A DNA stretch of 40,378 nucleotides from Deltaproteobacteria bacterium (GTDB lineage Bacteria > Myxococcota_A > UBA9160 > SMWR01): assembly GCA_032128375.1 (NCBI GenBank), contig JAQBGU010000126.1, forward strand, positions 1 to 40,378, given 5' to 3'. The translations under genes and the position numbers were made by a program. The notes under the pieces were generated by a model. The model was given only the letters and a program-made list of their open reading frames with translations, made no database searches and was not told where the DNA came from. Numbering within the stretch: position 1 is the first letter of the stretch; every line of letters begins with the position of its first letter. Below, in pieces: positions 1-40,378 of the stretch.

Positions 1-173
1 CCTCCAACAGCTCGCGAAATGTGAGCTTGGCGACTATCTCTTCGCTGGTGGTAGCTTCGCAAGTTGTTCCCGAACGCCGGTTCACTGATGCAAGTATTGT
101 CTCTTTTTCCGGGAGCAGTTCATTTAGTACTGTGGAAATCGTCGCAACGTTCGCTCGCAAGGCCGGTTCTTGT
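1..173 (-). CDS. Partial ORF of unknown function, cut by the IS and running off the window edge
   Basis: One minus frame is open across the whole segment (QEPALRANVATISTVLNELLPEKETILASVNRR...KLTFRELLE). The segment is visibly more AT-rich than the rest of the window and abuts the IS end. Confidence 0.4.
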
Positions 174-2138
174 CTAAGCCGAAGTTCTGCTTGAATGGCG
201 ACGTAAGTTCTCGTCGCGGCTAAGAAACCGCGTGAAGTAGATGTGCGCTTTCTGACTACGTTGGAATCGGGATCTCGAGCAAGTCGAAGGCTCTTCGCTG
301 GAGATCCGTGGGAACGGTCAACTGGTTGAAAGTAGGCAGATCGCCTTTGGGTTGAATGGTGTTGTTGGTCAGCGTAGCCAGGTAGTTGAGTAGTCCTCGG
401 AAGCGATGGACGGTTTCGCCTTCGGGTGTTTTGTGGGTCAAGGCCTTGGCCTCAGCGCTCTGCGACCGTGTAGCGGGCTTGACTACAGTGGCGCGTCGCT
501 TCGCAGCATTTGTGGGATCGTCCTCGGCGAACAGAAGAGGTGCCCATGCCCTTCGCATGTGCCATTCCACGTAGTAGGCCAGCATGCACAGGAACACGTG
601 AGCGCGTACGCGCTCCGCAAGTCGGTGGTGAATGGGCCGGACGTGGAGATCCACCGTTTTCATGCAGCGGAAGGCACGCTCGACTTTCGCGAGATCCTTG
701 TACGCGCGTACCGTCTGTTCGGCCCCGAGCACCTCCTTTGGCAGCGAGGTCCGGATGACGTAGATGCCATCGAGCGCCGCCTCGGCCTCGATCGCGTCTT
801 GCTTGCGCAAGTACGTGAACGTCGTATCGGTGATCGCAAGCTCGAAGTGTTTCGCCATCTTGAATCGGCCCAGCATCTTACCGACCCGCAGGCCGATCCG
901 CGCCTCGCCTCGCAGAGCGCGCTTGTCACGCCGGGTGGCCGCGGCGATCTTCTCGAGCTCGCGCTGCGTCGCCTGGAGGAGATCCTCCCGCTTGCGCGCT
1001 CGCTCGGCGGCCAGCAGCGGGTTGAAACAGGCAATCAACCGCTCGCCCGGAAAGTCGGGGTGACGGATCTCGGCGAGGTCGGCCTCGTCGAACAGCGACA
1101 GCTGCAGGGGCCCGTCGTCCTCGGCCAGCTTGCGGATCTGCTCGGAACGCAAGGCACTCACCCAGTCGAGCCCATCGACTGGAGCAAGCTCTTCACGAAT
1201 TCGCGCGCTGGTCAGCATTCCCCGGTCGCCGACGAACACAACGCGAGAGAGGCCGAACCGCGTGCGCACCTTTTCGATCTGATCTTTGAGCGTCACGGGG
1301 TCGCCGGTGTTGCCCTCGTAGACTTGAATGGCCACGGGGCAGCCGTCGGCATTGCACAGCAGGCCGAAGACGATCTGGAGTGATCCCTTCTTGCCGTCGC
1401 GGGAGTGACCAATCCGGCCTAACGGACAGCATCGACCTTCGAGATAGCTGGAACTCACGTCGTAGAGCACGAGAGTGCCATCGTGTAGATGACGCTCAGC
1501 CAGCTTCTTCTCGATCCTGACTTGGCGTTCACCGAGCCAGTCCATGGCGGCGTAAAGGTCTTCGGCCTCGACGGCTTCGAGCCCAAGGCTCTCCCCGAGT
1601 GTCGATGTGGCGCTGTCGGGATCGAGGGCTCGCGCGGTGGCGAGCTTGGAGTCGGGGGCGAGCACGCGGGAAACGATCAGCGCGACGGACCGGTCGCGCT
1701 CCGGACTGCGCCGCGCCGCCAGCAGGCGATCGAGGCCGAGTTTCTTGAGGGTACCGAGCACGGCGGCGACATGGCCGTGGGGCCGCGAGCGCAAGACGCT
1801 GAAGGCTGGGTCGGCCGCGACCAAAGGTTCATCGCGCAGCAATCGCCGGAGGGCTTCAATCTTGGGTGCGGGCCAATCCGAGAGGTTGGCGAGGGTGCGT
1901 TTTCGTACCCGCGTCCCCTCGCGCCAGCCTTCGCGCAACAGGATCGCGGGCCGCGAGGAGCGATTGGGGACCGTCTCGATGTACATGGGAACGAGGCATA
2001 GCCCACTGGCGGCAGATTTTCACCCATTTTATCAAAATTACATGGGAACAATATCTTCCACAGATCAACCCCATTCTCAAACAACTTCAAACACTTACGA
2101 CCAGATTGGGGCGCGATAGCCAGGGAACTTCGGGCTAG
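174..2138 (-). mobile_element. IS1634-family insertion sequence
   Basis: Imperfect terminal inverted repeats CTAAGCCGAAGTTC (174-187) and GAACTTCGGGCTAG (2125-2138) match at 12/14 and enclose one DDE transposase. The exact ends are uncertain by 3-4 bp. Confidence 0.85.
256..1986 (-). CDS. IS1634-family DDE transposase
   Basis: N-terminus MYIETVPNR...LLREGWREG...KRTLANLS; acidic triad contexts LYDVSSSY, VGDRGM and VERAFR; RPIHHRLAERVRAHVFLCMLAYY. Confidence 0.92.
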   Translation of the reverse strand: MYIETVPNRSSRPAILLREGWREGTRVRKRTLANLSDWPAPKIEALRRLLRDEPLVAADPAFSVLRSRPHGHVAAVLGTLKKLGLDRLLAARRSPERDRSVALIVSRVLAPDSKLATARALDPDSATSTLGESLGLEAVEAEDLYAAMDWLGERQVRIEKKLAERHLHDGTLVLYDVSSSYLEGRCCPLGRIGHSRDGKKGSLQIVFGLLCNADGCPVAIQVYEGNTGDPVTLKDQIEKVRTRFGLSRVVFVGDRGMLTSARIREELAPVDGLDWVSALRSEQIRKLAEDDGPLQLSLFDEADLAEIRHPDFPGERLIACFNPLLAAERARKREDLLQATQRELEKIAAATRRDKRALRGEARIGLRVGKMLGRFKMAKHFELAITDTTFTYLRKQDAIEAEAALDGIYVIRTSLPKEVLGAEQTVRAYKDLAKVERAFRCMKTVDLHVRPIHHRLAERVRAHVFLCMLAYYVEWHMRRAWAPLLFAEDDPTNAAKRRATVVKPATRSQSAEAKALTHKTPEGETVHRFRGLLNYLATLTNNTIQPKGDLPTFNQLTVPTDLQRRAFDLLEIPIPT

Positions 2139-2232
2139 TCGCGGTCGTCCGGAGATTCAGGGACGCCCAGATCCGTCGCCCTGTGGTGTTCCCCGGCAAT
2201 TCCCCCCTGCGGCGACAAAGAGATTTCATTCC

Positions 2233-3078
2233 ATGTCGATTCTAGGTTTCAGAGCGCTCCGATTACCCGGAGCGCTCTGCGCTGCAACCCTCACTTTCGC
2301 CTGCACGACACCTGCGTCCTTCACCCCAGTGGCCACTTCGGAACACCCGACTCTGAGCGCACTTCCCCGCATCGAGCCGACACAGGGCCGGATCGTCCTT
2401 TATCGCAAGGCGAAAGCCGAAGGACCGAATCACGCGCTCACCATGATCGATGCTGACAGCACCTTCGACATCCGACCGGGGCGCTTCACTCATCGCGACG
2501 TCGCGCCGGGCGAGCACAGGGTCGAAGTCGTGCTGGCGGAAAGGGACTACACGAAGCTCTTGGCAGGACCCATCGGCCGCCGGCTCGAGAAGCGCGTGCT
2601 CAACCATCGACTCTACGGAAAACCTTTACACGTCGAGATCCGCGCCGGCGAAACGAGCTACGTCGAGGTGGCGACAGCGGGCGTAGGGGTCAGCGAAAAC
2701 GCTGGTTTGGGCGGGGCAACCGGCTACTCGACAGAATCGGGGTCCCGATCCGGCTCACACTTTGTGACGTTGACTCCCAGCTACCATTCGGCCGCGCAGG
2801 TGCCAGGCCTGCGCTACCGCGTGCTGTTCCCGACCTTGATTGGTGCCGACGCGGGTTCCGCGCAGTCCGCGCTCCGCCTCGCGACCCGATGCGGGCCGGA
2901 ATGCAGCGTGTCACCGAAGATTGCGGAGTTGGCGACCCGCTCGCGGCGCAGCTCGCCGATCGCCTCGAGCCCACCGGCGACATCCCCGACACCACCCAAC
3001 GCGAGCGATCGCTCAGCCCCTGCACGCGAGGCGGCGGCCGAGGAACTCGTCAACGCCGTCACCGACAGCTCCTCGTAG
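2233..3078 (+). CDS. Putative lipoprotein, DUF2846-like
   Basis: Signal peptide with lipobox LTFAC; GRIVLYR...PGRFTHRDVAPGEHRV...IRAGETSYVEV pattern. The low-complexity C-terminal tail is uncertain. Confidence 0.55.
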   Translation: MSILGFRALRLPGALCAATLTFACTTPASFTPVATSEHPTLSALPRIEPTQGRIVLYRKAKAEGPNHALTMIDADSTFDIRPGRFTHRDVAPGEHRVEVVLAERDYTKLLAGPIGRRLEKRVLNHRLYGKPLHVEIRAGETSYVEVATAGVGVSENAGLGGATGYSTESGSRSGSHFVTLTPSYHSAAQVPGLRYRVLFPTLIGADAGSAQSALRLATRCGPECSVSPKIAELATRSRRSSPIASSPPATSPTPPNASDRSAPAREAAAEELVNAVTDSSS

Positions 3079-3158
3079 AGACCAGCGTCAGTGCTCGTTC
3101 GATCATCCTCCTCGTCGACTCCGAAATCACGGCCGGCTTCGATTCCGTCGAGGCTTAC

Positions 3159-4178
3159 TCAACCAGACGCGAGGCGATCGATGACATTCTCGACCAGCGC
3201 TGCTCCGATCCACGCGAGTGGCGGGATGACAACGTAGAAGGCGAACCTCGAGAGCAATGCCGTATCCAGCGGCCACGTGCGCTGTTGGCGGATGCGATCG
3301 CGGTGCGCCAACAACGCTTCGAAGCGCAGGATTCCTTCGCTGCCTCGGGCGTGTCTCGTCTGGCTCACGAGTTCATCGATCTGCTCGAGTTGTCGGCGCT
3401 TCTCTCCGCGCATGCGCAGGTGAATCGACCGCAGCGGCCAAAGGAGCAGCAAGGTGGCGCCAGGAATCATCACCAGCGCACTCGAGCGGTAGTTGGCCCA
3501 GCGAAATTCAGCATCCAGAGATTGGAGAGCCGTCAGCGCCAACCCGCCCGCGATGACCACGACATCGAGTAAACGCGAGCGCACCAGAGGTTTGAGCCGC
3601 CCTGGATTGAACAGATCGATTTCGACGTCGTCCCCGAGCCGACTGAATGCGAGCGCAGCGATGACCCGCATCCCGCCCGCCAACCCAACACCCACCCAGA
3701 GAATGAACTGGCCGATCGAGAGGCTGAGGTCGACGACCTGCGTCGAACTCAGCGCAATGGCTTCTGACAGCTGGGTGTTGAAGGGCGCCATCGCGAGCCC
3801 CGCAAGGCCGCCCCAGACCCACGACTTGCGGAGTGCACCGCGAATCGCGCTGGCGGCATCGTCCACAATGCCGGGATCCGGTAGATCGATTCGCAGCTGT
3901 TCGACGAACTCGAGAGAACGCCGCTGACAAACGAAACCCGTCGCGATGATGTAAGCCGGTAACAGGATCAACATCAACACCATCCCAATGGCCTGACGGC
4001 TAGAGGTCGCGTACGAAGGGAGTTCGTCAGAAGACAGCGCACCGGCGGCAGCATAGAAACCCGTCAGCAGCAGCACTGCAGTACAACTCGCGAATGTTGC
4101 GGGATATCGGCTCACGGCCGCATGCATCGCAGTCTTCTCCGGTGGCCTAACGCCCAGCCAGGCCGCTTCCTCCTGCAC
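3159..4178 (-). CDS. Hypothetical multi-pass membrane protein
   Basis: About 7 hydrophobic segments; C-terminal RTWPLD...YVVIPPLAWIGAALVE. Start uncertain. Confidence 0.7.
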   Translation of the reverse strand: MQEEAAWLGVRPPEKTAMHAAVSRYPATFASCTAVLLLTGFYAAAGALSSDELPSYATSSRQAIGMVLMLILLPAYIIATGFVCQRRSLEFVEQLRIDLPDPGIVDDAASAIRGALRKSWVWGGLAGLAMAPFNTQLSEAIALSSTQVVDLSLSIGQFILWVGVGLAGGMRVIAALAFSRLGDDVEIDLFNPGRLKPLVRSRLLDVVVIAGGLALTALQSLDAEFRWANYRSSALVMIPGATLLLLWPLRSIHLRMRGEKRRQLEQIDELVSQTRHARGSEGILRFEALLAHRDRIRQQRTWPLDTALLSRFAFYVVIPPLAWIGAALVENVIDRLASG

Positions 4179-4262
4179 GTTAGCCGCCCTCGTCCGAATC
4201 AGAAAACGCCACGTGCGGCGCGGCGTGCGCGAAACCGAGAGCCCCGATCAACCCAGCTTGTT

Positions 4263-4859
4263 CTAGAAGCTCCCTTTGTCGGCTCGCCCAGCTCTGATCG
4301 GACGCAGCGAACTCAGATCGACCGGCTCCTTGATGATCTTCCGACAGATTGCGAGGTTTGCTGCGAAGCTCTTGCGGTCGCGCATCCGTTCGGTGTGGGC
4401 CACGACAGCGGGCCAGCGGGCTGAATCCGGTAACCCCGCGACGAGTTCCAAATTCGTCAGCTGGTACGCGACTGAAACGTCCGCGATCGACATTGCAGCA
4501 CCGATCAAAAATTCCTTTCCAGCCAACTCACCTTCCAGGTAGTCGAACACACGGGGGAGCTTCTCGTTCCAAGTCTGCCGTGCGGTCTCCAGATCCGGTT
4601 CCTTCTTCTGGAACCGAGCGAACAGGATCGGCCGGAACACCCCCAGCCCGATCGGCCCGGCCAGTTCTGTGTCCGCCCACTCCTCCAACCAGACCGCGCG
4701 CCCGTGCTCGAAGGGATCGGCCGGGTACACGGCCGGGGTCGGGAACTTCTTTTCGAGGAATGCGCAGATCGCTGATGAATCGGGAATCGTCCCGGCCGTC
4801 CCTTGTTGGCCAATCGACTTGTCGCGGAGCACGGGAATTCGGCGTGCCGGGCTGATTCG
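4263..4859 (-). pseudogene. Glutathione S-transferase, 5'-truncated
   Basis: ISPARRIPVLRD, PDSSAICAFLE, AVWLEEWAD and FLIGAAMSIADVSV are GST motifs. The N-terminal SPFVRK-type segment is absent from all three upstream frames. Confidence 0.7.
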
Positions 4860-4993
4860 AAATTTCGACTTCCCTGGTGCGACTGAGAGGCAGGCTGAGA
4901 GGCCTGCACGGAGAAATCGCGGGCATTCTTGTGACATGCAGGCTGCCACAATAGCTGAATCGGGAATCCATGGCCGCCGGCTCGGCATCCAGA

Positions 4994-5036
4994 TGAGTAT
5001 CTATTGAATACTTCTATTTGATCTGTTAGATACTCA
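4994..5036. promoter_or_regulatory. Candidate operator/promoter of the HxlR-SCP2 gene
   Basis: Perfect inverted repeat TGAGTATCTA (4994-5003) / TAGATACTCA (5027-5036) in an AT-rich patch ending just before the ATG at 5038; TTGAAT-N17-TAGATA overlaps it. Confidence 0.6.
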
Positions 5037-5037
5037 G

Positions 5038-5805
5038 ATGATGACAGGCGAGATATCCAGAGCATCTCAGAGCCAGGACGAGGCGACAGCCCGCCCAGGG
5101 GTGCCCAGGCCGGGCGGCATCTACGATCCGGTCGCGCGAACCCTGGACGCGATCGGTGACCGCTGGAGCCTGGTGCTGGTTCGCCATCTGCTGCTCGGTC
5201 CTCGCGGCTTTCAAGATCTTCGACAGCGCACCGGCATCGCGCCCCGCGTGCTGTCCAGTCGGCTGCGCGATCTACGGGCCAATGGCTTTGTTGAGGCACT
5301 CGAATCCGGCGGCTACGAGCTTACGGAACGCGGCCTCTCACTGGAGCCGATCGTGTCCTCGATCGCGCGTTGGTTCACCCGCCACGGCTTGGACGCGCTG
5401 CAGCTCGACATCTCGCAATTCACCGAGACATCGGCGCAATCCGTCCTCGAGTCTTTGCCCTTCTTACTGCGTGAACGAGACGCCAATACGACCGACGTCA
5501 CATTCGAAATCCGCCTCACCGGCGCAGGCGGAGGCGTATGGTCGGTGCGAATCGAGACCGGACAGTGCCATGTCGAACAGGGCTTCGCCGAACACGCCGA
5601 CGTCCGGTACACGGCCGACGCCAAAGTGTGGTGCGCCATGGCACTGGGGCTCGCTGACGCGCGCGACCTGGTCAAGCGCGGACTGGTCACCAAGGACGGG
5701 GGCCCCGCTGCGATGGACCACTACTTTCATCAGATTTCACACCCCGAGCCGACATCGGTAACGGCGGAGGGAGACAACACCCTTTTACGAGACAACAATC
5801 GATAG
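5038..5805 (+). CDS. HxlR-family winged-helix regulator with C-terminal SCP2 lipid-binding domain
   Basis: DPVARTLDAIGDRWSLVLVRHLLLGPRGFQDL...GIAPRVLSSRLRDL...YELTERG; C-terminal FEIRLTGAGGGVWSVRI...ADVRYTAD (SCP2-like). Confidence 0.88.
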   Translation: MMTGEISRASQSQDEATARPGVPRPGGIYDPVARTLDAIGDRWSLVLVRHLLLGPRGFQDLRQRTGIAPRVLSSRLRDLRANGFVEALESGGYELTERGLSLEPIVSSIARWFTRHGLDALQLDISQFTETSAQSVLESLPFLLRERDANTTDVTFEIRLTGAGGGVWSVRIETGQCHVEQGFAEHADVRYTADAKVWCAMALGLADARDLVKRGLVTKDGGPAAMDHYFHQISHPEPTSVTAEGDNTLLRDNNR

Positions 5806-5814
5806 GAGTACACA

Positions 5815-6915
5815 GTGATTTCATTTGGAATGTCGGAAGAGCAGGAGCTCATCCGCGACACGCTGCGCGAGTTCGCCAACGAGGCGATGCGCCCTATTGC
5901 ACGTGATTGCGACGAGACCGCACAAATCCCACAGGGTTTTCTGGACGGCATCTGGGAGCTCGGGCTGACCAACACGCAGATCGCCGAGCAGTATGGAGGC
6001 GGCGGCGAAGAACGCTCGCCGGTGACTAACGCGATCCTGCTCGAGGAGCTGGGCTTCGGTGACGTCGCGCTGGCGATTGCTGCCACGGCACCCAACGCGT
6101 TCGTCAATGCGATCGCCGATCACGGCACTGAGGAACAGAAGCAGGCGCTGCTACCGCTGTTTTGCGGCGACAGTTTTCACGTCGCCTCGCTGGCGGTACT
6201 CGAACACGGGCCGCTCGCAGATCCCGCTGCACCGCTGACCAAAGCCGAGCCGAAGGGTGACGACGGGTTCGTGCTGACTGGCAGAAAGAGCTGGGTGGTA
6301 CTCGGTGACCGCGCGAGTCACTTCCTGGTGTTTGCGCGCAACAACGGCGGTGTCGACGCGTTCATCGTTCCAAGTGACGCAGAGGGCCTGTCGATCAGCG
6401 AACCCGAGAAGAATGTCGGATTGCGCGGATTGACGACAGTCTCGATCGAACTGGAGCGGGTCGCTGTTGGCCCAGAGGCAAAACTCGGTGGCACACAGGG
6501 TTGTGATGTCCGCGCCATTCTCGATGCTTCGCGGGCGGCACATTCCGCGATTCTGGTCGGTGCGTGCCGGGGCATCCTCGAATTCTGCGTGCCCTACACC
6601 AAGGACCGCGTCGCGTTCGATGAGCCAATCGCAAAGAAGCAGTCCATCGCGTTCCGACTGGCCGAGATGCACATCGAAGTGGAAGCCATGCGTTGGATGA
6701 CATGGAAGACGGCTAGCCACGTCAGCCAGGGTCACGAAGATGCAACCAAGCAGGCGCATCTGACACGTCAGTATGTGTCCGAGAAAGCCATGTGGATCGC
6801 CGACAACGGCATCCAGGTCTTTGGCGGCCACGGCTTCATTCGCGAGTATCCCGTCGAGATGTGGTTCCGCAACGTGCGAACCCTGACGGTTCTCGAAGCG
6901 CTCGCGGGCGTCTGA
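5815..6915 (+). CDS. Acyl-CoA dehydrogenase (FadE24-like subunit)
   Basis: GTG start after AGGAG; YTKDRVAFDEPIAKKQSIAFRLA; QVFGGHGFIREYPVEMWFR; short C-terminus. Confidence 0.9.
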   Translation: MISFGMSEEQELIRDTLREFANEAMRPIARDCDETAQIPQGFLDGIWELGLTNTQIAEQYGGGGEERSPVTNAILLEELGFGDVALAIAATAPNAFVNAIADHGTEEQKQALLPLFCGDSFHVASLAVLEHGPLADPAAPLTKAEPKGDDGFVLTGRKSWVVLGDRASHFLVFARNNGGVDAFIVPSDAEGLSISEPEKNVGLRGLTTVSIELERVAVGPEAKLGGTQGCDVRAILDASRAAHSAILVGACRGILEFCVPYTKDRVAFDEPIAKKQSIAFRLAEMHIEVEAMRWMTWKTASHVSQGHEDATKQAHLTRQYVSEKAMWIADNGIQVFGGHGFIREYPVEMWFRNVRTLTVLEALAGV

Positions 6916-6973
6916 GCCCGGCCTCATCCCCTCGTACCCACGCGCCTGTCAGGGCGCGTCGAACGGAGATCCA

Positions 6974-8155
6974 ATGATCGATTTCACACTGACCGAAAAC
7001 GACAAGGCGCGCTTGGCGCACATCTACGCGCAAGGCGAATTCGTCCGCCAGTTCGCCCGCGAAGCAGACGAAAACGAAGCGGAGCTTCCGCCCGAGATCC
7101 TGCCGGGTGCAGCGGAGTTCCTGGCGTCGCTCTCGCATCCAGGTGCCCCCGGTCCGGAGGACACGCAGGGCGCCGCAATGATGACGCTGAACACGATCGC
7201 TGCGTTCTGGGGCGACTACTCGCTGCGGCCGAAGCAGCCTGGCGGCGGAGGGCTCGGCAACGCGGCTCTGGCCGCCGCGGGCAGTGACGACCAGAAGGCG
7301 AAATGGAGTCACCTGACGCTTTCGATGGCGATCACAGAACCCGGTTGCGGTTCGGACCCCTCGCGTGTCGAGACGTCTGCGGTTCTCGATGAAGAGACCG
7401 ACGAATGGGTGATCAACGGCGAAAAAATCTTCGTCACCACCGGAATCCGTGCCCAGGGCGTGGTGCTGTGGGCGACCATCGACAAGTCGGCGGGCCGCGC
7501 GGGTATCAAGAGCTTCCTCGTCGAAAAGAGCGCCCCGGGGTTCACCGTGCCCGGCAAGGAAAAGAAGCTCGGGATCCGCTCCGACGACACCGCCGTCTAC
7601 CTGTTCAACGATTGCCGTATTCCGCGCGGTAACCTGCTGGGTGGCGACGAGAGCATCCCGAAGGCTTCTTCGGGTGGCTTTCGGGGCGTCATGAAAACGT
7701 TCAACATGACGCGTCCGCTGACGGCCGGGATGGGGCTGGGTCTCGCCAAGGCCGCGCTCGATTTCGCCCGTGAAGAACTCGAGAAGGCCGGTGTCATTGT
7801 GCAGTACGGCGCCGGGACCGCCCAACAGTCTGCGGCGGCCGACCGCTTCACGCGGCTAGAAGCACTCTACGAAGCGGCTGAGTTGACTACGCTGCGCGCC
7901 ACGTGGCTCGCGGGTGACGCCAAGCCCAACAATATGGAGTCTTCGGTCTGCAAGGCGCACGCCGGCTCTGCGGTTCGGGCGATCACCCAGGGCTTGGTGG
8001 ACTTGCTCGGTCCGATGGGAATTTCGCGCGAGCATCTGATCGAGAAGTGGATGCGCGATTGCCGCATCACCGACATCTACGAGGGCACCGGAGAAATCCA
8101 GCGCTTGATCATCGCGCGGGGTCTGCTCGATTACACACGCGCAGATCTCAAATAA
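6974..8155 (+). CDS. Acyl-CoA dehydrogenase (FadE23-like subunit)
   Basis: MAITEPGCGSD, WVINGEKIFVT, KKLGIRSDDTA and EKWMRDCRITDIYEGTGEIQRLIIAR. Confidence 0.93.
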   Translation: MIDFTLTENDKARLAHIYAQGEFVRQFAREADENEAELPPEILPGAAEFLASLSHPGAPGPEDTQGAAMMTLNTIAAFWGDYSLRPKQPGGGGLGNAALAAAGSDDQKAKWSHLTLSMAITEPGCGSDPSRVETSAVLDEETDEWVINGEKIFVTTGIRAQGVVLWATIDKSAGRAGIKSFLVEKSAPGFTVPGKEKKLGIRSDDTAVYLFNDCRIPRGNLLGGDESIPKASSGGFRGVMKTFNMTRPLTAGMGLGLAKAALDFAREELEKAGVIVQYGAGTAQQSAAADRFTRLEALYEAAELTTLRATWLAGDAKPNNMESSVCKAHAGSAVRAITQGLVDLLGPMGISREHLIEKWMRDCRITDIYEGTGEIQRLIIARGLLDYTRADLK

Positions 8156-8178
8156 TTCAACGCTTCGCACCAACGTCC

Positions 8179-8211
8179 CCGGAGCCGTCGACCGAATGTC
8201 GGCGGCTCCGG
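8179..8211. terminator. Strong hairpin between convergent transcription units
   Basis: CCGGAGCCGTCGAC-cgaat-GTCGGCGGCTCCGG forms a 14-bp stem (one G-U), followed by a weak T-tract (ctgctttct). Confidence 0.6.
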
Positions 8212-8233
8212 CTGCTTTCTGGCTAGCGCTAGC

Positions 8234-8287
8234 AGCCCGACCCAAGATTGCCGGGCGACAACGTGGAAGCTTTCGCCACGCAACGGC
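8234..8287. repeat. Dispersed intergenic repeat, copy 1
   Basis: About 44/55 identity by manual alignment to 31158-31212, including an identical AGCCCGACCCAAGAT. Confidence 0.65.
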
Positions 8288-8288
8288 T

Positions 8289-8504
8289 CTAGGCGGAGCC
8301 GGCCTCATCCGCAGGATTCGACGCGTCGTGAGCCGCGCGCCAATGTTTGAGCCTGATCTCGTAGTAATCCCAGATGCACAGCCCGCATCCCGTGTCGCAA
8401 CACTCACGCGGTTCCGGTCGGCGCGGCGGATGCTTCAATCCGCGCTCCCGTGCGAACTGCAGCAGGCGCTCGTGTTCTGCCTCGGGGGTTCGCAGCATGA
8501 CCAT
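8289..8504 (-). CDS. Small Cys-rich oxidoreductase-like domain protein
   Basis: PPRRPEPRECCDTGCGLCIWDYY fits the P..P...CC.sGC..CVwD.Y pattern. Confidence 0.75.
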   Translation of the reverse strand: MVMLRTPEAEHERLLQFARERGLKHPPRRPEPRECCDTGCGLCIWDYYEIRLKHWRAAHDASNPADEAGSA

Positions 8505-8524
8505 GCCGAAGGACTGTAGGGCGG

Positions 8525-9493
8525 TCAGCTGACTGATGCGAAGGGCAGACGATCGAGATCGACGTTGCCGCCGGTCAGGACGAGCGACAAACGTCGGCCG
8601 CGAAAACGTTCCCGATCGCTCATCACCGCAGCCAGCGGAACCGCGGCCGATGGCTCGACAACCAGCTTGGTCCGTGTCCAGATCAGTTGCATTGCGGTTG
8701 CGATCGACTCCTCGGTCACCGTCACGACATCATCGACGTGCTCGCGGATCAGTTCGAAATTCAGCCTGCCAAGTGACGACTGTAGACCGTCCGCGATCGT
8801 GTTCGGTGCAAGCTGCGGCTGCCAGCGGCCGCTGTGAAAGCTCCGATAGGCGTCGTCGGCACCCAGCGGTTCGGCCCCGATCACCTCGCACCCAGGCAGC
8901 AGCGCTTTGATTGCGACGGCCACTCCGGCCAACAAACCCCCGCCACCGACCGGCACGATCACGACCTCGGGCGGGCTAACGATCGATTGTTTCACGATCT
9001 CCAAGCCGACTGTGCCCTGTCCGCAGATGACGTGCGCGTCCTCGTAGGGGTGCACGAAGTGGGCACCGGTATCGGCTTGCAGCCGCTCCAGCGTCGATTC
9101 GCGCGCGGCCAAGCTGGGCTCACAATAGGTGATCTCGGCGCCGTACTGCGCGACTGCTTGCTTCTTGACCGCAGGTGCGTCGGCCGGCATCACGACGTAA
9201 GCGGGAATGCCCCTGTTGCGCGCTGCGAGCGCCACGGCCGCCGCGTGATTGCCAGAAGAATGCGTCGCAACGCCATTGCAGGCGGTTTCATCCATGAGTT
9301 GGAAGACCGCATTGTGGGCGCCGCGCGCCTTGAACGCGCCGACCTTCTGCAGGTTCTCGCACTTGAATTCGATCGCACAGTCGAGCAGCCTGTCGATCTG
9401 CTGGCTTGCCATGATCGGCGTGCGATGTACGAAGGGCGCGATTCGTTGGCTGGCCTCTCGAATCAACCCAAGCGAGACGGTCTCAGTCCTCAC
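8525..9493 (-). CDS. PLP-dependent threonine/serine dehydratase or serine racemase family
   Basis: KCENLQKVGAFKARGA, HSSGNHA, VPVGGGGL, VEPSAA and LTGGNVD. Confidence 0.93.
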   Translation of the reverse strand: MRTETVSLGLIREASQRIAPFVHRTPIMASQQIDRLLDCAIEFKCENLQKVGAFKARGAHNAVFQLMDETACNGVATHSSGNHAAAVALAARNRGIPAYVVMPADAPAVKKQAVAQYGAEITYCEPSLAARESTLERLQADTGAHFVHPYEDAHVICGQGTVGLEIVKQSIVSPPEVVIVPVGGGGLLAGVAVAIKALLPGCEVIGAEPLGADDAYRSFHSGRWQPQLAPNTIADGLQSSLGRLNFELIREHVDDVVTVTEESIATAMQLIWTRTKLVVEPSAAVPLAAVMSDRERFRGRRLSLVLTGGNVDLDRLPFASVS

Positions 9494-9520
9494 GCGAAAC
9501 CTTCGTCGCGCTGCGTGCGA

Positions 9521-11317
9521 TCACGACGCGACAAGCGCTTCCCGCTTGCGACGTCGAGAATGCACGACGCGCCACACCCATGCGGAGAGCAGCACGAAAC
9601 CAGCCAACCCGAAGAAGGATACGGGTAGAATCCTGTCCGCGACATAGTTGAGCATCAGCTGGGTGCGCTGGTCGTAACCATCCCGAACGGGCAATACGTT
9701 GTTGTCTTCTGCGTAGCGTTGGTAATCGGCAAGCATCGCCGAGAAGCGTTTCGGATCGGCGTCTCTCAAGTCATTCGATTCTCCCGGATCGCTGACGATA
9801 TCGAAAAGGTGCCACTCGTCGTCGCCGACAGGCCCGCGATCCATGACGACCTTGTAGTCGCCCTTGAACAGCGCGGCGTTTCCGCCCAACTCGTAGCCGA
9901 TCGGCTCGTCGGCTGGGTGAACGCTTTCGGCCGATCCTGCCAGCAACCCGTTGAGACTCCTGCCGCTGATGACTTCTACCCGGCGTCCGGCGTATTCCCC
10001 GTTCGCCGGCGAGACACCCGCGATTTCGAGGATGGTCGGCGCAATGTCGGTCACGTAGGCGAGCGCATTCGTGATGACACCCTTCGCCGCGACCGTCGGA
10101 CCCGCGATGATCAGTGGTACGCGCATACCCCCTTCACGCGCGAAGAACTTGTAGTACGCCAGCGGCGCGGCCGCAGCGCTCGCGAAACTCGGACCGATAT
10201 TCACGAAACTGCCGCGCGTACCCAGTGTCTCGTAGTCGGTCGAGTAGCCGTTTCTCCCCAGCCAAAACCGGAACAGGCCACCGCCGGGGCCAAAGGTCGG
10301 ATCGCTACCTTCTGAGCCGTTGTCCGATGCGAACACGAAAACGGTGTTCTCGTACTCGCCGATCTTCTCGAGGTGGTCGATCAAACGGCCGATGTGGTGA
10401 TCCATCGCAGCGACCATGCCCGCGTAGACGGCCATGCGTTTGGACGCGTAACGCTTTTCCTCATCGGAGAGCGCGTCCCAATTCCCGTTCGTCTCCACCG
10501 GCGCCAACTGGGTTGTGGGGGGCACGATTCCGAGCGCCTTGGCGCGCACGAGGCGCTGCTCGCGCAGGCGGGTCCAACCCGAGTCATACACGCCCATATA
10601 CCTGTCGGTGTACTCTTGCGGAGCCTGGACGGGAATGTGTACCGCCTGAAATGGGATGTACGAAAAAAACGGCCGGTGGTCGGCGCGATTCGATTCGATG
10701 AACTCGATGGTTTTATCGATATAGAATTTGGAAGAATAGAAATCGTCGGGAAGCGCATCGAGTTCGCGACCGTCGGCGAACCAGTGGGCCCTGTCGTAGA
10801 TCGGCAGGTACGTCTTCATCTCCCAGTTGTCGGCACCGGTATCCGCCATCGCAACGGTCCGCTCGAAGCCGCGTTGGCTCGGCAACAGATCCGGCGCCAT
10901 TCCCAGGTGCCACTTGCCGGTCATGTAGGTGTGATATCCGGCATCTGCCAGCAATGCCGCGATCGTCACGACGTCGTGACTGAGCGTGCCGGCGTAGTCG
11001 GGCTGCTCCGACTGATACCGTGGAATCGATTCGGGGATATTGGGGACGCCGTTTCGGTGGCTGTCTACACCTGTCAGCAACATCGCGCGGGTCGGCGCAC
11101 AGCTGGCCGCGGTGTGGTAGTTGGAAAACTGCATTCCCTCAGCCGCAAAGCGGCTGATGTGAGGAGTCGGTATCTCGCTCCCGTACGGCGCGGTATCGCT
11201 GAAGCCGAGGTCGTCGGCCAGAATCAACACGACGTTGGGTGGCGCAGCGGTGGCGCTGCCAGCAGGCGCGAATAGCAGCGCCATCAGGAGTGGACTGGCC
11301 CACCTCTCAGCGCGCAT
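9521..11317 (-). CDS. Arylsulfatase (Cys-type) with signal peptide and C-terminal membrane anchor
   Basis: PNVVLILADDLGFSD, CAPTRAMLLTG, GKWHLG and FASDNG. Start placed at MRAERW, overlapping the upstream stop. Confidence 0.92.
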   Translation of the reverse strand: MRAERWASPLLMALLFAPAGSATAAPPNVVLILADDLGFSDTAPYGSEIPTPHISRFAAEGMQFSNYHTAASCAPTRAMLLTGVDSHRNGVPNIPESIPRYQSEQPDYAGTLSHDVVTIAALLADAGYHTYMTGKWHLGMAPDLLPSQRGFERTVAMADTGADNWEMKTYLPIYDRAHWFADGRELDALPDDFYSSKFYIDKTIEFIESNRADHRPFFSYIPFQAVHIPVQAPQEYTDRYMGVYDSGWTRLREQRLVRAKALGIVPPTTQLAPVETNGNWDALSDEEKRYASKRMAVYAGMVAAMDHHIGRLIDHLEKIGEYENTVFVFASDNGSEGSDPTFGPGGGLFRFWLGRNGYSTDYETLGTRGSFVNIGPSFASAAAAPLAYYKFFAREGGMRVPLIIAGPTVAAKGVITNALAYVTDIAPTILEIAGVSPANGEYAGRRVEVISGRSLNGLLAGSAESVHPADEPIGYELGGNAALFKGDYKVVMDRGPVGDDEWHLFDIVSDPGESNDLRDADPKRFSAMLADYQRYAEDNNVLPVRDGYDQRTQLMLNYVADRILPVSFFGLAGFVLLSAWVWRVVHSRRRKREALVAS

Positions 11318-12578
11318 CGACGCTCGTCGGCAATCCGAATACCCGCGCGGCGTTGAGCCCCAGAATCTGAGCACGCGACCGATCCGAAATCGAACCCATC
11401 TGGCGCTCGATCGAAGCCGCCGAATGCGGCCAGCTGCCTTCGTGGTGCGGGTAATCGTTCGCCCACATCACGTTGTCGACCAGGCCTTCGTGTTCGACGG
11501 CGCGAAGTCCGACATGATCTTCTTGAAATGTCGCGAAGCAATGTTCGCGGAAGTACTCCGACGGCAGTTTCGGCGTCACCGGTCGGACAAAGAAATGATG
11601 CGCCCGGTAGGCGTGGTCCATGGTTTCGAGTAGCCACGGTACGAAACCGATCCCCGATTCGACGAGTCCGGCCCGAAGGCTCCTGTGCCGCTCGAAAACT
11701 CCCGAAGAAATCATCTGGACCAGCGGCTCGATCGTCGTCTCCATCGAATGGCAGACGTAGTTCGTGATCGCTCCCCCGTTGCCGCCCACCGCCCGTGGGT
11801 CTCGACCGGTCGAAACATGGAACGTGACCGGCAAACCGGTCTCGGCCACCACCGACCAGATTTCCTCGAAACTCTCGTCGTTGTATTCGAGCTTCCCGAA
11901 CGATTTCGCACCGTAGATCGGAGTGTTCCCGAAGCACAGGCCGACGAAACCGTTCTCCGCGGCCCAGCGAATCTCCTCGAGCGCGCCCGCCTGGTCTCCT
12001 GTTGCAATGCTTGCCAGTGGCCGCGTACGGCCAGCGTTCCAGCCTTGTCCCCCCCCGAAAAAATCCCGCGCAAAGCGGTTCCAAGCCCGGCACATCGCCA
12101 TTGCGAACACGGGGTCGGGCGTTGCCCAGCACAGCAGGCCCTTGTTCGGGAAAATCAACTCGATGTCGATGCCGTCGGCCCGCTGGTCCGCGAGTCGATC
12201 TTCGATCGTCCGGCCAGCGGCGTTGCGACTGAGATCCTCTTCGTCCATTCGCGAGGCGGTGTGGCGGTCGTGCTCGGGTCGCTCGTACGGCTGCTGACGC
12301 TGCACGGTCTTCGCGCCGGCGCCGGCTTTGACGCGCTGCGGGCGATTGCCTTCGCTGATCAGCCACTGCGACCCATCCTCTCGAGTTTCAGAATGAGGGA
12401 TTCGTTCGAGATACTCGCGGTCCACATAGTCGGCGAGGTAGGTAGGCGGCTCGTTTGCATGGGTGTCCGCTGACACCATGAAGTACTTGTTGGACGCGTC
12501 GGGTCGAGCCGTTCGGGTCCAGACATCTACGCCTGGTGTCCCGCGGCGCCACGCATTCATTCCGGCTGACTCGGTCAT
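11307..12578 (-). CDS. Amidohydrolase family protein (amidohydrolase_2 type)
   Basis: MVSADTHANEP, VTFHVSTG, GVFERH...LVESGIGF and MWANDYPHHEGSWP. Confidence 0.9.
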   Translation of the reverse strand: MTESAGMNAWRRGTPGVDVWTRTARPDASNKYFMVSADTHANEPPTYLADYVDREYLERIPHSETREDGSQWLISEGNRPQRVKAGAGAKTVQRQQPYERPEHDRHTASRMDEEDLSRNAAGRTIEDRLADQRADGIDIELIFPNKGLLCWATPDPVFAMAMCRAWNRFARDFFGGGQGWNAGRTRPLASIATGDQAGALEEIRWAAENGFVGLCFGNTPIYGAKSFGKLEYNDESFEEIWSVVAETGLPVTFHVSTGRDPRAVGGNGGAITNYVCHSMETTIEPLVQMISSGVFERHRSLRAGLVESGIGFVPWLLETMDHAYRAHHFFVRPVTPKLPSEYFREHCFATFQEDHVGLRAVEHEGLVDNVMWANDYPHHEGSWPHSAASIERQMGSISDRSRAQILGLNAARVFGLPTSVDAR

Positions 12579-12605
12579 TGGGGGCCTTTTCGCGCAGGAA
12601 AATTT

Positions 12606-13358
12606 CTAGCCGGCCATCATTCCATTATCGACCGACAGAATCGCACCGTGGACGCTCTTTGCGTCGTCTGAAGCCAGGTAGGCGATCGCAGCCGCGATGT
12701 CTTCTGGCGGCGACGGTGGGCGCGGTACAGTCGCTCGTAGCATCAGTTTGAAATCGGCGTCTTTGGGTACCGCGACGCCTCGAGTCATCTCGGTGTCAGT
12801 CCCACCGGGGGCCACGGCATTGACGCGGATATTCTTCTTGAAGAACTCTACCGCGAGCGCCCGCGTCAAGTTGATGACTCCGGCCTTGCTCGAGCAGTAC
12901 GCGGCCGCATAACTCTGGCCCATGAATCCCGCGTTCGACGCGACGTTCACGATGTTGCCGCCGGTTTCGAACAGGTGCGGTAGTGCGGCCTGGCACAAGA
13001 AGAATGGCCCCGAGAGATTGACTCCGAGCACGAGGTTCCAATCTTCTTCGGACATTTCCAAGCTGTGCACCAGTCGCAGGACACCGGCCACGTTGGCGAG
13101 AATATCGAGTTGTCCGAATGTTCCGACACAGGCTTCGACAGCCTCGAAGCACTCGGAGCGACGCGACACGTCACACGCCCGCGTCTCGATCGTTCCACCC
13201 GCCTCTTTCACGATTGCTGCGGTCTGTTCGAGACCGGACGAGTTGATATCGATCGCGAAAACCCGGCACCCCTCAGAAGTCAGGCGAAGACTGGTGGCTC
13301 TGCCCATCCCAGCTGCCCCGCCGGTCACCAAGGCCACCTTCCCGTCGAATCGAGCCAT
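12606..13358 (-). CDS. Short-chain dehydrogenase/reductase
   Basis: TGGAAGMG, NVAG, YCSSK and RVNAVAPG; AAGGAG RBS before the ATG at 13358. Confidence 0.93.
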   Translation of the reverse strand: MARFDGKVALVTGGAAGMGRATSLRLTSEGCRVFAIDINSSGLEQTAAIVKEAGGTIETRACDVSRRSECFEAVEACVGTFGQLDILANVAGVLRLVHSLEMSEEDWNLVLGVNLSGPFFLCQAALPHLFETGGNIVNVASNAGFMGQSYAAAYCSSKAGVINLTRALAVEFFKKNIRVNAVAPGGTDTEMTRGVAVPKDADFKLMLRATVPRPPSPPEDIAAAIAYLASDDAKSVHGAILSVDNGMMAG

Positions 13359-13372
13359 CTTGTTTCTCCTTG

Positions 13373-13463
13373 GTTGTGATCGATAGTTGTGATCGACAGC
13401 TGTGATGGACAGCTGTGATGGACAGCCGTGATCGACAGTTGTCATGGGCAGTTCTAGTAGACA
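13373..13463. repeat. Seven degenerate 13-bp tandem units, consensus GYTGTGATSGACA
   Basis: GTTGTGATCGATA, GTTGTGATCGACA, GCTGTGATGGACA x2, GCCGTGATCGACA, GTTGTCATGGGCA, GTTCTAGTAGACA. Confidence 0.9.
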
Positions 13464-13621
13464 GCTGCTGCTTACGGGTGAGTTTTCGGTCGCTGTGCGC
13501 GGCAATTTTTGGTTAACGGAGGTGATTCGGCGTGTCATCGGCCCGCCGACAACAAGCCCAGACGATAGGCGCGTCTCGGGACAAATTCACGAGCTGATTG
13601 CGGATCCCCGTCTGCGAGGCT

Positions 13622-15160
13622 TCATTCGCGCATCGACAGCGCGCGTCCGAGCTCGATCATCAGCCGGTCGAGATCCCATCGTTCGTCGACCACACCAAAT
13701 ATGTGGCGGTCAGGACGGATCACCGCGGCGGCGTGATCGCTAAACAGCAGGTCTGCCTCCCCCTGGACAATTTCCAGTCCTTCGAGGCTGACAGTGCGCC
13801 CGGCGAGACGTTCGAGAACAGCATTCGCAGACTGCCCCAGGCGGAGATCAGACGGGGTGCGGCCGAGGATTGCGAAGCCGCGCCCGAGCAGTTCGTCGAG
13901 CTGGCACACAGACCCGTCGGCACGGCGCACCCGGGGCTGGCGCAGCAGTCTCCCCACCGGTCCTTCATCGAGAACCTGTTCTTGGACCAACGCGCCACCA
14001 CGCAGCGGCGGAACCCCTGGACGGCGCGCAGGGGCGGGCGCGGCGTCTGCGTGCGGATCGGGTTGGCCCGCCTCGCGGGCGGCGAGCGTTTCCATCAGCT
14101 GACCGATCCCGACGGCGCCTTTCACCAGGTCGCGCGCATGGGCGTCTCGCTCGTCCCGGTAGCTATCGAGCAGTTTGTCGGCGCAGATTCCGGTGAGTAC
14201 GAGCGGGATCTTCCAGCCGAGGTTCACCGCGTCGCGAAAACCACTATTGAGCCCCTGGCCGAGGAAGGGCGGTGTCTGGTGGGCGGCATCTCCCGCCAGC
14301 AACACGCGCCCCTCGCGCCACTGGGAGGCGGTGGCCGCGTGGAACTGGTACACCGCAGCGCGTCGAATCTGGTAGTCGTCGGGCGGCAGCCAGCTCGCGA
14401 GGAGTTGCTGGATCTTCTCCGGTCGCAGCATCTCTTCCCGGGTTTCCCCTTCGAGCAGCTGGAATTCCCAGCGTCGATTCGGGTCCTTCACACAGATGTA
14501 ACTGGTCAGGCGCTCGGGATCGCAGACTTGCATCGTCGACATAGGGAGCTGTGCGTCGGGTCGAATCGCAATATCGATTACGAGCCAATCCTGATCGTAC
14601 CCAAGACTCTCCCATTCGATCCCCACCGCGCGCCGAACAAAGCTCCCCGCACCGTCGCAGCCGAGCACATACGAGGCCCGAAGCTGCGACGCATCGCCCG
14701 TCGCGACATTCGCACATCGAACCACTACGGCATCGCCATCTGGTTCGACGCCGATCACCTCCTCTCCGAGCGAGGCGGCGATGCGCTCGCTCTGCCCCAC
14801 GAAACCGCGGAGCTGCGCTTCGAGTTCGGGTTGATCGAAGAACGCCATGTCCCGCCAGCCGTTGTGTCCGTACTCGGGAACCTCGATTCCGAAGAGCACG
14901 TCTCGCTTCGAGTTCGTAAAACAGATCTTCTCGCCCTCGCGCGGGGGCTGCAGAATGGCTGCAACCGCATCACCGAGGCCAATTCGCTGGAATGCGCGCA
15001 CCGACTCCCCGTCGAGCCCTACCGCGCGCGGCAGCATGACGGGCTCGCTGCTGCGCTCGAAAATCTTGACTCGAAGCCCGGCTTCTGCGAGTAGCAGCGC
15101 CGTGAAAGCGCCTACCGGCCCAAAGCCCACTATGGCGATGTCGACATCCGAATCAGCCAT
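13622..15160 (-). CDS. FAD-dependent aromatic hydroxylase, MhpA-like
   Basis: IVGFGPVG, GCDGAGSFVR, AGDAAHQTPPFLGQGLNSGFRDAVNLGWK and C-terminal IRPDRHIFG. Confidence 0.9.
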   Translation of the reverse strand: MADSDVDIAIVGFGPVGAFTALLLAEAGLRVKIFERSSEPVMLPRAVGLDGESVRAFQRIGLGDAVAAILQPPREGEKICFTNSKRDVLFGIEVPEYGHNGWRDMAFFDQPELEAQLRGFVGQSERIAASLGEEVIGVEPDGDAVVVRCANVATGDASQLRASYVLGCDGAGSFVRRAVGIEWESLGYDQDWLVIDIAIRPDAQLPMSTMQVCDPERLTSYICVKDPNRRWEFQLLEGETREEMLRPEKIQQLLASWLPPDDYQIRRAAVYQFHAATASQWREGRVLLAGDAAHQTPPFLGQGLNSGFRDAVNLGWKIPLVLTGICADKLLDSYRDERDAHARDLVKGAVGIGQLMETLAAREAGQPDPHADAAPAPARRPGVPPLRGGALVQEQVLDEGPVGRLLRQPRVRRADGSVCQLDELLGRGFAILGRTPSDLRLGQSANAVLERLAGRTVSLEGLEIVQGEADLLFSDHAAAVIRPDRHIFGVVDERWDLDRLMIELGRALSMRE

Positions 15161-15412
15161 TCGTTTCGATCATCCTAGGACCCACCAGAACTGTCAATTC
15201 AAACCTCGACATCGATGCGTTTGGTGAAGCTTGGATCTCGAATGGGTCAGTCGTCCAACGATTTTGGCCAATCGTGTAAATGGACCGAAGCTCACCGAAG
15301 CCGAGGGTTGGTGTCGAGCGACCAGACTGGGAGATGGCCACAGCCCCACGCGCAACACGAAAGGCCGTGCTCGGGACAGCGCCGAAAATTCGCGCGAACC
15401 TCGAACCTGCTG

Positions 15413-16081
15413 CTAGGCGTCTGGCTCGTAACTCGTCTTCGGAAAGAAGTCTCCGCGACCCTCGGGTGTCATGTCGAGGAAGTGCCAGAACGGGGAAAGC
15501 TGGTCCATCCCGTTGAAGTGACCTTCCTCCATCATTGCGCTGATCGAGGTGAAATGAAACAGCCGGCCCGCCTCGAGTCGGAACACCGAGATTCCGGGAT
15601 ACTGGTCACCTTCCGGACTTTCAAAACCGAGTCGCTGTTTCAGATCAGAGTCGGCCGCGCAAACGACCCGCAGGTTGTTCCAACCTCGCCCGCTCCCGTA
15701 CGCGATGAAGGGACCGAGCCCTCCAGCGATCAGCACCGCGAAATTCACGCGCTGTTCGAGGTGCGCCATCAGCGCGTTGTAGCCGTCGGCCCAGAGCGTG
15801 CACATAGGACATGGGTTCAGTTGTTTCTTGCCCTGCATGAAATGCATCAGCAGCAGCGGCTTGCCCGGGTCCTGGAACAGCTCGCTCAGGCGTACAGCCA
15901 CGGTCTGCCCACCGCGAACCTCCTCGAAAATCGAGTCCTCGATGGCGGTGTCTGTCGGCAATCGCCGCCGCAACGCGGCCACGCGCCCCACCTGATCCTT
16001 GAGCGCGATCTCGGCCTGGAGAAGCTCGCCGCGGATCTTCCGGTATTCCGGTGACTCGTTGAGAAGTTGCTTGACACTCAT
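15413..16081 (-). CDS. DUF899 family thioredoxin-like protein
   Basis: ESPEYRKIRGELLQAEIAL...AALRRRLP, CPMCTLWAD and LDMTPEGR; ATGA overlap with the upstream gene. Confidence 0.85.
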   Translation of the reverse strand: MSVKQLLNESPEYRKIRGELLQAEIALKDQVGRVAALRRRLPTDTAIEDSIFEEVRGGQTVAVRLSELFQDPGKPLLLMHFMQGKKQLNPCPMCTLWADGYNALMAHLEQRVNFAVLIAGGLGPFIAYGSGRGWNNLRVVCAADSDLKQRLGFESPEGDQYPGISVFRLEAGRLFHFTSISAMMEEGHFNGMDQLSPFWHFLDMTPEGRGDFFPKTSYEPDA

Positions 16082-16539
16082 CGGGAGGTCTCCGTCTGAA
16101 GGTGTTCTTCGAGTTTTGTGAGTATTTCCTGCCAACCCTGTTCGTGGCCGTCGTAGCTGTCGGTATCGGGCAGCTCGTCGTGAACGAGTACGATTCGGGT
16201 CTGACCGGCGCCAGCCGGCTCGAGAGTGACTTCGATGCGGGTTCGCCGCTGTCCTTCAGGTTGCCAATCCGATACCCACGTCATGACGAGCCGCTTGGGG
16301 GGCTCGATCTCGAGGTATTCGCCTCGCTGCAGATAATCCTGTTCGGCTCCGTGCATGAGGATCTGAAAGCACCCACCGACCCGGAAATCGAGTTCGACGC
16401 TGGCCCGCTCCATGTCCGGCGCCGGGCACATCCAGACAGCCAGGCCCTCAGGATCCGACCAGGCCTCGAAGACCTCTTCTGGCGACGCCGACAGCAAGCG
16501 GTCCTGGACGATCGGCGATCTTCGTTTGGATTCGGTCAT
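16078..16539 (-). CDS. SRPBCC/AHSA1-like domain protein
   Basis: ASPEEVFEAWSDPE...LDFRVGG...GEYLEIEPPKRLVMTW...HEQGW. Confidence 0.9.
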   Translation of the reverse strand: MTESKRRSPIVQDRLLSASPEEVFEAWSDPEGLAVWMCPAPDMERASVELDFRVGGCFQILMHGAEQDYLQRGEYLEIEPPKRLVMTWVSDWQPEGQRRTRIEVTLEPAGAGQTRIVLVHDELPDTDSYDGHEQGWQEILTKLEEHLQTETSR

Positions 16540-16904
16540 CGTGCGCTCCTGCGTTTCTTTTTGGGCTTCGAGCGGCTGCTTCGGAGATAGGTCTCGAGAG
16601 AATCGAGACGGTCTTCCCAGAATCGAACGTATTCCGTCGTGAAATCCGCGGCAGCGGCCAGCGGCGTAGCATCGAGCGAACAGTGGTGCTCGCGGCCCCT
16701 CACCTCACGTTGCAGCAATCCCGCGCCCTCCAGCACCCGCAGGTGCTTCGAGATGGCAGCCAAGCTGAGGTCGAATGGCGCGGCCAGTTCACCGACGGTG
16801 GCAGCTCCTGTGCGGAGCTGGCCGAGCAGCGCTCGCCGAGTCGGATCGGCGAGCGCTGCAAAGGTTCGATCGAGGGAGTGACTCATCGGGACATTCGAAA
16901 TCAT
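16536..16904 (-). CDS. ArsR/SmtB-family regulator
   Basis: FAALADPTRRALL...TVGELAAPFDLSLAAISKHLRVLEGAGL...FWEDRLDSL. The start may instead be at 16886. Confidence 0.92.
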   Translation of the reverse strand: MISNVPMSHSLDRTFAALADPTRRALLGQLRTGAATVGELAAPFDLSLAAISKHLRVLEGAGLLQREVRGREHHCSLDATPLAAAADFTTEYVRFWEDRLDSLETYLRSSRSKPKKKRRSAR

Positions 16905-16923
16905 TCAACTAATGGGTTGAATG
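16902..16923. promoter_or_regulatory. Candidate ArsR autoregulatory operator
   Basis: CATTCAAC-N6-GTTGAATG perfect inverted repeat overlapping the ArsR start. Confidence 0.75.
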
Positions 16924-16949
16924 TACATCGATCCCCCCGCGGTTGCAAT

Positions 16950-17342
16950 TCACGCGCTCGAAGCCAGCGTAACCAGCCATACGCAGCTTCCAATGGCGAC
17001 CAGGAACGACGTTGAACGCAGCGGCGCGAGGTCGGCGATATAGAAGCCAGCGTGCAGGACGCGGGCCACAACAAACAACATCGCGGCGGTTGCAGACGAA
17101 CCCGGATCGGCCCCCGCCATGTGCGCGACCGCAACACAGGCTGTGAAGATGCCGACCGCCTCCCAGGCGTTTTGCTGAGCGGCGACCGCCCTCGCTCCCG
17201 CGCCTTCGAGCAGTGCGCTCTGGGCTCGGGGGTTGTTGTTGTCGACTGAGTCGAACTGCTGTGACTTGAAATAGCCGCCGATACCGGCCAAGACGAGCGG
17301 GATCAGTACGGTGATGAGCAGACACCAGAACGGGGTGGTCAT
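16950..17342 (-). CDS. MAPEG family membrane protein
   Basis: DNNNPRAQ...RAVAAQQNAWEA...FVVARVLHAGFY...LRS; GAGGTG RBS. Confidence 0.88.
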   Translation of the reverse strand: MTTPFWCLLITVLIPLVLAGIGGYFKSQQFDSVDNNNPRAQSALLEGAGARAVAAQQNAWEAVGIFTACVAVAHMAGADPGSSATAAMLFVVARVLHAGFYIADLAPLRSTSFLVAIGSCVWLVTLASSA

Positions 17343-17576
17343 GATTCACCTCTGAGTGACGGTTCGTGAAAGAAATGGCGCACAGACCGAGGCAATCAGC
17401 AGCGAACGCGCTCAATTGGAGCCTCCGGTTTCGACGCTACCACGGAAATGCGGTTCGGCTACCCGTTCGGTTTCGTTTTGGTGTGGATTCGGGTCGCGGG
17501 TTCGTCGGTCCCTCGGGTACTGCTCGCCGGGACCCGCTATCTCTCTATGTCCCCCCAGTTCCCAGCGAGGATCTCC

Positions 17577-19646
17577 ATGGCACCCGACACCAACCGCGAA
17601 GACCAGATCACGGAAATCCTCGCCGAACTGAATCTCGACGAAAAAGTGGCGATGCTGTCTGGACACGGCTTCACGAAACAGATCGCCGAAGACGGCCGCT
17701 ACTGTGGGAGCGTCTACCACATCGGGGCGGGCAACGAACGCCTCGGCGTACCCGCGATGTTTTTCCTGGACGGACCGCGCGGCGTGGGGATGGGTCACTC
17801 GACGTGTTTCCCAGTCCCCATGGCGCGAGGCGCGAGCTTCGATGTCGATCTCGAGCGGCGCATCGGGGATGCGATCGGACGCGAACTGCGCGCGCACGGC
17901 GCGAACCTGTTCGGCGGCGTCTGCATCAATCTTCTGCGCCACCCGGCGTGGGGACGCGCGCAGGAAACCTACGGCGAAGATCCCTTTCTGCTCGGCGAGA
18001 TGGGTGCTGCGCTCACCCGCGGCGTCCAGCATCACAATGTCGTCGCCACCCCCAAACACTTCGCCGCCAACAGCATGGAGAACGCCCGATTCACGGTGGA
18101 CGTGGAGATCGACGAAAGAGCACTGCGCGAGGTCTACCTGCCGCACTTCAAGCGCTGCATCGACGCTGGGGCCGGTGCGGTGATGAGCGCCTACAACCAG
18201 CTCAACGGTGCCTACTGCGGCCACAATCGCGCGCTGCTCACGCGGATCCTGAAACAAGAATGGGGCTTCGACGGCTTTGTCTACTCAGACTTCGTGATGG
18301 GCTGTCGCGGAGCCGACGCCTTTTCGGCCGGTCTCGATGTCGAAGCGCCGGATACCTACCACTATGGCGACAAACTCGCGGACGCCGTGAAACGCGGCGA
18401 CGTCGACCCCGAACGACTCGACGACGGTGTGCGACGCGTTCTTCGCAGCCTGTACCGAACACGCGATGTCCCAGACGTCGAGACCTACGCGATCGACTGC
18501 GTCGCATCTGATGCTCACGTCGCGCTCGCGAAAGAAGCCGCCGACAAGAGCATCGTGCTGCTGCGCAACGACGGCGTCTTGCCATGGGACCCGTCGCGTG
18601 TCCGCCGCCTGTTGGTGTTGGGGCCGCTTGCCGACCGCGAAAATCTCGGCGACCACGGATCGAGCCGAGTCTATCCCAAAGACGTCGTCACCCCGCTCGC
18701 CGGCCTGCGAGCAGCGACCCCGGAAACGTGCGAACTCACCCACGATCTCGGCGAAGACCTCACCCGCGTGCGCTCACTCGCCGCCCAAGCCGATGCCGTC
18801 TTGGTGGTTGCCGGCTACACGCATCGGGATGAGGGCGAGTTCATTCCCGGCCAGATGGTCGATCTGTCTGAGGACACGGACAGGAGTATCGGCGGAGACC
18901 GACTCGATTTGACGCTAGGAGCCGAGCAGGAAGGCTTGATCCTGGCGGCCGCCGAAGCGAACCCGCAAACGGTGGTCGCCGTGATGAGCGGCTCGGCTGT
19001 ATTGATGGAGAGCTGGCGTCTGCGCGTCGCGGCGATCTTGATGTTGTGGTACCCGGGGATGGCAGGCGGAACCTCACTCGCCGACGTGCTGTTCGGTCGG
19101 GTCAATCCATCTGGCCGGTTGCCGTTCAGCGTACCGACACATTCCGATCACCTGCCGTTTTTCGATCGGGATGCAACGCAGATCCGATACGACCTGTGGC
19201 ATGGCTACACCAAGCTCGAGCGCGACGGTGTCCCCCCCGCCTTTCCGTTCGGATTCGGCCTCGGCTACTCGGCGTTCGACTTTGCGAACCCGTCTGCTGT
19301 CGCCAGCGATTCGACTGTGCGCGTAGAGGTCGACGTCAGCAACACCGGTGAGCGCGACGGCGATGCGGTCGTCCAGGTCTACGCAGGCTGGCAGACTCCA
19401 TCGCCTGACCAACCTGTTAAGCGTCTGTGCGGCTTCAGTCGGGTCGCATTGCGCGCAGGGGAGACGCATCGCGCGGTCGTCGAAGTCGCGCTGCGCGATC
19501 TCGCGTGGTTCGATGTCGATCAACACTGCTGGCGCATCGGCGAACTGCAGTGGCGCATCGGAATTGGTCAAAGCAGTGCCGACGCGGACCAGGTCGCCGT
19601 GAAGCTGCGGCTCTCGGAGCGGACCTGGTCGATTCGGGAACGCTGA
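17577..19646 (+). CDS. Glycoside hydrolase family 3 (beta-glucosidase-like) with Fn3-like C-terminus
   Basis: DGPRG, GRAQETYGEDP, KHFAAN, MSAYN, GFDGFVYSDF, FPFGFGLGYS and VSNTGERDG; GAGGA before the ATG at 17577. Confidence 0.93.
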   Translation: MAPDTNREDQITEILAELNLDEKVAMLSGHGFTKQIAEDGRYCGSVYHIGAGNERLGVPAMFFLDGPRGVGMGHSTCFPVPMARGASFDVDLERRIGDAIGRELRAHGANLFGGVCINLLRHPAWGRAQETYGEDPFLLGEMGAALTRGVQHHNVVATPKHFAANSMENARFTVDVEIDERALREVYLPHFKRCIDAGAGAVMSAYNQLNGAYCGHNRALLTRILKQEWGFDGFVYSDFVMGCRGADAFSAGLDVEAPDTYHYGDKLADAVKRGDVDPERLDDGVRRVLRSLYRTRDVPDVETYAIDCVASDAHVALAKEAADKSIVLLRNDGVLPWDPSRVRRLLVLGPLADRENLGDHGSSRVYPKDVVTPLAGLRAATPETCELTHDLGEDLTRVRSLAAQADAVLVVAGYTHRDEGEFIPGQMVDLSEDTDRSIGGDRLDLTLGAEQEGLILAAAEANPQTVVAVMSGSAVLMESWRLRVAAILMLWYPGMAGGTSLADVLFGRVNPSGRLPFSVPTHSDHLPFFDRDATQIRYDLWHGYTKLERDGVPPAFPFGFGLGYSAFDFANPSAVASDSTVRVEVDVSNTGERDGDAVVQVYAGWQTPSPDQPVKRLCGFSRVALRAGETHRAVVEVALRDLAWFDVDQHCWRIGELQWRIGIGQSSADADQVAVKLRLSERTWSIRER

Positions 19647-19756
19647 CGGGCCCTACCGCTCCACGTTCGCCAGCGAACGGTACGATGCTTGACTGATGGC
19701 GCGCGACGGTGGATCGTGTTGGATTCGGGATCATGCAATCACCACGGAGAAGCGGA

Positions 19757-21391
19757 ATGCCCAACCAGCAGCAATCGAACCGTTCGGAAAGCGCGAGCGG
19801 GTTCGACGCGGTCGTCATCGGTGCGGGTTTTGCTGGCTTGTACATGCTACACCGCCTGCGAGGCCTCGGTCTTTCGGCACGCGTATACGAAGCCGGCAGC
19901 GGTGTCGGCGGCACCTGGTTTTGGAATCGCTATCCCGGTGCTCGTTGCGATATCGAGAGCATGGAATATTCCTACCAGTTCTCTGCGGACCTGCAGCAGG
20001 AATGGGAGTGGACCGAGCGCTACGCGTCCCAGCCGGAAATTCTCGCGTACATCAACCACGTCGCCGATCGCTTCGATCTGCACCGCGATATTCAATGCAA
20101 TACCCGCGTCCGCTCGGCGCATTTCGACGAACAGACCAACCGATGGACGATCGTCACGGACGGCGGCGCGCGCGTCACTTCGCGGTATTGCGTCATGGCG
20201 ACCGGTTGTCTGTCATCGATCAATCAGCCCCACTTCGAAGGACTCGATTCGTTCGAGGGAGACTCGTATCAGACCGGAAACTGGCCCAACCAGGGAGTTG
20301 ACTTCACGGGGAAGCGTGTCGGCGTGGTGGGAACCGGTTCGTCCGCCATTCAAGCCATCCCGCACATCGCCGAGCAAGCTGCTCATCTCTTTGTCTTCCA
20401 ACGAACTCCGAACTACAGCGTGCCCGCGCGAAACGGACCCCTCGATCCGCTCGTCCAGAAGGAAATCAAGGCCGACTACGCGGGCTTCCGCGAGAGGAAC
20501 AGCCTGGAGGGGTTTGGCGCCGGCTTCAACGCGAATGAGGCGACCGCGGTCGATGCGTCACCCGCCGAGAGGCAACGCGAGTACGCGCAGCGATGGGCGT
20601 ATGGAGGACTTCCGTTCCTGGCCGCGTTTTCCGACCTGCTCAACAGCCGAGAGGCGAACGAAACAGCCGCAGATTTCATCCGCGAGCGAATCCGCGAAAC
20701 TGTGAATGACCCTGCGCTGGCCAAGACCCTGTCACCGAGTCACACCGTGGGTTGCAAGCGGCTGTGCGCGGACACCGGCTACTACGAGACATTCAATCGG
20801 TCCAACGTGACGTTAGTCGATGTCAGCAACTCCCCCATTGAAAGAATCACCAAAACCGGGCTGCGGGCGAACGGCGAGGCATTCGACCTCGACGCGATCG
20901 TATTTGCGATCGGCTTCGACGCGATGACCGGTGCGGTGCTGAACATCGACATTCGCGGTAGTGGTGGACGGACCCTGCAACAGAAATGGTCGGAGGGCCC
21001 ACGCACCTACCTGGGCATCGCAACGTCGGGTTTCCCGAACTTGTTCACAATCACAGGCCCGGGCAGCCCGTCGGTGTTGTCGAACATGCTGCCATCGATC
21101 GAACAGCACGTGAACTGGATCGCGGATTGCATCGCGTACATGCGCGAGCGCAACCTCGAACGAATCGACGCCAGCGTCGAGGCCGAACAAGCCTGGGTCG
21201 CACACGTCAACGAAGTGGCCGACGAAACGCTGTTTCCAACCTGCAATTCCTGGTACGTAGGGGCCAACATTCCCGGCAAACCCCGCGTCTTCATGCCGTA
21301 CTTGGGCTACCCGCAGTACGTCGAGAAATGCAAGGAGGTCGTCTCGAATCAGTACGAGGGCTTTACGTTGACGGCCGCCGACTCGAACTAG
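19757..21391 (+). CDS. Type I Baeyer-Villiger monooxygenase (cyclohexanone/phenylacetone monooxygenase family)
   Basis: GAGFAG, GGTWFWNRYPGARCD, FEGDSYQTGNWP, GTGSSAIQ and GCKRLC. Confidence 0.93.
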   Translation: MPNQQQSNRSESASGFDAVVIGAGFAGLYMLHRLRGLGLSARVYEAGSGVGGTWFWNRYPGARCDIESMEYSYQFSADLQQEWEWTERYASQPEILAYINHVADRFDLHRDIQCNTRVRSAHFDEQTNRWTIVTDGGARVTSRYCVMATGCLSSINQPHFEGLDSFEGDSYQTGNWPNQGVDFTGKRVGVVGTGSSAIQAIPHIAEQAAHLFVFQRTPNYSVPARNGPLDPLVQKEIKADYAGFRERNSLEGFGAGFNANEATAVDASPAERQREYAQRWAYGGLPFLAAFSDLLNSREANETAADFIRERIRETVNDPALAKTLSPSHTVGCKRLCADTGYYETFNRSNVTLVDVSNSPIERITKTGLRANGEAFDLDAIVFAIGFDAMTGAVLNIDIRGSGGRTLQQKWSEGPRTYLGIATSGFPNLFTITGPGSPSVLSNMLPSIEQHVNWIADCIAYMRERNLERIDASVEAEQAWVAHVNEVADETLFPTCNSWYVGANIPGKPRVFMPYLGYPQYVEKCKEVVSNQYEGFTLTAADSN

Positions 21392-21474
21392 CGCTGCTGC
21401 GAGGTTCTGGGCTGCCGGGAGCGTGGAGCTGACCGACTTTCGAAACACTTGACGAAGAAACGGGAGACCATCAG

Positions 21475-22440
21475 ATGGATCAGTTCAGCGGCAAACTTGC
21501 GGTGATCACAGGCGGCGGCACCGGTATGGGGCGCGAACTGGCGCGCCAGTTGGCGGCCGAAGGATGCCACGTCGCGGTCTGCGACGTTTCCGAAGAATCG
21601 ATGGCCCAGACCAAAGGGCTCTGCCTGCAAGATGCGCCCGTCGGCGTCCGCGTCAGCACGTTCGTTGCGGATGTTTCCGTCGAGTCGCAGGTCCTGGCGT
21701 TTCGCGACGCGGTCGCCGAAGCGCATGACACCGACCACATCCATTTGCTGTTCAACAACGCCGGCATCGGCGGCGGCGGAAGCTTCGTGCGCGACGACCT
21801 CGAAATCTGGGAGAAGACGTTCGATGTGTGCTGGCGAGGCGTGTATCTGTGCTCGCGCGCCTTCATGCCCATGCTGATGGCCAGCCCGGAAGGACACGTC
21901 ATCAATACGAGCAGCGTCAACGGCTTCTGGGCCTCGCTCGGACCCCAATCGGCCCACACCGCATACAGCGCGGCCAAGTTCGCAGTCAAGGGCTTCACCG
22001 AGGCACTGATCAACGACTTCCGCATCAACGCTCCTCACCTGAAAGTGTCGCTCGTGATGCCTGGCCACATCGGGACTTCGATCATCATCAATTCCGGACG
22101 CATCCTCGGCATGGATCCCAAGGAAATGAGCGATGACGAGATCGGCGAAGCGCGCGAGCGGATGGCGCGGATGGGTTTCCCGGTGGATGGCGCGACCAAC
22201 GACCAGATCCGTCAGGCGCTCGTGCAGCGTGGCGACGAATTCCGCGACAACGCTCCGGTGACCGCTGCGCAGGCTGCGACGGTCATCCTCGCCGGGGTCC
22301 GCGCCGAGCAGTGGCGCATCCTCATCGGCGAGGATGCCCGGGTGCTCGACGAGCTGGTCCGCGAGGCGCCGGAGGAGGCGTACGAACCGGCTTTCATGGA
22401 GAAGCTGCGTGCGAAAACGGAGTGGGCACTGGGCAGCTGA
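21475..22440 (+). CDS. Short-chain dehydrogenase/reductase
   Basis: TGGGTGMG, FNNAG, NTSS and YSAAK. Confidence 0.92.
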   Translation: MDQFSGKLAVITGGGTGMGRELARQLAAEGCHVAVCDVSEESMAQTKGLCLQDAPVGVRVSTFVADVSVESQVLAFRDAVAEAHDTDHIHLLFNNAGIGGGGSFVRDDLEIWEKTFDVCWRGVYLCSRAFMPMLMASPEGHVINTSSVNGFWASLGPQSAHTAYSAAKFAVKGFTEALINDFRINAPHLKVSLVMPGHIGTSIIINSGRILGMDPKEMSDDEIGEARERMARMGFPVDGATNDQIRQALVQRGDEFRDNAPVTAAQAATVILAGVRAEQWRILIGEDARVLDELVREAPEEAYEPAFMEKLRAKTEWALGS

Positions 22441-22633
22441 CCCAGGCGCAATCATACCGACGCGTCGGGTCGGGCGTGCCGGTGTCCCCCGCCGGTATTC
22501 GGGTCGCAACCCCCGCTGTCGAGTTTCGATTTCGGCGCTCTGCCCCGTATCTTTTCCGTCCGCCCACTCGTTGCTTGAGTGGGGAGTTTCGAATGCGAGT
22601 TTCCTGGGAGAGATCAAACGCTAGAGGAACCGA

Positions 22634-23611
22634 ATGGCTGAATTCGAGATCCCCGACGACTTCCGCAACGACACGCGTGCGGCCTGGAAGCGCTACGTGG
22701 ACCTGCTCGCGCCTTTTCGGCCAGATCTGCATCGCTATTGCCTCGGCTTGACACGAAACCTGTGGGACGCCGAGGACCTCGTGCAGGAGACGGTGATTCG
22801 AGGCTTCGGAACGCTGAATTCGCTGCATGGTAGAATCGAGAACCCGCGCGGCTACCTGGTGCGGATCGCAACAAACCTGTGGATCGACCTGCTGCGTCGA
22901 CGATCTGCCGAAGCCGCAGCATTGAAGGCCGAACCGCCGGTTCCCGCGCAAGCGGCGGATACCAGTCAACGCGCCGAAACACGCGCCGCTGGCGCCCGCC
23001 TAATGGAGCGCCTTTCTCCGCAAGAACGAGCCGCCGTATTGATGAAGGACGTCTTCGACATGAGCCTCGACGACATTGCCAACGCACTGGGCACGACACT
23101 GGGCGCGGTCAAATCGGCATTGCATCGCGGACGCGCGCGCCTCGACGAGCCCGATGCGTCGCCGGAGTGGCGCCGACCGAGGCCTTCGATCGCACTGGTC
23201 GATCGCTTCGTCGAGCTGCTGAATGGCTCGGACCTGCCTGGCCTGCTCGACTTGATGCTGGATTCGAGCTGTGTCGAGGAATTCGGCTCACTGGTGGAAG
23301 TGGGCCGTGGACAGTTCGAGCGCGAGGGTAGTTTCCTGTGGCAATCCGTGAACGTTCACCCGGAACTTCCGGCCGATCAACGGCCCAAGAAGTGGCGCAA
23401 CGAGCGCGCCATATTCGAGGGCGAACCGCTGGTACTGAGCTTCGGTCCCGTACCAGATGGCGAACGACTGATGGGACTGACCCGCCTCGAAGAGAACGAC
23501 GGAAAGATCGCGCGCTTGCGCGCGTACATCTTCACACCAGAAACCATCCGCGCAATCGGCAAGTCCCTCGGATTGCCGGTGCTCACGGGTCTGTATCGGT
23601 TTCCGTTCTAG
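22634..23611 (+). CDS. ECF sigma-70 factor with C-terminal SnoaL-like extension
   Basis: LHRYC...DAEDLVQET (region 2); LSPQERAAVLMKDVFD...AVKSALHRGRARL (region 4); LVDRFVELLNGSDLPGLLDLM extension. Confidence 0.88.
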   Translation: MAEFEIPDDFRNDTRAAWKRYVDLLAPFRPDLHRYCLGLTRNLWDAEDLVQETVIRGFGTLNSLHGRIENPRGYLVRIATNLWIDLLRRRSAEAAALKAEPPVPAQAADTSQRAETRAAGARLMERLSPQERAAVLMKDVFDMSLDDIANALGTTLGAVKSALHRGRARLDEPDASPEWRRPRPSIALVDRFVELLNGSDLPGLLDLMLDSSCVEEFGSLVEVGRGQFEREGSFLWQSVNVHPELPADQRPKKWRNERAIFEGEPLVLSFGPVPDGERLMGLTRLEENDGKIARLRAYIFTPETIRAIGKSLGLPVLTGLYRFPF

Positions 23612-24243
23612 TGACAGCGCAGAGCGAACAACAGAAGATCCGATCCCGTCTTCGAAGCTACGAGCGGAAACTCCGACTAGAGAAGAAAAAGTACGGCGAC
23701 TATGACGACAGCGCGGGAAAGCGTTACCAGATCGCGCCCCACTACATGCTGCTCGGCGACAACGACGGCGCACTCGCGGCCTTCGCGTGGTTCGAGCAAG
23801 AGTTCGATGACGACGGCGGAAAGCCGGACCACTTGCTCTGCTGGAGCCTCGCACTACATCGTGCCAGCAATCAAGTCGGGGCCGCCAGGAAGCTTCGACA
23901 GGCCATGCTCAGCAACCTGTACCTCGTGCCGTACCTGATCGACGCGCCGATATCCCGACTCGACATCTGGCACGGTTCGAGCGATGCAGAGCCGAACTAC
24001 GTGGAGTCCATCCCCGAGCAGTACCTTCAGCTTTGGACCGACGAAGAACGAAACTGGGCAGCGGGGCTGTATCAAGGCCCTGGGTTCCAGTTGGCCCGCG
24101 ATCGGTGCATCGAGATCAGAAAGCTCTTGGACAGCACGCGGCCTGGAACCGAGAGGCACAGTTTGCTCAGCGAGAACGACCCATCCGCTCACGCCGCCCG
24201 CACATTTTTCGTGAGTGTCATCGAGATTCCCGGAGTTCGCTAG
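23611..24243 (+). CDS. Hypothetical protein
   Basis: GTG start overlapping the sigma-factor stop; protein-like helical sequence (YDDSAGKRY...WFEQEFDDD...MLSNLY). Confidence 0.65.
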   Translation: MTAQSEQQKIRSRLRSYERKLRLEKKKYGDYDDSAGKRYQIAPHYMLLGDNDGALAAFAWFEQEFDDDGGKPDHLLCWSLALHRASNQVGAARKLRQAMLSNLYLVPYLIDAPISRLDIWHGSSDAEPNYVESIPEQYLQLWTDEERNWAAGLYQGPGFQLARDRCIEIRKLLDSTRPGTERHSLLSENDPSAHAARTFFVSVIEIPGVR

Positions 24244-24297
24244 CCTCGTTATCGAGCGCTCGATCGTCTAGCCTGCTGGCTTGGAAGGAGCCCCCAC

Positions 24298-24672
24298 ATG
24301 CCCATCGATGTCATCGTTCCCGATTCCGCCCGCAAGACCTACGAGAGCTGGCACTTTGCTCCCGCTGTTCGTCATGACGACCTGGTTTTTTGCTCTGGTG
24401 TTGTCGGGCGCGGAGAGTCTGCCGAGGACGAGTTTCGCAGTGCATGGCAAGCGCTGGGTGAAGTCCTGGCAGAGGCGGGGGTCGGCTATCAGGACATCAT
24501 CGACAGCACGCTCTACATCGTCGAGTTACAGAAGAACGCGGCCGTGATGGCGAAGGTGAAAGACGAGTTCATCAAGGAGCCATACCCCGCATCCACCTGG
24601 ATCGGCGTCGCGGAGCTGGTCATTCCCGGCGCCCGCGCGGAGATCAAGGTCGTGGCTCGAACGCCGGAGTGA
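24298..24672 (+). CDS. RidA/YjgF/UK114 family protein
   Basis: FAPAVRHDDLVFCSG...YPASTWIGVAELVIPGARAEIKVVA; AAGGAG RBS. Confidence 0.9.
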   Translation: MPIDVIVPDSARKTYESWHFAPAVRHDDLVFCSGVVGRGESAEDEFRSAWQALGEVLAEAGVGYQDIIDSTLYIVELQKNAAVMAKVKDEFIKEPYPASTWIGVAELVIPGARAEIKVVARTPE

Positions 24673-24696
24673 TCCCCTGGCGAACATCACCGGTAG

Positions 24697-24963
24697 CAGA
24701 ATCGATTCGAGGGAGACCTAACCTCGCTGGATGACGACCTCGCAGCGGACTTGAACGACATTCTGCGTCTCGCGGCGGGCGAATTCGAGTGCGTCTTCGA
24801 CGTGACCGGCAAACCGTGGGACCACGCGCCGCCTGTAATCCTCATCGACGAAACCGGTGGCCAGTTTCGCGATTACCGTGCGGGAGGTCGACTCGACCTC
24901 GGAGAGGGGCGCTACACAAACGGCCGTATCGACGCCCAGCTCGATACACTGCTAGCGTCGTAG
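24697..24963 (+). pseudogene. C-terminal fragment of an inositol monophosphatase/histidinol-phosphatase family gene
   Basis: LAAGEFECVFD...KPWDHAPPVILIDETGGQFRD...TNGRI. An in-frame stop lies immediately upstream and the DPIDGT half is absent. Confidence 0.65.
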
Positions 24964-24967
24964 CCGT

Positions 24968-25423
24968 ATGCCTCGTTCGACAGCGCGAACATCCGTGCGT
25001 GTGATCGGCATTGCCCTCGCTGCGCTGGCCGGACTCTTCGCGCTCGTTGTGGCCGCGTCAGTGGCACTGATCGAATCCGAAGAGGTCGTGGTGATCGAAA
25101 CGCGCGACGCGGACGGCGACGTACACCGCGCGCGCATCTGGGTCGTCGACCACCTGGGTTCGCCGTGGGTCGCTCCCGGTAACCGCAACAACGGTTGGTT
25201 CCAGCGGCTCATGGTGGCGCCCCGAGTCGTGCTGGTTCGAGGCGATCGAAGGAGCTGCCACATCGCAGCCGTGGTGCGAGATGACGAAGCGCGGCCGATC
25301 CTCGAACTCTTCCTCGAAAAGTATGCGTCAGTGATCCGGGTGACCTCGTTGCTCAACTTTGTTCTCGAACCCGGAGCGGACAACGACCCGGCGATGTTCG
25401 CCGTACGACTCGACCCGTGCTGA
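24968..25423 (+). CDS. Membrane-anchored split-barrel flavin/deazaflavin-binding-like protein
   Basis: N-terminal TM; VVVIETRDADG...IWVV...GWFQRL...P.V...EKY pattern. Family assignment is tentative. Confidence 0.55.
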   Translation: MPRSTARTSVRVIGIALAALAGLFALVVAASVALIESEEVVVIETRDADGDVHRARIWVVDHLGSPWVAPGNRNNGWFQRLMVAPRVVLVRGDRRSCHIAAVVRDDEARPILELFLEKYASVIRVTSLLNFVLEPGADNDPAMFAVRLDPC

Positions 25424-25465
25424 GCACGGGGGCGAGGTTGGCGGCCTGGCGCGACGCAACCGCGT

Positions 25466-26071
25466 TTACGCGCCGATCAAGCCGTGTTGCTCGAGGCATT
25501 GCCTGGCAGCCTGGGGTCCGTCGACGCGAGCCGCCTGCCAGCCAGCGTCGCGCGCTGCATCGACATTGAGCTGGTTGTCGTCGAAGAACAGGATCGAGCT
25601 CGCTGCGATATCGAGCCGTTCGGCGACGTGGTCGTAGATCTCGCGATCGGGCTTGATCAGGCCGAGTTCATGCGACAAGAAGCGCGTCGGAAACAGTTCA
25701 GCGAGGCGCAGCGCATCGGCCTGCCGGCTCCAGTGGACTTCGTTGGTGTTGCTCAGGCAAGCGACACGGATCGTCGACCCCAACGACTCGACCAACTCGT
25801 AAGCGCCGGCGAACAGTCCCCGCGGCCATGCGCGAAAACGCTCGAGGAATTCGTCTGCAGTTCCGTCGAGCGCGAATTGTTCGACCATGCCGCGGGCGAA
25901 TGTGTCGCTCGAACAGAATCCCCGTTCATAGTCGCGGACCCAGGTATTGGTGAGCCAGCGCGCCCAGACCCGCTCGTCGTCGGGCTCTCCAATCATGTCG
26001 CCGAAGTCTCGGACACCACCCAGTTCCACCAGGACCCCGCCAAGGTCGAAGACAACACAGTCGATTCCCAC
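25466..26071 (-). CDS. HAD-superfamily phosphatase (YihX-like)
   Basis: VVFDLGGVL, CLSNTN, KPDREIY and FFDDNQLNVDAA; GGAGGTG RBS before the GTG at 26071. Confidence 0.9.
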   Translation of the reverse strand: MGIDCVVFDLGGVLVELGGVRDFGDMIGEPDDERVWARWLTNTWVRDYERGFCSSDTFARGMVEQFALDGTADEFLERFRAWPRGLFAGAYELVESLGSTIRVACLSNTNEVHWSRQADALRLAELFPTRFLSHELGLIKPDREIYDHVAERLDIAASSILFFDDNQLNVDAARDAGWQAARVDGPQAARQCLEQHGLIGA

Positions 26072-26184
26072 CTTCGATCTCACCTCCGATAATGGACCGC
26101 CCGCCAACAACGCGATTGGCACGCGCTGGCACCGATGCTAGCTCGCGGTGCCCGTTTGGCAGAATCGAGTCGTGCGGCAACAGT

Positions 26185-27942
26185 TTAGGGACTGTCCCGA
26201 TCGCCGCCGATACTTGCGTCGCTCGATCTCGATAGAGAATCCAGCAGATCGCGAACTCCCGAAAGTTGTGGATTCAGTGAAAGCGCGCGCTTCAGCGCTT
26301 CCACCGCGGGGTCGCGCTTGCCTTGACGAACCAGGCTTCTCGCGATGTCGTAGTGGGCGCGCGCGTTGTTCGGATGCTTCGCCAGCAGTCGACGGTTGAA
26401 CGCCAGCGCATCGTCGTCGCGCCCAAGGCGCATTGCGAGATCGGCAGCGTTTCCGAGTACTTCGATTGCATCCGAAAGTTCTGCGGCATGCCGCGCGAGC
26501 CGGTAGGCGTCTGCGTACTTGTGCGCCCAGGTATACACCGTCGAGGTACTGGCGAGTGCGCGAGCATGCTGTGCCGGCGAAACCTGAGCCTCAATGACCG
26601 CTGCAGCGGCGGCGATCGCGACTTCCGCCCCGCCGCTGTCGGGTTCGATGACACCCGTCGCTCGCAGTACATCGATCACCCCCATCGCGATCAGTCGGTT
26701 GGCTTCGATCGTCGGATGGACGTGGTCGAAGAAATAGTCGTCGCCCGCGATTGCGTGCTCGCTGTTGCCTTCGAGACTGCGGGCGAAGTCGACCAGCCCG
26801 GCACCGCTACTTCGTGCGACTTCGCGAACGCTCTCGAGGGCGGGCGTAACCGCCCGCAGCGGACAGATGTCCGCGTCTTTGGCGGCGCGAAAGGCCTCGG
26901 CCGCTGCAGAGTAGCGCTTTGCGTCGTATAGCAGCTGCCCGTACAAGTACTGCGCGTCCGCGTGGCGCGGGTCGATCGCGACAGCGCGCGCAAGCGATGC
27001 GAGCGCAGATTCCAATCGGCCCTGTTCGCGATCGCGGCGCGCCGCGGCCAGCAATGAATCGCGCTGCCGGTGACCGGTAGCGCTCACAGCAGCGTCTCCG
27101 ACCGACTTGAATGGCGAACTGTCGCGCAGGTTGGACGCGGGCACGATGAATATCGCCGCTGCATCGGCGCCTCGCGCGGCTTGTGCGATTCGCACCAGAT
27201 TGCGCCGGAAGTGTTCCATCACATCCCGTGCGATACGGTCGTCCCGAGTGTAGGCGTCTGGCCCGATGCTCTGGTCCAGAACTTCAGTCGCTTGACCTCG
27301 TCCCAGCTTGCGTTGCATCGGCCCCGGCGGCGTCTGACCGCGCAGCGTCGCCACCAGCTCCTTCAGTGCGGTGTAGGTGCGTGTGCGGCTCAACACGGCC
27401 CGCGAATCCAACAGCAGCTGGGGGCTGCCGAACAACTGCTCGTAGGTCTGCCGCTCGAGAAACTCGTTGTGACCTGTATAGACGACGAGCGCATCGGGCT
27501 CGTAGCGAGCGATTTCTTCGGCAACCGCGGCGACGCGGTAACTCCCGTAGCCGATGGCACCGGCGTTGATCAGTTCCCAGCTTCGAGAAGCTGCGACGAT
27601 GGGCAACAGCACACGAAGCCAACCGCAATACGAGGTCGTATCGGTATACGGGCGACCAAATGTCGTCGATCCGCCCAAACAGAAGATTCGGTAGACATTC
27701 GCCGGTTTGCGGCGATCGAATCGCTGCGTATTGAAGATCGAGCGCTTGTTGACGCGCGTGACCCACTGCTCCGGGTTCGCCGGCGCCTCGACGAACAGCG
27801 ACATTGCGGGCGCGAAACCCGCAAGCGGATCATCGACCTCGAGTGTCGACGTCACGCCGACGAACGCCAGCAAGCCTTCGAGCGCAACGAAGAAAACGAG
27901 CAGCGAAACGACCGCCAGAAGCGCGTTTCGGACCAAGGGCAC
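26185..27942 (-). CDS. SGNH/GDSL-like hydrolase with TPR repeats, N-terminally membrane-anchored
   Basis: LGGSTTFG, INAGAIGYGS, YTGHNEF and DHVHP blocks; TPR-like AVAIDPRHADAQYLYG and HPNNARAHYDIA. Confidence 0.85.
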   Translation of the reverse strand: MPLVRNALLAVVSLLVFFVALEGLLAFVGVTSTLEVDDPLAGFAPAMSLFVEAPANPEQWVTRVNKRSIFNTQRFDRRKPANVYRIFCLGGSTTFGRPYTDTTSYCGWLRVLLPIVAASRSWELINAGAIGYGSYRVAAVAEEIARYEPDALVVYTGHNEFLERQTYEQLFGSPQLLLDSRAVLSRTRTYTALKELVATLRGQTPPGPMQRKLGRGQATEVLDQSIGPDAYTRDDRIARDVMEHFRRNLVRIAQAARGADAAAIFIVPASNLRDSSPFKSVGDAAVSATGHRQRDSLLAAARRDREQGRLESALASLARAVAIDPRHADAQYLYGQLLYDAKRYSAAAEAFRAAKDADICPLRAVTPALESVREVARSSGAGLVDFARSLEGNSEHAIAGDDYFFDHVHPTIEANRLIAMGVIDVLRATGVIEPDSGGAEVAIAAAAAVIEAQVSPAQHARALASTSTVYTWAHKYADAYRLARHAAELSDAIEVLGNAADLAMRLGRDDDALAFNRRLLAKHPNNARAHYDIARSLVRQGKRDPAVEALKRALSLNPQLSGVRDLLDSLSRSSDASIGGDRDSP

Positions 27943-28067
27943 GGAGTCAGTTTGGCGGGATCCTCGCGTCGAGTCCAGCTATTCGCCGGACCGCCAATGG
28001 GCGACCTGCTCGACTATCATTGCGCCAGCACTCGATGCGCTTCGAAGCGCTTCGAAGGGAGTGAGGC

Positions 28068-28544
28068 TTGATCGCATTTCCCCAGCCTGGCGGCTGCCTC
28101 TGTGGTGAGATCAGATATCGCGTGTTGGATGCGGGATTGACGCTATATGCATGCCATTGCACGGACTGCCAGCGGCAGTCGGGCTCCAGCTTCAGCCTCT
28201 CACTGGTGGTCCGAAGAACTTCACTAACGCTGCGAAGCGGCCGACCGGCCGAGTATTCCCTCACGCTTGCCGATGGTCGACGAAAGCATTCGCAATATTG
28301 CAGCGACTGCTGCACTCGATTGTTCAGCCCTTCCCGCGCGCCCGAACTCGTCATCGTGGAGGCGGCGGGCCTGGACGACACTTCCTGGTTGCGTCCGGTG
28401 GCTCACGTCTGGACCCGGAGCGCACAGTCCTGGTTCGAGCTACCGGACGACGCTCTGCGGTACGACCAGGGGCCGGAGCCGGACGACTTCTTGTTGTTCA
28501 TCCGCGCGTGGACTGAGCTTTCGCATTCGAGGGAGTTTCGATGA
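28068..28544 (+). CDS. GFA/CENP-V family Zn-binding protein
   Basis: GGCLCGEIRY, CHCTDCQRQSGS, YCSDC and PVAHVWTRSAQSW. Confidence 0.9.
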   Translation: MIAFPQPGGCLCGEIRYRVLDAGLTLYACHCTDCQRQSGSSFSLSLVVRRTSLTLRSGRPAEYSLTLADGRRKHSQYCSDCCTRLFSPSRAPELVIVEAAGLDDTSWLRPVAHVWTRSAQSWFELPDDALRYDQGPEPDDFLLFIRAWTELSHSREFR

Positions 28545-29095
28545 TCGTTGCGGAGCAAGCGGCGAACATTCGCACCGTGCGATTCGACATTGATCCGATC
28601 GACCTGCCGGCAATGCGGGCACTTCTGGACAACCGGCGCGACGATGCGTCGGCGGCCATCGGTGCAGCGATACCCGATGGCTGGTCAGTCGCACACGAGA
28701 GCTGGCTACGGATGAGGATCGGACAGGTCGAAAAGGATCCGTGTTGGGCTCCCTGGTTGCTCCGGTCCATCGTGCGCCGAGGCGACCACATGCTCACCGG
28801 TACCGTCGGCTTTCACGGGCCGCCCGGCTCTCATCCGCTAGAACCCGAATCGCCCGGTGTCGTCGAGTTCGGCTACACGGTGGTCGACGAATTTCGCGGC
28901 AACGGTTGCGCGACCGATGCCGCGCGCGCACTGATGAACTGGGGCGAAATTTTCGGTGCACAGCGTTTCATTCTGTCGATTGCACTCGAAAATCACGCGT
29001 CTCGCCGGGTTGCAGAGAAGTTGGGTTTCGAGTTGGAGCGACAGTACGTGCACGAGTCGCGCGGTCGAGAGAACCTGTTCTCGCGATTCCCCTGA
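28541..29095 (+). CDS. GNAT N-acetyltransferase (RimJ/RimL type)
   Basis: GTVGFHGPP, VEFGYTV...FRGNGCATDA and NHASRRVAEKLGF; ATGA overlap. Confidence 0.88.
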   Translation: MIVAEQAANIRTVRFDIDPIDLPAMRALLDNRRDDASAAIGAAIPDGWSVAHESWLRMRIGQVEKDPCWAPWLLRSIVRRGDHMLTGTVGFHGPPGSHPLEPESPGVVEFGYTVVDEFRGNGCATDAARALMNWGEIFGAQRFILSIALENHASRRVAEKLGFELERQYVHESRGRENLFSRFP

Positions 29096-29131
29096 CGATT
29101 CGCTCGACCCCGATCGTGGCGACGCAAGAGG

Positions 29132-30100
29132 CTAGGAAGCCTGTCGGCCCGCTGCGCTCTCGCGCCGGATCTGCTCCCAACGAAACGGTGACTTGATCTG
29201 CGCCCACCAGGTCATCGGGAAGGCGGACAGGCCGGGGATTCCGATCTCTGCGGGCGGCTCGCGGTCTTTCGGCAGGAAGCGCGTTCCGAACAGCGTGTCC
29301 CAGACGATGATGGTCTGGCCGTAGTTGTGGTTGGATTCATCCATGGTCTTCGAATGATGCCATCGGTGCAGCTCTGCCATGCTGAAGAAGTGGTTGAGCA
29401 CCCCGAGCCGCAGTTGCAAGTTCGCGTGCTGGAAGATCCCATGCACGGCCGTCACCAACGTGAACAGCGCCAACACTTCGACGCTACACCCCAGCAGGAC
29501 GAGAAGGCCGTAGGATGGGATGAAGATGATCATGATATCGAGTGGGTGGAAGCGACCGGCGTTCAGCCAATACAGTCGCGGCGCGCTGTGGTGCGTGGCG
29601 TGAACGCGCCAAAGCGGTTCCCACTCGTGTTCGATGCGGTGAACCGTGTAGCCGGGCAGCTCGCCGATGACCAGCGCGAGCGCCAACTGGGCCAGTAGTG
29701 GCGCTTCGCTCGGCCAGAGTCCCATGCCGAATTCGCTCGACAACCAGCCACCGATCGCGACGCCGCCGGCCGCTACGAAGGGCGTCACGAGCCCAACCAG
29801 GATCCCGATGTTGATGCTGTGGGTTGCGTCCACGCGAACGTCGTCGTGCGGCCGGTTCCAGCTGCGATGGTATGGGTAGACGTGTTCGAGGATGGCCACG
29901 ACGGCGAACGCGCTTAGCTGCGGTATCAAAACCGCCTCGGGTGCTGGTACTCCGGTCGCCATCCAGTAGATGCACCACGCGACGCTGGCGCCCATCACGA
30001 CAGGGAAGACAGACCATTGAAAAGCGGCCGGAGCAACACGGCTGTCAGTCACCCGTTCAGTCACCCGTTCAATCACCCGTTCAATCACCCGTTCAGTCAA
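29132..30100 (-). CDS. Sterol desaturase/fatty acid hydroxylase family
   Basis: His boxes HRIEH, HATHH, HANL and HRWHH. The TTG at 30100 follows GGAGG; start uncertain. Confidence 0.9.
   Translation of the reverse strand: MTERVIERVIERVTERVTDSRVAPAAFQWSVFPVVMGASVAWCIYWMATGVPAPEAVLIPQLSAFAVVAILEHVYPYHRSWNRPHDDVRVDATHSINIGILVGLVTPFVAAGGVAIGGWLSSEFGMGLWPSEAPLLAQLALALVIGELPGYTVHRIEHEWEPLWRVHATHHSAPRLYWLNAGRFHPLDIMIIFIPSYGLLVLLGCSVEVLALFTLVTAVHGIFQHANLQLRLGVLNHFFSMAELHRWHHSKTMDESNHNYGQTIIVWDTLFGTRFLPKDREPPAEIGIPGLSAFPMTWWAQIKSPFRWEQIRRESAAGRQAS
30049..30096. repeat. Four 12-bp tandem units TCACCCGTTCAR
   Basis: TCACCCGTTCAG, TCACCCGTTCAA, TCACCCGTTCAA, TCACCCGTTCAG; reads TERVIERVIERVTERV in the desaturase frame. 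Confidence 0.92.
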
Positions 30101-30390
30101 CCATGCCTCCAGCGTGCGGCGGCAATCGCGATCAGACTTTCTCCAAGAACTCGAAGAACTGCAACGCATACACGGCATCGAACCCGGTAAGCGTACAATC
30201 TGTCAGACGAACAATCATCCCGGTCGAAGCACTGATTCGAATCGCGCGTGCGAGCGAGCCCACCGAGACGTGACCCAACCCGATACACCTCCACCTGATT
30301 CATCGATTGAAAGCCAAGCCGTGGCGCGCGACAATCATCCAGACGGGGGGCATCAGGTCGCTCGGGTTCCCGCGCGCTGGAGGATCGTTT

Positions 30391-31137
30391 GTGAATGGTA
30401 CGGCTCTTGGATTTGTCGCATTGCTCGGGATCGTCTGTTCCGGCGTGCTTTGGTTTCGTGCGATGGGCGCTGTCAGCCTGCCGGCCAATCGGTCCGGTTT
30501 CGTCGCCGCGTGGCTCGGCTGTGGCGCCCTCGGCATCGCGGCCATCGCCCAGGGGCCGGGCTGGGTGGGCGGCGTTCCCGCGGTTTTATCGATCATTGGC
30601 GCGAGTTTTTTCCTTTTCACGGTGACGATCAGCCGCCAACAAGTGAAGGCCGACGCAATCCGCGTGGGTGCGACGTTGCCCGATTTCAGTGCTGCTGACG
30701 AAAACGGTGAAGCGTTCGACTCATCCAGCCTCGCGGGTCACCCAGTCCTGATCAAGTTCTTTCGCGGACACTGGTGACCCTACTGCGTCGCCGAGTTACG
30801 GCGATGGGAAGAGCTTCGGCCCGAGTTCGATGCACGCGGTGTCCAGATCGTCACGGTCTGCACCGACACGCCCAACCAGATCAAGGCCGGCCACAAGAAG
30901 CACAACCTCGGCGCACGCATGCTCTCGGATCGGGAACTCGAAGTGACGGATCGCTTCGGCTTGCGCAATCAGGGTTTCCATTCCGGGATTCCCGGCCAAG
31001 CCAAGGCATTGCCGGTACCCACTTCGATCTTGGCAGATGCCGACGGGAAGGTGGTGTGGATGGATCAATCCGAGAACTACCAGCGCCGGTCGGACCCCGA
31101 CTACGTGCTGGGCGCGCTACGAACTCACCTCGCCTGA
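30391..31137 (+). CDS. Membrane-anchored AhpC/TSA (peroxiredoxin-like) selenoprotein, UGA=Sec at 30775-30777
   Basis: GGAGGA then GTG; three TM segments; VGATLPDFSAADENG...PVLIKFFRGHW*PYCVAELRRW. The same frame stays open through IVTVCTD...MLSD...PTSILADADGKVVW to the stop at 31137 (248 aa). Confidence 0.88.
30786..30806 (+). promoter_or_regulatory. Candidate bacterial SECIS element
   Basis: Stem CGTCGCCG/CGGCGATG (8 bp, one G-U) with loop AGTTA starting 16 nt after the UGA. Confidence 0.7.
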
Positions 31138-31157
31138 GCTATCGCGCGGCTTCCAGG

Positions 31158-31212
31158 AGCCCGACCCAAGATGGGTCGGGCGATGACGTCGAAACTTTTG
31201 ACGCGCAGCGGC
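31158..31212. repeat. Dispersed intergenic repeat, copy 2, with hairpin
   Basis: GCCCGACCC-aagat-GGGTCGGGC hairpin plus a second stem; similar to 8234-8287; lies between convergent genes. Confidence 0.65.
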
Positions 31213-31222
31213 GAACGCGCAA

Positions 31223-32104
31223 CTAGTGGACCGCGGGCGCACACGCGCCCGCGGCAAGCGTCGACAGGCAGTAGTCGGGCCGGTGCAGCCAGCAACTCGG
31301 GTGAACGTCGTGGATATCCGTCCGAAGGCTGCGCACTGCGTCTTGACCACCTCTGCCAAAAGCCTCGCGTAGGGCCGCGTCACCTGTCGAATCACGGCCA
31401 CCGAAGCATGGGTAGATGCCCACCGGCGAGACGAATTTCGCGTCGAAGTTTCCTTTGTGGTACTCGAGTCGCAACATGTGACCGCCCCCCATTCCGCGCT
31501 CGTCGATTGCGACCGTCATGGGAAACAGCATGCGGCCAGCGTCGGCAAGAGAGTTCAACCAGATCGGCTGTGGGTCGGTGGCTCCCGCGTTGACGAAGAT
31601 CACGTCCTGCGGCCCCGGATCGAATGAACTGCCGTCCGCGCAGTGGACACTCACCCAGTCGTAGCCCGCCAGGTTCGCGGTCGATCGTTTCGCCAACTCG
31701 GGATCCAATTCGATGGCGGTTACCGCGCCCGCAGCGCCTACGACCTCTGCGATGATGGCCGTGTAGTAGCCAACTCCGCAGCCGACGTGCAGCATGCGAT
31801 CACCCGCTGCGATATCAAGCGCATCGAGCCAGGCTGCGAGCCCGGAAGGTTGGCCATTATTGAGCTGGCGGCTCTCGTCGATAGCGACCAGGATATTGGC
31901 ATAGAGGTGACCTGGATCTGCGTCTGCGGTGGTGCGATACCCGCTCAGCGGCGACCCCTCGATGACTCGCCACGGTCCCCGTCCGAGGTAGTCCTCCCGG
32001 TGTACCGTCGCGAATGCGCGAACCAGGGCCTCCGATCGCAGACTGGAAATCTTGCGGAGATCGTTTGCGAAACTGGCACGCCTTTGATCGAGCGAGTCGG
32101 TCAC
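31223..32104 (-). CDS. Protein-L-isoaspartate O-methyltransferase-like SAM methyltransferase
   Basis: AFATVHREDYLG, LNNGQPS, LHVGCGVGYYTAIIAEVVG and DVIFVNAG. Confidence 0.88.
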   Translation of the reverse strand: MTDSLDQRRASFANDLRKISSLRSEALVRAFATVHREDYLGRGPWRVIEGSPLSGYRTTADADPGHLYANILVAIDESRQLNNGQPSGLAAWLDALDIAAGDRMLHVGCGVGYYTAIIAEVVGAAGAVTAIELDPELAKRSTANLAGYDWVSVHCADGSSFDPGPQDVIFVNAGATDPQPIWLNSLADAGRMLFPMTVAIDERGMGGGHMLRLEYHKGNFDAKFVSPVGIYPCFGGRDSTGDAALREAFGRGGQDAVRSLRTDIHDVHPSCWLHRPDYCLSTLAAGACAPAVH

Positions 32105-32281
32105 GATCGGTTCACCTGATTCGAATTTCCGAGCTGCAATTGTGGAGTATTTCTCCCAAATTTGCCCCAGGGTCGGCATCTCCCAAACCCTGACGGCGTC
32201 GCTCCTACGGTAGATCTATCGCTCGAAACCCCGCGGCCGACTAGCATTCCGATCCACCGAATCGTTCAACAGGGGGATGGG

Positions 32282-32716
32282 ATGACAACTCTCAGTATGA
32301 CTCGAACCGAACGCGAGGCCTTCTTGGCAGATCTACACGTCGGTGTCATCAGCATCGAAGAACCCGGCCGGGCCCCGCTGACGGTTCCGATCTGGTACGA
32401 CTACGACCCCGCGATCGGGGTTTGGGTGATCACCGGCGCCGAATCGCGAAAGGGCCAGCTGCTGGCCCAGGCAATGCGGTATTCGCTTTGTGCTCAGATC
32501 GAGACCGGCCTCTACAAGTATGTGAGCGTCGAAGGTCCGATTATCGAAATCCGAGCAGCCGAGGTCGAAAAAGACACTCGCCCGATGGCACACCGCTATT
32601 TTGGAGCGGAGTTTGGAGACCAGTACATCGCGAGTTCGCAACAAACCGGCAACCAGGTATACGTGATGCAGCCCACGCGTTGGCTCACAGTCGACTATGC
32701 GAACGCGGCACCTTGA
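32282..32716 (+). CDS. Pyridoxamine 5'-phosphate oxidase-like (FMN/F420 split-barrel) protein
   Basis: MTRTEREAFLADLHVGVISI...PLTVPIWY...SRKG...YKYVSVEG...WLTVDY. Confidence 0.88.
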   Translation: MTTLSMTRTEREAFLADLHVGVISIEEPGRAPLTVPIWYDYDPAIGVWVITGAESRKGQLLAQAMRYSLCAQIETGLYKYVSVEGPIIEIRAAEVEKDTRPMAHRYFGAEFGDQYIASSQQTGNQVYVMQPTRWLTVDYANAAP

Positions 32717-32999
32717 TCATCGATCGGCTGATCGGAGGCTCCGCACTTTCGATCATGGTCGGCACTGTTGGCCCAGTCGTCAGTAACAGCGTCAGTATGC
32801 AGAATCCGCCCCCGATGATCGTGTAGGGCTCGCAGTCGTAGATGACTCGCCCCTGCTCACCGTGCTGCCAGTCGAGGACAGGCTGCAGGGAGGGAGGCGC
32901 CATCCCCGGAGCTGGCTCCGCTCCAACAAGGTGCTGCCGGAGTAGGCGTCGGTGGAGTGTGGAGCGGAGGGCCCCAATCAAACAGGGTCTCCGTCCAGG

Positions 33000-33197
33000 G
33001 CGCACCTCGGACGGTGGGTACCGCACTGCTTTCGGTTCCGACCATGCGATGCACTGGCTGGGCCGCGTGGCCGGACGGTTCGCGCGTTGGCAGATGGGCC
33101 GGGTGCCGTCGACTGGATGATGGGAGCCGTAAGAGCGGAGACGTTCACGACCGGTTCTGCGAGAGCCCGGGGGTGCGATTCCCCCGGGCTACTCTCC
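33000..33197 (+). mobile_element. Group II intron 3' remnant (maturase tail, domain V, domain VI)
   Basis: 34-nt DV at 33124-33157 with AGC triad, GAGA tetraloop and AC bulge. DVI at 33161-33194 has a 10-bp perfect stem and a bulged A at 33191. Upstream is a frameshifted AHLGRW...RFR / HWLGRVAGRFARWQMG...*. Confidence 0.88.
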
Positions 33198-33375
33198 TCG
33201 ACATCGCCGCCGACGGTCGAATCTTCTTCTCCGACGCCTCGATCTCTACGAGAGCCACAGAGCTACGATGCGCCCACCGAGATCGTCAGCGGCCGCGTCA
33301 CAAGCCGCTTGTTCAGCTACGGACCCGACGGCCCGGGGCCTGCGACTCGAGCACGATGGGCTGCACTTCGTCGCC
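33197..33375 (+). pseudogene. Strictosidine-synthase-like/SMP-30 beta-propeller fragment with two frameshifts
   Basis: LDIAADGRIFFSDAS, then EIVSGRVTSRLFSYGP, then LEHDGLHF in three successive frames. This matches the family's D.A.DG.IYFSDAS...GRLL.YDP...DGL.FAN order. Confidence 0.75.
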
Positions 33376-33389
33376 GACCAGCGCGAACC

Positions 33390-34271
33390 TCATTCTGCAG
33401 GGGGCTGGCTTTCGATAGGACTCGGACGCTTCAGTCCCGGGATCGGTCGGCCCACTTCCAATGCCACCATGGTGAAAAACGAGTCGTCGATCGGAGGATT
33501 CATCGCGATGTCCTCGAATCGTGCCTCAGTCCGCGTCCCGCGCAGAGTATTTGTAACGACGATTCGAGAGGGAATGAGGTGCGCATCCAGCGAGATCAGG
33601 TCGGAACGGGGTGTCTCCAAGATCCGAAACGGTTCGGGCGAATCCGTTCGTTTGAAAAATTCCACCCTTAGCAACACGTCGTCGGTTGCGGCAATCAGAA
33701 AATCGACGTGGTCGTAGCCGGCCCCATCGACCGGTGACGCCTCAACGACGAACAGCGCCTCGTTGGCATCGACAACGTTGCGGGTCGATCGAATCTCATA
33801 GTCTTGTGCGCGCCGACGCTCGAAGTCCTCGAACCAAAGGTCCGAACCCATAAACGAGTCGGTGCGCTGGAAGCTCGACACTCGCCGAACGCGCTGCATC
33901 TCGGGAAGAAAAACGAAGTGATCGTCGGCTCGGTCGAGATGCTCCAGCATGAGAATCGTCGTGCCGCGCATCCACATCGGTTCGAGGAATCGTCCGTAGA
34001 CGTTTTGACGACCGCCGATTCGCTTCCGGGCGATCTCGACCCTTCGAATCAGCTCGTCTCCGCGCCGGTCGTAGATGTGAAGTGTGACGTTCATCAGAAG
34101 GTCGCAGTCGTACAGATTGTCGAAAGCACGGTCCAGAATCGTTTCGCCATGCATCGAACTCACCAGCCCGGACCCATCGTCGGCGGCCCCGAGCAGGGCA
34201 ATCGATAGGGCGACAATCAACAGGGCGTAACGGCTTTCCAACGGTTTCCCCCGATTCGCTCCGCTTCTCAC
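33390..34271 (-). CDS. LolA-like 'outer membrane lipoprotein-sorting' family protein
   Basis: Signal-like N-terminus; RFLEPMWMRGTTIL...DDHFVFLPEMQRVRRVS...SFMGSDLWFEDF...NPPIDDSFFT; GTGA overlap with the upstream stop. Confidence 0.85.
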   Translation of the reverse strand: MRSGANRGKPLESRYALLIVALSIALLGAADDGSGLVSSMHGETILDRAFDNLYDCDLLMNVTLHIYDRRGDELIRRVEIARKRIGGRQNVYGRFLEPMWMRGTTILMLEHLDRADDHFVFLPEMQRVRRVSSFQRTDSFMGSDLWFEDFERRRAQDYEIRSTRNVVDANEALFVVEASPVDGAGYDHVDFLIAATDDVLLRVEFFKRTDSPEPFRILETPRSDLISLDAHLIPSRIVVTNTLRGTRTEARFEDIAMNPPIDDSFFTMVALEVGRPIPGLKRPSPIESQPPAE

Positions 34272-37200
34272 TGCGTGAGCGGCACATGCAATACGAAACT
34301 GCTGCCCTCGCCAGGCGTCGATGTTACACAGATCTTCCAGCCCATACCCTCGGCGATCTCACGACTGATCGACAGCCCAATCCCCCGGCCTCCCGAACGG
34401 GACCGGGTCGTGTAGAACAGGTCGAATACTCGAGTGGTTTCGTCCAGAGTCATCCCGACTCCACTATCTCGAACCTCGAATGACAGCTCGCCACTCAACT
34501 CGGTCGCGTACACCCAGACGCTATCCTCTACGTCGCTCGCAGCGAGGGCATTCTCGACCAGGTTGGTGAGGATTCGAGCGAGCTTGTCCGAATGCTGCAT
34601 TCGAGGAAGTTCGGGCGCGGCACTGACGAGAACGCGGCCACCACCGGGATCGACTGCATCCACCACTCGGCCGATCACTTCGGTGACGGGGATCCCAATC
34701 CCAGGAGCGGGGTGGTGAGCCAGTTCGTCGACCATTCCGTACACGATTTCCAGTACGTGCTGCGACACAGCTTCGATCTTCGCGGCTTCTGCGCGCATCT
34801 GCTCGGGTTTCGAACTGGTGGCGATGATGCGTTCCGCGCGCCGCTCTATGACGCGCAGAGGGGTACCCAGATCGTGGGCGATACCGGTCACGAGCCGACC
34901 GAGAGCCGACCGTTCGGCAGCCGACGCTTGCTGTTCGGCCGCACGGGCGTTTCTGACAGCAGATGCGGTGTGTACGGCGGCCTTGCATGCAAACTCGATT
35001 TCTTCGCTCGAGAAGGCACGACCGGAATCCGGCGACCCAATCAGGATGATCCCCATGGGCTCGTCTCCGTCGTCGATCGAGATGAGAAGTTCGACTTCGG
35101 CGTTGCGGAGAGCAACGGCATCTGGTGAATCCGGCGCATCCCCTCGTGCGAGATGCAGGAACTTCCGATCGCCCAATAGCTCGATAGCGAATGATGCATA
35201 CTGGAGTCGAAACGCGGGACTCGCGAGCCCTGCGTAGGCGGGACAGCAATCGCCGTCACGAATGAGAAAGACCGCAACTCCAGTCGACTCGAGTCCCGCT
35301 TCGAGCGTTTGACCCACGAGCGTTGCGCTGACCACCTCTGATGAGAGATCGGCCTTCCTGACCTCCTGCACTCTCAATAGTTCCCGCCGTTTTCTCGCGC
35401 CGGGCGCGAGCGTATCGGTCACAACCGGTGAAAGTCTTCGATGGATCGACTCGGAGATCGCGAAACCCAAGGCTCCCGACAGTACCCAGAGCGAGACACC
35501 GCCAATCCCAACCATCGCATGGAAAGTCGTGATTGCTGTCGCAGTGATCGCTCCCGCAACACCGACACGTACAACCCCATCGAGAATCGACCTGGCGTTC
35601 GCGGCCAGGTCGAATAGCTCGTACCGCGTGGTCGCGTATCCGAACGGCACTGCGAACAGGCCAAGGCCTGAGAGAAGCGGAACCATTGAACCGCCAGCTA
35701 GAGACTCCCCCCAGCCGAAGTGGATCGCGCCAAAGATCAGCGGAACTCCCGCCGACCCGACGAGCAAGAGACGGGCTCGTGTACGCTCCAGTGCCGACCT
35801 CGTCTCATTTGCGGCCCTCACGGCATTGATCCACAACACGAGCGCGCCACACCACGTGAATGCGAGCTGAAATTGAACGACGAGGGTCCACAGGCTCGGC
35901 TCTCCTCTCAAGCCACGAACACCCGCGAATGCGAGAAGTACTGCGAATCCATAGGGGACCAAAACCACACCGGGCGCTTCGCGCGTAACGCTGCCTCGTC
36001 TCGGAAACGTCAAAGCCAGATGCCCCAACGTCGCTGGAATCAAAGGGGCCGTGGCAACACCAATCCATGCCAGAAAGGGGCTCTCGAAGTGGCATAGGAT
36101 GGCAATGAGCTGCACACCAGTGACGGAAAAGAGGAGTAACAGCGGCGTAGAGGCTCGTGCGGTTGCGCTCGAGTACACGCGAATTCCGAACGCCAATACG
36201 ACGGAGACGATGCACCCCGCCAGCAGGATTCCCAGCAGGCGCGAGCCGGGCGCCGCCGCAGAGGTAGGTACATCGATCGACCTCCGAACACCATCTCGCT
36301 CGACACTGAGTCGCACTCTGCCTTGGCTGCTCTCGATGGCTTGCGAGTACGGCCGATCACGCGAGAACGAAACAAGCCTTCCATCCGCCTCCACTCCCAG
36401 CACCTGATCGAGGGGTCGGAGCGGACAATCGTGGGATGACCCGACGATGAGCGGGATCACTCCGTTTGGCATGACTCGACAGGCCAGGCGTGTTTCGGGG
36501 TCATTTGGGGAGAGCCAAGGAGCTGCAGCCAGAACGAATGCAGTCAGGAGGGGAAGGACGAGGGCGACCAGCTGGACTCGTCGCCGCGACTCCGATGTAT
36601 GCTCCTCAACCCCCGGTGGCCCATCCGGAGCCTTGCCTTGCGACGATCCGGTCACGACGAAAATGATGGCGGGCAGCACCCAGAGATCCGCAACCAATGC
36701 GCCAAAGATCGCCACTCCTGCCAAGAACCCGAAACTCGCGATGCTCTGCCAGGAAGAGAACAGAAGCATGAAGAAGCCGAGAGTCAGGGCAACCGAGGTG
36801 GTGACGATTGCGCGACCGACGTGACGAACCGCGCCTTCGATTGCTTCCGCGCCTTCGGAGCCATCCCTTCTTCGTCGGTGAAATTCGGCGATCAGATGGA
36901 TGGCGTCGTCGACGGCGAGGCCCAACACGATTGCTGCAACCATCGCGGTTCCGACGTCGAGGTTGATGCCAGCGAAACCCATCACGCCCAGCGTCACCAC
37001 GACCGGAAGCAGTGTCGGGAACATCCCGACCAGGGCCCATCCGAACGACGCACCCACACTGAGACCAATCCAACGAATGAACAGGACAAGGATTCCGAGG
37101 ATCACCACAGCAGCGGTCGCGAAACTCGATAGCTGGGTTTGCTGGATCTCGGTCACCATGTCGCGATAAACGGCATAAGGGCCAGTAAGTGTGACCGCGA

Positions 37201-38938
37201 CAGACGAACGGAGACCGCTGGCCAGAATGCCATCCACTGCGCTCAGTATCCTGGCGCGCTCGCTCTTTGGCCGTTTTTCCGCCTCGACCGACACCCTCAG
37301 ACGGCTCAGTGTGGGGCTGATCCATTTTTCGAGGGCACCGGGGTCGCGTAGTGAGAGGAGCGTGAGGAGGTTGCTATTGAGACCGTCGGTATCGGGCAGC
37401 CGTTCGAATTCCGGCTTGTCGTCGTGCAACAAGCGATTGGTCCGTTTCAGCATGCTCACAACGCTGTGAACGGGACCCAGCCCGTCGATTGCGCTGAGCG
37501 ACATCTCGAGTTGCTCGACCTCGTGCAACAAGCCTGCGTCGTTCGCGAGTGTGCCGACCGGCAAGGCGAGTTCGATCTCGAGAGTATCAGGCTTCTGCAG
37601 GTGGGATTCGACGAAGCGGTATCCCTTGACTATCTCGCTCTGTTCTCCGAGTAGCTTGTATTCGTCAACATCGACATCCAAACGGAAGACACCCAACACA
37701 CAGACCAATCCCAGAGCAATCGCCCCAATCAAGATTGGCACCGCCCGTCGGCGGGTGGCGGCGACCAAGGACGCCAATCCCATTTCCCAGCGTTCCGAAC
37801 TCTGGGCGGCTCGTGGACGCTCGGCAGGCAACAGGATCATCAGGATGGGTAGGACGGTAAAACTCAGGAGCAGGGCTACGACCATTCCGAATGCCGCAAC
37901 CGTGCCGAACCGTACGAAGCTCTCGAGACTTGACGTAGTAAACGAGATGAATCCAACAGCCGTCGTCAGCGAAGTAACGAGACACGCCGGTCCCACTCTC
38001 CGGGCTGCGAGCAAGAAGGCTTCCGGTCGGACGGAGACCCCCCTGACTCGATGTTTTGCGTACTCGGCCAAGATGTGGACCGAGTCGCTGAGCGCAATGA
38101 CCAGAATCAGCGGGGGAAGTGTCTCGGTAAGAGCATTGGTCGGCCACCCAAGAGCCGCCTGAAAGCCCATGGTCGAGCCTGTCGATAGCCCGACGGTTGC
38201 GAGAGAGGCGGCCACCATTTGCCAGGATCGGAACAGCACGAACACAACGACGGCGATCAGCGCGATCATCAATGGAATGAGCCGCTGAGAGTCGGCTGCT
38301 AGTTCCGCATCGGTCTGCGCGAGCTGCGCGGGTTGACCAACGATGTAGAATTGGAATCCCAACGCGCGAAACGGCTCCAGTGCGCCTTCGAGCGCCGACA
38401 GTACGCCCGTCGCCGTATCACTGTGTGACGAAGACAATTCGAGGACGATCGCGCCCACAAGGCCGTCCGGGGAAACAAGAAGGCCCCGCCACAGGGGATC
38501 GGCGACAGCGCGGGCCGCCAGAGCCGCGATGTCGGACGCCGGTTGTTTACCATCGTAGAGCGTGCGTCCACCGAAGGAATCCCCTTCGGACACCCATAAT
38601 TGTGTCGTCGCGGGACTCTCGATCCGGATGATGTCGGAACGACTGCTGAGATCGCGCACCACCGAGTGCGCCATTGCTAGAGACGAGGAATCGAAGACCG
38701 TCTCACATGCAGCGCTCTGTTCACAGCTCCACGTGGCAATGATTGGCAGGCCACCACCGAAATCATCGATGAACTGATCCAAACGAATGACCGTGGGGTG
38801 CTCATTGCCGAGATACGCCCGATAACCCGTTTCGGCTCGCAGTGTCGGAATTCGCGAAGCAAGAAGAGCCACTCCCAACACGAGCACCAGCAGGACGACC
38901 ATGGGGTGAGCGAGTGCGATTCGGGTGAGTCGATCCAA
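34268..38938 (-). CDS. MMPL/RND exporter fused to a PDZ-like, multi-TM, GAF-like histidine kinase
   Basis: Single open frame. Two RND repeats with IALSDSVH and GLAVDDAIH; linker; LRPLDQVLGV...VRLSVERDG; TM bundle ending YATTRYELFD; GAF-like MGIILIG...FSSEEIEF; AHDLGTPL, NLVENA, DSGVGM, FYTT and GRGIGL. TTG start 8 nt after GGAG. Confidence 0.9.
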   Translation of the reverse strand: MDRLTRIALAHPMVVLLVLVLGVALLASRIPTLRAETGYRAYLGNEHPTVIRLDQFIDDFGGGLPIIATWSCEQSAACETVFDSSSLAMAHSVVRDLSSRSDIIRIESPATTQLWVSEGDSFGGRTLYDGKQPASDIAALAARAVADPLWRGLLVSPDGLVGAIVLELSSSHSDTATGVLSALEGALEPFRALGFQFYIVGQPAQLAQTDAELAADSQRLIPLMIALIAVVVFVLFRSWQMVAASLATVGLSTGSTMGFQAALGWPTNALTETLPPLILVIALSDSVHILAEYAKHRVRGVSVRPEAFLLAARRVGPACLVTSLTTAVGFISFTTSSLESFVRFGTVAAFGMVVALLLSFTVLPILMILLPAERPRAAQSSERWEMGLASLVAATRRRAVPILIGAIALGLVCVLGVFRLDVDVDEYKLLGEQSEIVKGYRFVESHLQKPDTLEIELALPVGTLANDAGLLHEVEQLEMSLSAIDGLGPVHSVVSMLKRTNRLLHDDKPEFERLPDTDGLNSNLLTLLSLRDPGALEKWISPTLSRLRVSVEAEKRPKSERARILSAVDGILASGLRSSVAVTLTGPYAVYRDMVTEIQQTQLSSFATAAVVILGILVLFIRWIGLSVGASFGWALVGMFPTLLPVVVTLGVMGFAGINLDVGTAMVAAIVLGLAVDDAIHLIAEFHRRRRDGSEGAEAIEGAVRHVGRAIVTTSVALTLGFFMLLFSSWQSIASFGFLAGVAIFGALVADLWVLPAIIFVVTGSSQGKAPDGPPGVEEHTSESRRRVQLVALVLPLLTAFVLAAAPWLSPNDPETRLACRVMPNGVIPLIVGSSHDCPLRPLDQVLGVEADGRLVSFSRDRPYSQAIESSQGRVRLSVERDGVRRSIDVPTSAAAPGSRLLGILLAGCIVSVVLAFGIRVYSSATARASTPLLLLFSVTGVQLIAILCHFESPFLAWIGVATAPLIPATLGHLALTFPRRGSVTREAPGVVLVPYGFAVLLAFAGVRGLRGEPSLWTLVVQFQLAFTWCGALVLWINAVRAANETRSALERTRARLLLVGSAGVPLIFGAIHFGWGESLAGGSMVPLLSGLGLFAVPFGYATTRYELFDLAANARSILDGVVRVGVAGAITATAITTFHAMVGIGGVSLWVLSGALGFAISESIHRRLSPVVTDTLAPGARKRRELLRVQEVRKADLSSEVVSATLVGQTLEAGLESTGVAVFLIRDGDCCPAYAGLASPAFRLQYASFAIELLGDRKFLHLARGDAPDSPDAVALRNAEVELLISIDDGDEPMGIILIGSPDSGRAFSSEEIEFACKAAVHTASAVRNARAAEQQASAAERSALGRLVTGIAHDLGTPLRVIERRAERIIATSSKPEQMRAEAAKIEAVSQHVLEIVYGMVDELAHHPAPGIGIPVTEVIGRVVDAVDPGGGRVLVSAAPELPRMQHSDKLARILTNLVENALAASDVEDSVWVYATELSGELSFEVRDSGVGMTLDETTRVFDLFYTTRSRSGGRGIGLSISREIAEGMGWKICVTSTPGEGSSFVLHVPLTQ

Positions 38939-38943
38939 CCGGT

Positions 38944-40209
38944 CTACTCCGACCGCTCGCCTTCGCGCCGAACGGGAACGAGCTTGTGACGACGAAAGCG
39001 ATACTTCGCTGCGTTTCGAGTAATTCCCAGATGATCTGCAACGCCGGTGTATGTTCCGTGCTTCTCCCAAAGTTCCAAGAGCTGTTCGCGTTCACCTTTC
39101 TCTCTGCGGCGCGAAATGCGCTCGAGTGGTGTCTCGATTTTAGATAGAACCGATTCCGCGCAGTCGGCGGTGATTTCACCACTGGGTGTGTATACGAGCA
39201 TCGCTTCCACGACTCGCTCCATCTCATCGAGATTCTGCTCCCAAGAGTGATTCCTGAGTTTCTCGAGAGCGGGTTCTCCGATAGAGACATCGCGCCGACC
39301 GAGCTTCGAGCCGTACCGCTCGATCATGGACTCGATGATTGCGGGAATGTCCTCTTCACGTTCCGATATGGGTGGCAGGCTGACTTCGAACTGGGCCAGG
39401 GTTTCAAAGAGTGCGGAATCGAAGTCGCCACTCTCGACCAATTGCTGCAAATCGCGTTCGGTGGACGCTACGACTCGGTAACCAGCATCGCCGAGCTGGA
39501 TCGATCTCGAGAGCCGATCACGCCAGCGGGATTGAAGAGTCCCGGATAACTGATCGACATCGGCGAGGAACACCAGGCCCGTTTCGGGGTCTCGATCGGC
39601 GCCCGGCCGCAATCGACAATCGTTCACGTGGAAGTCGGAATCGCCCTGATGGCCAAAGCGATGAAGATATCGTGCCACCTGTTCGTGGCCGGTGCCGACC
39701 GCGCCGCGAATCAGCACCGGGCTCCTGATTTCCGCAAGAGAATTCAGCTGACGAAGTAGGGTCAATGTCGCCGAACTGTGTCCCGCGAGAGCCTCTGGAA
39801 TTCGGTCCACAAGTCCTGACAAAAGTTCCTTCGCCCTGGAGACGAGCCCCGCTACGCCTTCGTCATTGAACGGAAAGAAGTCCGTGGCTCCACTCTTGCC
39901 GGCTGCAACGGCAATCGAGAGCGACCCATACGCCGAAAGAAGAAGAACAGGGCATGCCGCATTGACCGAACCCGAAGACCTGATCCGCTTCAGGAGCGCA
40001 AGACCATCGACCCGCGGCATTCGAAGATCGGTGATCACCAGATCGATCGGCTGACGCTGAAACTGCATCCATCCCGACTCACCATCAACAGCGGTCACGG
40101 TCCGAATCCCGGCGTCTTCGAGTTCCGCGCAAACCAGATCGCGAGAAAACTCACGATCATCGACCAATAGAACTGTGCTCTGGGCGGCGCGCTCGGGCCT
40201 GGAGTACAT
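38944..40209 (-). CDS. NtrC-like response regulator (REC, degenerate AAA+, Fis-type HTH)
   Basis: VLLVDD, ITDLRMPRVDG and LLSAYG; PVLIRGAVGTGHE; RVVASTERDL; VADHLGITRNAAKYRF. Confidence 0.88.
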   Translation of the reverse strand: MYSRPERAAQSTVLLVDDREFSRDLVCAELEDAGIRTVTAVDGESGWMQFQRQPIDLVITDLRMPRVDGLALLKRIRSSGSVNAACPVLLLSAYGSLSIAVAAGKSGATDFFPFNDEGVAGLVSRAKELLSGLVDRIPEALAGHSSATLTLLRQLNSLAEIRSPVLIRGAVGTGHEQVARYLHRFGHQGDSDFHVNDCRLRPGADRDPETGLVFLADVDQLSGTLQSRWRDRLSRSIQLGDAGYRVVASTERDLQQLVESGDFDSALFETLAQFEVSLPPISEREEDIPAIIESMIERYGSKLGRRDVSIGEPALEKLRNHSWEQNLDEMERVVEAMLVYTPSGEITADCAESVLSKIETPLERISRRREKGEREQLLELWEKHGTYTGVADHLGITRNAAKYRFRRHKLVPVRREGERSE

Positions 40210-40228
40210 GAGTGTCCCGTAGTTGCGT

Positions 40229-40268
40229 CTCCTGAGAAAACGCGTCCTCGGGCGCGATTTCTCAGGAG
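40229..40268. promoter_or_regulatory. Long inverted repeat upstream of the regulator-transporter-kinase operon
   Basis: CTCCTGAGAAA (40229-40239) / TTTCTCAGGAG (40258-40268), with inner CGCG/CGCG also pairing; 19 bp upstream of the ATG at 40209. Confidence 0.6.
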
Positions 40269-40378
40269 CAATGTCTCCGCCCGAAGGGCGGTGCAACGCT
40301 AACAACGATACCCTTTGGCCACAGAACAAGTACACGAAAATCGAAGCGCAGCGGTTCGAAACGCCAAGCATTGGAGCG

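Follow-up and report, generated by a model that had tools for sequence, protein, structure and literature searches.

The window, a stretch of DNA 40,378 nucleotides long, carries a gene that, judged by comparison with its relatives, is close to certain to be a selenoprotein gene with an in-frame TGA at its active site. The product is very probably a 248-residue inner-membrane protein in which three transmembrane helices are joined to a presumably cytoplasmic, reductase-type domain of thioredoxin fold, with U129-P-Y-C132 as its active site and a SECIS element directing decoding of the UGA. The identification as a selenoprotein follows from 76 of 80 loci having TGA at this codon, an open and selected downstream frame, fixed synonymous sites in a hairpin, and selA, selB and tRNA-Sec genes adjoining the orthologue in one relative. 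The original prediction of a hidden UxxC selenoprotein, anchored in the membrane at its N-terminus and with a SECIS just 3′ of the UGA, is thus upheld by Sec/Cys pairs, the selected frame and the fixed hairpin sites. The features of the gene and its surroundings are as follows.

29132-30178, minus strand: neighbour of the FA_hydroxylase family ('desaturase'), divergent from the selenoprotein gene
30307..30335, plus strand: promoter-like site TTGAAA-17-GACAAT, a consensus match only (1 site against 0.2 expected in shuffles)
30379..30384, plus strand: Shine-Dalgarno-like GGAGGA, 6 nt 5′ of the GTG start, read from the sequence
30391..31137, plus strand: whole selenoprotein gene, 248 codons, ended by a TGA stop codon at 31135-31137; Pfam matches to AhpC-TSA (6e-26) and Redoxin (9.5e-23)
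30397..30627, plus strand: predicted three-helix membrane anchor, residues 3-26, 35-53 and 57-79 (AlphaFold2)
30664..31059, plus strand: thioredoxin-fold catalytic domain (Pfam AhpC-TSA match, Foldseek, PDB profile)
30775..30777, plus strand: in-frame TGA, read as Sec U129, position 1 of the UxxC motif
30784..30786, plus strand: Cys132, the putative resolving Cys of UxxC, invariant in family alignment A3 and aligned with the peroxidatic Cys of peroxiredoxins (2cx3, 5enu)
30787..30805, plus strand: putative SECIS mini-hairpin, GUCGCCG / loop AGUUA / CGGCGAU
31012..31026, plus strand: LPVPT loop with the presumed cis-proline P210, aligned with PLPTT of ResA; P208, P210 and T211 nearly invariant

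A frame check agreed with the original prediction that the ORFs at 30307-30777 and 30919-31137 share one frame. Translation from the GTG at 30391 with TGA read as U yields a single protein of 248 codons in which U is residue 129, in the context ...LIKFFRGHW-U-PYCVAELRRWEEL... (motif FFRGHW-U-PYC). The TGA had been placed at the first Cys of a conserved motif, and this is where it falls: of 120 database proteins of similar length listed by a protein search, 105 contain FFRGHWCPYC and 6 end right after ...FFRGHW. The GTG is more likely to be the start than the TTG at 30307, since GGAGGA lies upstream of it and the 128-residue N-terminal fragments annotated in relatives begin at the equivalent position. 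The TTG itself falls within the -35 hexamer of the promoter-like site.

We then compared the codon across genomes. From 109 loci found, 80 were kept, representing many separate genome assemblies; they were found with the C-terminal alignment A2, and the set is therefore biased towards the Sec clade. The codon is TGA in 76 loci (77 genes), TGT or TGC in 3 and TAA in 1. The TAA belongs to a decayed copy (L035) that also has a broken upstream frame, and intact copies in the 80 loci never carry TAA or TAG at this position. The split of the gene is common in public records. Among the 120 short proteins listed of 834 matches (E <= 0.001), 104 are the two halves of this gene: 13 N-terminal fragments ending in ...GHW and 91 C-terminal fragments whose first residue is the Leu of ELRRWEE, a TTG in the hairpin loop having been miscalled as a start codon. 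The C-terminal fragments are named 'peroxiredoxin family protein' or 'redoxin domain-containing protein' in those records.

Of 78 Sec-type genes, 77 have a further 116-135 open codons beyond the TGA, and the remaining one (L060) has only 77. Pairwise differences in this downstream frame are 0.30, 0.25 and 0.55 at the three codon positions, and between the window and its closest relative (L001) pN is 0.073 and pS 0.451. The downstream frame is under purifying selection. A TGA unique to this sequence and followed by decay, named beforehand as the outcome that would speak against a selenoprotein, is therefore not what the loci contain. In the family tree a Sec-dominated clade (76 Sec and 5 Cys rows) stands beside an all-Cys clade (90 rows); the tree interleaves Myxococcota and Pseudomonadota, and TGA-type genes occur in both.

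Immediately 3′ of the TGA lies a hairpin with a 7-bp stem (30787-30793 paired with 30799-30805) and the loop AGUUA at 30794-30798, to which C30786-G30806 adds an eighth pair in the window. The hairpin and its loop had been correctly predicted, its distance from the UGA had not: there are 9 nt from the UGA to the first stem base, and the 16 nt given for the start of the hairpin is the distance to the loop. The TTA codon that it retains (30796-30798) is rare, as had been supposed: the 23 Pfam-supported ORFs of the window use it for 10 of their 1011 Leu codons (1.0%). By itself, the hairpin of the window sequence is only modestly unusual against chance. A 38-nt segment folds at -14.3 kcal/mol (z -2.48; of 200 shuffles, 3 did as well), and longer segments do not separate from shuffles in folding energy (44 nt, z -1.28; 66 nt, z +0.40). 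The case for the hairpin therefore comes from the comparative data and not from folding energy.

Positions 13-31 past the U of the UGA are nearly invariant across 77 distinct sequences, including the synonymous sites C15 (77/77), C18 (76/77), G27 (77/77) and A30 (77/77). Codons +4 to +9 past the UGA are almost fixed, as GTC (73/73), GCC (76/77), GAG (76/77), TTR (76/77), CGG (75/76) and CGA (77/77), while at other places in the gene these amino acids have codon entropies of 1.4-2.2 bits and synonymous sites flanking the hairpin vary freely. The three Cys-type loci have CTG and CGC in the hairpin region instead. The loop consensus across the family is AGUUR, and the hairpin is constrained at the RNA level. 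No covariation or compensatory change in the stem was found across the 77 sequences, the stem being invariant, and so the structure is backed by conservation alone. Moreover, a hairpin also folds at the same place in two Cys-type loci (L073 and L068), and part of the pairing thus comes from the VAELRR peptide being written in GC-rich codons. A scan of the window against Rfam gave no family at its gathering score, and at a permissive threshold the sole match in 30700-30900 was a proV RNA on the opposite strand (E 0.6), a chance hit. Like known bacterial SECIS elements, the hairpin sits right 3′ of the UGA within the coding region and has G-U in a small apical loop that lies 16 nt from the UGA; unlike them, it has a short perfect stem of 7-8 bp with no bulged U, and its sequence is essentially invariant clade-wide.

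The original prediction implied Sec machinery elsewhere in the genome. No selA, selB, selD or tRNA-Sec gene was found within the 40-kb window, and the Sec capacity of the source organism is one that we infer. In one relative (L040) the orthologue is followed directly downstream by selA (TIGR00474, 3.9e-177), selB (TIGR00475, 8.3e-110) and a tRNA-SeC gene, and next by a second TGA-split selenoprotein gene, AhpD_rel_CFYUT, with the loop GUU in a hairpin downstream of its UGA. A tblastn search of the window and the 80 loci with SelA and SelB of this relative gave matches in that locus only. One genome conflicts with a published survey: gamma proteobacterium NOR5-3 is scored SelD+, SelA- and SelB- in Table S1 of Peng et al. 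2016, yet its scaffold (L080) holds a copy of TGA type whose hairpin is intact. This means either that the table or the draft genome is incomplete, or that NOR5-3 does not decode the copy. Among the 120 matches listed by a protein search with the same SelA there was no NOR5-3 record and there were many SelA proteins of Halioglobus, and a literature search linking NOR5-3 with selenocysteine found nothing. Elsewhere in the window TGA is a normal stop, ending 11 of the 23 Pfam-supported ORFs as well as this gene. A screen of the window for other selenoproteins, defined as pairs of frames, each 60 codons or longer, that a single TGA connects, gave 79 candidates, of which only the one at 30775 has a redox-type context; a number of this order is as expected for GC-rich DNA.

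The pairing of the selenoprotein gene with the divergent 'desaturase', on which the original prediction had remarked, is not conserved, FA_hydroxylase recurring in 1 of the 80 loci (the closest relative), and the PCMT-like neighbour of the window recurs in none. Over the 80 loci there are no conserved neighbours, the best clusters being SDR (12), an unnamed ORF (11), P450 (10) and enoyl-CoA hydratase (9), and none that would hint at a substrate or reductant.

The catalytic domain resembles two groups of thioredoxin-fold proteins. Its best Foldseek matches are BcpB (5epf, the top match, with a TM-score of 0.85 on the target), Bcp4 (3hjp) and ResA (2h1b), and its best PDB profile match is ResA at 3.5e-15 (4nmu, 3c71). 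With ResA, TlpA and CcmG it shares the fold, a WCxxC motif aligned residue for residue and a P-x-P-T-T cis-Pro loop similar to that of ResA. It differs from them in that its first Cys is replaced by Sec, its anchor has three membrane helices and not one, and its catalytic domain is predicted to be cytoplasmic where theirs are extracytoplasmic; ResA also lacks the conserved C-terminal motif W-x-D-Q-x-x-x-Y-x-x-R-S-x-P. Scores against the NCBIfam models for ResA (NF002854, 52.8 against a cut-off of 170 bits) and TlpA (NF047696, 26.5 against 230 bits) are below the cut-offs. With the BCP/PrxQ peroxiredoxins (5epf, 3hjp, 2cx3) it shares the Pfam family, the fold and a second Cys aligned with the peroxidatic Cys. 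In the alignment to 2cx3 and 5enu, however, the canonical Pro-x3-Thr/Ser-x2-Cys and distal Arg of peroxiredoxins are absent: Cys is kept as C132, while the Pro at -7 is Arg125, the Thr/Ser at -3 is U129 and the catalytic Arg is the cis-Pro, Pro210. The selenoprotein models PrxU (NF040737, 26 against 270 bits), WAxxUGC_long (NF041054, 34.5 against 300) and SelL_rel_redox (NF040769, 28.6 against 120) give weak matches in the active-site region that are far below their cut-offs, and no NCBIfam model reaches its cut-off or covers this subfamily. Since the peroxiredoxin Pro, Thr and Arg are missing and the ResA/TlpA-type WCxxC and cis-Pro are present, a thiol/selenol-disulfide reductase appears more likely than a peroxiredoxin. 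Of the earlier suggestion of a 'peroxidase or reductase', the second part fits better and the first less well.

The membrane domain had also been foreseen, as three N-terminal helices, and AlphaFold2 predicts these in a model built on 93 sequences (pLDDT 94.6, pTM 0.90) that places helices and catalytic domain in one confident arrangement. Residues W21, P31, G48, A51 and G55 of the helix region are conserved. The mean number of Lys and Arg residues in 93 full-length members is 0.11 at the N-terminus, 3.16 in loop 1, 0.16 in loop 2 and 1.47 after helix 3. The positive side thus comprises loop 1 and the stretch that follows helix 3, and by the positive-inside rule of thumb the catalytic domain is predicted to lie on the cytoplasmic face of the membrane.

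The family itself is known, and its novelty is less than the original prediction had assumed. Selenoproteins named 'Prx-like protein', 'Prx-like 1' or 'Prx-like thiol:disulfide oxidoreductase' are described from the Sargasso Sea in 2005 (PMC1088965), by Zhang and Gladyshev from the GOS ocean metagenomes in 2008 (PMC2398784) and in a 2026 review (PMC13188914). Supplementary file 3 of PMC2398784 includes '#Prx-like 1' reads with ...KFFRGHWUPYCVAELRRWEEL... and the tail ...WMDQSENYQQRSDP..., one of which also has a hydrophobic N-terminal part. In that file 'FFRGHWU' occurs in 2 places, 'HWUPYCVAEL' in 2 and 'GHWUPYC' in 27, counts that express motif likeness and not a formal alignment. The present protein has both elements by which Table 2 of that paper defines Prx-like 1 (pfam00578 and UxxC), with PF00578 at 6e-26 and U-P-Y-C. 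The same-named bin is broad, also taking in soluble forms such as ...FYRGHWUPYCRRQL.... Going by these lists and its sequence, the gene is a further member of Prx-like 1 that differs in nothing essential. The kind of system is not new, as publications of 2005-2008 already recognised the family as selenoproteins. The word 'transmembrane' is absent from the main text of PMC2398784, and the three-helix anchor is therefore apparently undescribed there; a literature search for a printed account of a membrane anchor on Prx-like UxxC proteins gave a match only on Asgard archaea.

In the account that we consider very probable, the UGA at 30775-30777 would be decoded as Sec rather than as stop, with the 19-nt hairpin 9 nt downstream and the G-U in its loop acting as a bacterial SECIS that would bring SelB-GTP-Sec-tRNA(Sec) to the ribosome. 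The resulting selenolate would occupy the place of the attacking Cys of thioredoxin and ResA and may attack an oxidised substrate, which would be a disulfide or perhaps a hydroperoxide or sulfenic acid. The intermediate would be resolved by Cys132 in the form of a selenenylsulfide, to be reduced again by a thiol system of the cell. Selenium incorporation, SelB binding, topology, substrate and reductant are the parts of this account that we infer, function being assigned by homology only.

Two alternatives concern what such a selenoprotein does. It could be a membrane peroxidase similar to glutathione peroxidase, in which a hydroperoxide, perhaps of an inner-leaflet lipid, oxidises Sec129 and Cys132 resolves the selenenic acid. 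We regard this as unlikely. It would suit the AhpC/TSA family assignment, the BCP/PrxQ proteins among the top structural matches (5epf, 3hjp, 3drn), and the position of Sec at the first CxxC-equivalent residue, as in the UxxT of tabulated GPx-like selenoproteins. The tether and the frequent SDR, P450, enoyl-CoA hydratase and acyl-CoA dehydrogenase neighbours are also compatible with a membrane or lipid substrate; these are, however, large generic families, none conserved and none in more than 12 of 80 loci. All three non-Cys peroxiredoxin positions are moreover replaced, and the best sequence matches are the ResA thiol-disulfide oxidoreductases. Those same relatives suggest the other alternative, a periplasmic domain serving as a ResA/TlpA/CcmG-like reductant for cytochrome or copper-protein maturation, as the closest characterised sequence relatives are all extracytoplasmic and have the same WCxxC and cis-Pro loop. 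Lys/Arg-rich N-terminal extensions in a few relatives (e.g. P0110), if real, would likewise favour N-in, C-out. This is less probable still, given the charge distribution across the 93 members, in which the stretch following helix 3 is positive like loop 1, the lack of any CcdA/DsbD or cytochrome c maturation gene among recurring neighbours, and the ResA and TlpA model scores far below cut-off.

The remaining alternatives deny the selenocysteine. That the TGA is a real stop, leaving either a pseudogene or two genes, one for a small membrane protein and one for a C-terminal fragment, is very improbable. Gene callers do annotate two pieces, one relative is decayed, and NOR5-3 is reported without SelA and SelB in the table cited above; against this, TGA occupies the same codon in 77 genes over Myxococcota and Pseudomonadota, with intact copies of the Sec type always TGA, and the frame beyond it is open and under purifying selection. 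The stop would also split a thioredoxin fold at its active site, and the window has no in-frame start where the C-terminal fragments of relatives begin, the Leu being TTA and the first ATG lying 47 codons past the TGA. It is scarcely credible that TGA is sense through an altered code (Trp or Gly) or is a sequencing error for TGC or TGT, for which there is nothing specific: TGA serves as a stop in the window, the homologous residue is Cys and neither Trp nor Gly, and the same TGA recurs in 76 other loci from separate assemblies.

Returning to the preferred reading of a membrane-bound reductase-type selenoprotein, its attachment to the membrane is unusual among catalogued bacterial selenoproteins. 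The anchor might hold a cytoplasm-facing selenol at the inner leaflet for the repair of oxidised membrane components such as lipid hydroperoxides or oxidised lipid-linked thiols. The protein would then be a thioredoxin-fold counterpart, in bacteria, of the membrane-active GPx4, passed between marine Myxococcota and Halieaceae by gene transfer. This is a speculative and distinctly unlikely proposal, compatible with the confident AlphaFold2 arrangement, the conserved helix residues and the interleaving of two phyla in the tree. The Sec-dominated clade beside the all-Cys clade offers a clean natural Sec/Cys pair. The 19-nt SECIS GUCGCCGAGUURCGGCGAU, at a fixed offset from the UGA, is a simple and specific marker with which these genes may be found and annotated, and one that also marks Sec-using genomes. 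Because the subfamily is routinely split in two by gene callers, and no NCBIfam model detects it at cut-off, it is probably undercounted as a part of selenium biology in marine Myxococcota and Halieaceae.

Frame comparison confirmed that the ORFs at 30307-30777 and 30919-31137 share one reading frame, as the original prediction of a hidden UxxC selenoprotein had proposed. When TGA is translated as selenocysteine (Sec, U), the product is continuous through the TGA at 30775-30777, which lies within ...LIKFFRGHW-U-PYCVAELRRWEEL..., and the gene is delimited as follows.

30391-31137, plus strand: predicted selenoprotein gene of 248 residues including U129 and C132; GTG start, TGA stop at 31135-31137

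The GTG at 30391 is the likely start: it is preceded, at a distance of 6 nt, by GGAGGA; it matches the first residue of the 128-residue N-terminal fragments known from relatives; and the upstream TTG at 30307 sits within a promoter-like -35 hexamer. TGA is an ordinary stop in the window, ending 11 of 23 Pfam-supported ORFs as well as the selenoprotein gene itself.

Species-representative genomes were scanned with a query built from Sec-type C-terminal fragments, which tilts the sample towards the Sec clade; 80 of the 109 loci detected (L001-L080) were kept. The homologous codon is TGA at 76/80 loci (77 genes, because L002 holds two copies) and TGT or TGC (Cys-type) at three (L054, L068, L073). 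The last, L035 (7753-8502, Halioglobus MAG), has TAA with several upstream stops and frame breaks and is a decayed copy, in which the hairpin and downstream frame are recognisable despite the decay. The TGA is thus not unique to the window, nor is it followed by decay: all but one of the 78 Sec-type genes (L060, with 77 codons) keep the frame beyond it open over 116-135 codons, up to a conserved ...ALRxHL tail. This frame evolves as coding sequence, with mean pairwise differences of 0.30 (first codon position), 0.25 (second) and 0.55 (third), and pN of 0.073 and pS of 0.451 between the window and L001. Two Sec-type paralogues are found in some Myxococcota genomes. Those of L002 share one contig (TGA at 1059 and 2178, ~1.1 kb apart), and pairs lie far apart on the complete chromosomes OZ252299.1 (L031 and L043) and OZ245002.1 (L038 and L070).

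The protein databases supplied the Cys side of the expected Cys/TGA pairing. FFRGHWCPYC was present in 105 of the 120 matches listed from a search for proteins of similar length, and 6 stop exactly at ...FFRGHW. A search for shorter proteins gave 834 matches at E <= 0.001; the 120 of them listed comprise 13 N-terminal fragments that end in ...GHW, the window's own included, 91 C-terminal fragments starting at the Leu of ELRRWEE and 16 shorter C-terminal pieces. The 91 arise because half of the relatives have TTG as the Leu codon of the hairpin loop, which gene callers mistake for a start.

The predicted hairpin with loop AGUUA was recovered directly 3' of the UGA, but its stem begins 9 nt after the UGA; it is the loop that begins at 16 nt.

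30787-30793 (GUCGCCG) and 30799-30805 (CGGCGAU), plus strand: hairpin stem, enclosing loop AGUUA at 30794-30798

Taken alone, the window hairpin is only mildly unusual: the 38-nt fold has an energy of -14.3 kcal/mol (z -2.48, equalled by 3 of 200 shuffles), and folds of 44 and 66 nt give z of -1.28 and +0.40. Variation at positions 13-31 from the U of UGA is almost absent among 77 distinct Sec-type sequences, the synonymous sites being the informative ones, as the codons used show.

Codons after the UGA in Sec-type sequences
Val, +4: GTC in 73/73
Ala, +5: GCC in 76/77
Glu, +6: GAG in 76/77
Leu, +7: TTA or TTG in 76/77
Arg, +8: CGG in 75/76
Arg, +9: CGA in 77/77

The same amino acids elsewhere in the gene have a codon entropy of 1.4-2.2 bits, and synonymous sites flanking the hairpin (positions 6, 9, 12, 36, 39, 42, 45 and 48) are free to vary. 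The TTA in the window's loop is indeed rare (10 of 1011 Leu codons in the 23 Pfam-supported window ORFs). RNAalifold recovers a 6-bp core and 5-nt loop; the stem shows no compensatory change among the 77 sequences because it is invariant, and the putative SECIS structure is backed by conservation, not covariation. An Rfam search gave no family match. The three Cys-type loci have CTG for the loop Leu and CGC for the second Arg, and L073 and L068 (9980-10023) still form a hairpin at the SECIS position, with a GCUG-type loop versus AGUUR. Encoding VAELRR with GC-rich codons therefore accounts for part of the stem, and a pre-existing hairpin of this sort may have given rise to the SECIS.

A FastTree tree of 174 rows (76 Sec, 98 Cys) omitted two Sec rows whose halves are truncated (L046, L060), as well as Cys proteins with lengths other than 235-300 residues or a motif <=100 residues from the N-terminus. 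It contains a Sec-dominated group of 81 rows (support 88), made up of the 76 Sec rows and 5 Cys proteins (P0002, P0003, P0004, P0032, P0098), and a group of 90 rows that are all Cys (support 98). On this tree, 5 changes suffice to explain the Sec/Cys label, and well-supported branches force at least 4 of them; shuffled labels required a mean of 56.7, and 0/500 shuffles matched 5. Given the identical SECIS throughout, a single Sec gain followed by a few reversions to Cys would be the simplest reading of this unrooted tree. Record titles assign 34 loci to Myxococcota and 32 to Pseudomonadota, with the two intermixed in the tree; the nearest relative of the window gene is L001, 77% identical over 247 columns and derived from a marine Myxococcota MAG. 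Sec-type copies also occur on contigs titled Nitrosopumilus, Klebsiella pneumoniae, Enterobacteriaceae and Spirochaetaceae/Spirochaetales MAGs (L049, L060, L079, L012/L013/L030/L044/L067). Their nesting among Myxococcota and Gammaproteobacteria copies points to gene transfer or to contigs that were mis-binned or mislabelled.

Within the window, no tRNA gene was found, a domain scan of 35 large ORFs gave no sel-type domain, and tblastn gave no SelA or SelB homologue. Among the 80 loci, selA and selB in the flanks, and tRNA-SeC, were found at L040 only. In this Halioglobus MAG the orthologue is directly followed by selA (TIGR00474, 3.9e-177), then selB (TIGR00475, 8.3e-110), tRNA-SeC (6088-6181) and an AhpD-related selenoprotein gene (AhpD_rel_CFYUT) whose TGA divides it into ORFs 6261-7064 and 7083-7523, the whole forming a compact selenium cluster at L040:1944-7523. 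Downstream of the UGA of the AhpD-related gene lies a hairpin with loop GUU, which fits a shared requirement for G-U in the loop, as known from the SelB-SECIS complexes of Moorella and E. coli. The isolate gamma proteobacterium NOR5-3 has a TGA-type copy on its scaffold DS999407.1 (L080; TGA at 9980). The hairpin of this copy is intact, the frame after the TGA is open, and the tree places it on a long terminal branch (0.64). Its presence conflicts with the scoring of NOR5-3 as SelD+, SelA-, SelB- and YbbB+ in the Table S1 entry of Peng et al. 2016 (PMC5029168).

AlphaFold2, given an alignment of 93 family members, returned a confident model (pLDDT 94.6, pTM 0.90) in which the proposed N-terminal three-helix membrane domain (helices 3-26, 35-53 and 57-79) precedes a thioredoxin-fold domain. 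Pfam matched AhpC-TSA (6e-26) and Redoxin (9.5e-23), and no NCBIfam model reached its cut-off, the curated selenoprotein models PrxU, WAxxUGC_long and SelL_rel_redox included. Foldseek against the PDB matched BCP/PrxQ peroxiredoxins and ResA about equally, and the best match of the family profile was ResA (3.5e-15). Residue-level alignments decide between the two. The WCxxC of ResA aligns exactly with the UxxC motif and its cis-Pro loop PLPTT with the family's P-x-P-T-T. In the peroxiredoxins 2cx3 and 5enu, by contrast, the peroxidatic Cys aligns with C132 and the Thr/Ser of TxxC with Sec, whilst their Pro is replaced by Arg125 and their catalytic Arg by Pro210. A canonical peroxiredoxin is thereby excluded, and the protein is predicted to be a thioredoxin/ResA-type UxxC oxidoreductase. 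Averaged over the 93 members, K+R counts are 0.11 at the N-terminus, 3.16 in loop 1, 0.16 in loop 2 and 1.47 in the 15 residues after helix 3; by the positive-inside rule, we infer an N-out topology with the catalytic domain in the cytoplasm. Basic N-terminal extensions in a few relatives would argue against N-out if those starts are real.

The gene is divergent from an FA_hydroxylase gene, first described as a desaturase, but the association is not conserved, this neighbour recurring in L001 alone among the 80 loci; the window's convergent PCMT-like gene recurs in none. The most frequent neighbour cluster within 5 kb is SDR (12/80 loci), followed by an unnamed ORF (11/80), P450 (10/80), enoyl-CoA hydratase (9/80) and GST (6/80). 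The neighbourhood is not conserved, and its frequent members are large generic families. Elsewhere in the window, a short tandem repeat with a 12-nt unit occupies 30017-30110, where the N-terminal portion of the FA_hydroxylase ORF (29132-30178, minus strand) is encoded, reading ERVIERVIERVTERVT in minus-strand and SPVQSPVQSPVQSPVQ in plus-strand translation. A 1600-residue ORF at 34268-39070 (minus strand) is an unusual transporter-sensor fusion, with MMPL/sterol-sensing (Patched-like) transporter domains and a C-terminal histidine-kinase ATPase domain, and adjoins a sigma-54-type response regulator (38944-40371, minus strand). A DDE transposase ORF (PF01609; 256-1986, minus strand) lies close to the left end.

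The selenoprotein nature of the family is already in print. The 2008 ocean metagenome (GOS) selenoproteome lists 'Prx-like 1, pfam00578, UxxC, 225 selenoproteins' in its Table 2, and the '#Prx-like 1' section of its supplementary file 3 includes reads of this subfamily, e.g. ...KFFRGHWUPYCVAELRRWEELRGEFD...WMDQSENYQQRSDP..., and another read that takes in the hydrophobic N-terminal part (PMC2398784). A 2026 review places 'Prx-like thiol:disulfide oxidoreductase, PF00578, UxxC/UxxU' among high-confidence predicted families (PMC13188914). The word 'transmembrane' is absent from the main text of the GOS paper and from that of the review, and a narrow literature search for transmembrane Prx-like UxxC selenoproteins matched a single paper, on Asgard archaea. 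Within the scope of this search, the membrane anchor may be new to print. The original prediction was correct on the essentials (one frame, a UxxC selenoprotein, SECIS and membrane anchor), and the window gene belongs, as an ordinary case, to a predicted selenoprotein family that was already known; standard annotation mis-splits it. What remains of interest is the membrane tether, the predicted ResA-like rather than peroxiredoxin-like active site, the NOR5-3 case, and an invariant SECIS usable as an annotation marker.

Follow-up and report, generated by a model that had tools for sequence, protein, structure and literature searches.

The window, i.e., the whole stretch of 40,378 nucleotides that was analysed, derives from a marine-sediment myxobacterium. 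It carries, in this order, an NtrC-type response regulator gene, a gene that fuses an RND exporter to a sensor histidine kinase, and a gene for a LolA-like protein, with tight or overlapping boundaries between them (Table 1). As anticipated by the original prediction, the fusion is one open reading frame. The frame at 34268..39070 on the reverse strand ran without a stop across 1600 amino acids, and TTG at 38938 is the likely start codon, giving the expected 1556 amino acids. This TTG lies 5 nt past the stop codon of the regulator gene, is preceded by GGAG at a distance of 8–9 nt, and restores an N-terminal L4/T5 motif that was conserved in the homologue alignment.

Positions 35900–37400, which include the joint between the two halves, were spanned by public-read contigs from three runs, all of one study and one of them perhaps the source of this DNA. 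The contigs contained no indels, and this check of reads across the linker, proposed together with the original prediction, revealed neither a stop nor a frameshift. The sole difference was C>T at 36602, a third-position change that is synonymous in E779. Because of these indel-free contigs, the 20 full-length fused homologues described below and a second fused paralogue in the same genome, the fusion is a single genuine gene and not an assembly artefact.

Table 1. Genes and protein features of the fusion cassette, in window coordinates.
Feature	Residues	Position	Strand	Basis or description
Response regulator gene (REC, degenerate AAA+, Fis-type HTH)		38944..40371	(-)	Pfam, translation
Fused gene (RND exporter, PDZ/9-TM sensor, histidine kinase)		34268..38938	(-)	1556 aa, 22 predicted TM
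RND half	1-763	36650..38938	(-)	Pfam MMPL in 2 stretches, SSD, Patched; HAE3 model; hydropathy
TM4 motif IALSDSVH	281-288	38075..38098	(-)	Alignment of 21 fused proteins
TM10 motif GLAVDDAIH, candidate proton-relay site	673-681	36896..36922	(-)	Alignment of 21 fused proteins
Cytoplasmic linker	764-787	36578..36649	(-)	DNA read and family alignment
TM13, cytoplasm to periplasm	788-806	36521..36577	(-)	Hydropathy peak H=2.40; model helix 16-41
Periplasmic PDZ-fold domain (predicted)	809-897	36248..36514	(-)	Model pLDDT 88, PDZ structure matches
Nine-TM bundle	~898-1177	35408..36247	(-)	Hydropathy, alignment, model
GAF-like cytoplasmic region	~1200-1335	34934..35341	(-)	GAF_3 under threshold; PrsK model overlap
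DHp region with phospho-acceptor His1355 (codon 34874-34876)		34724..34921	(-)	Alignment; HisKA E=0.0032, below threshold
Catalytic ATP-binding domain, N/G1/F/G2 boxes	1450-1555	34274..34591	(-)	HATPase_c
LolA-like periplasmic protein gene		33390..34271	(-)	LolA_like PF17131 1.7e-32

The RND half matched Pfam MMPL (PF03176) above the cut-off in two stretches (4.2e-36, 125 bits vs 20.5), and the Sterol-sensing and Patched SSD profiles of Pfam also matched it. The best-scoring model was NCBIfam HAE3 TIGR00921, which covered residues 155–760 (E 1.5e-53) with 181.9 bits, less than its curated cut-off of 351.9. Hydropathy placed 12 TM peaks at the expected positions and two periplasmic loops after TM1 and TM7 (approximately residues 26–219 and 419–600), the first of which carries an invariant Cys pair, C72/C78. 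Thus, the two-repeat MMPL/RND transporter that had been claimed was recovered. The nearest solved chains were HpnN 5khn (E 3.6e-9) and MmpL5. The accompanying claim of retained acidic residues in the TM4 and TM10 motifs held in part. Both motifs are present, and D677, D678, and H681 of TM10 and H288 of TM4 were found in 21 of 21 fused proteins, but the TM4 Asp (D285) was found in only 9 of the 21, with Glu in one. Moreover, the TM10 motif aligned to the GVDF motif of HpnN. As D677, D678, H681, and H288 are invariant, the pump half looks active as a transporter, judging from its sequence.

The linker of 24 residues is rich in Gly, Pro, Ser, Glu, and Arg and is poorly conserved in sequence; its length was approximately 20–25 residues across the fused homologues in the family alignment. 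When the DNA was read past V762, no ATG, GTG, or TTG was found in frame within the linker, in agreement with the earlier description of a Gly/Pro linker lacking an internal start.

Hydropathy gave a layout of 12 + 1 + 9 TM segments for the fusion, and the helices of an AlphaFold model of residues 764–1230 (pLDDT 77) agreed with it. Accordingly, the single TM segment and the roughly nine further ones expected after the linker were both recovered. When the domain that follows TM13 was modelled alone, nearly all of the best 50 VIA matches were PDZ domains or PDZ-containing proteins, the best being DegS 3gcn (Z 8.0, rmsd 2.9, 83 of 89 residues aligned). The top rows in Foldseek were DegP, DegS, and CtpA at E 0.009–0.07, with no match at E<=0.001. 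At the level of sequence profiles, the best PDZ hit was not significant (E 0.19), and no Pfam PDZ match was obtained. The Cys pair C820/C838 of this domain was invariant in two alignments (19/19 and 21/21). In the nearest Atlas clusters, PDZ_6/PDZ_2 were found on 10–33% of members, and PDZ, HisKA_7TM, and GAF were each confined to minorities of members (HisKA_7TM, 12% of one cluster). By model comparison, the periplasmic domain has a PDZ fold, as the claim of a PDZ-like extracytoplasmic domain had implied.

The nine-TM bundle contains the conserved motifs HLALTFPR, RESxSxLERARAR, and RYxLFD. In the model, its first seven helices superposed on 7TM receptor folds; VIA-align gave Z 10–13.6 against GPCR 7TM domains over model residues ~135–355, which is borderline, since helical bundles can score this high through a shared arrangement. 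No Pfam match to the TM sensor module was obtained at E<=10, and no Foldseek match at E<=0.001.

The GAF-like domain that had been claimed next to the kinase is best described as putative. GAF_3 matched the window protein weakly and below threshold (E=0.033, 15 bits vs a cut-off of 27), and the PrsK model (TIGR02916) matched only with positions 409–679, its GAF and kinase part (E 1.8e-24). Among the 20 full-length fused homologues, three have a GAF annotation, and GAF was also detected in paralogues of the fusion, in one of them at 1.2e-6. PrsK itself was rejected as the identity of the kinase half, as the score of 86.3 bits fell far short of the cut-off (300) and the TM part was unmatched.

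HATPase_c of Pfam was detected at 5.5e-23 (82 bits vs a cut-off of 26.4), and H1355 was present in 21 of 21 fused proteins. In the homologue alignment, N1463, D1491, G1493, G1495, G1519, and G1521 were invariant and F1509 nearly so. On these residues the kinase is predicted to be intact, with the H, N, G1, F, and G2 boxes that had been reported. The HMM scan and TM prediction that had been suggested as a check therefore placed both MMPL and HATPase_c over their thresholds within the 22-TM layout.

The upstream regulator matched Response_reg (3.1e-19), Sigma54_activ_2 (2.5e-19), and AAA_lid_14 of Pfam, and its REC domain is kept, with D115 (ORF numbering) as acceptor. The GAFTGA loop was absent, a 24-residue segment being missing in 12 of 12 sequences (the window protein and 11 orthologues). 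Likewise, the Walker A Lys is His in the window regulator and Arg or His across the window protein and 11/11 orthologues, while a canonical activator in the same alignment showed both features. The regulator thus lacks the hallmarks of canonical sigma-54 NtrC-type enhancer-binding proteins. As the sigma-54 contact loop has been lost, the protein is probably an ordinary DNA-binding regulator.

On the other side, the GTG start of the LolA-like gene overlaps the stop codon of the fusion by 4 nt. The translation, inspected by eye, begins with a hydrophobic stretch that may be a signal sequence and holds no Cys. Of the 18 related loci, 14 had a LolA-like gene. Such a gene also neighboured 26 of 80 unfused HAE3-type pumps, which came from many phyla and none of which (0/80) carried the sensor module. 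In the published AmeABCD system (PMC6394551), the LolA-superfamily protein AmeB is the working partner of the HAE3 pump AmeD, a pairing of pump and periplasmic protein like that of the fusion cassette. Because of these co-occurrences and this precedent, the LolA-like carrier fits the pump as a partner. Across eight loci, the 38 flanking ORFs included no conserved biosynthetic neighbour.

The sensor module gave 146 matches among 1.84 billion representative proteins (representatives clustered at 50% identity), and in 21 of these it began at residue 700 or later, i.e., in a fused protein. Full-length fused homologues numbered 20, at 32–51% identity. The search for the same architecture elsewhere was thus positive, and the homologues do not all occur as two separate genes. 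Of the 401 genomes searched in the phylum, 32 contained members of the family; these were uncultured Myxococcota belonging to one order and to one additional family. In the genome analysed here, the second fused paralogue is cut by a contig end, and the sensor module also drives a nucleotide cyclase in place of the kinase. The TM–PDZ–9TM unit is an undescribed sensor module able to drive kinases or cyclases.

Fused and split states alternate within this family. The 18 related loci comprised seven with the pump fused to a kinase-bearing sensor, one fused without the kinase, six split, three without an adjacent pump, and one rearranged. In all six split loci, the pump gene ended just after TM12, and the sensor gene began in a different frame, overlapping the pump gene or lying within ~100 nt of it. 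The three pumpless loci had the kinase and the LolA-like gene. Among stored proteins with the sensor module, 77 were stand-alone and 39 fused. When fused and unfused states were mapped onto a FastTree tree built from 122 sensor modules, 12 changes were needed, at least eight of them forced by starred branches; this count may be too high, as some "stand-alone" rows could represent truncated gene calls. The alternation of fused and split states in one cassette, with at least eight state changes, argues that the pump and sensor act together. Against this, the stand-alone modules, the pumpless loci, and the cyclase-linked module mean that the pump is dispensable for the sensor module in some lineages. 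As the kinase has its own sensor module and also occurs pumpless, the pump is not its sole input domain and might not be the main one.

The fusion holds the transporter and kinase in one polypeptide, which is the structural criterion of the transceptor class. In this respect, and in having the transporter N-terminal to the kinase, it resembles CbrA/CrbS (an SLC5-type carrier with a kinase) and the Kuenenia Amt-kinase; the CbrA preprint terms this combination rare (PMC13022988, PMC5764959). However, these transporters are solute importers, whereas that of the fusion is an RND/MMPL pump, a type of hydrophobic-cargo exporter, with large periplasmic domains. Unlike these systems, the fusion also has a second, self-sufficient sensor (PDZ, nine TM, GAF-like) between pump and kinase, and its pair is also found as two overlapping genes. 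Among pumps, HpnN, a hopanoid shuttle, and AmeABCD share the 12-TM RND core but have no attached kinase or sensor module. The acidic pair of HpnN is at the TM4 position, whereas that conserved in the fusion is in TM10, and no outer-membrane DUF1302 or YCF48-like partners were seen in the fusion cassette.

In BceAB-BceS and other co-sensing pairs, the kinase reports how active its dedicated transporter is, and the two are encoded side by side. There, an ABC transporter is paired with a separate, minimal intramembrane kinase, whereas the fusion is covalent in many lineages and its kinase itself carries large sensor domains. Patched/Smoothened and GPR155/LYCHOS, the latter a transporter with a GPCR-like domain, resemble the fusion in combining an RND protein of SSD signature with a 7TM-like bundle; the likeness is one of logic and fold only, as the sequences showed no relation and the fusion has a two-component kinase as its output. 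PrsK (PEP-CTERM), the LytS/BtsS 7TM kinases, and the HisKA_7TM/PDZ sensors share the order of multi-TM sensor, GAF, and kinase with the fusion, but none of them has an RND pump. No description of an MMPL/RND–kinase fusion was found in the literature searched, and the databases give automatic names only; the original prediction had likewise named no characterised case.

We consider it somewhat more probable than its negation that the gene encodes an exporter tethered to a complete sensor kinase, in which the sensor reads the export step and feeds back through the regulator. In such a system, the TM10 Asp-Asp-x-x-His would let the proton-motive force drive the pump half, which would extract a hydrophobic or lipid cargo from the inner membrane and pass it to the LolA-like carrier. 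The sensor module, lying next to the pump in the membrane and periplasm, would read the state of export, for instance how much cargo is loaded, whether the transporter is cycling, or whether an acceptor is available, and would set the autophosphorylation of His1355. The phosphoryl group would then pass to the regulator encoded just upstream, which, without the sigma-54 contact loop, would probably act as an ordinary DNA-binding regulator adjusting the export pathway. The earlier "transceptor" reading, which coupled export to phosphorelay, is upheld in part. The fused or overlapping genes in a conserved cassette support it indirectly, while the kinase has a sensor of its own and also occurs without the pump.

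Alternatively, and in our judgement with a rather low probability, the fusion could be incidental. The kinase would read its own signal via the PDZ domain and nine-TM bundle, for example, C-terminal peptides exposed under envelope stress, as the PDZ domains of DegS/RseP do, and would act on the neighbouring pump only through its expression, the two halves exchanging no signal. The joining of overlapping genes would then be a near-neutral frameshift. Indeed, the split genes overlap, so that a single frameshift joins them, the sensor module is self-complete and mostly unfused, the pumpless loci exist, and the PDZ fold is nearest to the PDZ domains of stress-sensing proteases. However, the fused state is maintained over whole clades, down to 32% identity, was gained or reverted at least eight times, and comes with a linker of constrained length. 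Moreover, in the kinase-less variant the pump is still attached to the sensor TM module, which suggests that this TM module acts with the pump itself.

A one-chain bacterial version of the Patched–Smoothened logic is unlikely, though conceivable; here, the RND pump, with its sterol-sensing-type membrane domain, would control how much of a lipid ligand is locally available to the tethered 7TM-like bundle and thereby a phosphorelay, with the PDZ domain and the LolA-like carrier reporting acceptance of cargo. It is less likely still that the RND half transports nothing and serves only as a lipid-binding sensor domain, giving the kinase a membrane-lipid input similar to that of the SCAP SSD. The Sterol-sensing and Patched SSD matches, the unconserved TM4 Asp, and the HAE3 score under its cut-off are in line with this, but neither the TM10 Asp-Asp-x-x-His nor the TM4 His varies among the 21 fused proteins, both periplasmic loops are kept, and the LolA-like gene overlaps the 3' end of the fusion as it accompanies unfused pumps. 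Finally, although the genome is a draft in 249 contigs, assembled from a metagenome, and relatives with split pump and kinase genes exist, the chance that a chimeric contig or sequencing frameshift merged two genes is negligible, as the contigs of the three runs agree at the joint, 20 independent homologues are fused at full length, and 12 of the 14 members of the window protein's own clade in the tree are fused.

The family, with its 146 representatives, is small and of limited reach. Transporter–kinase fusions are rare natural systems in which a single molecule allows "sensing by transporting" to be studied, and the known cases are solute importers. The natural alternation of fused and split forms provides built-in controls for studying communication between pump and kinase. 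With an RND lipid-type exporter attached to a kinase, sensing by transport would reach the export of envelope lipids, whose feedback control in diderms is poorly understood.

The window protein joins an RND/MMPL pump, a sensor module (TM13, a periplasmic PDZ-fold domain and a nine-TM bundle), a GAF-like region and a histidine kinase, and it lies in a cassette between a response regulator gene and a LolA-like gene. The table below lists these genes and the other features discussed.

Cassette genes and other features discussed, with positions in the window unless a contig (C) or locus (L) is named
Feature	Coordinates	Strand	Remarks
Response regulator gene	38944-40371	-	head-to-tail upstream of the fusion, almost no spacing
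Pump-kinase fusion gene	34268-38938	-	1556 aa from the likely start
LolA-like gene	33390-34271	-	PF17131, 1.7e-32; GTG overlaps the fusion stop by 4 nt
Fatty-acid hydroxylase family gene	29132-30178	-	
ECF-type sigma factor gene	22634-23611	+	325 aa, long C-terminal extension
Second pump-kinase fusion, window genome (G000)	C199:40609-43419 (L009:7583-10420)	-	interrupted by contig end
Sensor module-GAF-cyclase protein, window genome (G000)	C143 (L010:5521-8463)	-	980 aa
Kinase-less pump plus TM module (G153:C24)	L118:5852-9580	+	1242 aa
MlaC and MlaA genes (phospholipid transport)	L107:12443-14200		
HAE3-type pump, Rokubacteriota MAG	L074:5269-8772	+	C-terminal PF00027, ~2e-20
HAE3-type pump, Myxococcota MAG	L086:5344-8091	+	C-terminal PF00027, ~2e-20

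The sensor module was found in 32 of the 401 genomes searched within the phylum, all from the order of the window or from one family of the same class. Eighteen loci were fetched, and the five cassette parts were mapped by tblastn. A single fused ORF with a kinase was present in seven loci (L113-L117, L119 and L120, the reading frame of L119 ending early), and a pump gene followed immediately by a separate sensor-kinase gene was present in six (L104-L107, L110 and L112). In all six split loci, the pump gene stopped a few residues past TM12, and the sensor gene lay in a different frame, either overlapping the pump stop (ATGA in L107, 4 nt in L104) or at most about 100 nt away. Three loci (L103, L108 and L109) contained the regulator, the sensor kinase and the LolA-like gene with no adjacent pump, and one (L111) was rearranged. 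The remaining locus, L118, encodes the pump fused to the TM module; its ORF ends before the GAF region and kinase, a LolA-like gene follows and a regulator gene lies upstream. This kinase-less form may represent decay, or it may point to a function of the TM module at the pump. The LolA-like gene was detected in 14 of the 18 loci, and an upstream receiver-domain gene in 16 (full-length in 11). Since L103, L108 and L109 keep both the LolA-like gene and the kinase, the LolA-like gene accompanies the kinase even where no pump gene is adjacent.

When 1.84 billion representative proteins were searched exhaustively with HMMER, 146 contained the sensor module (E<=0.001). The module started at residue 700 or later, i.e., was fused, in 21 of them, 20 of which were at least 1300 aa long. 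A local profile search found the module in 163 of the 265 proteins collected, comprising 39 fused proteins, 77 stand-alone proteins, 34 fragments and 13 with N-terminal extensions. FastTree was run on 122 near-complete modules, of which 45 were fused and 77 were not (fragments and N-terminally extended rows excluded). On the resulting quick tree with several long branches, the fused/unfused label required 12 changes, at least eight of them forced by starred branches; shuffled labels required a mean of 36.5 changes and none of 500 shuffles was as low as observed. The window belongs to a starred clade of 14 rows, 12 of them fused; some of the "stand-alone" rows that fall within fused clades probably reflect truncated gene calls, such as P0123 and P0191, in which the module starts at residue 1-2. 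The cassette is conserved, and its pump and sensor have changed repeatedly between a fused and an overlapping two-gene arrangement. Such a fusion/fission pattern is a classic sign of jointly acting proteins, and we lean towards coupled sensing, in which the pump and the sensor module work together. Against a strict view of the pump as the sensor, the module occurs more often unfused and in some loci has no pump next to it. An incidental fusion, in which the shared chain carries no such coupling, is unlikely but deserves serious consideration.

In the case of the pump half (residues 1-763), hydropathy with a 19-residue window gave 12 TM segments arranged as in RND proteins, TM1 and TM7 each being followed by a long loop. 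Pfam MMPL matched in two stretches (125 bits vs a cut-off of 20.5), the protein was assigned to the MMPL superfamily, and the two-repeat transporter named in the original prediction was recovered. The Sterol-sensing and Patched SSD profiles of Pfam also matched the fusion. The nearest solved chains were HpnN (5khn, E 3.6e-9) and MmpL5, and GLAVDDAIH in TM10 aligned to the GVDF motif of HpnN. D677, D678 and H681 of TM10 were invariant across the family, as were C72 and C78 in the first periplasmic loop. In TM4, H288 was the sole invariant residue. The expectation of acidic residues in both helices therefore held for the TM10 pair, but in TM4 the Asp of the predicted motif is retained in only 9 of 21 members (the window protein and its 20 full-length fused homologues). 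Judged from these residues, the pump core appears intact; that the pump half is instead a non-transporting lipid sensor is improbable.

The pump halves of the cassette loci were 34-54% identical to that of the window, and generic HAE3-type pumps from many phyla were 22-31% identical to it, with the exception of L011 (41%). This last locus, labelled Spirochaetales, was rejected as a full-length fusion because its kinase-like and pump matches were separated by 4 kb. The genome collection was scanned with the full alignment, using patterns derived from the pump half, and thus 80 mostly generic HAE3 pumps were returned. A LolA-like gene lay within 6 kb of 26 of these 80 generic HAE3-type pump loci and the sensor module at none, which argues that the LolA-like protein is primarily a partner of such pumps. 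This agrees with the published AmeABCD system, where AmeB, a LolA-superfamily protein, partners the HAE3 pump AmeD (PMC6394551). The kinase-like tblastn matches at L074 and L086 were rejected as fusions or downstream kinases, the pumps bearing a C-terminal cNMP-binding domain instead; in L074, a LolA-like gene lies immediately upstream of the pump. Further pumps listed by the protein-cluster search carried PF00027, alpha/beta-hydrolase or sulfatase additions, and C-terminal additions seem common on HAE3-type pumps.

The minus strand is free of stops from 39070 to 34268 (1600 codons). The likely start is a TTG at 38938, which lies 5 nt past the TAG of the upstream gene, is preceded by GGAG at 8-9 nt and gives the expected protein of about 1556 aa in one open frame. 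This start yields the N-terminal motif "xxLTRxAL" of the family alignment, in which L4 and T5 are nearly invariant; another gene call begins at an ATG 12 codons downstream (P0002, 1544 aa). The joint (35900-37400) was unbroken, with zero indels, in Logan contigs from three runs, which belong to a single marine-sediment study and one of which may be the source of the window DNA. The contigs of two of these runs carried a C>T change at 36602, synonymous at the third position of codon E779. Moreover, a word-indexed search of 5.8 billion protein clusters returned one 981-aa fragment and 20 full-length proteins with the identical domain order (1525-1575 aa, 32-51% identity); for 19 of these 20, the BLASTP alignment covered 100% of the query. 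The names of these proteins are automatic only, such as "MMPL family transporter [Myxococcota bacterium]". The fusion is a single polypeptide, and the indel-free contigs and the 20 homologues make an artefactual merging of two genes, whether by a chimeric contig or a frameshift, highly implausible.

The linker (residues 764-787, GSSQGKAPDGPPGVEEHTSESRRR) contains no ATG, GTG or TTG beyond V762, as had been predicted; linkers in the family are about 20-25 residues long and weakly conserved. It is followed by TM13 (788-806), a hydrophilic stretch of about 90 residues and nine hydrophobic segments extending to about residue 1161 by hydropathy. The AlphaFold2 model of residues 764-1230 (pLDDT 77, pTM 0.73; 19 aligned sequences as input) contained the same helices: a first one precedes a small beta-rich domain, which itself includes a helix, and nine long helices follow. 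The anticipated arrangement of one TM and about nine further TMs was thus reproduced. Because both RND termini are cytoplasmic, TM13 would lead outward and the nine further TMs would return the chain, placing the GAF-like region and kinase in the cytoplasm; Arg clusters preceding TM13 and following TM22 are consistent with this topology.

The small periplasmic domain, modelled separately (pLDDT 88), was compared with 48,161 chains by VIA-align, and nearly all of the 50 listed rows were PDZ domains or PDZ-containing proteins. The top match was DegS (3gcn, Z 8.0, rmsd 2.9, 83/89 aligned), so the predicted PDZ-like extracytoplasmic domain is borne out at the level of modelled structure. The top Foldseek rows for this domain were the PDZ domains of DegP, DegS, CtpA, HtrA2 and RseP at E 0.009-0.07, with nothing at E<=0.001. 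By sequence alone the PDZ domain was undetected: no Pfam PDZ matched, and PDZ matches in a profile search of PDB sequences had E>=0.19. The best match of that search, a designed TIM barrel (E 0.004), was discarded, the search being judged not significant. C820 and C838 are invariant in the domain. The sensor module matched no Pfam family at E<=10, and neither it nor its nine-TM bundle matched a solved structure by Foldseek at E<=0.001; the module belongs to no described family. VIA-align superposed the first seven helices of the bundle on GPCR 7TM domains at Z 10-13.6, approximately the level that helical bundles reach through common arrangement, and "7TM receptor-like" is therefore a description and not a statement of homology. 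An Atlas feature search placed the module nearest to unnamed clusters of Myxococcota, Acidobacteriota and Chloroflexota, in which minorities of the members carried PDZ_6/PDZ_2 (10-33%), GAF or, in 12% of one cluster, HisKA_7TM.

As for the C-terminal part, the GAF-like assignment stood only in weak form, with GAF_3 matching at E=0.033 and the NCBIfam PrsK model matching over its GAF+kinase part. Pfam HATPase_c was found at residues 1450-1555, and the fusion was assigned to the histidine kinases. The predicted H, N, G1, F and G2 boxes were all located: H1355, N1463, D1491/G1493/G1495 and G1519/G1521 were invariant in 21/21 members and F1509 nearly so, and the kinase is intact.

The cassette regulator, of the NtrC type, has kept its receiver domain intact (D115). 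From the AAA+ domain, the 24-residue segment containing GAFTGA is missing, and a His replaces the Walker A Lys; a canonical activator aligned alongside has both. The same deletion, with Arg or His for the Lys, was found in 11/11 orthologous cassette regulators (L103-L111, L113 and L118). Lacking both features, the regulator is unlikely to work through sigma-54, and the cassette regulators form a REC/AAA-like/HTH lineage that probably does not use it. Upstream of the regulator ORF the contig continues for just 7 nt, and the window genes further downstream of the cassette appear unrelated, no link being seen with either the ECF-type sigma factor or the fatty-acid hydroxylase gene. No conserved neighbour was found outside the cassette among 38 flanking ORFs of eight loci, scanned from 58 picked. 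The MlaC and MlaA genes at L107 lie about 1 kb downstream of a split cassette, the MlaC ORF beginning 1071 nt past the end of the LolA-like match, and were not seen among the scanned flanking ORFs of the seven other loci.

The genome of the window (6.2 Mb, 249 contigs, 91% complete) contains two further copies of the sensor module. The second pump-kinase fusion, on contig C199, is 28% identical to the window fusion over the sensor half; after it come a LolA-like gene of its own and then the gene of a canonical GAFTGA sigma-54 activator that lacks a receiver domain. The other copy, on contig C143, is joined to a GAF domain and a class III adenylate/guanylate cyclase, and its gene adjoins an apolipoprotein N-acyltransferase gene (lnt). 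The presence of the module on a cyclase suggests that it is a portable input domain.

Co-sensing is known for separate transporter/kinase pairs. Transporter-kinase fusions are reported for SLC5-type and Amt carriers (PMC13022988, PMC5764959); in the present fusion, the transporter is instead an RND/MMPL pump. The original prediction named no characterised fusion of this kind, and likewise none was found by full-text searches of the main text of openly accessible papers. The fusion scored below the curated cut-offs of both nearest NCBIfam models, HAE3 (TIGR00921, residues 155-760, 181.9 bits vs 351.9) for the N-terminal half and PrsK for the C-terminus.

On the boldest reading compatible with the data, the fusion would combine in one chain an analogue of Patched and a 7TM receptor on which it acts through a lipid; the sole grounds for this are the SSD signature and a 7TM fold match of borderline quality. 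Under coupled sensing, the sensor module, which a 24-residue tether keeps close to TM12, would read the state of the export step through the membrane bundle, the PDZ domain or both. It would then set the phosphorylation of H1355 and, in turn, of the regulator, and the phosphorylated regulator would adjust expression of the export pathway.

Follow-up and report, generated by a model that had tools for sequence, protein, structure and literature searches.

What might a membrane pump joined to a histidine kinase in a single polypeptide do when it is encoded between a response regulator and a LolA-like protein? The question is raised by a three-gene module on the minus strand of a window (the whole stretch of DNA analysed, 40,378 nt) from a marine-sediment Deltaproteobacteria bacterium, in which the open reading frames gave the order regulator, pump–kinase, LolA_like. 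The regulator gene (40209-38944) runs from ATG 40209 to TAG 38946-38944 and encodes 421 aa; the fused MMPL/RND pump and histidine kinase gene (38938-34268) runs from TTG 38938, in frame, to TGA 34270-34268 and encodes 1556 aa; and the LolA_like gene (34271-33390), in its longest reading from GTG 34271, encodes 293 aa. The close coupling described in the original prediction was found in the sequence: five bases (ACCGG) separate the regulator stop from the pump–kinase TTG, and the LolA_like GTG shares bases with the pump–kinase TGA in a 4-bp GTGA overlap. The TTG has GGAG 8 nt upstream and was preferred over an ATG 12 codons further in because L4, L9 and P12 of the resulting N-terminus are invariant in 16/16 fused homologues; the database gene call for this protein (P0001, 1544 aa) fits the ATG. 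The exact LolA_like start is ambiguous, since an in-frame TTG 10 codons downstream also leaves a signal peptide.

A lost stop codon or a frameshift in the metagenome-assembled genome could have produced such a fusion as an artefact, and two features of the relatives fit this explanation: where pump and kinase are split, both reading frames abut or overlap, so that a single-base error could fuse them, and one relative (L113) carries an in-frame stop within its kinase. Three public sequencing runs from a single study, one of them possibly the source sample, contradict the explanation: their contigs cross the junction without gaps, covering 33165-38931 (5767 nt, no letter different), 33165-39009 (5845 nt, one different) and 33165-40258 (7094 nt, 17 different). 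It is contradicted as well by 20 other clusters of full-length fused proteins (1525-1575 aa) among 5.8 billion proteins, and by the tree position of the window's gene, inside a clade of four genes that are all fused, with full branch support. We consider an artefact very improbable and conclude that the pump–kinase fusion is real.

The pump half (residues 1-790; 36569..38938, minus strand) was recognized from Pfam and hydropathy as an MMPL/HAE3-like RND transporter. MMPL (PF03176) matched the long ORF in two stretches (5.1e-36, 124.7 bits against a cut-off of 20.5), and Pfam also gave matches to Sterol-sensing (1.2e-14) and Patched SSD (8.3e-11). The NCBIfam model for HAE3, TIGR00921, reached 185.1 bits (1.7e-54), under its cut-off of 351.9, and models of the hopanoid pump HpnN matched at 3.9e-36, also under their cut-off; by these scores the pump is HAE3-like without being a curated HAE3 member. 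A simple hydropathy scan predicted 12 membrane helices, at 7-25, 220-418 (five) and 603-762 (six), with two periplasmic loops (26-219 and 419-602) after helices 1 and 7. Residues D677, D678, H681 and H288, which we take from other RND pumps to be the proton relay, are invariant in 16/16 fused homologues.

The kinase half continues with one helix, a periplasmic beta domain with a cysteine pair, nine helices with a 7TM-like core, a GAF-like domain, a DHp domain and an ATPase domain, and the sensor domains set upstream of the kinase core matched no Pfam family. The linker helix (TM13) and beta domain (residues 788-900; 36239..36577, minus strand) were delimited from AF2 models with pLDDT of 83 and 81, which place strands at model residues 26-104, and two cysteines of this domain, C820 and C838, are invariant in 16/16 and 21/21 sequences. 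The domain had been predicted to be PDZ-like, and weak Foldseek matches to PDZ proteases (CtpA 8sxe_B, E 0.044; DegP 3otp_E, E 0.11), together with Atlas neighbours that combine PDZ with several helices (10-65% of their members carry PDZ families), agree weakly with this at the level of fold; membership in a Pfam PDZ family does not follow, as none of the 21 members matched Pfam PDZ or any other Pfam family here. The nine-helix bundle (residues 901-1161; 35456..36238, minus strand; AF2 helices at model 107-387) carries the conserved motifs HLALTFPR, ERARAR and RY.LFD, and the most strongly conserved sensor motifs sit in these membrane helices rather than in the periplasmic domain. Its best fold matches were 7TM receptors with an N-terminal outside domain, at VIA-align Z of 10-12.5 over model 108-328, which is under the tool's caution level for helical bundles. 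No Pfam family matched the bundle in 21/21 members at E up to 10 or 1, and HisKA_7TM occurs in 12% of the members of one Atlas neighbour cluster.

The GAF-like, DHp and ATP-binding domains occupy residues 1162-1556 (34268..35455 with the stop codon, minus strand) and were placed by Pfam, invariant boxes and Foldseek. HATPase_c matched at 5.7e-23 (81.9 bits against a cut-off of 26.4; 5.8e-24 in a second Pfam run), while the Pfam scores for HisKA (0.0031, 18 against 26.9) and GAF_3 (0.032) were both under cut-off. The phospho-accepting H1355 in AHDLG is invariant in 16/16 and 19/19 sequences and lies on long paired helices in the model; the N, G1 and G2 boxes (N1463; D1491, G1493 and G1495; G1519 and G1521) are invariant in 16/16. 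The top Foldseek matches of this region were histidine kinases such as HK853 and YycG. At the sequence level, the catalytic motifs of both pump and kinase are intact.

The LolA_like protein (33390..34271, minus strand) is predicted to be soluble and periplasmic. It matched PF17131 in Pfam (1.7e-32, 113 bits against a cut-off of 30), and its solved relatives are 9tp6 (1.9e-12) and 3bk5 (4e-12). Its N-terminus, RYALLIVALSIALLGAADD, is a signal peptide without a lipobox cysteine, as are those of all 12 orthologue frames with a visible N-terminus.

The regulator (38944..40209, minus strand) is NtrC/NtrX-like, with a receiver, a degenerate AAA+ domain and a C-terminal helix-turn-helix. Pfam matched Response_reg (2.4e-19), Sigma54_activ_2 (2e-19, 70.7 against a cut-off of 25), AAA_lid_14 (5e-11) and Sigma54_activat (47.1 against 20.2), so that an AAA+ sigma-54 interaction domain is present by sequence. 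GAFTGA is absent: a gap of ~24 residues falls where canonical paralogues aligned with it carry ...GSFT.A..., and the alignments to PDB entries are discontinuous between residues 194 and 243. The Walker A and Walker B motifs read GAVGTGHE and FLADV, so that both the lysine of the former and the Asp-Glu of the latter, used in ATP hydrolysis, are missing; orthologues that keep a receiver have G.GR or G.GH at Walker A. The receiver retains its DD pair and the aspartate in VITDL, and the lysine of the K-P motif is absent from this regulator and 13/13 orthologues, so that normal phospho-activation is not assured. The same degenerate features run throughout the clade, in keeping with the atypical regulator originally proposed, and because the clade lacks GAFTGA as well as both lysines (Walker A and receiver), it is probably sigma-54-independent. 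NtrX likewise is not known to carry GAFTGA; it shares the three-part layout and is the best solved relative (5m7n, 9e-30). Unlike NtrX, this regulator lacks the Walker A lysine (GTGH versus GAGK) and the receiver lysine, and its NCBIfam NtrX score is 156 against a cut-off of 600.

From this observed basis, which comprises gene order and coupling, domains, intact pump and kinase motifs, a regulator with degenerate motifs, a conserved module and repeated gain or loss of the fusion, we suggest, at roughly even odds (about 0.5), that the module is dedicated to the export of an envelope lipid or other hydrophobe with its own two-component feedback. The MMPL/HAE3-like half would use the proton motive force to lift hydrophobic cargo from the inner membrane, and the soluble LolA_like protein would take it over in the periplasm. 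The kinase, tethered to the pump through the extra membrane helix, may read the transport state, with membrane cargo, pump activity or carrier loading as candidate inputs, and would phosphorylate the adjacent regulator. The regulator may in turn bind DNA on the operon and probably on distant cargo-synthesis genes, in an NtrX-like manner independent of sigma-54 because GAFTGA and an intact ATPase site are missing. Counting against dedicated export with feedback are the HisKA and HAE3 scores under curated cut-offs and the receiver without its conserved lysine.

Many related genomes carry these genes as well, in fused or split form. A sensor-region query matched 45/401 genomes of the phylum, almost all in one order, where matches were found in 7/11, 19/25 and 7/11 genomes of families f1, f4 and f5, respectively. 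Among 20 fetched loci, drawn from 18 other genomes, seven have pump and kinase fused, eight have them adjacent but separate and five have them unlinked; the LolA-like gene is adjacent in 14/20, and a full-length regulator of the clade is present in 12/20, with a receiver-only gene in six more. The three genes thus co-occur elsewhere, as expected if the original prediction of a functional unit holds. A metagenome scan added two further complete loci (L129 and L132), six more with regulator and pump up to the contig end or a break-off of the match (L130), and two with pump and LolA-like gene and no kinase (L127 and L134). Four of the five loci without an adjacent pump retain kinase and LolA-like gene, so the LolA-like gene can be found paired with kinase alone or with pump alone, which would favor dedicated export with feedback. 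A sensor-region tree with 25 rows requires a minimum of four changes in the fused state, at least three of which are forced by well-supported branches; fusion therefore arose or broke at least three to four times, and by Rosetta-stone logic such repeated change of state would also argue for export coupled to sensing.

The same loci bear on a different possibility, that the kinase is an independent envelope sensor reading its own periplasmic signal, such as redox state or the exposed C-termini of proteins, through the cysteine pair and the PDZ-like domain. It would then merely control expression of pump and carrier, and fusion would serve only co-localization or stoichiometry. The two invariant cysteines, the weak PDZ-protease fold matches and the PDZ plus multi-helix Atlas neighbours are consistent with this, as is the prevalence of stand-alone kinases of about 780-800 aa, the commonest form among the best 150 sensor-region hits, of which 23 are fused-length proteins. 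Those 23 hits, like the 20 other fused clusters, also speak for export with feedback. The five loci that keep a kinase with no adjacent pump indicate that kinase function does not require a pump gene next to it, and they count against dedicated export as well. Repeated independent fusion to a pump is hard to explain without functional contact, however, and conservation peaks in the membrane helices instead of the periplasmic domain; we regard an independent sensor as doubtful.

Clues to the cargo came from the neighbourhoods. Across the 20 loci neither an outer-membrane barrel nor any other extra gene is conserved around the module, which upholds its description as self-contained, and the window holds no visible outer-membrane component or cargo gene, as had been noted; both absences weigh against dedicated export. 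No LolB-like or other outer-membrane partner and no AmeA-type outer-membrane channel was found in the window or the relatives' loci. A type III polyketide synthase lies beside the module in five loci (L114, L115, L118, L135 and L136), and in the window's own clade the LolA-like gene of the closest relatives is followed directly by a gene for a PaaK-like ligase; the window has neither. These genes may point to a lipid-type cargo and would support export of an endogenous product. We found no gene remnant in the supposedly decayed region next to 33390. In the closest relatives, that very position is taken by the PaaK-like ligase gene.

A biosynthetic gene beside the module is lacking in most loci, which would suit a substrate-induced tolerance pump that senses and expels hydrophobes of external origin (terpenes, hydrocarbons or toxic lipids, for instance). 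Pump and LolA-like protein would then act as co-sensors, and rising flux would lead the kinase to turn the operon on, as in Bce-type systems. Precedents are AmeD, an HAE3 pump that works with the LolA-superfamily protein AmeB in substrate-induced monoterpene tolerance (excerpts of PMC6394551), and an MMPL/LolA-like protein induced by a long-chain alkane (excerpts of PMC6304351). Genomes hold several copies of the module, including a second fused system in this genome (contigs C71/C199), which also fits. The polyketide synthase and ligase genes of the relatives speak instead for an endogenous product, and the AmeA-type channel is absent, making a tolerance pump possible but unlikely.

Dedicated export with feedback would combine features known separately. 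MMPL/HAE3 RND pumps adjoin periplasmic LolA-superfamily proteins, with proposed lipid carriage to the outer membrane, in the ApeL/ApeM/ApeN set of aryl-polyene clusters and in AmeB/AmeD of Castellaniella (excerpts of PMC8253772 and PMC6394551). A kinase fused with or dedicated to the pump sets this module apart from those systems and from HpnN, and its LolA-like protein is of the PF17131 type, whereas AmeB is of the DUF1329 type. Complete membrane transporters joined covalently to histidine kinases are described in excerpts on CbrA, CrbS (SLC5/STAC) and Ks-Amt5 (Amt-kinase) (PMC7096432, PMC9100948, PMC5764959), and CbrA likewise partners an NtrC-family regulator. Those transporters are symporters or channels; here the transporter is an RND exporter, a second membrane sensor (periplasmic domain plus nine helices) sits between pump and kinase, and Pfam found no STAC domain in the fused protein.

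In PEP-CTERM/XrtA systems, too, an NtrC-type regulator (PrsR) is paired with a multi-helix kinase (PrsK) bearing GAF, DHp and ATPase domains. The last 270 residues of the pump–kinase are matched by the PrsK model (1.9e-24), and the regulator by that for PrsR (2.6e-27), both far under their NCBIfam cut-offs (86.2 against 300 and 95.7 against 502.6), and the membrane region of the window's kinase is unmatched by PrsK. In BceAB-BceS the neighbouring transporter is a co-sensor for the kinase. Their genes travel together (excerpts of PMC3023708), and these co-sensor pairs, with transporter–kinase fusions such as CbrA/CrbS and Amt-kinase, are the nearest working analogues; BceAB is an unfused Firmicutes ABC transporter and BceS has almost no sensor domain.

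In eukaryotes, the RND/sterol-sensing transporter Patched is functionally tied to the 7TM-like receptor Smoothened. The pairing of an RND/sterol-sensing-domain transporter with a 7TM-like receptor is similar here, as an analogy with no homology claimed; the output in this module is a histidine kinase, and the fold match lies under the caution level noted above.

Upstream of the regulator, 169 bp remain before the contig end, which also counts against dedicated export, and this region (40229..40378) is marked by a repeat, altered depth and loose ends. A dispersed palindromic repeat occupies 40229-40305, and 40251-40378 has a 97% identical counterpart on a different contig of this genome, immediately following a type III polyketide synthase gene. 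Coverage roughly doubles in the final bin, several distinct loose ends fall at 40229, 40300 and 40305, and contigs of 1970 nt extend about 1850 nt past the window end.

We detected three closely packed genes on the minus strand of the window, which is a complete contig of a metagenome-assembled genome (6.2 Mb, 249 contigs, 91% complete) and is also present in public marine sediment metagenome runs. A regulator ORF (40209-38944, 421 aa) lies only 169 bp from the contig end and is followed by a gene that fuses an RND/MMPL pump to a histidine kinase (38938-34268, 1556 aa from a TTG) and then by a LolA-like gene (34271-33390, 293 aa). The regulator's TAG is separated from the TTG by ACCGG, and the fused gene's TGA falls within the GTG of the next gene as a GTGA overlap, bearing out the tight coupling of the three genes that had been proposed from the sequence. 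The TTG start is supported by L4, L9 and P12, which precede the first ATG and were invariant in 16/16 fused homologues. In a simple scan, terminator and promoter sites were no commoner than in shuffled sequence, with none just 3' of the LolA-like gene on the minus strand.

The whole fused gene was covered, without gaps, by contigs of three sequencing runs that differed from it at 0, 1 and 17 positions; these runs come from one study, and one of them may be the source. One run contig of 7094 nt spanned all three genes. Among 5.8 billion clustered proteins, we found 20 other clusters of 1525-1575 aa (P0002-P0020 and P0022, 32-51% identity) that contained both MMPL and HATPase_c domains, one of which NCBI assigns to a Myxococcota genome. 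That the pump-kinase fusion is an assembly artefact is hardly credible given these gapless contigs and the other fused clusters.

Pfam matched the fused protein to MMPL in two stretches (5.1e-36), to the Sterol-sensing and Patched SSD families and to HATPase_c, and the third gene product to LolA_like (1.7e-32). The best NCBIfam model for the pump half was HAE3 (1.7e-54, below the cut-off), and the kinase end resembled the PrsK and AtoS models with scores far below theirs. Hydropathy of the pump half followed the RND pattern of one helix, a loop (26-219), five helices, a second loop (419-602) and six helices ending at 762, after which the chain runs through a cytoplasmic linker of 25 residues and crosses the membrane outwards again in a 13th helix (788-806). 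Two AlphaFold models built from alignments of natural relatives, one of residues 791-1556 (pLDDT 83) and one of 791-1200 (pLDDT 81, pTM 0.78), placed next a periplasmic beta domain (~815-895), nine helices, a linker helix, an alpha/beta GAF-like domain, a DHp domain whose long helices bear H1355, and an ATP-binding domain, for 22 predicted membrane helices in the protein as a whole. C820 and C838 of the beta domain were invariant in 16/16 and 21/21 sequences. Pump residues D677, D678 and H681 and the kinase H, N, G1 and G2 boxes were invariant among fused homologues, so both halves look catalytically competent.

The Cys-pair periplasmic domain and the nine-helix bundle form a sensor region that is covered by no family model. 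Even at E values as high as 10, Pfam did not match it in the window's protein, nor did it in any of the 21 related members at E up to 1. Foldseek searches with the entire kinase half returned solely histidine-kinase cores. With the sensor alone no match reached E 0.001; the weaker ones were to 7TM receptors and to two PDZ proteases, CtpA (E 0.044) and DegP (E 0.11). Over model residues 108-328, VIA-align matched 7TM receptors with Z 10-12.5, a score that lies below the caution level and may reflect a common helical-bundle arrangement. Atlas neighbours of the sensor were proteins combining PDZ with multiple helices, with HisKA_7TM in 12% of the members of one cluster. We therefore use "PDZ-like" for the periplasmic domain and "7TM-like" for the bundle only as leads. 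A sensor-region profile run against 1.84 billion representatives yielded 145 representative clusters with E values of 1e-30 or lower and 1088 with 1e-10 or lower; among the best 150 matches, 23 were of fused length, with matches starting near residue 725-816, and most others were stand-alone kinases of 780-800 aa.

The regulator matched Response_reg, Sigma54_activ_2/Sigma54_activat and AAA_lid_14 in Pfam, and its best solved relative was NtrX (5m7n, 9e-30). NtrX is itself an example of an NtrC relative without GAFTGA. Motifs were read from the NtrX alignment and from a MAFFT alignment with orthologues and with canonical paralogues of the same loci. The window's Walker A is GAVGTGHE, with R or H replacing the lysine in those orthologues that keep the receiver, Walker B is FLADV, and a gap of ~24 residues falls exactly where canonical paralogues have their GAFTGA-type loop. 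In the receiver domain the acidic pocket is preserved, as is the Asp of VITDL, and the Lys of the K-P motif is absent from it and from 13/13 orthologues. A C-terminal helix-turn-helix can be aligned throughout the clade, and Pfam HTH_8 had no match to the window's regulator. Judged by sequence, the regulator is a member of the NtrC family, yet it fails every tested feature that defines sigma-54 activators, and the module defines a clade of NtrC-like regulators that lack these hallmarks. At four related loci (L111 11952-13145, L112 6169-7383, L132 7544-8488 and L125 5434-6564), the module adjoins a canonical sigma-54 activator that lacks a receiver and carries HTH_8 and an AAA+ domain whose GAFTGA-type loop is intact. 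This hints at a further layer of regulation, or at a protein that partners the degenerate regulator. Differences among the run contigs clustered at window 38932-39676, in the regulator gene and at its 3' end (27 sites listed), with the fused gene nearly invariant, suggesting strain-level variation of the regulator.

A phylum search with sensor residues 800-1340 matched 45 of 401 genomes, nearly all in the window's order, with matches in 7/11, 19/25, 7/11 and 4/8 genomes of families f1, f4, f5 and f3 and in none of most other families. As far as searched, the pump-kinase module is restricted to one order. Leaving out the window's own genome, we took the 20 best loci, from 18 genomes, and mapped five parts of the module in each by tblastn and reading frames; the source genomes of the loci are mostly metagenome-assembled. 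Pump and kinase shared one frame in seven loci (L103, L106, L113 with one in-frame stop, L114, L115, L116 and L118) and were adjacent but separate genes in eight (L105, L107, L108, L109, L110, L117, L119 and L120), while five had a kinase with no pump directly upstream (L104, L111, L112, L121 and, in a different order, L122); these counts are not independent events because the loci are related. The co-occurrence of the three genes, which the original prediction implied, extends to other genomes, with a fused or adjacent pump and kinase in 15/20 loci, an adjacent LolA-like gene in 14/20 (one on the opposite strand) and a full-length regulator of the window's clade in 12/20. Six of the remaining loci had a receiver-only gene, in many cases accompanied by an AAA-HTH gene of its own, and two had no regulator of this clade. 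The pairing of kinase and LolA-like gene persisted in four of the five pump-less loci.

A metagenome scan with a closer sensor alignment (A5; 17 loci) added two complete modules (L129 and L132) and six further loci in which regulator and pump ran to the contig end or, in L130, to a break of the match. Two loci (L127 and L134) had a pump 52-56% identical to the window's with a LolA-like gene directly after it and no kinase. The window's genome also holds a second, paralogous fused system, one part of it at the end of contig C71 (27492-33105) and the other at the end of C199 (38454-43419), comprising a pump, regulator, fused pump-kinase, LolA-like gene and canonical receiver-less sigma-54 activator (Sigma54_activat 2e-66). 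In a scan of the genome collection with a full-length alignment, the search patterns came from the pump and plain MMPL genes alone were returned; its top match, L003, was rejected as a fusion, being an unfused pump (41% identity) beside a type III PKS.

A quick maximum-likelihood tree of the sensor region (25 rows, comprising all sensor matches among L103-L122, L125, L129, L132 and L137, none dropped) placed the window within a clade of four fused genes with support of 100. The fused state required at least four changes on this tree, at least three of them forced by well-supported branches, though, with abutting frames, sequencing errors could account for part of the split or fused calls in other assemblies. 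Repeated fusion of neighbouring genes is a classic sign of proteins that work in contact, and several apparently separate pump-kinase fusions are strong genomic evidence that these two do so. One fused relative, L113, carries an in-frame stop inside the kinase and three flanking transposase/integrase genes (contig C26 of G363; 4588-5646, 10718-10720 and 11286-13531) and looks like a decaying copy.

To our knowledge, little is understood of lipid-moving RND/MMPL pumps outside mycobacteria or of the way cells gauge lipid traffic to the outer membrane, and the fused protein offers a ready-made single-polypeptide system for asking how transport becomes signal. Earlier papers describe RND pumps adjoining LolA-like proteins in ApeLMN (PMC8253772) and AmeABCD (PMC6394551), transporter-kinase fusions for SLC5 and Amt transporters (PMC7096432, PMC9100948, PMC5764959), and transporter-dependent kinases in the Bce system (PMC3023708). 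Among open-access papers and bioRxiv, we found no description of this sensor region, nor of a histidine kinase to which an RND pump is fused or dedicated. As far as searched, then, the module combines known kinds of parts, and the RND-kinase pairing and the sensor region are what is new.

We suggest, with a probability of about 0.5 and on the basis of sequence, models and gene neighbourhood, from which all our functional claims derive, that the module couples export from pump to LolA-like carrier with kinase-regulator feedback. The pump would draw hydrophobic cargo out of the inner membrane, and the soluble LolA-like protein would ferry it across the periplasm. The sensor kinase, held against the pump, would read cargo, pump state or carrier loading and phosphorylate the regulator, which would act without sigma-54. 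Sensing within the membrane fits the best-conserved sensor motifs (HLALTFPR, PY and RY.LFD), which lie in or beside membrane helices; it is unlikely that the kinase answers a periplasmic signal of its own and merely controls pump and carrier. By analogy, and as an improbable extension, the module could follow a Patched-to-Smoothened-like logic, in which a lipid pump of the RND/sterol-sensing kind is coupled, in many cases covalently, to a 7TM-like receptor with a histidine-kinase output, the pump's lipid movement sets the ligand level read by the receptor's helix bundle, and the LolA-like protein drains or delivers the lipid. If so, the recurrent fusion and fission would identify pump and receptor as an obligate pair, with a sensor domain lacking any family model at its core.

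The neighbourhoods offered some clues to the cargo of the proposed export circuit. Among 129 flanking ORFs of the 20 loci, Pfam and all-against-all comparison found no extra gene common to at least three loci and no outer-membrane barrel. A type III PKS lies immediately beside the module in L114, L115, L118, L135 and L136, the gene order being PKS, receiver-only gene, pump(-kinase), and another adjoins the unfused pump of L003; this link suggests a route of phenolic lipids to the cell surface in some relatives. That the module is a substrate-induced tolerance pump for exogenous hydrophobes seems somewhat unlikely to us. In the window's own clade, a PaaK-like ligase gene (~445 aa) directly follows the LolA-like gene in L132 (15537-16883), L103 (734-2062) and L129 (6649-7977); L103 and L129 are near-identical, and their copy is 61% identical to that of L132. 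Its product had no Pfam match, and a PDB sequence search returned phenylacetate-CoA ligases (4r1l, 6.9e-24).

The window contains neither gene. The original prediction had allowed that a barrel or cargo gene was lost at a decayed region next to 33390, and this was not upheld: tblastn of 31000-33600 with the relatives' PaaK-like and all flanking proteins gave chance-level matches only, and tblastx showed no synteny past the module. The 33 kb downstream hold unrelated genes, including dehydrogenases, a fatty-acid hydroxylase (29132-30178, minus strand), methyltransferases such as a PCMT-like one (31223-32179, minus), a flavin monooxygenase (19709-21391, plus) and, near the other contig end, a DDE transposase gene (256-1986, minus). 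The last 128-129 nt of the window share 97% identity with a segment of contig C31 (218-346) that starts 22 nt past the stop of the only type III PKS in this genome. A palindromic REP-like element at window 40229-40305 occurs in several contexts (C226, 2366-2437, is also listed), read depth was approximately doubled at this end in three runs, and run contigs of ~1970 nt, beginning at 40258, extended ~1850 nt past it. A type III PKS beyond the window end is a weak lead, because the shared segment is partly a dispersed palindromic repeat and the window's nearest relatives have no PKS upstream of the regulator. In L108, a complete Mla-type phospholipid transport set (MlaC, MlaA, MlaE and ABC ATPase; 13046-17158) lies 1 kb from the split module.
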